Positions 1 to 64,000 of a DNA stretch of 64,000 bases are shown here, one piece after another. The notes beneath the pieces are model-generated. The model had not been told where the DNA came from. It saw nothing but the letters and a program-made list of their open reading frames with translations, and made no database searches. This DNA comes from Macrostomum hystrix (Eukaryota > Animalia > Platyhelminthes). The translations under genes were made by a program, and so were the position numbers. Where the stretch lies: positions 19,220,001 through 19,284,000 of the forward strand of contig CATNEN010000039.1 in the NCBI GenBank assembly GCA_950097015.1, read 5' to 3'. Numbering within the stretch: position 1 is the first letter of the stretch; each line of letters opens with the position of its first letter.

Positions 1-690
1 TAAGATCCCATTCTCAAATTTATCCCAAGACCCAATATCCCAATTATCCGGTAAGATCCCATTCTCAAATTAATCCAAAGACCCAATATCCCAATTATCC
101 GGTAAGATCCCATTCTCAAATTTATCCCAAGACCCAATATCCCAATTATCCGGTAAGATCCCATTCTCAAATTAATCCCAAGTGTCAATTTCCCAATTAT
201 CCGGTAAGATCCCATTCTCAAATTTATCCCAAGACCCAATATCCGAATTATCCGGTAAGATCCCATTCTCAAATTTATCCCAAGACCCAATATCCCAATT
301 ATCCGGTAAGATCCCATTCTCAAATTAATCCCAAGTGTCAATTTCCCAATTATCCGGTAAGATCCCATTCTCAAATTAATCCAAAGACCCAATATCCCAA
401 TAATCCGGTAAGATCCCATTCTCAAATTTATCCCAAGACCCAATATCCCAATTATCCGGTAAGATCCCATTCTCAAATTAATCCCAAGTGTCAATTTCCC
501 AATTATCCGGTAAGATCCCATTCTCAAATTAATCCAAAGACCCAATATCCCAATAATCCGGTAAGATCCCATTCTCAAATTTATCCCAAGACCCAATATC
601 CCAATTATCCGGTAAGATCCCATTCTCAAATTAATCCTAAGACCAAATATCCCAATTATCCGGTAAGATCCCATTGTCAAATTGATCTCT
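1..690. repeat. 51-bp minisatellite (TAAGATCCCATTCTCAAATTTATCCCAAGACCCAATATCCCAATTATCCGG), truncated by the window start
   Basis: Unit starts at 1, 52, 103 and so on; about 13 copies with a few recurring variants. Confidence 0.95.
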
Positions 691-1687
691 AATATTCTTT
701 AAGAATTCGTGTACTAGTAAGAAATTTCCTAAATAATCCCTGATGATACATTTCTCTTTTTTCCTGGAAAGCATATTTTGATTTTAGCGGGTATATTCAT
801 TTTTTAATCCTGAGATTTGAAATATTTGAATCCTAGACTGTCTAAATAGATCTCCAGTTAATTTCATGCAAAGGAAGACTACTTAAAGTAACTAGGGTCT
901 AGGATGCAAAACAGTGTTAGCATTGTCGGCAAGAATATGTTGATTTAAAATTAACTTCGCCTGGCTCGATGCCATGACGTGATCAATAGCCATGTTACCT
1001 GTCTTCTATATGTAAAAGGGGGACTAGTTTTGGTCCCTCTCCCAAAAAATTTTGTTACTACACTGCAGGTCAGTTGCAAAATAAAACAGAAAAGTTAACG
1101 ACTTTACCTTGATTTTTGCTGCCCCAACAATGCGCTAATTTGCCTACTGATTAGTAGGCATGTAAGTTTATTGCTATCCTTTTTATCGTTGCCCAAATTT
1201 ACGATAAAATTCTTCAGACTCAAACGATAAGTGTCACCTTCCACACTTTACCAAAAGCAAAATTAACACCTGCCACTTTTGTTGCTGATCGTGTGATAAA
1301 TTTAATTGTTTCTGTTTTTATTGTCCGTTTCAATTTATTCTAGACTTACTTTTCAAACTGCGAACCTATAGACTGATTGAGTTTACTGAGGTACATGTGC
1401 ACTAAATCATTTAGCCATTGTTCTATGCTAATTATTATTGTGTCCCATGTACAGTGTGACTAAGCGAATCCTTTTAATAATTGCAAGCAAAATTATATAT
1501 GCCGTTTTATGTAACACTTTTTAGCTAAGACAAATTAAAAACTACATTTGCTAACTATTCACCGCCTGTATAAACAGGAACTGCTCGTAGCCTTTTGGAG
1601 CACAACTCAAACAGCACTAGCGCTCTAGCCTTCTGCCTACTGTCATTGCTGATCAACTCATTTGCCTTCTTACCTCCTTTTCTATTG

Positions 1688-3410
1688 CTGTCAATCAAAC
1701 CTTCCCTGCTGTCAAACCTTCCCTCCCTGCTGTCAAACCTTCCCTGCTGTCAAACCTTCCCTGCTGTCAAACCTTCCCTGCTGTCAAACCTTCCCTGCTG
1801 TCAAACCTTCCCTGCTGTCAAACCTTCCCTCCCTGCTGTCAAACCTTCCCTCCCTGCTGTCAAACCTTCCCTCCCTGCTGTCAAACCTTCCGTGCTGTCA
1901 AACCTTCCGTGCTGTCAAACCTTCCCTGCTATCAAACCTTCCCTCCCTGCTGTCAAACCTTCCTTCCCTGCTGTCAAACCTTCCCTGCTGTCAAACCTTC
2001 CCTGCTGTCAAACCTTCCCTCCCTGCTGTCAAACCTTCCCTGCTGTCAAACCTTCCCTCCTGCCAAACCTTCCCTGCTGTCAAACCTTCCCTGCTGTCAT
2101 ATCTTCCCTGCTGTCAAACCTTCCCTGCTGCCAAACCTTCCCTGCTGTCAAACCTTCCCTCCCTGCTGTCAAACCTTCCCTGCTGTCAAACCTTCCCTGC
2201 TGTCAAACCTTCCCTGCTGTCAAACCTTCCCTGCTGTCATACCTTCCCTGCTGTCAAACCTTCCCTCCTGCCAAACCTTCCCTGCTGTCAAACCTTCCCT
2301 GCTGTCATATCTTCCCTGCTGTCAAACCTTCCCTGCTGCCAAACCTTCCCTGCTGTCAAACCTTCCCTCCCTGCTGTCAAACCTTCCCTGCTGTCAAACC
2401 TTCCCTGCTGTCAAACCTTCCCTGCTGTCAAACCTTCCCTGCTGTCATACCTTCCCAGCTGTCATACCTTCCCAGCTGTCATACCTTCCCTGCTGTCAAA
2501 CCTTCCCTCCCTGCTGTCAAACCTTCCCTGCTGTCAAACCTTCCCTCCCTGCTGTCAAACCTTCCCTGCTGTCAAACCTTCCCTGCTGTCAAACCTTCCC
2601 TGCTGTCAAACCTTCCCTGCTGTCAAACCTTCCCTGCTGTCAAACCTTCCCTCCCTGCTGTCAAACCTTCCCTCCCTGCTGTCAAACCTTCCCTGCTGTC
2701 AAACCTTCCCTGCTGTCAAACCTTCCCTGCTATCAAACCTTCCCTCACTGCTGTCAAACCTTCCCTCCCTGCTGTCAAACCTTCCCTGCTGTCAAACCTT
2801 CCCTGCTGTCAAACCTTCCCTGCTGTCAAACCTTCCCTGCTGTCAAACCTTCCCTGCTGTCAAACCTTCCCTGCTGTCAAACCTTCCCTGCTGTCAAACC
2901 TTCCCTGCTGTCAAACCTTCCCTGCTGTCAAACCTTCCCTGCTGTCAAACCTTCCCTGCTGTCAAACCTTCCCTGCTGTCAAACCTTCCCTGCTGTCAAA
3001 CCTTCCCTGCTGTCAAACCTTCCCTGCTGTCAAACCTTCCCTGCTGTCAAACCTTCCCTCCTGCCAAACCTTCCCTGCTGTCAAACCTTCCCTGCTGTCA
3101 TATCTTCCCTGCTGTCAAACCTTCCCTGCTGCCAAACCTTCCCTGCTGTCAAACCTTCCCTCCCTGCTGTCAAACCTTCCCTGCTGTCAAACCTTCCCTG
3201 CTGTCAAACCTTCCCTGCTGCCAAACCTTCCCTGCTGTCAAACCTTCCCTGCTGTCAAACGTTCCCTGCTGTCAAACCTTCCCTGCTGTCATACCTTCCC
3301 TGCTGTCAAACCTTCCCTGCTGTCATACCTTCCCTGCTGTCAAACCTTCCCTGCTGTCATACCTTCCCTGCTGTCAAACCTTCCCTGCTGTCATACCTTC
3401 CCTGCTGTCA
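1688..3410. repeat. 17-bp minisatellite (GCTGTCAAACCTTCCCT) with 21-bp variants
   Basis: Directly visible; explains the three stop-free frames (17-aa repeat = 3 units). Confidence 0.97.
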
Positions 3411-3804
3411 GAACGTCCCATTTTACAGTATGTATAGCAATGGGATACTATATCTAAGCGCCAAAGTATATTCGTATTAAATTACATATTTAAAGCACCA
3501 TTATCTCCTGCTGCAGCTTGACTGAATACAGGCCGTGGTGGGCCTCCATTTCGAGCGACTGTATTTTTTGTTGATTCTAGCAGAGACAATGGGCTTGTAA
3601 CCCAGCCAGCTATTCCAAACTCATTGCGCTTAAGTTCCGCACTGTTTAGCATGTATATATAAGGTTTATTTTTTCAGTCTTTGTGAGTCTAAACTAAATT
3701 CCAAGCTACGAGTAAATAACCGCCAAGTGAGCTGACTTCAGTCAGAGAACGCTTTTGCTAAGACTGATTGCCGATAACAATGACTGCTACTGAATGCGTT
3801 CGAC

Positions 3805-6800
3805 TGTGATCATTCAGTGTGTCAGTCATTATCCTGTGATCATTCAGTGTGTCAGTCATTATCCTGTGATCATTCAGTGTGTCAGTCATTATCCTGTGAT
3901 CATTCAGTGTGTCAGTCATTATCCTGTGATCATTCAGTGTGTCAGTCATTATCCTGTGATCATTCAGTGTGTCAGTCATTATCCTGTGATCATTCAGTGT
4001 GTCAGTCATTATCCTGTGATCATTCAGTGTGTCAGTCATTATCCTGTGATCATTCAGTGTGTCAGTCATTATCCTGTGATCATTCAGAGTGTCAGTCATT
4101 ATCCTGTGATCATTCAGAGTGTCAGTCATTATCCTGTGATCATTCAGTGTGTCAGTTATTATCCTGTGATCATTCAGTGTGTCAGTCATTATCCTGTGAT
4201 CATTCAGTGTGTCAGTCATTATCCTGTGATCATTCAGAGTGTCAGTCATTATCCTGTGATCATTCAGTGTGTCAGTCATTATCCTGTGATCATTCAGTGT
4301 GTCAGTCATTATCCTGTGATGATTCAGTGTGTCAGTCATTATCCTGTGATCATTCAGTGTGTCCGTCAATATCCTGTGATCATTCAGTGTGTCAGTCATT
4401 ATCCTGTGATTATTCAGTGTGTCAGTCATTATCCTGTGATCATTCAGTGTGTCAGTCATTATCCTGTGATCATTCAGTGTGTCAGTCATTATCCTGTGAT
4501 CATTCAGAGTGTCAGTCATTATCCTGTGATCATTCAGAGTGTCAGTCATTATCCTGTGATCATTCAGTGTGTCAGTTATTATCCTGTGATCATTCAGTGT
4601 GTCAGTCATTATCCTGTGATCATTCAGTGTGTCAGTCATTATCCTGTGATCATTCAGTGTGTCAGTCATTATCCTGTGATCATTCAGAGTGTCAGTCATT
4701 ATCCTGTGATCATTCAGTGTGTCAGTCATTATCCTGTGATCATTCAGTGTGTCAGTCATTATCCTGTGATGATTCAGTGTGTCAGTCATTATCCTGTGAT
4801 CATTCAGTGTGTCCGTCAATATCCTGTGATCATTCAGTGTGTCAGTCATTATCCTGTGATCATTCAGTGTGTCAGTCATTACCCTGTGATTGTTCAGTGT
4901 GTCAGTCATTATCCTGTGATTATTCAGTGTGTCAGTCATTATCCTGTGATCATTCAGTGTGTCAGTCATTATCATGTGATCATTCAGTGTGTCAGTCATT
5001 ATCCTGTGATCATTCAGTGTGTCAGTCATTATCCTGTGATCATTCAGTGTGTCAGTCATTATCCTGTGATCATTCAGTGTGTCAGTCATTATCCTGTGAT
5101 CATTCAGTGTGTCAGTCATTATCCTGTGATCATTCTGTGTGTTAGTTATTATCCTGTGATCATTCAGTGTGTCAGTCATTATCCTGTGATCATTCAGTGT
5201 GTCAGTCATTATCAGTCATTATCCTGTGATCATTCAGTCATTATCCTGTGATCATTCAGTGTGTCAGTCATTATCCTGTGATCATTCAGTGTGTCAGTCA
5301 TTATCCTGTGATTGTTCAGTGTGTCAGTCATTATCCTGTGATTATTCAGTGTGTCAGTCATTATCCTGTGATTATTCAGTGTGTCAGTCATTATCCTGTG
5401 ATTATTCAGTGTGTCAGTCATTATCCTGTGATCATTCAGTGTGTCAGTCATTATTCTGTGATCATTCAGTGTGTCAGTCATTATCCTGTGATCATTCAGT
5501 GTGTCAGTCATTATCCTGTGATCATTCAGTGTGTCAGTCATTATCCTGTGATCATTCAGTGTGTCAGTCATTATCCTGTGATTGTTCAGTGTGTCAGTCA
5601 TTATCCTGTGATCATTCAGTGTGTCAGTCATTATCCTGTGATGATTCAGTGTGTCAGTCATTATCCTGTGATCATTCAGTGTGTCAGTCATTATCCTGTG
5701 ATTGTTCAGTGTGTCAGTCATTATCCTGTGATTATTCAGTGTGTCAGTCATTATCCTGTGATTATTCAGTGTGTCAGTCATTATCCTGTGATCATTCAGT
5801 GTGTCAGTCATTATCCTGTGATCATTCAGTGTGTCAGTCATTATCCTGTGATCATTCAGAGTGTCAGTCATTATCCTGTGATCATTCAGAGTGTCAGTCA
5901 TTATCCTGTGATCATTCAGTGTGTCAGTCATTATCCTGTGATCATTCAGTGTGTCAGTCATTATCCTGTGATCATTCAGTGTGTCAGTCATTATCCTGTG
6001 ATCATTCAGTGTGTCAGTCATTATCCTGTGATCATTCAGAGTGTCAGTCATTATCCTGTGATCATTCAGTGTGTCAGTCATTATCCTGTGATCATTCAGT
6101 GTGTCAGTCATTATCCTGTGATCATTCAGTGTGTCAGTCATTATCCTGTGATCATTCAGTGTGTCCGTCAATATCCTGTGATCATTCAGTGTGTCAGTCA
6201 TTATCCTGTGATCATTCAGTGTGTCAGTCATTATCCTGTGATCATTCAGTGTGTCAGTCATTATCCTGTGATTGTTCAGTGTGTCAGTCATTATCCTGTG
6301 ATTATTCAGTGTGTCAGTCATTATCCTGTGATCATTCAGTGTGTCAGTCATTATCATGTGATCATTCAGTGTGTCAGTCATTATCCTGTGATCATTCAGT
6401 GTGTCAGTCATTATCCTGTGATCATTCAGTGTGTCAGTCATTATCCTGTGATCATTCAGTGTGTCAGTCATTATCCTGTGATCATTCAGTGTGTCAGTCA
6501 TTATCCTGTGATCATTCAGTGTGTCAGTCATTATCCTGTGATCATTCTGTGTGTTAGTTATTATCCTGTGATCATTCAGTGTGTCAGTCATTATCCTGTG
6601 ATCATTCAGTGTGTCAGTCATTATCAGTCATTATCCTGTGATCATTCAGTCATTATCCTGTGATCATTCAGTGTGTCAGTCATTATCCTGTGATCATTCA
6701 GTGTGTCAGTCATTATCCTGTGATTGTTCAGTGTGTCAGTCATTATCCTGTGATTATTCAGTGTGTCAGTCATTATCCTGTGATTATTCAGTGTGTCAGT

Positions 6801-7418
6801 CATTATCCTGTGATTATTCAGTGTGTCAGTCATTATCCTGTGATCATTCAGTGTGTCAGTCATTATTCTGTGATCATTCAGTGTGTCAGTCATTATCCTG
6901 TGATCATTCAGTGTGTCAGTCATTATCCTGTGATCATTCAGTGTGTCAGTCATTATCCTGTGATCATTCAGTGTGTCAGTCATTATCCTGTGATTGTTCA
7001 GTGTGTCAGTCATTATCCTGTGATCATTCAGTGTGTCAGTCATTATCCTGTGATGATTCAGTGTGTCAGTCATTATCCTGTGATCATTCAGTGTGTCAGT
7101 CATTATCCTGTGATTGTTCAGTGTGTCAGTCATTATCCTGTGATTATTCAGTGTGTCAGTCATTATCCTGTGATTATTCAGTGTGTCAGTCATTATCCTG
7201 TGATCATTCAGTGTGTCAGTCATTATCCTGTGATCATTCAGTGTGTCAGTCATTATCCTGTGATCATTCAGTGTGTCAGTCATTATCCTGTGATCATTCA
7301 GTGTGTCAGTCATTATCCTGTGATCATTCAGTGTGTCAGTCATTATCCTGTGATCATTCAGTGTGTCAGTCATTATCCTGTGATCATTCAGTGTGGCAGT
7401 CATTATCCTGTGATTGTT
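3805..7418 (+). repeat. 30-bp satellite (GTGATCATTCAGTGTGTCAGTCATTATCCT) with higher-order structure
   Basis: About 120 copies; the same phase-slip signature occurs at about 5211 and 6623 (1412 bp apart). Confidence 0.97.
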
Positions 7419-9078
7419 CTTGTACGACAGAGCAAGAAAGAGCAATTTTTTTATTGTTGCTCATCTCTCTCCCCTCATGCGACTTTAGCTACAGGAAAAT
7501 ATTGCAAATACACAAGACTGCGAAGCATGTTCATCACGTGAAGCTACGCGCTTTGGCAACAAAAGCCAACAACCGGATTTGGCTGGCCTGCCGACTTGCC
7601 TAACTCTCTGTTTTAGATGGGTGGCAAAGTAATCTTCTGTAAAACAGTCACGCTCGCTCCGCGTGCTCCGTTTGAGACTTCAATTTCAGTTAAAATGTAG
7701 CTGCAACTTCTCTTCCAGAGGCCATCAGTGGCGTGGCGTGTTTGTTGCTTTCCGATTTGCCCCAAATACGCGGCAAAAAATTCGCGTCAATGCCCAAGAG
7801 AGAGGCCTTTGAAAATTTAACTCAACACATTTGTCATGGAAACGGAAACAAATATTGCAAACTGCTTTGCAATTGCACACAGGATAGACAAAATTAATGC
7901 TGCCTAACAAGAATGGGATTACATCCTAGTGATTATTCAGTGTGTCAGTCATTATCCTGTGATTATTCAGTGTGTCAGTCATTATCCTGTGATCATTCAG
8001 TGTGTCAGTCATTATCCTGTGATCATTCAGTGTGTCAGTCATTATTCTGTGATCATTCAGTGTGTCAGTCATTATCCTGTGATCATTCAGTGTGTCAGTC
8101 ATTATCCTGTGATCATTCAGTGTGTCAGTCATTATCCTGTGATCATTCAGTGTGTCAGTCATTATCCTGTGATTGTTCAGTGTGTCAGTCATTATCCTGT
8201 GATCATTCAGTGTGTCAGTCATTATCCTGTGATGATTCAGTGTGTCAGTCATTATCCTGTGATCATTCAGTGTGTCAGTCATTATCCTGTGATTGTTCAG
8301 TGTGTCAGTCATTATCCTGTGATTATTCAGTGTGTCAGTCATTATCCTGTGATTATTCAGTGTGTCAGTCATTATCCTGTGATCATTCAGTGTGTCAGTC
8401 ATTATCCTGTGATCATTCAGTGTGTCAGTCATTATCCTGTGATCATTCAGTGTGTCAGTCATTATCCTGTGATCATTCAGTGTGTCAGTCATTATCCTGT
8501 GATCATTCAGTGTGTCAGTCATTATCCTGTGATCATTCAGTGTGGCAGTCATTATCCTGTGATTGTTCTTGTACGACAGAGCAAGAAAGAGCAATTTTTT
8601 TATTGTTGCTCATCTCTCTCCCCTCATGCGACTTTAGCTACAGGAAAATATTGCAAATACACAAGACTGCGAAGCATGTTCATCACGTGAAGCTACGCGC
8701 TTTGGCAACAAAAGCCAACAACCGGATTTGGCTGGCCTGCCGACTTGCCTAACTCTCTGTTTTAGATGGGTGGCAAAGTAATCTTCTGTAAAACAGTCAC
8801 GCTCGCTCCGCGTGCTCCGTTTGAGACTTCAATTTCAGTTAAAATGTAGCTGCAACTTCTCTTCCAGAGGCCATCAGTGGCGTGGCGTGTTTGTTGCTTT
8901 CCGATTTGCCCCAAATACGCGGCAAAAAATTCGCGTCAATGCCCAAGAGAGAGGCCTTTGAAAATTTAACTCAACACATTTGTCATGGAAACGGAAACAA
9001 ATATTGCAAACTGCTTTGCAATTGCACACAGGATAGACAAAATTAATGCTGCCTAACAAGAATGGGATTACATCCTAG
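6781..9078 (+). repeat. Tandem segmental duplication, period 1149 bp (satellite plus about 510 bp of unique sequence)
   Basis: 7419-7929 reappears at 8568-9078 essentially identically; ORFs 7725..7910 and 8874..9059 are duplicates. Confidence 0.93.
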
Positions 9079-10187
9079 ACTAGATCCCTCCTATAAGACT
9101 AGATTCCACCCATCAGACTAGATCCCTCCTATCAGACTAGATTCCACCCATCAGACTAGATCCCTCCTATCAGACTAGATCCCTCCTATCAGACTAGATC
9201 CCTCCTATCAGACTAGATCCCTGCTATCAGACTAGATCCCTCCTATCAGACTAGATCCCTCCTATCAGACTAGATCCCTCTTATCAGACTAGATCCCTCC
9301 TATCAGACTAGATCCCTCTTATCAGACTAGATCCCTCCTATCAGACTAGATCCCTCCTATCAGACTAGATTCCACCCATCAGACTAGATCCCTCCTATCA
9401 GACTAGATTCCACCCATCAGACTAGATCCCTCCTATCAGACTAGATCCCTCCTATCAGACTAGATCCCTGCTATCAGACTAGATCCCTCCTATCAGACTA
9501 GATCCCTCTTATCAGACTAGATCCCTCCTATCAGACTAGATCCCTCCTATCAGACTAGATCCCTCCTATCAGACTAGATCCCTCTTATCAGACTAGATCC
9601 CTCTTATCAGACTAGATCCCTCCTATCAGACTAGATCCCTCTTATCAGACTATAGATCCCTCCTATTAGACTAGATCCCACCCATCAAACTAGATCCTAC
9701 CCATCAGACTAGATCCCACCCATCAGACTAGATCCTATTCATCAGACTAGATCCCATCAATCAGGCTAGATCCCACCCATCAGACTAGATCCCATCCTAT
9801 CCCAGATCCCATCCTATCTCAGATTCCATCCATCCCAGATCCCATCCTATCTCAGATCCCATCCATCCCAGATCCCATCCTATCTCAGATTCCACCCATC
9901 CCAGATCCCATCCTATCTCAGATCCCATCCATCCCAGATCCCATCCATCCCAGATCCCATCCCATCCCAGATCCCATCCTATCCCAGATCCCATCCATCC
10001 CAGATCCCATCCTATCCCAGATCCCATCCTATCCCAGATCCCATCCTATCCCAGATCCCATCCTATCCCAGATCCCATCCATCCCAGATCCCATCCTATC
10101 CCAGATCCCATCCCATCCCAGATCCCATCCTATCCCAGATCCCATCCCATCCCAGATCCCATCCATCCCAGATCCTATCCTATCCCA
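9078..10187. repeat. Composite minisatellite: 19-bp CCCTCCTATCAGACTAGAT grading into 16-17-bp ATCCCAGATCCCATCC(T)
   Basis: Directly visible; transition zone about 9660-9800. Confidence 0.93.
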
Positions 10188-10745
10188 GTGAATACATCAG
10201 CACGTGATATCAAACTAGCAAAATTGAAAGCGAAATCGTGTGCACATTCTGTCGCCTCTCGTGTAATGCACGTCTCTCGGACGTCAAAGGCCCCCGAATC
10301 CGATGGAGAATTCTTGTGAGCGGACAGGATCAGGCCGGCTATTACTAAGGCAACTCTCCCTGGACTCAATATTTTTAGCTAGACAGACAGAAGACATGTC
10401 CCCGAGTGAGAAACACGGGGCTTCGGGGGGGGGTAGGGAGAGAGAGGCAGAGGGAGTGTGAGAGCAGTGTACTCAGTGTGTAAGCAAGTTTCAACGTGTA
10501 CACTTTCAGCCGGGTACTGTACACCCTTACTTTAGGGTAAGGCAAACCCAAGTTTTAGTCCAGTATTTTCAAATCGACCTTGGATACAAAACAACCTTGA
10601 GTTTTCTAGCACTTTGCTGTTGCACTTCTAATAGTCTGTTTCCGTGTGTTCTCTATCGGATTTGACCGCCCTTGATCCGATCTACATGCCATTCTGCCCC
10701 TGCTGACCGAAATCAACCCGCTCTCAATAACTTATTCAGTGTGAA

Positions 10746-11841
10746 ATGCTCAATGATCACAGGATAATGACTGACACACTGAATGATCACAGGATAATGA
10801 CTGACACACTGAATGATCACAGGATAATGACTGACACACTGAATGATCACAGGATAATGACTGACACACTGAATGATCACAGGATAATGACTGACACACT
10901 GAATGATCACAGGATATTGACCGACACACTGAATGATCACAGGATATTGACTGACACACTGAATGATCACAGGATATCGACTGACACACTGAATGATCAC
11001 AGGATAATGACTGACACACTGAATGATCACAGGATAATGACTGACACACTGAATGATCACAGGATAATGACTGACACACTGAATGATCACAGGATAATGA
11101 CTGACACACTGAATCATCACAGGATAATGACTGACACACTGAATGATCACAGGATAATGACTGACACACTGAATGATCACAGGATATTGACTGACACACT
11201 GAATGATCACAGGATAATGACTGACACACTGAATGATCACAGGATATTGACTGACACACTGAATGATCACAGGATAATGACTGACACACTGAATGATCAC
11301 AGGATAATGACTGACACACTGAATGATCACAGGATATTGACGGACACACTGAATGATCACAGGATAATGACTGACACACTGAATGATCACAGGATATTGA
11401 CTGACACACTGAATGATCACAGGATAATGACTGACACACTGAATGATCACAGGATAATGACTGACACTCTGAATGATCACAGGATAATGACTGACACACT
11501 GAATGATCACAGGATAATGACTGACACACTGAATGATCACAGGATATTGACCGACACACTGAATGATCACAGGATAATGACTGACACACTGAATGATCAC
11601 AGGATAATGACTGACACACTGAATGATCACAGGATAATGACTGACACACTGAATGATCACAGGATAATGACTGACACACTGAATGATCACAGGATAATGA
11701 CTGACACACTGAATGAACACAGGATAATGACTGACACACTGAATGATCACAGGATAATGACTGACACACTGAATAATCACAGGATAATGACTGACACACT
11801 GAATGATCACAGGATAATGACTGACACACTGAATGATCACA
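10746..11841 (-). repeat. 30-bp satellite, inverted relative to 3805-7418
   Basis: Unit AGGATAATGACTGACACACTGAATGATCAC is the reverse complement of the upstream unit; about 36 copies. Confidence 0.97.
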
Positions 11842-13243
11842 GTCGAACGCATTCAGTAGCAGTCATTGTTATCGGCAATCAGTCTTAGCAAAAGCGTTCT
11901 CTGACTGAAGTCAGCTCACTTGGCGGTTATTTACTCGTAGCTTGGAATTTAGTTCAGACGCACAAAGACTGAAAACATAAACCATATATATACACGCTAA
12001 ACAGTGCGGAACTTAAGCGCAATGAGTTGTGTGTGTGTACAGTGTGTACTGTGTGTACAGTTTGCACTCAGAGCGCCGTGTGTGTACAGTCTGCAGAGGA
12101 CGCACAAACTTTAGCAACATTTTTTGCTCAGACCACCCGTCAACCCATAGCCACCGTGTGTTTGAGTTGAGCTAACCTTGAGTAGCAAGGACAGACTTAG
12201 CCATTTTTCTTTACCTACTAATACTGAAATCGCACTGCTCAGAATTTAATTGAGCTCACTCATATTGTGTCCAAGTGCAACTCACCCACCCATGTTTATT
12301 TGGTACGCCCTCCAAATTTTTTATGTAAACAACTTTTGCTGGTCAACAACAGTTTAATAAGATTGTTAATTATTAAGGTTATAATTTCGGTTAGTACGTT
12401 TCAGGTGAGAAATGTGTCGGAAATCGGGACCCGGAAAATGTTTCGATAAGATCCATTCTTACTGATTTATGGCGTCGCTAGAAAATAGAATAAGGCGAAA
12501 TGAATTAAAATAGCTTTAATTACGGTTTTGAAAAGTGCCGACTATATATATATTTACTCTTATCTGTTTGTTTTATTTGTAACTTATTTGTCTGGCATTA
12601 TTAGTCTTATTCAAGACTAATTTGTTTATCAGAGTTATTAAAACGAAGTTTAACAGTCGCAAAGCAGTGCTGACCTTACAACTGAAAGATTCAAATGAAG
12701 TTCATCGTAGAGCTTATAAAGATCCAAGCCTTACTAAGGATTGCTTTCCATTGTACATATGGAACTAAGGGTTTGACAGAACTGAAATGCTATTGGTCGG
12801 GGAACGACTGACCTTTGAGGCGATGGTCCCCGGCCAATTAGAATAGGCCTGGTAATTCTGAAGGACAACAAGCGCTGTTAAAAAACCCAAGTCTATCCCG
12901 CGGCCTTAAAGTGCAACTGCAGACAAACAGCGCGCGTGCGTGCGCGCTGAGGAAGAGAAGGGAGTAAGGAGAGAGAATGGGCGGGTTGGGACAGTCTGGG
13001 ACAGGGGGTTTGGGGGGTGGGGGCTGTTTTCTAAGTTGCGAAGCCCTAATTTTTTTCTGCCTGGCAAGGAAGGCAAGCCCAGCCCAGTGCAGCGCAGCCA
13101 CCCATTTTCTTTCTAAAACTAAATGAACTTATTTTGACGCTTTTGCACTGGCGTTCTCTATGTCCCCCACGTTTTAGCTCTAAAACCCGCCCAGCCACCC
13201 ACCCCGTGCTCCAGCCACCTTCACTGTGTTCCAAGCGAAGCAG

Positions 13244-13705
13244 CCAATGAGAGCGTAAGGGCAGCCAGCGCCGGCCTTCGCAGAAGATTATAGAAAAAGA
13301 AACAGCCCCCCGTGCCTAACTCCAGCATTATTTTGCCTGCCCTGCTCTAAGCCGCACTCGACAACAAAGGAAAAGTTTTTTGACTTAAAATAGAGAACAA
13401 TCTTTCCCATTATCATTCCTTCGTTTGCCCGACAGCCAATCAGCGTGCTACACAAGCCGGAACAAACTCCCCTGCCAATTTCCCAATCCCAAAAACATTC
13501 ATAACGGCAGCGCAGTTCTATCAGTCGAGCAGCCAGCATCGAAAGACAGCTCTCTGATTCGTTGGCCAACTCAGTTCAACAAACAATCATCTGCTCCGGT
13601 TTCAGCTCTTCAGAACAATAGACTGGTATTATTTTACTCCGGTTGTCGTTAACGAGAAGGAGAACCAATCAAAAGTTCTGATATATAACCTAACCTTATA
13701 AATAG
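13244..13705 (+). promoter_or_regulatory. Pol II promoter of the nuclear receptor: multiple CCAAT boxes and a TATA box
   Basis: CCAAT at 13244, 13436, 13475 and 13665; TATAAATA at 13697, 88 nt upstream of the ATG at 13785. Confidence 0.6.
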
Positions 13706-13784
13706 AGCTTAGCAGGCGGCGCTGCAACAGATTCTCGCTGCGAACAGTAGATTTTATTGAGCAATATCGAAACCAGTTTGAGCA

Positions 13785-16602
13785 ATGTCAATCAATTTGC
13801 CCTTCCATTCCGATGTGCTGACCCAGCCAATGAGTCAGGCAATGAGTCACTCCATGACCCAGTCCATGGCTATGTCAATGCAGCTGCCACTGCGGCAGCC
13901 AATCGATCCTAGCGTGGCCGGCACATCAGCTTCAACCTCGGCGATGATTAACGCTTCGACATCGTCCGGCAGCAGCAAGCGAGACTCAGGCCGAATGCCT
14001 GAGGAATGCCAGGTGTGCGGCACGGGGGCCAATGTGCGCAAAAACTTTGGCGTGCCCAGCTGCGTCAGCTGTCGCATTTTCTACAGCCGCAACACTGGCA
14101 AGGTGAGATTGTACAGTGGAACTCTTTTATAAGCAGAGTCTGCAACAAATGTTGTTTTGTATTATAAAATTAACTAGTGACACCTATTTTGAAACACTTG
14201 AAACAATTTGCAGCAACTGATCTGCTATCAGAATGGCAATTGTCGCATTGTGGGACCCTCGCGTAAATCTTGCGCCTCCTGCCGGTTTAACAAATGCGTC
14301 CTGGCCGGCATGCAGAAGAGCCGCGAGAGAAAGTACAAATATAAGAAGAACAGCAGCCCTGCTAGTGAGTCGGATCTAGCACCTGGAGTGGGATCTAGCA
14401 CCTGGAGTGGGATCTAGCACCTGGAGTGGGATCTAGCACCTGGAGTGGGATCTAGCACCTGGAGTGGGATCTAGCACCTGGAGTGGGATCTAGCACCTGG
14501 AGTGGGATCTAGCACCTGGAGTGGGATCTAGCACCTGGAGTGGGATCTAGCACCTGGAGTGGGATCTAGCACCTGGAGTGGGATCTAGCACCTGGAGTGG
14601 CATCTAGCACCTGGAGTGGGATCTAGCACCTGGAGTGGGATCTAGCACCTGGAGTGGGATCTAGCTGGAATGGGATCTAGCTGGAATGAGATCTAGCACC
14701 TGGAGTGGGATCTAGCTGGAATGAGATCTAGCACCTGGAGTGGGATCTAGCTGGAATGAGATCTAGCACCTGGAGTGGGATCTAGCTGGAATGAGATCTA
14801 GCACCTGGAGTGGGATCTAGCACCTGGAGTGGGATCTAGCTGGAATGAGATCTAGCACCTGGAGTGGGATCTAGCTGGAATGGGATCTAGCTGGAATGGA
14901 ATCTAGCTGGAATGGGATCTAGCTGGAATGGGATCTAGCTGGAATGGGATCTAGCTGGAATGGGATCTAGCTGGAATGGGATCTAGCTGGAATGGGATCT
15001 AGCTGGAATGGGATCTAGCTGGAATGGGATCTAGCTGGAATGGGATCTAGCTGGAATGGGATCTAGCTGGAATGGGATCTGAACGCGGGGCAAACAGGTG
15101 TCGAATTCATTCTCCCCAATCGACAGCCGGCAAAGCCGGATCGGCTTCCTACGGCAAGCAGCACAGGGGCCGCCAGCCAGCCCTGAGCAAGGCCTCATCG
15201 TCTACGCCCACGCAGTTCGATGAAGGCGCTTCTCGATCGCCGCCGCAGCAGCTGCATCCTGGGCTGATGCCGACGCTGCCGACGCTGCCGCCGCTGCCGA
15301 CGCTGCCGACGCTGCCACCGCTGCCAACGCTGCCGACGCTGCCGCCGCTGCCGCCGTTGATGGCTGCTGCCGTGGAAGAAGCAGCGGCTGCCGATGTAGC
15401 CGCGGCGGCGCCGCCACTCGGCCTACTGCGAGATCTGGGTGATCCGATGGTGCCGCTGATGGACAGGGACTTGTTCGTGCACTTTTACAAACTGGCCGAC
15501 ATGTTCTGCATGCCGTTTGAAGCCAATCGGGACCGCCTGACGGTGCGCGACACTAACAGCGGACTGGGCTTGCTGGAGGCTGTGACTAAGCGGACTCTGT
15601 CCATCATTCGCTTCCTGCCCTACTTTGGCGACCTGGATAAGCGCCTGGTGTCCGCTATGGTGTCGGTGAGTAGCCTGACATTTGAGTAGCTAGCCTGTTG
15701 AGTAGCTAGCCTGTTGAGTAGCTAGCCTGTTGAGTAGCTAGCCTGTTGAGTAGCTAGCCTGTTGAGTAGCTAGCCTGTTGAGTAGCTAGCCTGTTGAGTA
15801 GCTAGCCTGTTGAGTAGCTAGCCTGTTGAGTAGCTAGCCTGTTGAGTATTACCAAGCCTTTTTGAGATGAGGCCCGGGAGAGATGAGACAGGAGTGAGGT
15901 GAGACAGGGGGAGATGATACAGGAGGTAGGTCAGGGAGATGAGACAGAGTAGAGTCCTAGACAGTTCTAGCTAGCAGTCGTCAAAGAAGTTGGCGTCCAA
16001 CATTAAAAGCCGACACGAACTCCGCCCTGCAGGAGAAGATCAGCGGCTTGATCACAATTCTGCGTACCATGCACTACCACTCGGCCACGGGCATCATGAC
16101 GATCCGCTGCGCGCCGCAGCACCAGGACTCTTACAATGGGTCAATCGGCTTCAATTCGCCGGCGATGATACCTCGCGAGTCGGCCGACTGCCTGCAGCAG
16201 CCGCTGATAGAAATCATCAACAATCTCTTCGGCGACCTCACCAAGGGCGAGAGTCCGCTAATTACTGACGCTGAGGTGGCCACGGTGTACCTGGCTGCTG
16301 CTCGACTGTACGAGCAGTGCCACGGCCTGTTCCGCGATCGCATCAACATTGGCGTGGTGCTACTGCTGGGCATGTACCTGTTCCTGCCCGACTTCAAGAG
16401 TGTCCAGACAGATGAGAGACAGCTGCGCGGCTTCCAGAGTCTCTACCTGCGCTGCCTGCAGGATCTGTTGAAGGCGCTCGGCAGAGACGCAGCCGACGCC
16501 ATGGACATGTACAACAGGATCCTGTTCCTGCTGACTGAGGTCAAGAATGTCGACTTTTATCTGTCGCTGCTGTCTCGCCACGTGCGAATGCAGCCCAGCT
16601 GA
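13785..16602 (+). CDS. Divergent nuclear hormone receptor (C4 zinc-finger DBD plus probable LBD), about 525 aa, 4 exons
   Basis: Exons 13785-14102, 14214-14364, 15127-15665, 16033-16602; GT-AG and phase-compatible (0/1/0). DBD CQVC..CVSCRIFYSR..C-X5-C-X9-CASCRFNKCVLAGM; helical C-terminal region. Confidence 0.88.
14375..15080. repeat. Intronic minisatellite: 19-bp ATCTAGCACCTGGAGTGGG grading to 16-bp ATCTAGCTGGAATGGG
   Basis: Fills nuclear receptor intron 2, starting about 10 nt after the donor. Confidence 0.95.
15682..15848. repeat. 16-bp intronic minisatellite (TTGAGTAGCTAGCCTG)
   Basis: About 10 copies just after the intron 3 donor GTGAGTAGCCTG. Confidence 0.95.
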
Positions 16603-16984
16603 ATGGCCAGACACGAAGCATTCCAAGACCGATTAACCACGATAATCCCATCCCGCAAGATTAAACCGTTTGTTGCCGTAGTTAAGAGAGTTTAGTTTTT
16701 TGAACTTGAGTCATAAATATAGGTGATTGTAAATCCGAAGTAATCCAACAGGTGTGGAGGAAGAATAGGTTCTTTTTCATTTTCTCTGTTTTTTCCCTTG
16801 TTTGTTGCTTCTTGTAGAAAACTATAATCATCTTTGTTCTATAGCTCGTAGAGGCTGTTATCGTCTGTTTGAAACTGCGTCACTGTTAAAATATCGCTGG
16901 CTAAATATTTATGATTTTCTTATGAAAGCAATGTGTTGTTTTACTATGAACCAATCAATATGTTGAATATGTTGTTGTATAGAC

Positions 16985-17517
16985 CAGGGGTCGGCAAACT
17001 CCATCCCGCGGGCCAGATGCAGCCTTCGAAGCTCCCAAATCCGGCCCGTTGCCCCTCATCCCTCCCGTGTCTCATCTCTCCCGTGTCTCATCTCTCCCCT
17101 GTCTCATCTCTCCCGTGTCTCATCTCTCCCGTCTCATCTCTCCCGTGTCTCATCTCTCCCCTGTCTAATCTCTCTCCTGTCTTATCTCTCCCCTGTCTCA
17201 TCTCCCCCGTGTCTCATCCCTCCCATGTCTCATCTCTCCCGTGTCTCATCTCTCCCGTGTCTCATCTCTCCCGTCTCATCTCTCCCGTGTCTCATCTCTC
17301 CCCTGTCTAATCTCTCCCCTGTCTTATATCTACCCTGTCTCATCTCCCCCGTGTCTCATCTCTCCCCTGTCTAATCTCTCCCCTGTCTAATCTCCCCCGT
17401 CTAATCTCCCCCGTGTCTCATCTCTGCCGTGTCTCATATTTCTACAGTCAATGCTGCTCGCTGTTGTCTTTTAGGTTCCTTCTGTGGCCCGCTAGCTAAT
17501 AAGTTTTCCGACCCCTG
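16985..17517. mobile_element. Non-autonomous hAT (Charlie-like) DNA transposon with internal GTGTCTCATCTCTCCC repeats
   Basis: TIRs CAGGGGTCGGCAAACT / AGTTTTCCGACCCCTG; degenerate 8-bp flanks GTATAGAC/CTTTAGAT; related partial copy at about 37350-37510. Confidence 0.75.
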
Positions 17518-18009
17518 CTTTAGATAATTAAAGCCACTTTTCAAACCAAGTTTGAACTTTTTAAAGTGCAGATTTCTTTCTGTAAAATTCCTCGTTTTTT
17601 CTCCTTAGCCAGTAAAGGATTTATTTTCTTTTCTGTTTCCTCTCTCAATCAGAGTTTTTTAATGTTGCAAGGTGTTTGTGAGATGCATAACCATAATCCT
17701 ACTCATACAGCGAACTATTTACATTGCCGCTACATGTGCCGTCTGTTGTCTGTCTGCATTCCTAGATATTCTATGTTACTGGATCTCCTACCTGTAGGGA
17801 TTTCCGGCACTAAAACTTAATTTATTGTTCGATTTTCTGCAAAAATTCTCATTTTTAAAGCAAGAATCTTGTGTGCTTTCTGTCCACCTGAACTAGCCTA
17901 GCTGTGTGAGCACACGTCCTGTCAAAAAAATACTAGCGCTCTTGCCAGCTGAAATCATCGCCGAACAGTGCTTTACACTTGGTTCTTTGACTAATCAACT
18001 GCGTGTACC

Positions 18010-18425
18010 CTGCGCTCTCCCACCTGAGTTTGCGCTCTCTCCTACCTGAGTCTGCGCTCTCCCACCCTGAGTCTGCGCTCTCCCACCTGAGTCTGCGCTC
18101 CCCCCACCCTGAGTCTGCGCTCTCTCCCACCTGAGTCTGCGCTCTCCCGACCCTGAGTCTGCGCTCTCTCCTGACCCTGAGTCTGCGCTCTCTCCCACCT
18201 GAGTCTGCGCTCTCTCCCACCTGAGTCTGCGCTCTCTCCCACCCTTAGTCTGCGCTCTCTCCCACCCTGAGTCTGCGCTCCCCCCACCCTGAGTCTGCGC
18301 TCTCTCCCACCTGAGTCTGCGCTCTCCCGACCCTGAGTCTGCGCTCTCTCCTGACCCTGAGTCTGCGCTCTCTCCCACCTGAGTCTGCGCTCTCTCCCAC
18401 TCTGAGTTTGCGCTCTCTCCCACCC
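18010..18425. repeat. Minisatellite of about 22 bp (CTGAGTCTGCGCTCTCTCCCAC)
   Basis: Directly visible. Confidence 0.93.
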
Positions 18426-18714
18426 TCCCCTCTCAAAGCCTGTCTTATTCTCCCATCTAGTGATGCTCCGAAATTTCGATTTTGAAATCACTTCCGAAGT
18501 GAGAATTGAGAACATTTTAGTTCCGAAATGTCTTCGCAATCAGGCTTTAATTAATGGCAATTCGCTAGCTTTCAGAATCAAATTTTGAAAGCATTTATTT
18601 GGAATATCCTAGTTTATAAACTTCATCTTACTCGTGATTGGTCTGTTACAGCTCGCACAAGGTGCGGCTTGAATAGACAATTACCTACTACTTTGATTTG
18701 TGAATTTGATTCTC

Positions 18715-19073
18715 CCAGCAGTTCGTCTAGATAAAGGTAGGTGAGGTGACCACCGAAGACGGAGATGATGCAGGCACATTCGGGTGACATGCTCATAAAT
18801 TTTGAAGGCCTGGCAAGGCCGCACTGAGGCGCAGTGCTAATTCCTGTATACCCGGTGCATGAAATACACTAGAGCTTATGGGAAAACTCGGACCTTCGGC
18901 CAGAATCATTGAGTATCTCGATGGTCTGAAGAGCTGGCGACTTGATTCTTGTTTCAGAAGATGCGCAACTAACAGTTGGCCCGTGTTCTTGAATTTCGTG
19001 TGCTTGCGTTGCTCCGTTCGGGTGCAGCACAAGCAATTGTCAGGGAGGAAATGCCCCCTTGGTAGTTCTACTG
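18715..19073 (+). mobile_element. Truncated copy of the TTAA-flanked MITE family
   Basis: Closely similar to 40365-40718, including the right TIR CTTGGTAGTTCTACTG. Confidence 0.8.
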
Positions 19074-19737
19074 TTTCTTTTCAAATAATAATAATCAACG
19101 GAAGAAGTGACCCTGAAGCAATCAGTTTTGCACACCCAAGAACACAAAAGCGATTTGGCAGAAAATCAACGATAAATATAAACATTTATAATGTCAGAAT
19201 AATTATTTTATGCATGCGTATGTACAGGCTCCAATAATCTAAACAGCAAACAATTTGACAGCAAACTTGAGTACATAAAAACAAATCCGACCATAGAAAC
19301 TTCCGGTGTTATCTTCTGTGCTAAAAATAACGACGTTTCAATTAAACAAGAATTTCAAGCAGAGAATTTGCCGCCAACCAAAATTACATAAGCTGAATTT
19401 AATGATAATAAATGATTAAACATAACCACAATTTGTTCGCTTAGTCAAATCTTGGAATGAAACGATTTTAAGATTCGCTAACAAACACAAGCGAATGTGA
19501 TGACACCTGTTCTGGGGTTGTCAATAAAAAATTGCAAATCATTTCAAATCACAAAAATACACGTCACCCAAGTGGACTAGGAAAATCTAACCTAATATTT
19601 AGACAAAATAAACTAATTATCTGTTGTAATAGCACAAAATTGCAACTAAAAATTAGGCTATTTTGTAACCTGGGGAAAAATTTCAAAACCAAACTAAATC
19701 TAAATTTGATAGAAATTTTTAGAAGTCTTGAAACTTC

Positions 19738-20193
19738 ACAGGTGATGCCAGTGTCTAACAGGGAGTCCTTACTGTAACAGGTGTGATGCCAGTGTCTAAC
19801 AGGGAGTCCTTACTGTAACAGGTGTGATGCCAGTGTCTAACAGGGAGTCCTTACTGTAACAGGTGTGATGCCAGTGTCTAACAGGGAGTCCTTACTGTAA
19901 CAGGTGTGATGCCAGTGTCTAACAGGGAGTCCTTACTGTAACAGGTGTGATGCCAGTGTCTAACAGGGAGTCCTTACTGTAACAGGTGTGATGCCAGTTT
20001 CTAACAGGGAGTCCTTACTGTAACAGGTGTGATGCCAGTGTCTAACAGGGAGTCCTTACTGTAACAGGTGTGATGCCAGTGTCTAACAGGGAGTCCTTAC
20101 TGTAACAGGTGTGATGCCAGTGTCTAACAGGGAGTCCTTACTGTAACAGGTGTGATGCCAGTGTCTAACAGGGAGTCCTTACTGTAACAGGTG
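19738..20193. repeat. 41-bp minisatellite just downstream of the TRIP11 stop codon
   Basis: AGGTGTGATGCCAGTGTCTAACAGGGAGTCCTTACTGTAAC, about 11 near-perfect copies. Confidence 0.96.
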
Positions 20194-20244
20194 CTATTAG
20201 GAAACAGTAGAACAGGTGCTAGGCAGTTAGAAAGGCCCAGGCAG

Positions 20245-23200
20245 CTAAGGCAGGCTGAGGCTAAGCAGCTGGATTGGCACAGAGTGCGGCTGCGTTGACG
20301 CTGACTGTGGCAGCTGCTGGTCTTGGAAGACACCGGACGGAGAGCGGGATCGGGACCTGGCAGCCGCAGCCGCAGTCTCAGCAGCGTCGGGCAGCGGCAA
20401 GGGCAGAACTTTTTTTGGCGCCGATTCGCGCTGCAAAAATTTCACAAACTCTTCGCCAAGCGACTTTTTGGCGGCTGCGGCTGCGGAATCTGCGCCAGGG
20501 GCCGACGTGGAAGCTGAAGCCAGATCGGCGTCGGTGACTCCCAGACAGTGCGCCATGACCTGGAGAGCCTCCATGCGCTTTGAAGGCGGAGCGTGCACGC
20601 AGGCCAGCACTAGGCTGCGAATCAGCGGCTTCTCGACGCTGCCAGACTTCAAGGCGCGAATCTCATTGGCCGCCGCGGCTGCATCAGCCCTCGCGGCGGC
20701 GACCTCTTCGAGCAGTTTGGCCCGCTCGTCGTCGCGCGTATCGGCGGCAGCCGCCAGACGACCTGCGGCGGCGACAGCTTCGGAGGCTTCGGCTAGCTGG
20801 GCCCGACAGTCGGCCAGTTCGCGGGCCAGGCGCTGCCGCTCAGTGTCGGCCCTGGCGATCCGGTCGCGGTACGCGCGAATCTCGTCAGCGGAAGCCGCGC
20901 CGCCGCCAACACCGCCGACACCGATGGAGAGACCTGTCGACGCCGTCGACGATGACAAGGAAGCCGGGTGCTGGAATTTTTCTAGCACCATCTGCAGGTT
21001 GGCGGCTGATCTACGGCTGTCGTCGAGCTCCCGGGCCAGAGACTGCGGAGCAGTGCGGATCGGTGGGGAGAGTGCGGCGAAGGTGACAGGTTGGACAGGC
21101 CATGCTGTCAAATACTGGGGAATTTTCTGTTTGAAAAGTGAAGAGGGAAAAAGGAAGAAGGAAGAGGGAAGAGGGAAGAAGAAAGAAGGCAGATGGAAGA
21201 GGGAAGAGGGAATAAGGAAGAAGGAAGAGGGAAGAAGGAAGAGGGAAGAAGGAAGAGGGAAGAAGGAAGAGGGAAGAGGGAAGAAGGAAGAGGGAAGAAG
21301 GAAGAGGGAAGAAGGAAATGGGAAGAAGGAAGAGGGAAGAGGGAAGAAGGAAGAGGGAAGAAGGAAGAGGGAAGAAGGAAGAGGGAAGAAGGAAGAGGGA
21401 AGAGGGAAGAAGGAAGAGGGAAGAGGGAAGAAGGAAGAGGGAAGAGGGAAGAAGGAAGAGGGAAGAAGGAAGAGGGAAGTGGGAAGAAGAAAGAAGGCAG
21501 ATGGAAGAGGGAAGAGGAAAGCGTGAAGAACGAAAACAGAAGAGGGAAGAAAGGAAAATAGAAGGAAGAGTGAAAAGAGGAGCGGAAGAGTGTTCAGGGA
21601 AGAGGGAAAAGGAGGATGAGGGAGGAGAAAAGTAGAACAGGAGGAGGAAGAATAGATGGTGAATAGAAAATCAGAATTAAAAGATATAAAACGTAAAGCA
21701 GCCGCAAACTGGCATTTAACCATGCAAGCTAAAATGATTGCTTCTAGTTTCGACTGACCTTAACCTGAGCAAGGGCCCTGTCACGCTCGGTTCTGACAGC
21801 GTCCAGGTACATCTGCAGAGTGTGCACCTGCTGGCCGCTTGAGTCGGCGCTGCCAGCCGTGGCCTCCAGCTGCTGCAGCCTGACGCGCAGATCCTGCTGA
21901 CTTGATTCAGCAGCCAGGAGCTCTGCAGTGTAGCTCTCTTCAACTTCGACTAGGTGACGTCGAAGGCGTTCGACCTCTTGACGGAGTCGTTCAGCAGAGC
22001 CGGCGTCATTGTTGGAGTCCTTCTGCTGCTGCTGCTGCTGCTGCTGTTGTTGTTTCTGCAGTTGCTGGCGCAGATCGCCAAGCTCGGCCTGCAGGCTGGC
22101 TACTTCAACGGCCCGCTGTTGCAGCTGGTTCCGCTGGGAGGCCTTCTCGGCTTCGGCCTCGCGCATCAGCGTCTTCAACTGCGCGGATTCGGCGCGCAGC
22201 AATTCGGCTCGTTCTGCGGCTTCAGCAAGGCCGCTCTGCTGATGCAAGCGAGCCTCCAGCTCCAACAAGCGCTGCCTGAGCTGGCCATTCTGCTGATAGG
22301 CCACAGTGTAATTTTGCACCAGTGTCTGGTACTGGGCACGCAGCTCCTGCTGCTGTTTGTCAGACTGGGCAGTGAGCTCGGCCTCGCGCTCCTGCAGGCT
22401 TAACTGCTGAGTTTTCAGTTCAAGAATCTGCTGCTCTCTAGCCGCTAGTAGACGACTGAGCTCGGTTGACTCAGCTGACTCTTTGCCTGTTTCAGACTGG
22501 CGCAGTGCAAGGATTTCGGAGTCCTTTTCTCCGAGTTGGTTGGTCAGCGAGTCGATTTGCAGCTTCAATGCTTCTACAGTCCGGACTTCCGATGCTCTTG
22601 CATCTGCCAGCTCTCGAGTCTGCTGCTCAATCTGCTTTTGCAGATGTGAGATGGCTTCTGCTTCCGCTTGACTAGTGGCGGCATTTTGGTACTGGCGAAG
22701 GGCGCAAATTTCTGCCTCTTTGTTCGTGAGTTGCTCGGTCAGCAGGCGCTGAGCCTCAACTGCTAGGTCTCTCGCCTCGCGCAGATCTGCCAGCTCTTCA
22801 GTCTGCTGCTCAATCTGCTTCTGGAGATGCGAGACAGTCTCTTCGATGGCGGCCTGCGACTGTTGCAACGCTGACACCTCTGCGTCTCTTTCAGCCAGTT
22901 GCATTGTTAGCGACCTTTGTGACTCGGCAGCCTGGTCACTTGAAGCACGCAATTCTTCCAAATCCCTAGTCTGCTGCTCAATCTGCTTTTGCAGGCGAGA
23001 GACTGTTTCTGCTTCAGCCTGGCTAGTGGCACTTTGCAACTGGTGCAATGCCAAAAGTTCAGCTTCTTTGTCAGCAAATTGTTTGCTAAACAACCCCTGA
23101 GATTCTGCTGCGTTTTGTCTCCACAAGCGCAGCTCATTAAGCTCCAGAGTTTGCTGCTCAATCTGCTTCTGTAGACGGCTGGTTGCTTCTGATTCCGCTT

Positions 23201-24408
23201 GACCGGCGGCACTATGCGATTGCCGCAATGCCGAAATCTCACTGTCCTTCTCGGCGAGTTGCATTGCCAGCAACCTATGGGACTCGGCTGCCTGATCTCT
23301 GAACTGCAGAAGCTCCTGCAACTCTTTAGTCTGCAGCTTTAACCGCCTCTCGGAATCAGTTTGCGATTGACGAAGTGTCGAAATCTCCTCTTCTTTGTCG
23401 GAAATCTGTTTGGTGAGTACAACTCGATACTCACCAGATTCTTCTTTGAACTTTCTAAGCTGCTCAAGCTCATCAGTTTGCTGCTCAATCTGCTTCTGGA
23501 GACTGGCTATAGCCTCATTAATATCTGATTGACTTGCTTCACTTTGCGATTGTCGCATTGATGACAAAATCTCCGCATCCTTATAATTGAGCTGTTCTGT
23601 TAAAGCATCGATTTGCTGACGAAGAGCGGCTAGCTGGTCATTCAGATCGGATATCATTGTGTCCTTGCCAGCCAGCTGACTGTCGGCTTCTTCCAGTTTG
23701 TCTTGAAAGGATTCAACGCGCCGGAGCAGCTCGGAGACTTTCGCAGAGGCTTCTAATCTGAGGCTTCGCTCTTCATCAATCTGGGCTTCAAAGTTGGCAC
23801 AGCCAGAGGATTTCAACTCTTCCAGACTTGCCAGCGCGGAATCGTGAGCCTCCTGAAGTTCTTGACAACGAGCCGCCAGCTGCTGTCGAGACAGACTTTC
23901 CGCGCCTAGCTGCTCGGCTGTGGCAGCCAACTCGGCCTCGGCGCGTTCCAATCGTTCCTCCAGCTGCTTGGCCTCCTTAACTGCGGTTCTTAGCGACTCG
24001 CACAGTCGAGCCTCCCGCTCGGCAGCCAGCACGGCTTGCTCAACGCTTCGCCTGAGCTGGTCGCGCAGCTGACGCGCCTCGGCGCCTGCAGCGTCGGCTC
24101 GCTCTTTCAGTGGCGTCAGAGCCGACTCCAGGCTTTCAGTCATCTGGGCCAGTTGGTCGCGTTCAGCGGCCAGATCAGCCGACTCGGCCACCTGGCGCTG
24201 CAGCTGGACGCATCGAGCCCGCAGCTGTCCGGCCTCCAGCTCCGAGCGCATCAGCCTGGCGGCCTCGGCAGATTTCTGCTCCAACTGGCGCTGACAGTCG
24301 CGCAGCAGAGTCTGGGCCGACTGCAGTTGGCTTTGCAGCTGGCGCCGCTCGGATTGCAGCTCGGCAAGTTTTTGATGCTCGGCTTCATCGTTGGGCGAAT
24401 TCGAAGCT

Positions 24409-24441
<33 letters not shown>

Positions 24442-24773
24442 GGCGGCTGCTTTTTAACAGACGCTCTCTGACTGAATAAAGCCTGTACGCGAGACAGAGG
24501 ACTGCCGCCGCCGGTATTGATGCCGGCATCGGAACTGACGGCCGTCGGGCCGGCGCCGTGCAAGAAGCTGGACTCCAGCGATTCAACAGCGCCATTCAAA
24601 TCCGCCAGCTGATCTTCCAGCGCCTTTGATGTAGCCGCCGACACGGCTGATAGATTGGATTTTATGGAACCACAGCCGCCGTTGCCTCCGCCATTCTCAG
24701 ACAATTTCTGCTGGGGAGACAGCGGCAGCTGGTGCAGCTGCTGCTGTTGCTGCAACTCACTGCTGTCCGACAT
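20245..24773 (-). CDS. TRIP11: Golgin GMAP-210/TRIP11 homolog (coiled coil plus C-terminal GRAB domain), about 1270 aa, 2 exons
   Basis: Exons 24773-21759 and 21042-20245 (phase 0). Motifs EVERLRRHLVEVEESYTAELLAAE, ANLQMVLEKFQ, VEKPLIRSL..KRMEALQVMAHCLGV and SLGEEFVKFLQRES match the TRIP11 C-terminus as I recall it. Confidence 0.85.
21138..21530. repeat. Polypurine (GAAGAGGGAAGAAG-type) tract in the TRIP11 intron
   Basis: Nearly pure G/A on + for about 390 bp. Confidence 0.92.
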
Positions 24774-24987
24774 CTTGGCCGGTGAAGCTAGAGTCAGATG
24801 TCATGGCCAAGCGTATTGTAGCGGATCGCGCAGTCTAGATATATCGCCTGAATGATGTTGCACTGCGCTGTGGGATTATGGATTAAGGAAGTCAACACTC
24901 AGAGCCAGAGATTGGGAATCCGGAATAAATCGGTATTTGGGATCTAGACTAGAATAGACTAGACTAGAGCAAAGATTTTTTTTTGAG

Positions 24988-25365
24988 AATTCTAGAATAA
25001 GGAACAAGGATTTGGGATTTAGGAAGTCTAGAATAAGGAACTAGGATTTGGGAATCTAGAATAAGGAACTAGGATTTGGGAATTCTAGAATAAGGAACTA
25101 GGATTTGGGAATTCTAGAATAAGGACCTAGGATTAGGGATTTCTAGAATAAGGAACTTGGATTTAAGATTTAGGAAGTCTAGAATAAGGAACTAGGATTT
25201 GGGATTTAGGAAGTCTAGAATAAGGAACTAGGATTTAGGAAGTCTAGAATAAGGAACTAGGATTTAGGAAGTCTAGAATAAGGAACTAGGATTTAGGAAG
25301 TCTAGAATAAGGAACTAGGATTTGGGAATTCTAGAATAAGGAACTAGGATTTGGGAATCTAGAAT
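24988..25365. repeat. Minisatellite of about 29 bp (CTAGAATAAGGAACTAGGATTTGGGAATT)
   Basis: Directly visible, upstream of TRIP11. Confidence 0.9.
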
Positions 25366-26019
25366 ATTGTTATTAGGCAGTTAGATTTATTGAACATTAG
25401 TTTTCAGCCAATCTAGATAGACTGCTGATTTACAAGTTAGAAAGAATGTTCATTAGACACACTGGAATTGGGATATTAGGTCTAGCAACAACATTCCTTT
25501 GGAGTGCAAGAATTCAACATGAAAGCTAGTACCGACACGGTTGTAAAATAGCATTCTCAGATTTGTCTTTTTTAGAAGAAACGTTAATTGCAATCGATAG
25601 TCGCTCAACAATGCAAGGCGGCAAGCTCGTATAACTGACTTAAAGTAGCAGCTAGTTTTTTGTAATTGTTTTTTAAACAGCAAATCACATGCTTCAATGA
25701 ATCTCTGAAGCATGCAGCTAAGCTAAGGAAACTGAATGTTTTTAAATCCGAAAAAGCAGATTTGGCTTTTCTACACAGCCTTTTATCGTCAGAAACTAGT
25801 GCAGGAAGAATCCCATTGAAAATTTTATGTCACGAACGACTGGAACAAAACTGAAAACTTATTCGCTTTTACAACCGAGAAACTTTTGGAGAGAAGAAAA
25901 CAGCAGTTTAAAACTATTTGGAGTTAGTTTTAGTTCAAACCATTGCAACGCCATTTTAGGAGATGTGGAAAGCTTGTGACGAGAGAAAGTTGGCTTACAA
26001 GGGAAGCTAGTCTTGAAGA

Positions 26020-26265
26020 GGAGCTGGAGATAAGGGGAAGCTGGCGATGAGCGGAAGCTGGCAATGAGGGGACGCTGGCGATGAGGGGAAGCTGGCGATG
26101 AGGGGAAGCTGGCGATGAGGGGAAGCTGGGGATGAAGGGAAAGCTGTGGATGAAGGGAAAGCTGGCGATGAAGGGAAGCTGGGGATGAAGGGAAAGCTGG
26201 GGATGAAGGGAAAGCTGGGGATGAAGGGAAAGCTGGGGATAAAGGCAAGCTGGGGATGAAGGGAA
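26020..26265. repeat. 17-18-bp minisatellite (AAGCTGGGGATGAAGGGA)
   Basis: Directly visible. Confidence 0.88.
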
Positions 26266-27231
26266 TCTGTTTAAGTTAAGTATCTACTCACACTCGATAA
26301 AGAGTCGAAGATGTAAAAAAACAGAAGAAAACGTCACACTTGAAGCAGTGAGAGCAAAAAAGTACGCAATTTTCGTATTTTTGCATGAATTATATTTATA
26401 AATGTTTAAGTAACCAGTAAACCCATGTTGATACTTTTTAATTTTCGCTAATAAATTACAAATAAACACACAGGATTTCCAATTTAGTCAGTCATTAACT
26501 AACAATTTAATTAATTAATTAATTTAATAAACCAGAAAGGCCCACAATAGAATAAACCTGCTACTCGTTTACCGGCTACATCATTGATGCTCCTATTTTT
26601 TTTAATAATAAGAAAATGGCTATCTACAGGTACACTACACTGTAAGCTTCATGTATGCGTCAATTTTTTTCAAAAAAATTAGTCGGCATATCGGTCAATT
26701 AATAGCTTCATCAGACATTAAAAGCAAGGGAAAGAGAAAAATATAAGCTAGCTGAAACTAAGCGCAGTACAGATGGTCAATCATAAAAAATGCAATTATT
26801 TGTTTTTGATGTACGTACTGTAAGATCAGATGCAGCAGCAGCAGCACTGTTCACTAACACAGGTTAATAGATCCGAGTTAATACAAATATACAAAAGCAG
26901 CATTACAGCGGATGCTCAAATTTTTAACTTTCATGTTACCAACATAAAAAAAACAAAATAAATTTTAATGCTGCGTAATTATATAGTAGCATTATTAATA
27001 TGAAAGTAATTTATAAAACACAAGGGAGTTTCTGGTGCAAAAGCTAAGTCTTTTGACTCAAAATAAAGACATACACTTAGATAGGTTTTTAGTAATCTAA
27101 AGGAGAAGGCAATTATTATAAGCATATGCAATGTGACAATGGCGTTGCTAGGATAGAAATAACAGATAACTGTTTAATGGTGTGTTAACTCAGTTTAAAA
27201 GCGTGTTTATTCTGCTTAGAAGATTGTTTAC

Positions 27232-27643
27232 TACCCTGTAAAAAATTCGGCTGCTTCTTCAGCGGGTTTTTGTGCAAAATAGGAGTGGAATCTACCAAAA
27301 TCCCCCCTATCTCGCAAGAGTTAAAGAAACCACCCAGGAAGCAGCCGATGTAACCGTAAATTGTGCGGAAACCGCCGAAGAATCACCCGAACCAGTGGCC
27401 CATGGGACAACCAGAGAATTATTTACGGGCGATTCCTCGGCGGTTTCTGAGCATGGAATCTTCCGAACTGGTGGGTGATTCCATTTCGCCACCAAGAAGC
27501 ACCGAGAAAACGCCCAGTTGGGTAGATTCTAAGCATGGAATCATCCGATTGGTATGTTTCCAGCGTTCGGCTGTTTCTTTTTCTGGAAACACGGCAGATT
27601 CCAACTGGAATCACCCAAAGAAACATCCCTTTTTTAGCGGGTA
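27232..27643. mobile_element. Possible non-autonomous DNA transposon (about 410 bp)
   Basis: Imperfect TIRs TACCCTGTAAAAAA / TTTTTTAGCGGGTA enclosing a GC-richer island. Confidence 0.45.
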
Positions 27644-28269
27644 TAGGTCAAAAGTCGCTAGGTTAGACGCCGACTTAGAATCCACCATCGAAAGTGTGAC
27701 GACTGAGAGTGACAACGGCAATCTAAATGAAGCTGGTGACAGTACTATGACCAAGCATGCCAAGTACGTGAAGGTGGCCAAGTGGACTTATTGAGAAGTC
27801 TCTGTGTTGGACAGGTCTTCAACTGCACGTTTAACTCTATAGGAAAGTAGTGCAAGACTGCTTATCAATTCATTATTCTTATAAACAGATTAGTAACGCT
27901 AAAATATATTAATTAATCGTTAATTCGTTACAAATAAAAATGTTAAAAAATTGCGGCACCAGTCTGTTTGTTGACTATTTTGACAGTTTCGAAAACCATA
28001 GACAAAAGGGTACAATATAATCTAGTCCTACACAATTATCTGCGGAGATCAATTTCTGTTGGCTAAACATTAATTATTAATTAATTATTAATTAATTACT
28101 TCCCCAGGGACACTGAACTAAAACGCAAGCTTTATGTTAGAAAACAAATGGCATAAACAGCGCAAAATAAAGTTATAAAAACGGTTCTTTTTTGAACACG
28201 TGGACTGGATTTTGCATGAAAAGGCCAGCCAGACAGACGGGTATTTGATAATAAATATGAAAATACATA

Positions 28270-28462
28270 GCCTTTTGCATTCAGTTCAAGAATAGCAGTC
28301 TGAGCCTCTCTCCTGGCCAGAAGTTATATGTCTATGGCAAAATCCTCCAACATTCGCCGCCAGTTCGAATTACGTTTGTAACTTCGCCTGTCCTGTCCAT
28401 AGATTTAGCCATAGACATAGAAATGCTCAGCCTGCTATTCTTGAACTGAATGCTAAAAGCCC
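28270..28462. repeat. Long inverted repeat (MITE-like hairpin) in the RTF1 3' region
   Basis: TTTTGCATTCAGTTCAAGAATAGCAGTCTGAGC pairs with GCTCAGCCTGCTATTCTTGAACTGAATGCTAAAA; inner ATGTCTATGGC/GCCATAGACAT. Confidence 0.8.
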
Positions 28463-28486
28463 TATTAATAAAACAGAACTAGAACA

Positions 28487-31400
28487 TCAAATAAGGCCCT
28501 TGCGTCGTTTATATTCGTCCAGATTCAAAGCGCGGCTGCTGGCGCTGCGGCCAAGCTCGCCGCCGCTAGCCTGGGTGCTGCGACAGACAGCCGGGGTGGC
28601 CACGGCCGGCACGTTGACTTCGATGTGCAAATCAAAGTTGTGAATGTCGTAGAAATCTGTGGGCTTGCCAGCGGAGGCGGCGGCGGCTTCGGGGGCGGTA
28701 GCCGCAGCCGACTGCGGAGTAAATGAAGGAGTTTTAGAAAGGCTCGGCGTTGAAGTCTGCGACTGGCTCGGAGGTCGCTGCTGGCCGGCCGGCGTTTGCT
28801 GCAGCAGCAGCTGCTGCTGTTGTCGAAAGCCGCACAATGACGGTCTCGTGGTGCGCCTGGTAAACGGGTCGCCGCCCTGTGACTCCATCTCGCGAACCTT
28901 AACGAGATTTGAGTGCTTAATTAGCGGATTTCTGGTTAAGCGCGGAAGCGGGAGGCGGAAGTCGAGAGAGGGCGGAAGTCAAGAGCGGGCGGAAGTCGAG
29001 AGGGGCGGAAGTCGAGAGGGGCGGAATTCGAGAGGGGTGGAAGTCGAGAGGGGGCGGAAGTCGAGAGGGAGCGGGAGTAGAATGAGGGCGGAAGTCGAGA
29101 GGGGCGGAAGTCGAGAGGGGCGGAAGTTGAAAGGGGCGGAAGTCGAGAGGGGACGGAAGTCGAGAGAGGGCGTAAGTCAAGAGCGGGCGGAAGTCAAGAG
29201 GGGGCGGAAGTCGAGAGGGGGCGGAAGTCGAGAGGGAGCGGGAGTAGAATGAGGGCGGAAGTCGAGAGGGGCGGAAGTCGAGAGGGGCGGAAGTCGAAAG
29301 GGGCGGAAGTCGAGAGGGGGCGGAAGTCGAGAGGGAGCGGGAGTAGAATGAGGGCGGAAGTCGAGAGGGAAGCGGAAGTCGAGAGGGAAGCGGAAGTCGA
29401 GAGGGAAGCGGAAGTCGAAAGGGGGCGGAAGTAAAAAGGGGCAAAAGTAGATGCAAAATTAATCAAGGGTGTAGACGCGGAAGTAGACAGGGCTTGAAAA
29501 TTTGACAGGGCGGATAGAGAGAGCGGATGTTAGACAGGGCGAAAGTAGGCAAACGAAGTAGACAATTCTGCCCATTTCGCTGACTCCGGAGAAAAAACAC
29601 ACGCACACTGATACTGAGCACTCACAAAAATGTGTACATCTGCCCTGACAATCTAATTGTGTACACTCTCAGTCTGCCTTGGAGGTTGGCTTTCAAAGGC
29701 GCAAATTGCACGACAAGCCTCCAAGCCTTCTCTCCGCTGCTGCGCCACAAGTGAATGTGGCCTCGCCGCGGAATCGAGCTCAGGGTGCGAGAGGCAAACG
29801 CGTTTGACCGCTCTGCCACTCACTCCATACACAGGGAGAAAAACGGGCTAAAATGGAACCGGAGTTGCTCTTAAAATACGCAGTCAGTCGAGCGGCTCAC
29901 CTCCTGGTATTCCTCCTTGAGAGCCTGCTCAGCCTGGCCAAGATTGTCCTTCCTATTCTTCCTGTTGACCTCGGAGATGGCGTTTACCTTCTTTGAGCGA
30001 GCCTCTTCAACACGCCGCTGTTCTTCTTCAACATCCTGCAGCTGCTCCTGAAGCTGACGAGCGCGCTCCAGGTCACCTTCCAGCTCGGCTAGGCCGCGCT
30101 CCTTCAGCAGCTGCGCTTTGCGATAGGCCGGGTTCACCGACAGAGTCACGAATCGGCGCTTCTCCTGCGAGGGTGGCAGGCGCAATAGGACTTCGTTGGT
30201 CAAGCTGACACTTTCTTAGAAATGACACACTAGAAATCATACAGTAGCCATTTTCTTAGAAATCATACAGTAGCCACTTTGTAAGAAATCATACAGTAGC
30301 CATTTTCTTAGAAATCATACAGCAGCCACTTTCTAAGAAATCATACAGTAGCCATTTTCTTAGAAATCATACAGTAGCCATTTTCTTAGAAATCATACAG
30401 TAGCCATTTTCTTAGAAATCATACAGTAGCCATTTTCTTAGAAATCATACAGTAGCCACTTTCTAAGAAATCATACAGTAGCAATTTTCTTAGAAATCAT
30501 ACAGTAGCCATTTTCTTAGAAATCATACAGTAGCCACTTTCTAAGAAATCATACAGTAGCCATTTTCTTAGAAATCATACAGTAGCCATTTTCTTAGAAA
30601 TCATACAGTAGCCATTTTCTTAGAAATCATACAGTAGCCACTTTCTAAGAAATCATACAGTAGCAATTTTCTTAGAAATCATACAGTAGCCATTTTCTTA
30701 GAAATCATACAGTAGCCACTTTCTAAGAAATCATACAGTAGCCATTTTCTTAGAAATCCCACAGTAGCCATTTTCTTAGAAATCATACAGTAGCCATTTT
30801 TCTGAGAAATCACACAGTAGCCACTTTCTTAGAAATCATACAGTAGCCATTTTTCTGAGAAATCATACAGTAGCCATTTTCTTAGAAATCATACAGTAGC
30901 CATTTTCTTAGATATCACACAGTTGCCACTTTCTTAGAAATCATACAGTAGCCATTTTCTTAGATATCACACAGTTGCCACTTTCTTAGAAATCATACAG
31001 TAGCCATTTTTCTGAGAAATCATACAGTAGCCATTTTCTTAGAAATCATACAGTAGCCATTTTCTTAGATATCACACAGTTGCCACTTTCTTAGAAATCA
31101 CACAGTAGCCATTTTCTTAGAAATCATACAGTGGACATATCATACAGTGGCAATCATACAGAAATCATACAGTAGAAATCAATCAAATCATCCTAAATGT
31201 CTAAGAAATCATACAGTAGCCACTTTCTTAGAAATCATACAGTAGCCACTTTCTTAGAAATCACACAGTAGCCATTTTCTTAGATATCACACAGTTGCCA
31301 CTTTCTTAGAAATCATACAGTAGCCATTTTCTTAGAAATCATACAGTAGCCACTTTCTAAGAAATCATACAGTAGCCATTTTCTAAGAAATCACACAGTA

Positions 31401-34400
31401 GCCATTTTCTTAGAAATCATACAGTGGACATATCATACAGTGGCAATCATACAGAAATCATACAGTAGAAATCAATCAAATCATCCTAAATGTCTAAGAA
31501 ATCATACAGTAGCCACTTTCTTAGAAATCATACAGTAGCCACTTTCTTAGAAATCACACAGTAGCCACTTTCTTAGAAATCATACAGTAGCCATTTTTCT
31601 TAGAAATCATACAGTAGCCATTTTCTTAGAAATCACACAGTAGCCACTTTCTTAGAAATCACACAGTAGCCACTTTCTTAGAAATCATACAGTAGCCATT
31701 TTTCTGAGAAATCATACAGTAGCCATTTTCTTAGAAATCATACAGTAGCCATTTTTCTGAGAAATCATACAGTAGCCATTTTCTGAGAAATCATACAGTA
31801 GCCATTTTCTTAGAAATCATACAGTAGCCATTTTCTTAGATATCACACAGTTGCCACTTTCTTAGAAATCATACAGTAGCCATTTTCTTAGATATCACAC
31901 AGTTGCCACTTTCTTAGAAATCATACAGTAGCCATTTTCTTAGATATCACACAGTTGCCACTTTCTTAGAAATCATACAGTAGCCATTTTCTTAGATATC
32001 ACACAGTTGCCACTTTCTTAGAAATCATACAGTAGCCATTTTCTTAGATATCACACAGTTGCCATTTTTCTTAGATATCACACAGTTGCCACTTTCTTAG
32101 AAATCATACAGTAGCCATTTTCTTAGATATCACACAGTTGCCACTTTCTTAGAAATCATAGAGTAGCGACTTTCTTAGAAATCACACACCAGTTGCCACT
32201 TCCTTAAAGCTACACAGTCGATGTATCATTTCCTTATACAAGAAGACTGTCTTAGAAAAACAGGCAAACCTGAATAATTTTCTCCAATTCCGCTTCGTCA
32301 CGAATCTCGTAGTTCATGTGCTGCCGGATTTCCTCAACCTTGCGCTCCATGAACTGCACAGTCGGCAGCGGCATTGCCGCTTCCTGCATTGCCAAGCGCC
32401 AGGCGTCGAATTCTTTCGGAGTGAACTCCTGATTGGAGACAAATTCCATGCGGAAGCTCTTCTCGTCCTTGGCGTGGCGCACGCGAAGGGTCTTGTTAGT
32501 CCGCGTACCACCCAGGCTGTAGGTGCGGGCGCCCTGATCGCTAACTTCCAAGATTTCAGCCACCTGGAGGAGGGGAAGACACAGAATTGCTTGACTTTGG
32601 CCTGCTTTGTTATTCGTTTCAAGCCAGAAAACATTGATCATTCATTCTTTGCAACTCAAACTAAAATTCTTATCCTTCATTTCTTTAAGTGTCTTTTTCA
32701 CTTGCATACTCGAATTACTGCCTCTTCCTGCTGTTTACTTGTGAGTTTTCCGCTCTCTACTCTTTATTTATTCGTTCCCTGTTCAAACTCATTCGCTCAC
32801 AACAGCCGATTCATCCGCTCTCTACTATCGATTCGTCCGCTCTCTATCGATACATCCGCTCTCTACTATCGATTCGTCCGCTCTCTACTATCAATTCATC
32901 CGCTCTCTACTATCGATTCATCTGCTCTATACTATCAATTCATCCGCTCTCTACTATCGATTCGTCCGCTCTCTACTATCGATTCATCCGCTCTCTACTA
33001 TCGATTCATCCGCTCTCTACTATCGATTCATCTTCTCTCTACTATCAATTCATCCGCTCTCTACTATCGATACATCCGCTCTCTACTAGCGATACATCCG
33101 CTCTCTACTATCGATTCGTCCGCTCTCTACTATCAATTCATCCGCTCTCTACTATCGATTCATCTGCTCTATACTATCAATTCATCCGCTCTCTACTATC
33201 GATTCGTCCGCTCTCTACTATCGATTCGTCCGCTCTCTACTATCGATTCATCCGCTCTCTACTATCGATTCATCCGCTCTCTACTATCAATTCATCCGCT
33301 CTCTACTATCGATACATCCGCTCTCTACTAGCGATACATCCGCTCTCTACTATCGATTCATCTGCTCTATACTATCAATTCATCCGCTCTCTACTATCGA
33401 TTCGTCCGCTCTCTACTATCGATTCGTCCGCTCTCTACTATCGATTCATCCGCTCTCTACTATCGATTCGTCCGCTCTCTACTATCGATTCATCCGCTCT
33501 CTACTATCGATTCATCCGCTCTCTACTATCGATTCATCCTCTCTCTACTATCAATTCATCCGCTCTCTACTATCAATTCATCCGCTCTCTACTATCAATT
33601 CATCCGCTCTCTACTAGCGATACATCCGCTCTCTACTATCGATTCGTCCGCTCTCTACTATCGATACATCCGCTCTCTACTATAGATTTGTCCGCTCTCC
33701 ACTATCAATTCATCCGCTCTCTACTATTGATACATCCGCTCTCTACTATCGATACATCCGCTCTCTACTATCGATACATCCACTCTCTACTATCGATACA
33801 TCCGCTCTCCACTATCAATTCATCCGCTCTCTACTATCGATTCGTCCGCTCTCTACTATCGATACATCCGCTCTCTACTATAGATTTGTCCGCTCTCCAC
33901 TATCAATTCATCCGCTCTCTACTATCGATTCGTCCGCTCTCTACTATCGATACATCCGCTCTCTACTATAGATTTGTCCGCTCTCTACTATCGATACATC
34001 CGCTCTCTACTATCGATTCATCCGCTCTCTACTATCAATTCATCCGCTCTCTACTATCGATACATCCGCTCTCTACTAGCGATACATCCGCTCTCTACTA
34101 TCGATTCATCCGCTCTCTACTATCGATACATCCGCTCTCTACTATCGATTCATCCGCTCTCTACTATCGATTCATCCGCTCTCTACTATCGATACATCCG
34201 CTCTCTACTAGCGATACATCTGCTCTCTACTATCGATTCGTCCGCTCTCTACTATCAATTCATCCTCTCTCTACAAGCGATACATCCGCTCTCTACTATC
34301 GATTCATCCGCTCTCTACTATCAATTCATCTGCTCTCTACTATCGATACGTCCGCTCTCTACTATCGATTCATCCGCTCTCTACTATCGATTCATCCGCT

Positions 34401-37400
34401 CTCTACTATCGATACATCCGCTCTCTACTATCAATTCATCCGCTCTCTACTATCAATTCATCTGCTCTCTACTATCGATACATCCGCTCTCTACTATCGA
34501 TTTATCCGCTCTCTACTGGCGAGACATCCGCTCTCTTCTTTTATTTTGTCTACTCTCTACTCTCTCTTGATCCACTCTCTACTTCAAATTCACCCGCTCG
34601 CTCTGTTAAGCCCGTGTTCCAGTGTCTCACAGTCGCATGTGAAGTTTTCACATTTTCACGTCGAAATGAATTTTTAATTTCATAATTTTCTTTATTTAAT
34701 AAATTGCCTGAAATTTCCTAAAGAGGAGAAGCGATTTTTCATCTCCTCAGAGTGGCCACACCTAGTATTTGAATCTCGTTAATCTCTTAACCTAGCCCCC
34801 GCCCCTGTTGGCGTGTCTAATTTTGCATCGTGACTTAGTTTCCAATTCTCCTCTCCAGTAGATTAGAAGCAGAACACACGAGCAGTGCTGAGGATTAAGA
34901 TCCAGTAATTTAGCAACCGGCATTTCCCAATCTTCAAAATCTAAAGATGTCAGCACGCAAGGCTGATGTTAAAGTGCAAATGCACACGGGAGCAGCTGCG
35001 ACACATGATTGGATCAGAGGTCAGGTTAGGGCAAATCAAAGGTTAGACTGTAGGGGAGCATTGTTTCAAAGAACATTTTAATAGTTCCTAAATGTCCGAT
35101 TCTGTATATATATCTACTAAAAAAGATGACAAACAGTTTTTAAAAAAAATTCTATACATAACTACTCACTTATTTTACTTTTCTCATACAGCTCTTAGAT
35201 TTAATAAAAATCAGTTCTGACAACTGTTGGTTCTGAGAAATGTCGGTTCTGAGAAATATCGGTTCTGAGAAATGTCGGTTCTGAGAAATGTCGGTTTTGA
35301 GAATTGTTGGTTCTGAGAAATGTCGGTTCTAAGAAATGTTCGTTCTGAGAATTGTTGGTTCTAAAAATGTCGGTTCTGACAAATGTCGCTTCCGAGAAAT
35401 GTCGGTTTTGAGAATTGTTGGTTCTGAGAAATGACGGTTTTGAGAATCGTTGGTTCTAAGAATTGTTGGTTCTGAAAAATGTTGATTCTAAGAAATATTG
35501 GTTCTGAGAATTGCTGGTTCTAAAAATGTCGGTTCTGTGAATTGTTAGTTCTGAGAATGGTTAGTTCTGAGCAATGTCGGTTCTGAGAAACGCGTTGGTT
35601 CTGAGAAATGTCTTTTCTGAGAAACGTGTTGGTTTTGAGAAATGTCGGTTCTGAGAAATGCCGGTTCTGAGAAATGATGTTTCTAAGAATTGTTAGTTCT
35701 GAGAATTGTTGGTTCTGAGAAATGACGGTTCTGAGAAATGTCGGTTCTGAGACACGTTGGTTCTGAGAAATGTTGTTTCTAAGAAATTTTGGTTCTGAGA
35801 AACGCTTTTGTTATGAGAAATGTTGGTTCTGAGAAATGTTGGTTCTGAGAAATGTTGGTTCTAAGAATTGCTGTTTCTAAGAAATGTTGGTTCTGAGAAA
35901 TGACGGTTCTGAGAAATGTCGGTTCTGAGAAACGCGTTGGTTCTGAGAAATGTCTTTTCTGAGAAACGTGTTGGTTTTGAGAAATGTCGGTTCTGAGAAA
36001 TGCCGGTTCTGAGAAATGATGTTTCTAAGAATTGTTAGTTCTGAGAATTGTTGGTTCTGAGAAATGACGGTTCTGAGAAATGTCGGTTCTGAGACACGTT
36101 GGTTCTGAGAAATGTTGTTTCTAAGAAATTTTGGTTCTGAGAAACGCTTTTGTTATGAGAAATGTTGGTTCTGAGAAATGTTGGTTCTGAGAAATGTTGG
36201 TTCTAAGAATTGCTGTTTCTAAGAAATGTTGGTTCTGAGAAATGTTGATTCTGAGAATTGTTTGTCATAAGAAACGTTGGTTTTGAGTGATGTCGGTTCG
36301 AAGAAATTTCAGTTCTGAGCTAGTGAGTTTTGCTAAATTGAAAATCGCAGGAAGGCTGTTAATAAATCACTCACCCGGTACACTGTCTGATCGTGATTGC
36401 TGCCAATACCGACTCGCACAAAGCAGCCGACAACCAGCTTGGCAAAGAATGGCATGTGCACCCAACGCTCCAGTTTGTGCCGGCTAAGCCTAATGTTAGC
36501 CAGCTGGACCAGGGAGTCCACCGGGCGCTGGCTGGCACCCTCGGCTTCGTCCTCGTCGTCGCTGCTGCGCCTGGCCGCGCTTTCGATTGCGCCGCCTTCG
36601 TCGTCGGACGTGTCTACGCTGGAATCGTCGTCATCGTCGTCGCTGCTAGTCGACGAAGATGACGATGATGACGAGGTGGCTGCAGTCTTTCGTATGCCGC
36701 TCTGCTGTCGCGACTTGCCACCTCCGCCGCCGCCGCCGTCGCTGTCACCGGAGCTGTCTGAGAACACGTCCGAGGCTTTCAATAGTTGCTTCTTTTTGCG
36801 ATCCTCGCGCTGCTGACGCAGGGCCTCCAGTTTGGAGGCCTTGGAGCCGCGCTTCTCGTCTAGAGCTTTCTTGCGCTCCACCGACGCCGTGGCAGCTGCC
36901 GGCGTCGCGTCAGAAACGTCAGAATCCGAAGCCGACGAAGCTTCAACAGCTGGCGTGTCAGTTCTGCGCTGCTGCTTCTGCTGCCGCTGGTTCTGCTGCT
37001 CGCGCTCCTTCTCGCGCATTCGCTGCTTCACCAGCTGTCGCGACCTGACTCAGGTTAGTAATTTGGGAGCAAGGGGGTTAGGCCTGGCAACACAGAACGC
37101 TTCGAAACCATTTTAGATAATCAGTAGAACTACAAATGGGGGAATTCCGTATAAAGCTCGTATACGAATATGAAATACACTAGCTCTTATAGGAAAAATC
37201 TGGAACTCGGCCAGAACCGTTGAATATCTCGACGGCCTGAAGAGATAGCGACTTGATTATTATTACAAAAGATGCGCAACAAAAAGTTGGCCCCGTGTTC
37301 TTAAGTTTCTGTTTCTTGCCTTGCTCCTTTAGGGTGCAGAAAAAAAAGTGGTCTGATCTCTCCGCTTTCTCATCTCTCCTGTGTCTCTACTCTCCCCTGT

Positions 37401-38873
37401 CTCATCTCCCCGTCATCTATCCCCTGTATAATATTTCTACAGTCAATGCGGCCCGCTGTCGTCTTTAGGGTTCTCTCTGGCCCGCTAGCTAATAGGTTCG
37501 GCGGCCCCCGGTCTAGGGTGGATAGTGAATCTAGACATGACATTATTATTCTTGAGATATTGCTTAGACTAAAAATTGGACTTGAATTCAAATTAAAACG
37601 ATGAATGAAAAAACTGTAGCCGTAATCGTTCCGCTATTTTAAACCTAATGTTAACCGGTGATGCAGAAATATTGCAACGAAAATCTCGCTAGCTACGAGG
37701 TAGGCTGCACTGGATTGATTGATTGTTTGATTTTGCGCGTTTTAATTGTTTACCTTCTCGATATTTCTGGTTTTCGCATTTATACTGCATTTGTTATTTT
37801 TAAGAGCTTAGAAGGACTTCTTCTACTTCGAGCAAGCGAGAAACTTCTAGTTCCAGAATAACCAACCAGAACCCACCACCTCACTTCCTGGCCTGTGCAC
37901 CCACCACCTCACTTCCTGGCCTGTGCACCCACCACCTCACTTCCTGGCCTGTGCACCCACCACCTCACTTCCTGGCCTGTGCACCCACCACCTCACTTCC
38001 TGGCCTGTGCACCCACCACCTCACTTCCTGGCCTGTGCACCCACCACCTCACTTCCTGGCCTGTGCACCCACCACCTCACTTCCTGGCCTGTGCACCCAC
38101 CACCTCACTTCCTGACCTGTGCACCCACCACCTCACTTCCTGCCCTGTGCACCCACCACCTCACTTCCTGCCCTGTTCACCTACCATCTTGCTTCCTGGC
38201 CTGTGCACCCACCACCTCACTTCCTGGCCTGTGCACCCACCACCTCACTTCCTGCCTTGTGCACACCCCACCTCACTTCCTGGCCTGTGCACCCACCATC
38301 TTGCTTCCTGGCCATCCACCCACCACCTCACTTCCTGCCATGTGCACCCACCACCTCACTTCCTGCCTTGTGCACATTTCACCTCACTTCCTGGCCTGTG
38401 CACCCACCACCTCACTTCCTGGCCATCCACCCACCACCTCACTTCCAGCCGTCAACACCCACAACCTCACTTCCTGTCCTCTGCCCTTCTGCCCACTGCG
38501 CCAACATACGTTTAGCATTCATTCGCTCTCACCGAATGGCCTCTCGCTTTTCCGCACGCCGGAAGAGCTCCTGTTCGCGCTCGCGCTCCGTCATTTGCGC
38601 CAGCTTACGCCTGTCCTCAGCGTCACCCATCAAATCGTCGTCCAATCCATCGTCATCATCGTCGACAATTTCGCCATCCTCGTCGCTGCTAGATGACTGT
38701 AGTCGGGCGCGTTTGCCGCCGCGGCGACCAACGGCTCCGCTGCGAGCAGTTTTTCTCTGCTTAGAAACAACTGAAGCGTTTGAGGCGGAAGCGGCCGCGC
38801 GCTTGCCACCAGCGGTTTCAATGGCGGCCTCCCAGTCTGAGGAGTCAGACGTGGCGCTAGACGAATCTGACAT
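28487..38873 (-). CDS. RTF1: RNA polymerase-associated protein RTF1 (Paf1 complex, Plus3 domain), about 659 aa, 5 exons
   Basis: Exons 38873-38533, 37044-36375, 32563-32270, 30164-29901, 28897-28487. Motifs [58 protein letters not shown] and [13 protein letters not shown]. Confidence 0.95.
28940..29432. repeat. G-rich minisatellite of about 17 bp (GGCGGAAGTCGAGAGGG) in RTF1 intron 4
   Basis: Directly visible; ends about 40 nt from the acceptor. Confidence 0.92.
29563..29826 (-). mobile_element. tRNA-derived SINE, family 1 (3'-truncated)
   Basis: Similar to 46733-47013; A-box TGGCAGAGCGG and B-box-like CTCGATTCC on the minus strand. Confidence 0.75.
30212..32205. repeat. 26-bp minisatellite (AGAAATCATACAGTAGCCATTTTCTT) filling RTF1 intron 3
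   Basis: About 70 copies; an internal interruption is duplicated at about 31130 and 31425. Confidence 0.96.
32808..34535. repeat. 22-bp minisatellite (ATCCGCTCTCTACTATCGATTC) in RTF1 intron 2
   Basis: Directly visible, about 78 copies. Confidence 0.96.
35212..36320. repeat. Degenerate 16-bp minisatellite (TTCTGAGAAATGTCGG) in RTF1 intron 2
   Basis: Directly visible, with a higher-order duplication of about 340 bp. Confidence 0.92.
37122..37510 (+). mobile_element. Fused fragments of the TTAA MITE family (37122-37345) and the hAT-like family (37350-37510)
   Basis: Similar to 40500-40670 and to 17400-17517. Confidence 0.65.
37871..38478. repeat. 28-bp minisatellite (CACCCACCACCTCACTTCCTGGCCTGTG) in RTF1 intron 1
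   Basis: Homogeneous on the left, degenerate toward the donor. Confidence 0.95.
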
Positions 38874-39102
38874 GTTTCTCTGCTAGCGTGAACTTGACTT
38901 GGGTTTTTGCTAGCTAAACCAAATGCTGCTTTTTCACGAAATATGGACGCTGAAAAACAATTGTGACTCAATATTTTGTCATAGATGTAAAAATAATAAT
39001 AATGCGTATACGTCTTTAGAAACTGGACTAGAAACGTGGTTAGAAACACCAAGTAGCATTTTAGAGAAGTTGAACAATAGAACAAAGCAATAACTGCAAC
39101 GC

Positions 39103-39640
39103 ACTGACCACCAACCTCACTCTCCGCCCCTCTGCCAGCTGAACTGACCACCAACCTCACTCTCCGCCCCTCTGCCAGCTGAACTGACCACCAACCTCAC
39201 TCCCCGCCCCTCTGCCAGCTGAACTGACCACCAACCTCACTCCCCGCCCCTTTGCCAGCTGAACTGACCACCAACCTCACTCCCCGCCCCTCTGCCAGCT
39301 GAACTGACCACCAACCTCACTCTCCGCCCCTCTGCCAGCTGAACTGACCACCAACCTCACTCCCCGCCCCTCTGCCAGCTGAACTGACCACCAACCTCAC
39401 TCCCCGCCCCTCTGCCAGCTGAACTGACCACCAACCTCACTCCCCGCCCCTCTGCCAGCTGAACTGACCACCAACCTCACTCCCCGCCCCTCTGCCAGCT
39501 GAACTGACCACCAACCTCACTCCCCGCCCCTCTGCCAGCTGAACTGACCACCAACCTCACTCCCCGCCCCTCTGCCAGCTGAACTGACCACCAACCTCAC
39601 TCCCCGCCCCTTTGCCAGATGCACTGACCACACACCTCAT
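39103..39640. repeat. 40-bp minisatellite (CTGACCACCAACCTCACTCCCCGCCCCTCTGCCAGCTGAA) upstream of RTF1
   Basis: About 13 copies. Confidence 0.96.
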
Positions 39641-40032
39641 TACCTGACCCCCTTCCTATATAGCTGCACTGACTGTGCATCTGCAAGCTGAACTCACCAC
39701 CCCACCTCAAACCCTGCAAGCATTGATAAGAAATTTTAACACTTTCGTTGAATACAGGTTGCCAAATTTCCCTTTTAATTAACAGAGGTAGCATGAGACT
39801 GAATTATAAATGAAAATCTAATCCATCTTACAGAATGATTCGCTAGATTCTTAATGACTTAAGCTATCCTTAAATAATTACTTCAAGCACGATAGGGGCG
39901 ACAAATAGAATTAGAATTGAAAATCCTGCAGTGTTGCAGATTCCTTAATTAGGCCTAGAAAACCGGAGCACACAATTTTAATATACTTTTTAAACCGTGT
40001 TTAAAATATAATACTGTCTCTTTCTCCCTTAA

Positions 40033-40718
40033 CAGCAGGACTACCAAGCCATTTTGCCGCCCGTTTTTATACCAAGGGGGGACATTTTTCCCCAGCTGAG
40101 CTGACCACCAACCTTACTCTCCGCCCCTCTGCCAGCTGAACTGACCACCAACCTCTGTTCAGCTGCTGGACCTTCAACAAGTGGCACCAGCCGACTATGG
40201 AGTCCCTAAAGCGAATTTCTCTACTTTCGCTGATCAAGCCTCGACATTGGGCAACACTCAACTACGTTACATGCTCCTCTAGTCCGTAGGCTTGATCAGC
40301 GAAAGTAGAGAAATTCGCTTTAGGGACTCCATAGTCGGCTGGTGACAATTGTTGAAGGTCCATCAGCTCCGTCTAGATAAAGGTCGGTGACCGCCGAAGT
40401 CGGAGATGATGCAAGCACATTCGGGTGACATGCTGATAAAGTTTGAAGGCCTGGCAAGGCCGCACTGAGGCGCAGTGCAAATTCGTGTATAGGGGTGTAT
40501 GAAATACACTAGCTCTTATAGGAAAAATCGGACCTTCGGCCAGAAACATTGAATATCTCGACGGTCTGAAGAGCTGGCGACTTGTTTCTTGTTTCAGAAG
40601 ATGCGTAATAAAAAGTTGGCCCGTGTTCTTGAGTTTCGTGTGCTTGCATTGTTCCGTTCGGGTGCAGCAAAAAAATGGTCAGGGGGGGGGGGGAAATCCC
40701 CCCTTGGTAGTTCTACTG
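40033..40718 (+). mobile_element. TTAA-flanked MITE with a rearranged interior
   Basis: TTAA|CAGCAGGACTACCAAG ... CTTGGTAGTTCTACTG|TTAA; homologs at 18715, 37122 and 56062. Confidence 0.82.
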
Positions 40719-41407
40719 TTAATATTTTTTGAGAGGTTTTGTTGACGAGTTAGCCAGTAATTTTAGGAAAACTCTAAAAATTCAGATGAAAAAAATCATG
40801 CAAAAAATAAACTACACCTATCCAATCCAACAATATAGGCTGAATTACAATACCTACCTAAATTAGAAAGTGAAAGCACCCAAACGAATCTGATAAATTA
40901 TTGAATTGAAAAACCCAGACTGGAGTTGAAACTGGTATCTAACGATCTCATGACTAACCCAACGCCCGCAAATTCATATCGCTGTTGAAGTCAATCTTCA
41001 TATTCTCCTGGCTTTTTTATACCAAACTGTTTAATCTCTAGCGACAAAATTTAGGGGCCTACTAGGCTGTCACAGAAAAAATAGCGGCATTATAATCTAC
41101 AAGAGCGGATCTGCCTTCAGTTCCGAGACGTATTGTTTGTTATCGCCTATCTAGCAGCCCAGGTGGCTGTTATCAAGGTGCTGATAACAGCCATCCACAT
41201 TTTTCTGTTGTTATCAAATCTGCCTTTTTGTTTACCCTAGCAACCTAACCGTGAAAAAAAGGGTTTTAAATTTACAAAAAACTGGCAAATCACAAGAGGG
41301 GTTGATAAAAAGGGACTATCATAGAAGGAATAATATAATGAGGAAGATATCACAAAGGGGATAATCAGAACGGTATCAAATAGGGATAATCAAGAGGGAA
41401 TCATTGG

Positions 41408-42005
41408 ATAATCAGGAAGAGGCTGTCACAGAGGGGATAATCAGGAAGAGGCTGTCACAGAGGGGATAATCAGGAAGAGGCTATCACGGAGGGGATAATC
41501 AGGAAGAGTCTATCACGGAGGGGATAATCAGGAAGAGGCTGTCACAGAGGGGATAATCAGGAAGAGGCTGTCACAGAGGGATAATCAGGAAGAGGCTATC
41601 ACGGAGGGGATAATCAGGAAGAGGCTGTCACAGAGGGATAATCAGGAAGAGGCTATCACGGAGAGGATAATCAGGAAGAGGCTATCACAAGAGGGGATAA
41701 TCAGGAAGAGGCTATCACGGAGGGGATAATCAGGAAGAGGCTGTCACAGAGGGATAATCAGGAAGAGGCTATCACGGAGAGGATAATCAGGAAGAGGCTA
41801 TCACAAGAGGGGATAATCAGGAAGAGGCTATCACGGAGGGGATAATCAGGAAGAGGCTGTCACAGAGGGATAATCAGGAAGAGGCTATCACGGAGAGGAT
41901 AATCAGGAAGAGGCTATCACAAGAGGGGATAATCAGGAAGAGTCTATCACGGAGGGGATAATCAGGAAGAGGCTGTCACAGAGGGGATAATTAGGAAGAG
42001 GCTAT
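41408..42005. repeat. Minisatellite of about 29 bp (GGATAATCAGGAAGAGGCTGTCACAGAGG)
   Basis: Directly visible; degenerate halo at 41290-41410. Confidence 0.93.
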
Positions 42006-42596
42006 GGTATACCTGCACAAAAGCGTTGAAAAAAATGAAAGTGCCCTGTGATGATGCCGCAATTATAATAACTTGTTTCTAATCAGAAGTTGTCTTATAT
42101 AGAAGATAAAATTTGACAGCATTATGCAGTCGGTTACAACACAAAGTTACAAAATATAAATATAATGATCCAATTCCATTCCAAGAAATGGAATGAGAAT
42201 CAGATTCGCAGGATAACTATGGTTGTAATAAGTCTAATTAAAGCATAAATAAATATATAATTTAATCAACTCTTTAAGACGCACAATTACTACTAATAAA
42301 CTACAAGTAGTGAAGTGCGGATTTTACCATCATTGTCCGAACAAAAAACAATAAAGACACGAATTAAAGTCCAGACAACAAACGAGAGAAACACTATGCT
42401 AGATAAGTCGAGAATATGATGACAAGCAAAATTATAAAAACAGAATTGACTTATTAATTTCTCATTTATGAAGAAAATGTGCCAATTAAACTTTATAAAT
42501 TGTAAATATCTGAGGCAGTCTAAAGCTTTTATTATTAATAGTCAAATCTGAATTATTGCAGAAGTGAATTGAAAGAGAAACTGAAGAAGGAAACCA

Positions 42597-43860
42597 GAAA
42601 TAGGAATAGAGTGACAGAAATTGGATACAGAATGACGGAAATGGGAAACAGAGTGACAGAAATGGGAATACAGTGACAGAAATGGGAATAGAGTGACAGA
42701 AATTGGATACAGAATGACGGAAATGGGAAACAGAGTGACAGAAAAGGGAATAGAGTGACAGATATGGGAATACAGTGACAGAAATGGGAATATAGTGACA
42801 GAAATTGGATACAGAATGACGGAAATGGGAAACAGAGTGACAGAAATGGGAATACAGTGACAGAAATGGGAATAGAGTGACAGAAATTGGATACAGAATG
42901 ACGGAAATGGGAAACAGAGTGACAGAAAAGGGAATAGAGTGACAGAAATGGGAATACAGTGACAGAAATGGGAATATAGTGACAGAAATTGGATACAGAA
43001 TGACGGAAATGGGAAACAGAGTGACAGAAAAGGGAATAGAGTGACAGAAATGGGAATAGAGTGACAGAAGTGGGAAGAGAGTGACAGAAATGAGAAATAG
43101 AAAGACAGAAATGGAATAGAGCAACAGAAATGGGAATAGAGTGGCAGATATGGGAATAGAGTGACAGAAATGGGAATAGAGTGACAGATATGGGAATAGA
43201 GTGACAGAAATGGGAATAGAGTGACAAAAATGGGAATAGAAAGACAGAAATGGAATAGAGCAACAGAAATGGGAATAGAGTGGCAGATATGGGAATAGAG
43301 TGACAGAAATGGGAATAGAGTGACAAAAATGGGAATAGAAAGACAGAAATGGAATAGAACAACAGAAATGGAATAGAACAACAGAAATGGGAATAGAGTG
43401 GCAGATATGGGAATGGAGTGACAGAAATGGGAATAGAGTGACATATATGGGAATAGAGTGGCGGAAATGGGAATAGGGTGACATATATGGGAATAGGGTG
43501 ACAGAAATGGGAATAGAGCAACAGAAATGGGAATAGAGTGACAGAAATGGGAATAGAGTGACAGAAATGGAATAGAGCAACAGAAATGGGAATAGAGTGA
43601 CAGAAATGGGAATAGAGTGACAGAAATGGGAATAGAGTGACAGAAATGGGAATAGGGTGACAGAAATGGGAATAGAGCAACAGAAATGGGAATAGAGTGA
43701 CAGAAATGGGAATAGAGTGACAGAAATGGAATAGAGCAACAGAAATGGGAATAGAGTGACAGAAATGGGAATAGAGTGGCAGATATGGGAATAGAGTGAC
43801 AGAAATGGGAATAGAGTGACAGAAATGGAATAGAGCAACAGAAATGGGAATAGAGTGCCA
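42597..43860. repeat. 20-bp minisatellite (GAAATGGGAATAGAGTGACA)
   Basis: Directly visible, downstream of the ATP6AP1 stop. Confidence 0.95.
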
Positions 43861-44004
43861 GACAGAGATTATACGCAATCAGTTTTTTCTAAAGCAAATA
43901 AGTTATACCAAGCGTGAACAAAGACAATCTAGTCCTTGAAAACTACAGTTTGTTATTAATGAAACAGAAAAAGAAATCGCAGCTTTCATTCCAAAGTTCT
44001 ATAA

Positions 44005-46594
44005 TCAGTTGCCGCCCTCCTGCACATTAACCTGAATAGTCTTGCCCTTCGGGTCGTCGAATCTGTCCGGGGTGGCTACACTAACCAGCATGAGGACGCC
44101 GTACATGAGGATGACGGTGATGACTAGCAGGACTAGCAGGCTAAACCAGACTTCAACAGAGAAAAAACCGACACAGTCGTTGACCTGATTGGAGAATCGG
44201 CCACCTTTTAACACGCCAAACGGTTGCAATTGAAACTTTTTAAAGGCCAAGATTAGACTAGGCGTAGAATTGCTAGCCGAGCCGCTGATGGTGGCTAGCT
44301 GAACACCGCCGGTGCAATGATAACAGCTGCCGTTAGGCGTAGTGAAGCTGGCCAAACTCTGGGCTGTGAGGGCGGCCTCGGCCACGTTGGTACAGTTGGC
44401 CGAGCTACCTGAGCGGCAGGACAGAGCGGCGGTGCCGGAGATAACGCGCCAGATGCCAGTCTTGCTCCGGTCGCCGATGAAGTTGAGAGTGAGCTTTAGG
44501 CTGGCGATGGGAGCCGGCAGGGCTGATTGAGGATAGGCGAGGACCAGGGTTCGATTACCGCCGGCTGTGGCGCACTGGCTGAGGCTCGTGTCGATGATGC
44601 TTGAGCCGTCTGGCATCGATGGCACTGCCGGCAGAGTCTGCAACTTGCCCGACTGCTTGATGGACGCCTGCGGAATACAAATCCCGAAATTGGGAATCAC
44701 TATGAGCAGTGATTGTGGCAGCTGTTCAATGAGCAGTCATTGTGGAAGATGTTCTATGAGCAGTCATTGTGGCAGCTGTTCTATGAGCAGTGATTGTGAC
44801 AGCTGTTCTATGAGCAGTCATTGTGGAAGATGTTCTATGAGCAGTCATTGTGGCAGCTGTTCTATGAGCAGTCATTGTGGCAGCTGTCTATGAGCAGTCA
44901 TTGTGGAAGATGTTCTATGAGCAGTCATTGTGGCAGCTGTTCTATGAGCAGTGATTGTGGCAGCTGTTCAATGAGCAGTCATTGTGGAAGATGTTCTATG
45001 AGCAGTCATTGTGGCAGCTGTTCTATGAGCAGTCATTGTGGCAGCTGTCTATGAGCAGTCATTGTGGCAGCTGTTCTATGAGCAGTCATTGTGGCAGCTG
45101 TTCTATGAGCAGTCATTGTGGCAGCTGTTCTATGAGCAGTCATTGTGGCAGCTGTCTATGAGCAGTCATTGTGGCAGCTGTCTATGAGCAGTCATTGTGG
45201 CAGCTGTCTATGAGCAGTCATTGTGGCAGCTGTCTATGAGCAGTCATTGTGGCAGCTGTCTATGAGCAGTCATTGTTTAGCAGCTCCATAACAAGCTGTG
45301 AGCAGAGCTTATAGTGGAGCATTACGGATAGCTCACCTGCAGTGAGGAGTAATACAGGAGAACATCGCCTGAGCAGTTGACGAAAGTGCCGTTTGAGTTC
45401 GGCTCGGGAGTTGGCACAGCAAGCAGGTGGCGACCAGAGCCGGCGGCAGATTCAGCAGCGGCAGACGGAGTGGTTTCGCGAGCGGCAGTGAAAACCGCGA
45501 CGAATGGCAGGCCGCGAGACTAATGTGAGTAGAAAGATGCATTGAGTAGAGAATAAATGGTAATAATAGTTTTAGGCCAAAGCTGCATTAAAATGTGTGT
45601 TACTCGAGCGTAGCTCTTGACCTGAACCTCAGGGACCTAAATCTAAGGGACCTGAACCTCAGGGACCTGAACCTCAGGGACCTGAACCTCAGGGACCTGA
45701 ACCTCATGGACTTAAACCTCAGGGACATGAACCTCAGGGACCTGAACCTCAGGGACCTGAACCTCAGGGACCTGAACCTCAGGGACCTGAACCTCAGGGA
45801 CCTGAATCTCAGGGACCTGAACCTCAGGGACCTGAACCTCAGGGAACTGAAACTTAGGGACCTGAACCTCAGGCACCTGAACCTCAGGGACCTGAACCTA
45901 AGGACCTGAATCTAAGGACCTGAATCTAAGGACCTGAATCTAAGGACCTGAACCTAAGAACCTGAACCTAAGAACCTGAACCTAAGGGCCGGAGCCTGAA
46001 GATCTCAATCTGAATATCTGAAAATGAGTATGCGAAGAGTGTTCTCACCTGTAGAGCGGCGCACGCGGCGCCCAGAATCCGGTCAGCGGCGCTGGCATCG
46101 GCTGCTCGCACAATGACGAGTCGAGGAGAGCCGCCAGTTGTTGACGAGGCTTCAATAATGCGATCGACATCACCAACGGAGCCGGCAGCAACGTCTACAG
46201 GAGAACCGCGGCGCCAGTCGACGGAACGCAGCGTCGGCAGCAGGTTAGCAGCGTCGGATACAAGAAGGTGACGACCGTTTAGCTTATTCGACAATGCGGC
46301 AACGTTGACAAAGGCGGAGGAGCCCGCGTTCTCGCCGGCGAAGACGTCGCCAGATTTGGCAAAGTCAGCGAGGGCAAGGCCTTCGTCAATGTTGAAGATT
46401 AAAAGGACACCAGCGGAAGGCAAAGCGGCTACGCTGCCAGCCAAAGCGTCGGCTAGCTGCTTGGCGTTGACGCGAGCGGACGAAAGGCCGTTAAAATCGG
46501 CGACGCCGCTGTTGAGAACTACGGCGGGTACAGAGGCGGAGCAGAGGCCGGCAAGGGCCAGGAGAATGATCAGGTTCATTGGCAGCTGCGGCAT
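44005..46594 (-). CDS. ATP6AP1: V-ATPase accessory subunit Ac45/S1, about 463 aa, 3 exons
   Basis: Exons 46594-46049, 45519-45337, 44667-44005 (all phase 0). Signal peptide, [28 protein letters not shown] helix, [11 protein letters not shown]. Confidence 0.9.
44700..45276. repeat. 26-27-bp minisatellite (TATGAGCAGTCATTGTGGCAGCTGTTC) filling ATP6AP1 intron 2
   Basis: Directly visible. Confidence 0.95.
45618..45987. repeat. 14-15-bp minisatellite (GACCTGAACCTCAGG) in ATP6AP1 intron 1
   Basis: Directly visible. Confidence 0.94.
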
Positions 46595-46647
46595 TGCGGT
46601 TCCAGCTGAAAGGAAAGAAATTATAACCGTTTTTGGAACTTAAAACC

Positions 46648-47014
46648 ATAATAATAATAATAATTGCAGGAGGGCTGCGGGCAATGACACATAGTTTGGT
46701 GACACTAGACCCGCAGCCAGCGAGGAGGCAATTCTGCCCATTTCGCTGACTCCTGAGCACACACGCACACAGATACCGTACGCAGGCACACGCTCACACA
46801 GGTGTGTACATCTGCCCTGACTTTCTCATCGTCAGGCAGTGTACACTCGAACTGTGCCTTGGAGGTTGGCCCTCAAGGGCGTAAATTGCACGACAAGCCC
46901 CCAAGCCTTCTCTCCGCGGCTGCGCCCCAAAAAAATGTGGCCTCGCCGTGGAATCGAACTTAGGGACTGTGGTGCGAGTGGCAAACGCGTTAACCGCTCT
47001 GCCACCGACCCCCA
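46648..47014 (-). mobile_element. Full-length tRNA-derived SINE, family 1, with (ATT)n tail
   Basis: Minus-strand head GGGGGTCGGTGGCAGAGCGGTTAACGCG...GTTCGATTCC (A/B boxes); tail CCTGCAATTATTATTATT; other copies at 29563, 56995 and 60745. Confidence 0.82.
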
Positions 47015-47067
47015 CTTATAACCATAGAACTGGATAGATTCGGAGATGAACCTATGGAGTAGGGTAG

Positions 47068-47785
47068 ACTTGGAGCTTAATCCACGGATTAAAGGGAAGG
47101 CTTGGAGCTTAACCCACGGATTAAAGGGAAGTCTTGGAGCTTAATCCACGGATTAAAGGGAAGTATTGGAGCTTAATCCACGGATTAAAGGGAAGTCTTG
47201 GAGCTTAATCCACGGATTAAAGGGAAGGCTTGGAGCTTAACCCACGGATTAAAGGGAAGTCTTGGAGCTTAACCCACGGATTAAAGGGAAGTCTTGGAGC
47301 TTAATCCACGGATTAAAGGGAAGTCTTGGAGCTTAACCAACGGATTAAAGGGAAGTCTTGGAGCTTAATCCACGGATTAAAGGGAAGTCTTGGAGCTTAA
47401 TCCACGGATTAAAGAGTAGGTTAGGAGCTTAATCCACGGATTAAAGAGTAGGTTAGGAGCTTAATCCACGGATTAAAGAGTAGGTTAGGAGCTTAATCCA
47501 CGGATTAAAGAGTAGGTTAGGAGCTTAATCCACGGATTAAAGAGTAGGTTGGGAGCTTAATCCACGGATTAAAGAGTAGGTTAGGAGCTTAATCCACGGA
47601 TTAAAGAGTAGGTTAGGAGCTTAATCCACGGATTAAAGAGTAGGTTGGGAGCTTAATCCACGGATTAAAGAGTAGGTTAGGAGCTTAATCCACGGATTAA
47701 AGAGTAGGTTAGGAGCTTAATCCACGGATTAAAGAGTAGGTTAGGAGCTTAATCCACGGATTAAAGGGTAGGTTTGGAGCTTTAT
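47068..47785. repeat. 32-bp minisatellite with palindromic core TTAATCC-AC-GGATTAA
   Basis: About 22 copies in two variant blocks that switch at about 47410. Confidence 0.95.
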
Positions 47786-48138
47786 CTACGGATGAAATAG
47801 GTTATAGCTTAACCCATAGATATAAAAAATTGAGCTTAACTTATGGATATAAAATGGAAGATTTTGAGCTCAACCCATTGATAAATTGTTCGATATATTA
47901 CGAACCTAACTTACTGACGATCGGGTTAATTAAAACCTACTTTAAAACTAAAAACACATATCCTTTTGTACTCAACAAGAAAATGATAAGTAACTAACAG
48001 AACCTTGTTTATTATTGGATAAGCTTATCTTTTCCAGAGCATTAAGGCAAAACATAAAATTGAACTAATGTTAAAATAATGCAATTTCCAGACTAAACTA
48101 AAATTCAATCGGGCTCAGTATCTCAGTATCGATTTGCC

Positions 48139-49815
48139 CTAATAGTTTCGCCAAGGAAACGAATTGAAATCAGCTTCAAAATTTAGATTTGGCCGTTTAG
48201 TGCCGTCCGCATTGAATCGTCTGTCCAGGCTCTGCCGCATCGCATTGTCCCGACGCCAAAGGCCGGAGTATCGGTATGGCTGGCCGTCCTGCATGTGCTG
48301 ATAGCGATAATGCTGAGCAAAATATTCGCTAAATAAAAAACAGGCCTTCCATCTGCGCTCGTGATACCGCGGCATAGAGTGCACCCGGCGCTGGGCCAGG
48401 CTAGCCTCGGCTTCGGCGCTCAATTCGGGAATAATCTCCGATTTTGGCGCGTCGGCTAGCCGACGACGCATTTTAAGTTCGCCGCTTTCGTTAGCGTAGC
48501 AATTGGCGAAGTCAGCGGCACTGCTGGGCACACCGTCTGGCAGGCTCAGAGGCTGGATCTGAATTTGTTGGATTCGTGATTGACTACATAGATAATGGGG
48601 TTGAGGACTTTGAGGTTTTTAATTGAGACATTTGGGATTTGGTCAATACGGAAATCTTAAGAATTTGAATTTTAATAGGTACTTTTGGGATTTGAGAGTT
48701 CAATAAGGACATCTGGGATTTTGGTCTTCGATTGGGACAATGGGATTTTGGTTTTTAATAGTGCCATTTGGGATTTTAGACTTCAAATGGGACATTTGGG
48801 ATTTCGGTCTTTAATAGGGACATTGGGATTTAGGTTTTCTACTACTAGGAGTTTAATTTGATATTAAAATCCTTGATGAAATGGATTGTACACTAAGATT
48901 CTTAACACTAAGACACTAAGTACACTTAAGTGGGATGTTGCGATTTCAAACTAGGGTGGGATATTTTATATTTGGACTTGAGAGAGATTTTGGGATTTCG
49001 GAGTTGAGTGGGATTTTAGGATTCGGGGTTGGGTGGGATGTTGGGATTTCGTAGTTGAGTGGGATTTTGGGATTCGGGGTTGGGTGGGACGTTGGGATTT
49101 CGGACGACTTGGATGGGGTTTTGTAATTTGAGTAATGATTGGGATATTAGGATTTCGGAGTTAGGTGACAAATTGAGATTTTACTAACTCGTGGGATATT
49201 TGGATTTGAGTAACGAATGGGATATTTGGATTTGAGTAACGAATGGGATATTGGGATTTTTGTAATGACTGAGATACTGGGATTTGAGTAACAAATGGGA
49301 TATTGGGATAATTGGGATTTGTGTAATGAGTGGGATATTTGGGTGTGCTGCAGAAATTTGAACTAGAGAGATCAGCTCACATGCAGGAGGTGTTGCACCT
49401 TGCGCAGGTCCTCAGCAACACTGGGTATATTAGGCAGCGCCATCCACTGCCGCATCGGTGTATCATGCTTCATGCCCAGCTTGTACAATAGGCACTTCTC
49501 ATAATAGGTGCTGGCCCGCCAAGGCATCAGTCGACGTATCAGCAGCACTTTGGCCGGATCCGCCCTGGCTGGCAGCTCGCCATTGTCTTCTTTCTGCTTC
49601 TGGGCCCGTTCAGCTTCGGTGAGTTTAAACAGTCTCTTAGCCCAGGCCTGAGGCTCAAGGTGTTCGATAGTGCCAGGAACAGGCTTGGACTCCCAAGTGC
49701 GACCTACTAGCAGACTGGCGCTAATGTGCAACTGGCGGCTTACAGAATTGACACCTGTTGACAGCTGGCCAGCGGTTGCTTGGCAACACAGCCGAAATGT
49801 AGCTAATTGGGACAG
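48139..49815 (-). CDS. MRPL30: Mitochondrial ribosomal protein uL30m with a C-terminal extension, about 285 aa; no genomic in-frame ATG (start inferred at a splice acceptor)
   Basis: Exons 49815-49381 and 48558-48139. KVLLIRRL..YYEK..LYKLG..NIPSVAEDLRKVQHLLHIQPLSLPDGVP matches uL30m; N-terminus LSQLATFRL..RQLHISASLL is presequence-like. Confidence 0.8.
48595..49345. repeat. Degenerate TGGGATATT/TGGGATTT-rich repeat in the MRPL30 intron
   Basis: Recurring motif with irregular period. Confidence 0.7.
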
Positions 49816-51690
49816 CTGCAGTTTATTTTTAAAGTTACTTGCATGATGTTTGGAATTATATTTGCAGTCTTAGACACAGTATACGAACAGTAGATAAACA
49901 TTACTAACCATTACTAAACATTACTAACAGTAGGTATATATTTTAGTTTTCATATGTTTTTAACAACTCTTTTATACTTTTATACAACTGAAGTACTGTG
50001 TCAATATTGCTGTGACCATGTGACACTGCATCTTACTCAGATTTGCAACAACAAAAAACTGTTTTTATAAGAATAAACCTATTTATAAGAAAACAATGTT
50101 TTACAGAATAAATCGATTTTCATGTGATACAATTGTTAAAATACTTGTTTAAAACATAGCGAAAATCTAGTTTTAGAGATATCAGTATCAGAGATAAGGT
50201 TACAAGTTATTCTAAAAGTATAGAGAAATAGAAATGATTGGCAAGACAAAGAAATAGCTGTAATCCTAGATCCACTGAGACAGACTTAAACAGTGATTAT
50301 AGAGAGTAAAAAGTAAAAAGTAAGAAATAAGTATGACCAATATATTCCTACATTATTGAATTCATACTGCTAGCATTTGGACATAGAAAGGAAACACAAA
50401 ATAAATACAAAAAGTTAAACTAGAAATAGAATAACAAATAATTTTTGAGCCATCTAAAAACAACTTTAATATGTCTGATGATTTTTTAGATTAATTAATT
50501 TATTTTAAGGTTGATTATTGAAACAATTTTTAAACAGACAATTTAGCCTTTCTTTAGTTACATAGGAGGATGGACTAAATAAATATGCCAATAAAAACTA
50601 TAAGATGCTATTCAAATATTAATATTAAAAAAAATGTTTAATTATAGAATTAATTTGATAATTAATTTACCAACATTTATATGGTGTAATGGATTATTTA
50701 ATACAGTACACAGCAGTACATGAGAAGGCATAGGTAGGCAATTAAGGTCAGGCATATACAACACTTAAAATCCCACATAATAAGTCATACAGTAAAAACC
50801 TGGTACTATTGACATTATAATGTAACAACAAAATATAGCAAATTAATTGCTATGTTTCATTAGCAATCATTAGAAAATAAATGTCACTTTAGCCATCTAG
50901 CCTGAATACTAGAAGTGAAAAAATCACTAGTGGTTATAGTAATTAGGCATAGGCTTAGGCAAACAGCCTATTAGATTTATGTATATTTCATTTAAAAGCT
51001 TTGCTACCAAAATGACAAATTAAGAAAAAGTTCTCCTACACAATTAGCCTACACTAAGTTCTACACTTATATAAATTGTACTTGTTGTAGGGCTATAGCT
51101 AGCAATAGGCCTATATAAGTATAAAGCAGTAATATTGAAGAAGTGATAATGGCAGAATTAGTAGGCCTAGGCATACTAATCAATTAGCTAACTAGTAGCT
51201 TATATTGCAGCTTACATTTATTATTAATATTATTTGTGATGAATGTGAGCTAATATTAAAATAAGTCAGGCATAGTTTCAATTCCACTCTAAATAATTTT
51301 AACACACTTCAATGCATGTTTAATTACCTATTAATGAGAACCTAACAACCTAGAGGCCAACACACATACTATCAAATGCCTGAATTTTATAGAATACTTC
51401 TAGGAATTCATGTGGCACTGAGTCTTTGCCATGCATTAGTTTGGCAACATCCTAGTATTAGATTGCACATTATTATCCTCTGTGACTCTTATTTGACTTA
51501 ATTGCCTATGATTTGCTATGACTTTCCTTGCTCCTTGGCTTTGGCTCTGAGTTGTTAAGGTCCCATTGATTGTTAATGAAGCATGTGTTAAAATTATTTT
51601 TAAAAAATAGAGCAGGAAACCAAAACTGTGCCAAAACTTATATATAACATTTTCAATTTCACATAGACATATTAGCTATTTGTAAGTTGT

Positions 51691-52421
51691 TGTAATGGCA
51701 ATGTTCTACTTCCATTTGTTATATTATTTTTTTGTTTGCAAATGACAGATAACAACAAAATACAAGTTTAACAATAACAAAACGTCAGTAGTTTGGTCAG
51801 AGAGTTCTGAAAAGTCTTGGTCAGTATTTCTTCTTTTAAACCGGGTAAGTGCCTAATCCAATAGAGGAGGGCACCAAAGCTATTCTTGGGGTATAGACAG
51901 TGCCATAAGAATTCTTCGAGGTGGCTTAGAGTCGAATAGAGCAGCACTTGTGCTATGCATTTGACGCAGCTTGGCCTTTGCAAAATCTTCAGCTGCAGAA
52001 TTTCTGTGCCTTAGCTTCCTGTTCCCCCATATTTGCCATAGGGTAATGTATAAGGTATGCTTTTGCAATAGGCCTAAACAATTCTACTGAAACATCAATA
52101 TCTTTCTTTCCTCTTAATGCTTCATTGCTCCTCATGCCTCAGCTTGTAGATAATTTCTTTGACTTTCAAATTAGTTGTTCTGTGAAACACAATAGCTTGT
52201 TTCTGTCTTGCACGAGACCAAGGAAGGAGTCAAAATTCTTGTTCGGTTTTGAAGATACACTGTTTGGTTGATGATACATTAGGCTACCCTAGACATAGAT
52301 CCAAGTGTCAAGTCATGGCAAAGCCACATCAGCACAGCTTTTTCAAACTCAAAATGCATGTGTGGCACGAATTCAAACGAAAAAATAATATAACAAATGG
52401 AAGTAGAATATTGCCATTGTA
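51691..52421. mobile_element. Probable DNA-transposon remnant with TIRs of about 40 bp
   Basis: AATGGCAATGTTCTACTTCCATTTGTTATATTATTTTTT (51694) is inverted at about 52380-52418. Confidence 0.6.
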
Positions 52422-53201
52422 ACTATACATAAAATGGCTTCTCTTTAGCCAATATGGCAATAAAGCACAACTGTCTATAATTTTCTCAAGCTAAAACTTC
52501 TGATTGTTGGATATTCGTTTTGTCTTGCTGGCAAAAAAACTAAACAGGAATCAGGATAGGCTGACAAATTTGATCTTCTGCATAGGGCAAATATTGTATT
52601 TCTCTGAATAAAGGCCTCAAAATCTCAGGAAGCTAATATTAGTGATGTAAAAGAAAGCTATTGTTGAAAAAATCACTATGTCTATTACAAATAACAGATG
52701 AAACTTATATGATTAACATAGCACTTTCTTCTCACATAACGATTGAATGTATTAAATATGTCGTCATCTGTATAGCATTTTTAGACTTAAAGATTAGACA
52801 CTAAATACTTTTTTCAGATGTATCAACTAATGCAATAAATTCTCGCTATTATCCACTTTTGGCCTCTGAAATTACTATTAATTCTCATTAAAATGCAAGG
52901 CTTCATCGCGCGTTGTTGGTGGATGATGAGAGAGTATTGAGAGATGACGATCAATAATTAATTGTTGACCGTTGCAAAAAAAGAAAACCGAAAATTGAAA
53001 ACAAATAAGCAAAATTTAAACAAATATTATGCCCCAATTTAAGACGTGTTCGGATAGAAGTTCTAAGAAGCATGTATAATAAACTTTTTTCAATTCAGAA
53101 ACTTATCATTGATACTTTCTCTCACCAAATTATTGTTGCACACTATACTACCTGAAGTCTCTGCCACCGGGCTTGATTAGCTCTCTGGTAACAGCTGAAA
53201 C

Positions 53202-53258
53202 CAGGGACTAAGACTAAAACACAGGGACACAAGTGTTTTAGTGTTTTAGTAGTCCCTG
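53202..53258. mobile_element. 57-bp minimal hAT-type MITE with a perfect 8-bp TSD
   Basis: GCTGAAAC|CAGGGACTA...TAGTCCCTG|GCTGAAAC. Confidence 0.8.
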
Positions 53259-54208
53259 GCTGAAACGTATTAATTAGTCGTTCTAGAGAGTCATTGTTTT
53301 AAAGTAGCATAATAGCAGGTTGTACGAGCTATTGTCCCGCTTTATCCTCATTTTTACGACTGCTACAGTAGGCGTAGACTGATGGTTGTAGACGGATTAC
53401 ATGAAGTAACACTATTAATTGTTATTATATTTAAGTTTTTATGTATGCCGCACATAATTCGTGGTAATAAACTTTAAACGAGCTTAATGAACTGTAGTTA
53501 AGCTCCATAAAATGACTTTAAAAGCTACACCCTAAACGATAATTATAGTTTCACGCTGAAATTTAATATATTTCATTGATTCGGAACTTGGACTAGTTCT
53601 GCTCCTGCTGCTCTAGAAGACAACTAACATTAGGTGTGATAAGGTCCTGCTAACATGATTGCAAGAAAACCACATGAAGTATATGAGAAATCTGATATCT
53701 ACTAGAACTGCTCTGCTGTTCAGACCATGAGCAGACGAGCTATAGCCAGCAAATTACCTCTGAGATAAGAGTCCAACTTTGCAGTCCAGAACGAAACCAA
53801 TAGAAGAAAATTGGTAAGATTTTCCAACGACTAGTTTGCTAATGTCTTCTTTGGAAAGCTACAAACAATTAAAAACAGAAAACTATGTGTGCTTTGTGTA
53901 GTGTCCGTATATTTTATTTCTTTAACATGGTAATTCTATCAATCATAATTGGCATGAGCAAATGTTTAAAGAAGTGTAAAAATTGATGTGAAATTTGTGT
54001 GCTGTAGATGGAAATAAAATATTGGCTCGAAGTTCTTAACCACAGTTCCGAGTTTTTAAAAATAAAGTTTAAGTTTAAATAGAATCGAATTTAATTAACC
54101 GGATCCAATGAAAAACTAATTAATCAACATAACTTTTCAGCACCTCAAACACGCACTAAAAGTGTTAAACAGATCAATCAGGAGAGAGAAAACACCACCC
54201 GGTGTCAC

Positions 54209-57200
54209 CTAAGCGAACTTGTTCAGCTCGCCAGTTGGCGGAAAGTACCAATAGTTGCCAGCCACACAGCGAGTGATGCGCATAATGTCGTCGGAATGCG
54301 AATCGCTGCCCTTGCCAACCATGCGGTCCAGCATGAAGTTGAAGTTGTCCGGGCTTGCCGCATAGGCTATGAAGAATAGGCCAGATTCACCAGACACCGA
54401 GCTGGGTAGGGATGGGTGCGTTTGAGGTGAGCGGGACTCTTTGACCAAAGACAGCTGAGCTCATTCTACTCCATCCCACACCAGTCACAGACCAGCCCAT
54501 ACCCCATCCCACACCAGTCACAGACCAGCCCATACCCCATCCCACACCAGTCACATGCCTGCCCATACCCCATCCCACACCAGTCACAGACCAGCCCATA
54601 CCCCATCCCACACCAGTCACAGACCAGCCCATACCCCATCCCACACCAGTCACATGCCTGCCCATACCCCATCCCACACCAGTCACAGACCAGCCCATAC
54701 CCCATCCCACACCAGTCACAGACCAGCCCATACCCCATCCCACACCAGTCACATGCCTGCCCATACCCCATCCCACACCAGTCACAGACCAGCCCATACC
54801 CCATCCCACACCAGTCACAGACTAGCCCATACCCCATCCCACACCAGTCACAGACCAGCCCATACCCCATCCCACACCAGTCACAGATCAGCCCAAACAC
54901 CATCCCACACCAGTCACAGACCAGCCCATACCCCATCCCACACCAGTCACAGACTAGCCCATACCCCATCCCACACCATTCACAGACCAGCCCATACCCC
55001 ATCCCACACCAGTCACAGATCAGCCCATACCCCATCCCAAACCAGTCACAGACTAGCCCATACCCCATCCCACACCAGTCACAGACCAGCCCATACCCCA
55101 TCCCACACCAGTCACAGACCAGCCCATACCCCATCCCAAACCAGTCACAGACTAGCCCATACCCCATCCCACACCAGTCACAGACCAGCCCATACCCCAT
55201 CCCACACCAGTCACAGACCAGCCCATACCCCATCCCAAACTAGTCACAGACCAGCCCATACCCCATCTCACACCAGTCACAGACCAGCCCATACCCCATC
55301 CCACACCAGTCACAGACCAGCCCATACCCCATCCCACACCAGTCACAAACCAGCCCATACCCCATCCCACACCAGTCACAGATCAGCCCATACCCCATCC
55401 CCACCAGTCACAGACCAGCCCATACCCCATCCCACACCAGTCACAGACCAGCCCATACCCCATCCCACACCAGAGACACTCACCCGTAGGGCATGGACTG
55501 GCGCACGATCTCAAACTGTTTCTTCTGCTCAAACGCGTTGCCGCCAGTCATCCGAGCAACGTGGGATGAAATAGACTTGCGCCTCAGCTCAGTGCTGTCG
55601 GTAATGTCCCGGCCGACAAAGGACTCCAATTCCGCCGGCTTGGAGTCGCGAATCTTGTTCAAATCGTGAATCCATCGCTGGGTGATGACGTAACTGCCGC
55701 CGCCGGGAGCAACGGCGATTCGCTTGCGATTCTCTTCGTCGGCTGCGTTCTCCGTGCCGTCGATGAAGCCGCTCAGATCGCGACCGTTTCTGTACACGAA
55801 GCTGTAGATGTCTTCGAATGAGCGCACGGATCCCTTGGGCAGGGCGGCCACAATGGCCTGGCACAGCTCGAACAGTTTGCTAACCTGCGATACATTGCAA
55901 ATAATGTCACCATATTGTTAGATGCATGTCATATTAGTAACAATATTAATAACCATTGATTGCACCAGCTGACAGCACAGCCGCGTACAGCTGATCAGTC
56001 CATGGACTGGGGAGACGGCACACCCACCCCCCAATTACCCTAGCTGATGCTGGTAATTTAACCGTGGAACAACAAAGGGGGGAAAATCCACACCCCTGAC
56101 AATTGCTTGTGCTGCACCCGACCTCAGCAACGCAAGCAAACGAAACTCAAGAACACGGGCAACTGTTTGTTGCGCATCTTCTGAAACAATAATCAAGTCG
56201 CCAGATCTTCAGACCGTCGAGATATTCAATGGTTCTGGCCGAAGGTCAGATTTTTCCCATAAGCTCTAGTGTATTTCATGCACCCGCTATATAGGAATTA
56301 GCACTGCGTCTCAGTGCGGCCTTGCCAGGCCTTCAAAATTCATCAGCATGTCATCCGAATGTGCCTCCATCATCTCCGTCTTCGGTGGTCACCTTGGACC
56401 TCCAAGGGCTACAACAGGTGGAACTAGGCCACTATGGACACCCTGACGCAAATTTATCCAATTTCATTGATCAAGCCTAGATATTAGGCGCAGCTCAACA
56501 ACAGGACACCCTCGCCTAGTCTGTCAACCATACAGTCAACCAAACTAACGCTGTTAGCATTCAGACGCTGCGCAACAAACTTTAAAGCAAGGAGAAATCC
56601 CCATTGGTATGAAAAACGGATAGCAAAATGGCTTGATAGTCCTACTGTTAACCGCTGGTTGAACTATTTGCTCCAGTGGAGTCAGGAATCGAACCCCCGA
56701 CCTTCAAGAAAAACTACCTGATGGGACTTAGCGTGAATAAACAGGTCGCCGCCGGTGCTCGGAAGGTCGCCAAGCGGTCCGCGCCTATGCGGATAGCTGA
56801 AGTCCACGGACGCGGCGCTGCCGGCCTGGCCAACAGCGGCGCGGTAGAAGCTGTAGCCGAAGCCGACTCCGGCCCAGGTTTCATCGGACTCGTCGCGCAG
56901 ATCAGGCGGGCACACCTGCAATCATGAGATGAGATCAGTATTGGCTACATGATAAACACAGCTGCTCGTTAAAAGCCATTAACAATGACCATTATCGCGT
57001 TTGCCTCTCGCACCAAGGCCTCTCGCACCACGGCGATTCGCCGTGAGGCCGATTCGCTCGATTCCGCTGTGAGGCCACATTCATTTGGGGCGCAGCCGCG
57101 GAGAGAAGGCTTGGGGTCTTGTCATGCAATTCACGCCCTTGAGGGCCAACCTCCAAGGCACAGTGAGAGTGTACACTGCCTGAGGATGAGAAAGTCGGGG

Positions 57201-57764
57201 CAGATGTACACACCTGTGTGAGTGTGTGCTCAGTAGTTAGCGAAATGGACAGAACTGCCTTTTCGCTGGCTTTGGGTCTAGTGTCACCAAACGATGTGCC
57301 ATTGCCCGAAGCCCTTCTGCAATTATTATTATCTTGCTCAATGACATTAATTGTTATGCATTTGATTCGAACTCCCAACCTCTGAGTCAGAAGTCCATAA
57401 TTCTAACCTTATCAACTAGTTTCTGCAGACTGGCTGCAACTCGAAGAACTTCGCGCTTGTCAGCCTTGGGATCCAGGTGAATAGTTAAATAGAGCGCGTG
57501 ATCCTTTGTCTCGCTGTAGACTGTCGGCTGAACACTGTCAGTAGCGGCAGAGGCAGACGTAATTAAGCTGGACATTGGGGTCAGGCGGCGACGATGTTCA
57601 ATAAAAGCGACTGCCGTAGTGGCAGCTGCCGCGGTACCAATAGCCGCAGCCAGGAGCAGGCGAGAACTCGACGGCCGGCCAGAGGAGCCGGCGCCTGTTG
57701 ACAGGCCTCGTCTGGAGGCGAAGCGAGCGGCGGTGGCAGCAACAAGGCGGCATCGATTGAGCAT
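54209..57764 (-). CDS. DyP-type (YfeX-like) heme peroxidase with a mitochondrial-type presequence, about 382 aa, 4 exons
   Basis: Exons 57764-57408, 56915-56718, 55884-55484, 54401-54209. Motifs TGGDLFIHAKS, RDLSGFIDGTEN (GXXDG), SSHVARM (proximal His), IVRQSMPYG, GLFFIAY, YWYFP. Confidence 0.92.
54470..55472. repeat. 33-bp minisatellite (CCATCCCACACCAGTCACAGACCAGCCCATACC) filling DyP intron 3
   Basis: About 30 copies, starting about 11 nt from the donor. Confidence 0.96.
55962..56708 (-). mobile_element. Degenerate SINE family 2 copy interrupted by the TTAA MITE
   Basis: 55962-56057 and 56652-56708 match consecutive parts of 62360-62585. Confidence 0.7.
56062..56647 (-). mobile_element. 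TTAA-flanked MITE (reverse orientation) in DyP intron 2
   Basis: TTAA|CCGTGGAACAAC ... GATAGTCCTACTG|TTAA; interior is a reverse-complement homolog of 40033-40718. Confidence 0.82.
56995..57332 (+). mobile_element. tRNA-derived SINE, family 1, in DyP intron 1
   Basis: Reverse-complement homolog of 46648-47000; ends in ATTATTATT. Confidence 0.78.
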
Positions 57765-59183
57765 GGCTGCTTTTTGTTTGTGGAAATCAAAACTAAAAAG
57801 GCACAATGTTGAAGACAAAATAAATTTTCATTTGGATAATAATGGATAAGATACAAAAACATTGTGGATCACTCATCACTCACAAAATAAGATAATCTTA
57901 TCATTAGCTAGAACCTAGCTATCAATCTAGATTCTAGAACTATGATCCATGAAAGGACCATAAGAATTAAAAAAATCTTTCTTAATTGGAAGTCCTCAAA
58001 TAAAATGAGCTTATGTTTAAAGTCAAACTCCTTTCAATTTATTCCTTTTATTTTTATATTTGCTTTAACATGCTGGGTGCCTGCTTAATAGTAATGCATA
58101 AAACTTTTATAGCCAATTACAAGAGCAAAAAATTAGGCCCTAGCCTATTCTTTAGTGCCTATAGAAAGCTAGACTGAAATAAAGAGAAAAGCTTTAAAAG
58201 TATTTAAGTGTTTGCTATTTGAGAGAGAGAGAAAAGCAGGTCAAAGAATTTCCAAAAAAATAGTAAATATTTGTTAGAATAAAGTCAATGGGAAGATATT
58301 ATATCAAAGCCAGTAAAGTTATATCAACTGATTGAATATAGAGATCCTGAAAATCCTGTGTGGTAGAGCAGTAGGCCTATGTGTGCAGTTGTGCCACTTT
58401 AGTCCATTGGAAGCCTTTAAAGACTGAATAACCAGATAGCCAATTAACCCATGAGCAATAGAAGGGGAAAGTGTCTTCACTTGGACACCATATATGTCAC
58501 TACAATATATTGTGAAAGGAAGGCAGCCTAACTGTCACATACCTAAAATAAACCGATATAGGGAGAAAAAAATAACATAGCCAGTCTATGAGAAGATAAT
58601 AAGCATGTGGAAAAAGTAATAAAATAATTTAGTTTCTAAAGCTAATTCAGTGAGTAATAAAGTGAGTTTTCTATATTAGTAAAAGAGCCCTGCGACCGAA
58701 GTCAAATATTTGTGATTGTGAATCATATAATTTTTGTGAATAATTGCATAATCTGATAAGATAATGAAAAACATTTATGACTTTATGTGTAATAGTTATA
58801 ACTTTACGTTACTATTAAATTACATGTGTACAACAGTCAACAGACCTAGTATGCAAAAATGCAAAACACGAAATTATTTTAATCAGAAATCAGAAAGAAA
58901 GACTGTAGAATACTAACAATAACAACGAACATTTTATGAAGCCACATTTTACATATTTTTATACGATCCAAGTTTCAAGGACCGCTAGAAAAAGAGGACA
59001 ACTTTTAATTTGCTACATTAATGTACACATTTTAAAAGGGTGCTCCACCCAAGTGGTTTATCGCTACGAGTTAAAACAAAATGATTAGATCTACTACGAC
59101 GCTTTTAGAGTCCAGATTGATGATTATGATAACATGTGTGAAAATTTTGTGAAAAAAATATATATATTTATTTATTTTTTATA

Positions 59184-59745
59184 TTTAGAGTCATCAAGCA
59201 AGTCCTGCAGTTGCCGCTCAATGTCTGGGCCAAACTCTTCATACTCGCGCATGATCGAATTTAATTGGAAGGTGGTTATTAGCGAAGAAAAAGCCGCGCC
59301 ACCAATACCTTCTATTCCAGGCAGAATAGCTTCTATTCTGGCGGTTCCAGAATCCTGATCCTAGTGCCCTCTAGTGCCAGCTCTGAGATCTCCCTCTGAA
59401 GGCGTTTTGCCATTCCGGTATATTGTACCGTGCCGCCGGCAATGGTGATATTTTAATAGAATGTTCTTTGGCACATCGTTTGATGGTGCCGTCATAATTT
59501 TGTGAACTCCGGGCGCATCCACGCCCGTCATGAATGCATGGCCTTAACAGAGCCTCAAGAGCCTACAGAAAAGCAGACTGTCCTGTAACATTTCTTATCA
59601 GCAGCCATCTTAAGCTTCTTGTCGAAAATGTAATGCCAGAGATTCTCCATGCTGTCCCTGTTTACAATAATGCCGGCCACGCTTGATCGGGCTAGCTCTG
59701 CTCTGAAGGCAGCGCGTGCTCTGTGCCTCGTCGCTGACTCTATTG
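59184..59745 (-). pseudogene. Actin/actin-related pseudogene (frameshifts and a large internal deletion)
   Basis: Fragments in shifting frames: VSDEAQSTRC..PIKRG / GIIVNRDSMENLWHYIF; TIAGG..GMAKRLQREISELA; GIGGAAFSSL..TFQ..REYEEFGPDI. These align to actin [45 protein letters not shown] and WIGGSILASLSTFQ..EYDESGPSI. Confidence 0.8.
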
Positions 59746-60744
59746 TCCATCGTGTGCTAGCATCCAGCTTCATAGATTAAATATGCCTTTCAAACATAGC
59801 TTTTGGGTATCTATAGCAAGCTAACAAGCATGTGCTTCTGCATGTACGTACACGTATATCATATTGTTATTGCCGTGAAAGGACGTCCAATAACAAATAT
59901 TTTACAGTTTTTGGCGAACTCTATTTTATATTTTCCGTCGTTCATAACTCCACTGTCTAATTTTTTTAGTTTATTCGCTTTGCACACGAATTTCACAAAT
60001 ACGAGGAGTTAGGCATATATATATTAATTTTTTAGACAATATCTGAGGGGCCTTGTTGACAATTAGCAACAGACAAAAACAAGAAAAAGATGTGAGCGCA
60101 ATTGTCACTAAGCGCAGCGATGAATATATTTATGTAGATCAGAGATTTAAGGATTTTGAGTAGGTGGGAGGTAGGATCACAAAGAAAAAAAGGTGCTGGG
60201 ATTGAGAAGCAAGCAGTGAGATAATTGAGTCGAAGCTAGAAGACTATTGGCAGATGGACAGTGTCGAGAACACTGTTCTCAAAGGTTTACGAACACTGCA
60301 TGGAGGGGCACTGGGAAAGACTATTATAAACTTTGCTTAGGATTCGCACGAAGGTCTCAGTACGCACCGCCAGACGACGAAAACGCCAGCCGGAGCCCGC
60401 GGTAGAGCCGACCAGCCGGCAGAACCGACACCAGGCGACCCCGGCAAGCCACCAGCAGCTGCCTTTGCCGGGCCAGGCAGTGAAGGTGCAGCGCCCGGTC
60501 CAGGCCTGTGCCGGGCCCGCAGGCGACGTCCACCTCTGAGGGAGTTAGCTGGCCGCGGCCGCGACCCCAGGCGATTCGCCGGCTTAGAAATTCGGCCCAA
60601 CGCGGTATGCCGCGGCAGCGCATGTGAGACTGGTAGGCCCGGGTGCGAGCCTCCTAAAATCGGTCCAGCAGACTTGGTCATCTCTTCACAAGTTTTTTTC
60701 CAAAATCTTTTTCAAGACTAAGAATCCCCATTTGGGATGGGGTC

Positions 60745-60856
60745 AGTGGCCAAGTTGCCTCCTTGAATTGCCTCCTCGCTGGCTAGCTCGTACAGGTCTA
60801 GTGTCACAAAATTATGTGCTATTGCCTGCAGCCCTCCTGCATTTATTATTATTATC
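60745..60856 (+). mobile_element. 3' fragment of SINE family 1
   Basis: GGTCTAGTGTCAC...CAGCCCTCCTGCATTTATTATTATT. Confidence 0.65.
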
Positions 60857-61073
60857 ATTTTATTATTCCCCTTTCGAGAGCTCTAGAGCGCTATATGAGT
60901 TCCAGTTTTTGGACTTGTCACTGAGAGGTCGAGAGTTAGTATCTCAGCCCTTTTGAAGCTATTTGTGTTCTTGAGCTAGACGATTCCCTAGTTTTTTTCA
61001 GTTCACCCAGCTGTCAAACGGGTGCGGGCATCTGCTGGGATTGAAAGTTGAGTGGAAATGGTGGCTTCCCAAG

Positions 61074-61565
61074 CAGTGGCGCAGCCAGCAGTTTTTTCTA
61101 GAGGGGCCGCGCCTTTTGGGGGGCATTGCTAAGAGGGCACCACTACCAAGGGGGCGCCACTGCAAAGGGGGAGCCACTACCAAGGGGGCGCCACTGCAAA
61201 GGGGGCGCCACTACCAAGGGGGCGCCACTGCAAAGGGGGAGCCACTACCAAGGGGGCGCCACTGCAAAGGGGGCGCCACTACCAAGGGGGCGCCACTGCA
61301 AAGGGGGACGCCACTACCAAGGGGGCGCCACTACCAAGGGGGCGCCACTACCAAGGGGGCGCCACTGCAAAGGGGGACGCCACTACCAAGGGGGCGCCAC
61401 TACCAAGGGGGCGCCACTACCAAGGGGGCGCCAGTACCAAGGGGGCGCCACTGCGAAGGGGGCGCCAGTACCAAGGGGGCGCCAGTACAAGGGGTGCCAA
61501 ATATGTTTGTCAGCCGATTGGAAGGCTGCAGCTCCCTTGCCCGCCCCCCAGGCTATACGCCCCAG
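61074..61565. mobile_element. Probable non-autonomous DNA element containing a 20-bp G-rich tandem repeat (GCGCCACTACCAAGGGG, 61130-61495)
   Basis: Ends CAGTGGCGCAGCC / GGCTATACGCCCCAG form imperfect TIRs; the internal array is directly visible. Confidence 0.55.
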
Positions 61566-62337
61566 TCTGACTGAACAGCTGTAGACAGAGCAGAAATTTC
61601 CGAAGCCTTTCCAACCATCACAGTGTAACGTGCGATTATGCAACGAAATGAAAACTTATTTTGTATTGAAAAAGCAAAGTTTCTGCCCATATCATTTTTT
61701 ATAACATAAAAAATTAAGGTAAAAAACCAAGCAACAGAAATAGAAAGTATGTTGCACTTGCAATCATCTGTGAGAAATATTGTCGGATTTTAGGGATATG
61801 AATCTAAATATGTGTGAAATTTTTAAGTCAATCCAGTCTAGTTTTACTAGGATTTTGAAAGCTGCCCTTAGCTATATACAATGCTATCCCATCGAGTCCA
61901 TTTGAATTCCTACTTTAGTTAATTTGAAACCGCATGCATAACTTGAATGTTTTAGGGCCATAGACAAAAATAGGCATGCAAAAAACAATGGTTAAATGGA
62001 CTTTTACTGAAGCTTCAACACTCCTAAATAAGAGCATCTTGGCTGGAAGCGATTACTTAGTCTAAGGTACAACCTTCAATGCATTCTTTAACAGTAGAAA
62101 GACGACGTGCGTCTTTCAGAAATGCCCGATTTTCGTCAAAGTCCACCATTCGAATGAAACTTTACGATGAACTAACTTTCAAAGCCATATGACGTCAGCA
62201 TCGTCGAGATGATTCAGCGATTCCTGTCGAAGACAAGGACATCTAACATGATGTGTGATGAAGAGATTTTGTATAAACCTCTGATGAATTTACGTGGGTT
62301 TAATAATATAATTTTTTTTTAATTTTTTTTATAATAA

Positions 62338-62627
62338 CACCTGCCCCAATTGGGTCAGAAGTGCAGCCGACAGCACAGCCGCAGCTAATGCGCGGCGCAT
62401 CTGAAGGCTGCGTACAGCTGTTCAGTCCACGGACTGGGGGGACGCCACACCCACCTTCAATTATCCCAGCTGATGCTGGTACCCATTATACAGCTGGGTG
62501 AACTGAAGCAATGCAGAGTTAAGTGTCTTGCTAAAGGACGCAAATTGTTCCAGTGGAGTCGGGAATCGAACCCCCGACCTTCAAGTCGTGAGTCCGACGC
62601 CTTAACCACTAGGCTACAACCTCTCCC
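62338..62627 (-). mobile_element. tRNA(Val-like)-derived SINE, family 2, with a CORE-like central domain
   Basis: Head GGTTGTAGCCTAGTGGTTAAGGCGTCGGACTCACGA..GGTTCGATTCCCG, followed by CCTTTAGCAAGACACTTAAC..TTCAGTTCACCCAGCTGTATAATGGG. Confidence 0.78.
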
Positions 62628-63404
62628 AGTCCCAATAATAATTAACAATATAATTAACATAATATACTCAACAATCATGATAGCCGACATGGTTTCATTA
62701 CAAAATTTTGTGAGCACAAAAATTATACATAAATTTGTTGTTCTTGCCACCCAACAAGCCAACGAGAATCGTTGAACATTTCGACGATGCCGATGTTTCT
62801 TCTGAATCTTTTATGAGATACAGAAAAAACTGGGTATTTGAAATACTCCCCCGTGGTATTTGTACTGTTAGTCTACTCCCCACAGAGTTGCAACATATCT
62901 TCTACATTGGTTCACAAGGTGACCCAAACGAAAACTGCGTAAATACGAGTAAAATCAAGGAACAAAAAGCATGTAGTAAGCGAGCGAGTAAAACGACTAT
63001 GGCAACCGAGCTATCAGTCTCACCTGCTCCGGGTCTGACTTGCCACAATCGGGCAGAACCTTTGAGCACAGCTTGAGAAGTTAAAATAAATATACGTATT
63101 TTAAACCAAGTTTTGGCACCAATTTGAAATAAATGAATTGCTAACCCCATTTAAATACCTGCAGCTTCTGTCATCTAAGCTAAGATTGTGAAAGCGCGCT
63201 TGAATACTAAACAAAGACTACTTTGAAAATATAAATTCAGGAAAAGTCGATTTCGTATTTGTCGCCCTACCCTGACTAAGCTTCGATGCACAAAACTGGG
63301 CAGCCTGTGATAGCCTGTCCGATTGCAGACACTGAAATTGGGATTTTAGCATAGTAGGAAAACTTATTAACGACATTAATTGATTCCATCCCATCGATAT
63401 CCAT

Positions 63405-63850
63405 ACAATCTGCTCCCATCCAATCTGCTCCCATCCAATCTGCTCCCATCCAATCTGCTCCCATCCAATCTGCTCCCATCCAATCTGCTCCCATCCAATC
63501 TGCTCCCATCCAATCTGCTCCCATCCAATCTGCTCCCATCCAATCTGCTCCCATCCAATCTGCTCCCATCCAATCTGCTCCCATCCAATCTGCTCCCATC
63601 CAATCTGCTCCCATCCAATCTGCTCCCATCCAATCTGCTCCCATCCAATCTGCTCCCATCCAATCTGCTCCCATCCAATCTGCTCCCATCCAATCTGCTC
63701 CCATCCAATCTGCTCCCATCCAATCTGCTCCCATCCAATCTGCTCCCATCCAATCTGCTCCCATCCAATCTGCTCCCATCCAATCTGCTCCCATCCAATC
63801 TGCTCCCATCCAATCTGCTCCCATCCAATCTGCTCCCATCCAATCTGCCT
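63405..63850. repeat. Perfect 15-bp minisatellite (ATCCAATCTGCTCCC)
   Basis: About 29 identical copies with degenerate ATCCC-rich flanks. Confidence 0.97.
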
Positions 63851-64000
63851 TCATTCAACCTGATCCCATCCAATCTGATCCCGTCCCATCTGATCCCTAC
63901 CCATCTGATCCCACCCTAAGTGATCCTATTGAATCCCAGATCTCATCTAATCGTATTCGATCCCAGATCCCACCCGAGCATGTTGAGCAGTGCTCACCTG

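What the first reader, a model, noticed from the sequence alone, without database searches (positions are those of the whole stretch)
49731..49860. MRPL30 has no start codon of its own; the AUG is probably supplied by the trans-spliced leader
Seen: the frame is open upstream of the uL30m domain but has no in-frame ATG nearby. The nearest ATG (49844) is out of frame and stops after 13 codons. An acceptor AAACTGCAG| at 49816 is exactly in frame, and adding AUG gives MLSQLATFRLCCQATAGQLSTGVNSVSRQLHISASLL, an acid-free presequence with an R-x-L-H-x-S cleavage-like motif. Known: flatworm spliced leaders end in AUG, and that AUG can initiate translation. Inference: this mitoribosomal gene depends on SL trans-splicing for its initiator and for an intact targeting signal.
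Basis: partly seen in the sequence, partly recalled or inferred. Interest (0 to 1): 0.82.

Follow-up and report, generated by a model that had tools for sequence, protein, structure and literature searches.

The report
Start codon borrowed from spliced leader
A flatworm (Macrostomum hystrix) gene for mitochondrial ribosomal protein uL30m has no start codon of its own and most likely takes it from the AUG that ends the trans-spliced leader, which is a known flatworm trick and here a new, well-supported example.

Summary
On the minus strand, a frame is open from an in-frame TAA (49872-49870) through a CTGCAG acceptor (AG 49817-49816) into the coding exon. The first in-frame ATG is codon 97, inside the L30 fold. 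ATG 49844 is out of frame and stops after 13 codons.

The gene is uL30m/MRPL30. A flatworm family profile hits only mammalian uL30m in the PDB (E 4e-21). The gene has two exons, not one: 49815-49381 and 48558-48139.

The genome is M. hystrix. Its SL RNA genes end in ...TTGCATG|GTAAG.

CTGCAG is the only AG nearby that fits the published Macrostomum trans-acceptor motif [T/C]TNCAG, and it is in frame.

The strongest support is indirect. The three M. lignano orthologue models lack a Met, and the two RNA-seq-based ones begin at exactly the orthologous codon. They come from an annotation that cuts transcripts at SL sites and trims the leader.

No transcript data for this locus could be reached. 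A cis-spliced upstream ATG exon is therefore unlikely but not excluded.

The mechanism has been known since 2006, so this is a new member of a known kind. The scan found the same thing before, in two other genes of this genome (s1-316733).

The parts
49816..49872 (-). 3' end of the outron. It runs from the in-frame TAA (49872-49870) through 18 open, ATG-less, AT-rich codons. It contains the out-of-frame ATG 49844-49842, which trans-splicing would remove.
   Evidence: GC is 0.30 in the 120 nt upstream of the acceptor and 0.53 in the first 120 nt of the exon.
49816..49821 (-). Trans-splice acceptor CTGCAG (AG = 49817-49816); the next base starts a codon.
   Evidence: It fits [T/C]TNCAG, the top motif at M. 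lignano SL acceptors (PMC8629364). It is the only fitting AG in 49872-49695 and is in frame. Its codons CTG CAG align with L3-Q4 of M. lignano P0015.
49729..49815 (-). Codons 1-29 of exon 1: the putative mitochondrial presequence, up to the R27-Q-L|H-I-S site (R-3 type).
   Evidence: No D or E, two R, 24% S+T. R27 is nearly invariant across 13 flatworm uL30m in an R-x-[LFY]-[HTSN] context. That this is a cleavage site is inferred, not tested.
49381..49815 (-). Exon 1 of the uL30m (MRPL30) gene, 145 codons. It holds the presequence, the flatworm-conserved GRTWESKPVPG...AWAKRLF block and the L30 fold (about codons 85-145).
   Evidence: 68% identity to M. lignano P0015. Window protein against PDB: uL30m only, E 0.008. 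Family profile against PDB: uL30m only, E 4e-21.
48559..49380 (-). Intron of 822 nt, from the GTGAGC donor to the ATTCAG acceptor. Most of it is 26-83-nt tandem repeats.
48139..48558 (-). Exon 2, 139 codons plus TAG: the C-terminal extension shared with other flatworm uL30m (...YRYSGLWRRD...FEADFNSFPWRNY).
   Evidence: 73% identity to residues 138-275 of M. lignano P0001, E 7e-80; alignment.

Best explanation
This is the single-copy, two-exon nuclear gene for mitochondrial ribosomal protein uL30m of Macrostomum hystrix. Its pre-mRNA is trans-spliced at the CTGCAG acceptor (AG 49817-49816) to the Macrostomum spliced leader. That leader ends in AUG, and the AUG lands directly in front of codon CTG 49815-49813, in frame. 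Ribosomes start at the donated AUG and make a protein of about 285 residues. Its genome-encoded, acid-free N-terminus acts as a mitochondrial presequence, probably cut after an R-x-L site about 30 residues in. Trans-splicing also removes the out-of-frame ATG 49844.

Shown here: the sequence anatomy, the SL RNA genes, the gene identity and the orthologous 5' ends of the M. lignano models.

Inferred: trans-splicing at this site in M. hystrix, initiation at the SL AUG, and import and cleavage.
For: (1) There is no genome-encoded in-frame ATG between TAA 49872 and codon 97, which lies inside the L30 fold.

(2) The genome has at least 19 exact copies of ...ACTCAATTTATTGCATG|GTAAG, against 0 for the reversed control. 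The 35-nt leader is identical to the M. lignano SL printed in PMC8629364. The RNA folds into three hairpins, z -3.4. The M. hystrix genome paper itself says the SL likely contains the final ATG as a translation start codon, and that 10-20% of genes are SL trans-spliced (PMC10468722).

(3) CTGCAG fits the [T/C]TNCAG trans-acceptor motif. It is the only fitting AG nearby and is in frame. GC jumps from 0.30 to 0.53 at this point.

(4) M. lignano orthologues PAA46715/PAA76485 and PAA63794 are '5'-partial' and begin PSPLTSIRLC... with no Met. UniRef A0A1I8HPR8 begins YCLQ-PSPL.... BLASTP puts window residue 1 opposite the first residue of the PAA models, and the window's upstream CTG CAG opposite L-Q. 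The Mlig_3_7 annotation cuts transcripts at SL-read peaks, trims the leader and calls ORFs with TransDecoder (PMC5730564). That procedure yields exactly such Met-less models.

(5) With the donated Met, the N-terminus is 39 residues long before the conserved RTxES block. Other flatworm uL30m have 27-35 residues there.

(6) No phase-0 ATG...|GTRAG micro-exon lies in the 4.4 kb upstream; 1.3-1.7 are expected by chance.

(7) Use of the flatworm SL AUG as initiator is established. More than 40 S. mansoni cDNAs need it (Cheng et al. 2006, as cited in PMC9851317).
Against:
- I could not confirm that the M. lignano gene is flagged as trans-spliced. Supplement searches were blank.
- The tract before the acceptor is A-rich, with only 7 of 17 pyrimidines.
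- Weak-donor ATG micro-exons occur upstream at chance frequency, so sequence alone cannot exclude them.
- A simple amphipathic-helix measure on the presequence is no better than shuffles.
- Parasitic flatworms share acceptors between cis- and trans-splicing (PMC12582326).
Confidence: 0.8

Rival explanations
1. A small cis-spliced upstream exon, not recognisable from sequence, carries the ATG and perhaps a few codons. It splices to the same AG at 49816, either always or as an alternative to trans-splicing.
For: An earlier follow-up in this genome (s1-316733) found one such case among three claimed SL-AUG genes. Acceptors are shared between cis- and trans-splicing in parasitic flatworms (PMC12582326). 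With relaxed donors, 3-4 phase-0 candidates exist in the 4.4 kb upstream.
Against: Those candidates are no more frequent than in shuffled sequence, and none has the GTRAG donor found at about two thirds of M. lignano cis-donor sites (122,399 of 187,627 regions). All three M. lignano models, built from RNA-seq or from the genome, lack any upstream exon or Met.
Confidence: 0.09
2. The mRNA is not trans-spliced, or the SL AUG is skipped. Translation then starts at a near-cognate codon such as CTG 49821 or CTG 49815, or at Met codon 97.
For: In-frame CTG codons flank the acceptor. Non-AUG starts are documented in SL-using taxa (PMC9851317).
Against: Starting at codon 97 would delete the presequence, the conserved N-terminal block and the first strand of the L30 fold. 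An unspliced mRNA would keep the out-of-frame ATG 49844 just upstream. The sharp composition break and the conserved acceptor argue for splicing at this point.
Confidence: 0.05
3. Artefact or decay: a 1-bp assembly error hides an in-frame ATG 49844, or the locus is a pseudogene.
For: ATG 49844 lies only 27 nt upstream of the acceptor.
Against: The assembly has Merqury QV 42.8 (PMC10468722). The sequence between ATG 49844 and the acceptor is 26-34% GC, unlike the exon. M. lignano has Y-C-L-Q in the four codons before its acceptor and no Met there. The gene is the only copy in the genome. Both exons are intact and 68-73% identical to M. lignano, with the family's invariant residues kept.
Confidence: 0.03

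Closest known systems
Schistosoma mansoni mRNAs that use the spliced leader's 3'-terminal AUG as initiator (Cheng, Cohen, Ndegwa & Davis 2006, J Biol Chem 281:733, as summarised in PMC9851317 and PMC12582326)
   Same: The flatworm SL ends in AUG. The acceptor places that AUG in frame with an ORF that has no start codon of its own, so the leader donates only the Met.
   Different: The species is free-living (Macrostomorpha) and the gene is different. Here the evidence is genomic and comparative only, whereas the schistosome cases rest on cDNAs and translation assays.
Macrostomum lignano Mlig034289.g1/.g3 (PAA63794, PAA46715/PAA76485; UniRef A0A1I8HPR8 '39S ribosomal protein L30, mitochondrial')
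   Same: This is the orthologue, at 68-73% identity. Its C-terminus is co-linear and ends at the same residues (...FPWRNY). It is Met-less, starts at the orthologous codon, and has Leu-Gln codons just before it.
   Different: The M. lignano presequence is 10 residues shorter, and the gene is present in several copies in that polyploid genome. Its databases list it only as 'hypothetical, partial', with no comment on the start codon.
slORFs (PMC9851317): ORFs created or completed by start codons inside spliced leaders
   Same: Same concept: the SL supplies the initiation codon.
   Different: slORFfinder calls slORFs from SL-bearing RNA-seq reads and ribosome footprints. Neither data type was available here.
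Mammalian uL30m (for example PDB 3j7y chain Z)
   Same: The L30 fold region aligns (profile E 4e-21), and the protein has an N-terminal mitochondrial extension.
   Different: The flatworm proteins carry an extra conserved N-terminal block (RTxESKPxPG...AWAKRLF) and a roughly 100-residue C-terminal extension ending in ...FPW-x-x-[YF]. The mammalian chains are only 160-161 residues long and lack this C-terminal extension.

Membership tests
uL30m / MRPL30 (mitochondrial large-subunit ribosomal protein L30) | Sequence similarity of the core to the L30 fold of solved uL30m | tested here: met
   Window exon 1 against PDB: all 7 hits are uL30m, best E 0.008. A profile of the window protein plus 12 flatworm relatives: only uL30m, E 4e-21.
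uL30m / MRPL30 (mitochondrial large-subunit ribosomal protein L30) | Match to Pfam Ribosomal_L30 (PF00327) | tested here: inconclusive
   The window protein has no Pfam hit even at E 1. Four of 13 family members match PF00327, best E 6.5e-6.
uL30m / MRPL30 (mitochondrial large-subunit ribosomal protein L30) | Orthology to proteins named uL30m in related animals | tested here: met
   Hits in M. lignano (E 7e-54), Opisthorchis, Paragonimus, Trichobilharzia and Fasciola, all named 39S ribosomal protein L30 / uL30m. Single copy in the genome.
uL30m / MRPL30 (mitochondrial large-subunit ribosomal protein L30) | Mitochondrial targeting presequence | tested here: inconclusive
   The composition fits: no acidic residue in 41 residues, basic and S/T-rich, with a conserved R-x-[LFY] site. 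The amphipathicity score is not above shuffles. No dedicated predictor was available.
Flatworm genes initiated at the spliced-leader AUG | The organism's SL RNA ends in AUG directly before the GU donor | tested here: met
   At least 19 exact gene copies with ...TTGCATG|GTAAG, a three-hairpin fold, and the statement in PMC10468722.
Flatworm genes initiated at the spliced-leader AUG | No genome-encoded in-frame AUG upstream of the conserved protein | tested here: met
   In-frame TAA at 49872; the first in-frame ATG is codon 97, inside the fold.
Flatworm genes initiated at the spliced-leader AUG | An acceptor that puts the SL AUG in frame with the ORF | tested here: met
   CTGCAG| at 49816 is in frame 0 and fits [T/C]TNCAG. 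It is orthologous to the 5' end of the M. lignano models.
Flatworm genes initiated at the spliced-leader AUG | Mature mRNA carries the leader at that acceptor | not testable with these tools
Only indirect support, from Met-less M. lignano models made by an SL-site-cutting pipeline.
Flatworm genes initiated at the spliced-leader AUG | Translation actually starts at the SL AUG | not testable with these tools
   This needs ribosome profiling, N-terminal proteomics or a reporter.

The most novel reading that the evidence does not exclude
Loss of the genomic start codon of MRPL30 predates the split of M. lignano and M. hystrix and has been kept since. Production of a core mitoribosomal protein would then be obligatorily tied to SL trans-splicing. 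Other ATG-less mitochondrial genes have been flagged in this genome (mt-TyrRS; COQ7 is claimed but unchecked). Together they could reflect a preferential, possibly regulatory, coupling between trans-splicing and nuclear-encoded mitochondrial proteins, rather than random in-frame accidents.
Probability: 0.12. Interest if true: 0.55.

Novelty: new member of a known kind. Interest (0 to 1): 0.3.

Why it matters
- Annotation: gene finders that insist on a genomic ATG will truncate or miss this gene. The M. lignano orthologues sit in GenBank as 'hypothetical protein, partial'.
- Evolution: the ATG-less state and the acceptor are shared by two Macrostomum species. The trematode and cestode orthologue models begin with Met, though whether that codon is genome-encoded was not checked. 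This gives a dated example of a gene becoming dependent on the leader's AUG.
- Experiment: M. lignano is transgenic-competent, so this short outron plus presequence is a convenient test case for SL-AUG initiation in a free-living flatworm.

None of this changes the known picture of flatworm trans-splicing.

Tried and rejected
- Pfam on the window protein: no hit.
- Word search of 5.8 billion proteins with exon 1: nothing. This was because the 275-aa orthologue falls outside the length window.
- The same search with the M. lignano protein found only itself. No other Macrostomum or Logan transcript products are held.
The DNA-level comparison of the two acceptors could not be made.
- Searches for Mlig034289 or MRPL30 in papers and in the supplements of PMC5816591 and PMC5730564: blank.
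- Cheng et al. 2006 is not held. It is cited only through PMC9851317 and PMC12582326.
- Scan for upstream ATG micro-exons: none with a consensus donor, and weak ones only at chance level.
- Hydrophobic-moment test of the presequence: uninformative.
- Rfam on 44000-58000 of the window: nothing.
- A single-exon model ending ...HLLHVS* was rejected in favour of the two-exon model.
- The spliced model was searched exon by exon only.
- No contig looked human.

Full report
**Organism.** The window is G000:C39:19220001-19284000. G000 has 220,453,370 bases in 42 contigs. These are exactly the figures given for the Macrostomum hystrix assembly in Table 1 of Wiberg et al. 2023 (PMC10468722). Earlier agents of this scan named the same species.

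**The observation.** The gene lies on the minus strand.
- An in-frame TAA sits at 49872-49870. It is followed by 18 open codons with no ATG (DCKYNSKHHASNFKNKLQ).
- Then comes ...AAACTGCAG|, with AG at 49817-49816.
- The exon starts at 49815 and reads LSQLATFRLCCQATAGQLSTGVNSVSRQLHISASLLVGRTWESKP....
- ATG 49844-49842 is in another frame and stops after 13 codons.
- The first in-frame Met is codon 97, within RRLMPWR. That position aligns inside the L30 fold of human uL30m.
- GC rises from 0.30 in the 120 nt before the AG to 0.53 in the first 120 nt after it.

**What the gene is.** Pfam finds nothing in the window protein, and the word search found nothing. I therefore used the exhaustive HMMER search. 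It returned 13 proteins.
- The best hit (E 7e-54, 73% identity) is M. lignano 'BOX15_Mlig034289g3, partial'. Its cluster mate in UniRef is named '39S ribosomal protein L30, mitochondrial'.
- Other named hits are uL30m of Paragonimus, Opisthorchis, Trichobilharzia and Fasciola. Unnamed products come from cestodes and a monogenean.
- A profile of these proteins hits only mammalian uL30m among all PDB chains, at E 4e-21.
- Four of the 13 match Pfam Ribosomal_L30.
- The gene is single-copy in the genome.

**Gene structure (a correction to the finding).** The flatworm proteins continue about 140 residues beyond the L30 fold.
- In the window, exon 1 ends at ...QHLLH with a CAT|GTGAGC donor (49381/49380).
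- An 822-nt intron follows, most of it tandem repeats.
- Exon 2 starts after ATTCAG at 48558 and runs to TAG at 48141-48139.
- Exon 2 is 73% identical to residues 138-275 of the M. lignano protein, E 7e-80.
- Exon 1 is 68% identical to the M. lignano protein's N-terminal half.

The joined product was never assembled or searched.

**The leader.** PMC8629364 prints the 35-nt M. lignano SL, which ends in ATG and is followed by a GTAAG donor.
- A 22-nt pattern spanning the SL 3' end and donor occurs 19 times exactly in G000, plus twice with two mismatches. The reversed control occurs 0 times.
- The copies carry the full 35-nt leader, identical to that of M. lignano.
- The roughly 110-nt RNA folds into three hairpins with a U-rich single-stranded stretch between the last two, z -3.4.

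**The acceptor.** The top motif at 21,754 M. lignano SL acceptor sites is [T/C]TNCAG. Of the 13 AG dinucleotides between the upstream stop and codon 40, only CTGCAG at 49816 fits, and it is in frame 0. Its polypyrimidine tract is poor, with 7 of 17 pyrimidines.

**Comparative evidence.** This is the strongest argument, though an indirect one.
- Two M. lignano GenBank models (three accessions: PAA46715/PAA76485 and PAA63794) begin PSPLTSIRLC... without a Met, and end at the same C-terminus as the window gene.
- An independent UniRef model begins YCLQ-PSPL..., also without a Met.
- BLASTP aligns window residue 2 with residue 6 of that model. Window residue 1 therefore faces the first residue of the GenBank models, and the window's upstream codons CTG CAG (L Q) face its L3-Q4.
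- The Mlig_3_7 annotation was made by mapping SL-containing reads, trimming the leader, cutting transcripts at the SL peaks (TBONE) and calling ORFs with TransDecoder (PMC5730564).
- A gene whose only start codon is the leader's AUG would come out of that pipeline exactly like this. It would be 5'-partial, with its first codon right after a CAG.
- An upstream cis exon with an ATG would have been joined by the RNA-seq assemblers. It is absent from all models.

**N-terminus.** Across the 13 flatworm proteins, an Arg (window R27) in R-x-[LFY]-[HTSN] is nearly invariant. This fits an R-3 type processing site, but that reading is my inference.
- The window presequence has no acidic residue in 41 positions and two Arg.
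- With a donated Met it is 39 residues long before the conserved RTxES block. The orthologues whose models begin with Met have 27-35 residues there.
- A simple hydrophobic-moment test was uninformative.
- The leader contributes only the Met, so the targeting signal itself is genome-encoded.

**Rivals.**
- *Upstream cis micro-exon.* I scanned the 4.4 kb upstream, as far as the DyP peroxidase gene region. There are 0 phase-0 ATG...|GTRAG candidates, against 1.3-1.7 in shuffles. Relaxed donors give chance-level numbers. This rival has no positive support but cannot be excluded without RNA data. An earlier follow-up in this genome did find one such case (s1-316733).
- *Non-AUG or downstream initiation.* This would lose conserved parts of the protein, or would have to bypass ATG 49844.
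- *Assembly error.* This is unlikely at QV 42.8. The AT-rich sequence in question is also not conserved as coding in M. lignano.
- *Pseudogene.* This is unlikely for an intact, conserved, single-copy gene.

**Comparison with what is known.** All reported flatworm SLs end in AUG (PMC12582326). Cheng et al. 2006 showed that this AUG serves as initiator and that more than 40 S. mansoni cDNAs need it (as cited in PMC9851317). I could not read the original paper. The present case is the same mechanism in a free-living macrostomid and in a new gene, and the dependence appears to be shared by two Macrostomum species. The scan has already reported the same phenomenon for two other genes of this genome (s1-316733).

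**What could not be done.**
- No M. hystrix transcript products are in the protein collections.
- Supplement searches for the M. lignano gene id were blank.

**Verdict.** The case is a new member of a known kind, of modest interest.

Noticed in passing
L012 (G000:C17:2700-12699) and L003 (G000:C15:8225-11246): The SL RNA genes sit inside the 45S rDNA tandem unit (about 11.6 kb; arrays on contigs 15, 17 and 42). On one strand the order is 18S, 5.8S, 28S, then a U1 snRNA gene, then the SL RNA gene about 300 nt downstream of U1. One more exact SL copy lies alone on contig 1 (L002). Linkage of SL RNA and U1 genes to the large rDNA unit seems unusual.
   Followed up: partly
window 48559-49380: Most of the only intron of the MRPL30 gene is made of 26-83-nt GGGATTT-rich tandem repeats.
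   Followed up: partly
window 55480-55851 (-) and 57387-57818 (-): An ORF matches the Dyp-type peroxidase C-terminal domain (PF20628, E 9e-18). A bacterial-type DyP in an animal genome was already flagged in s1-845809.
   Followed up: no
window 44005-44700 (-) and 45968-46594 (-): A V-ATPase accessory subunit Ac45/VOA1 gene: a TM domain (PF20520, E 6e-11), with a signal-peptide-like exon that has its own ATG at 46594. It lies 1.5 kb downstream of MRPL30 on the same strand.
   Followed up: no
window 1595-8752, 10713-11888, 32318-34677, 42486-43878, 54387-55574, 63276-63919: Long arrays of short tandem repeats give spurious ORFs of 200-660 aa in several frames on both strands. These are a trap for ORF-based annotation.
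   Followed up: no
P0015 (M. lignano UniRef A0A1I8HPR8), residues 1-4: This model starts Y-C-L-Q. The in-frame reading of the SL's last codons would be ...Y-C-M, so the shared Y-C is probably coincidence. I could not check, because the M. lignano DNA was out of reach.
   Followed up: no
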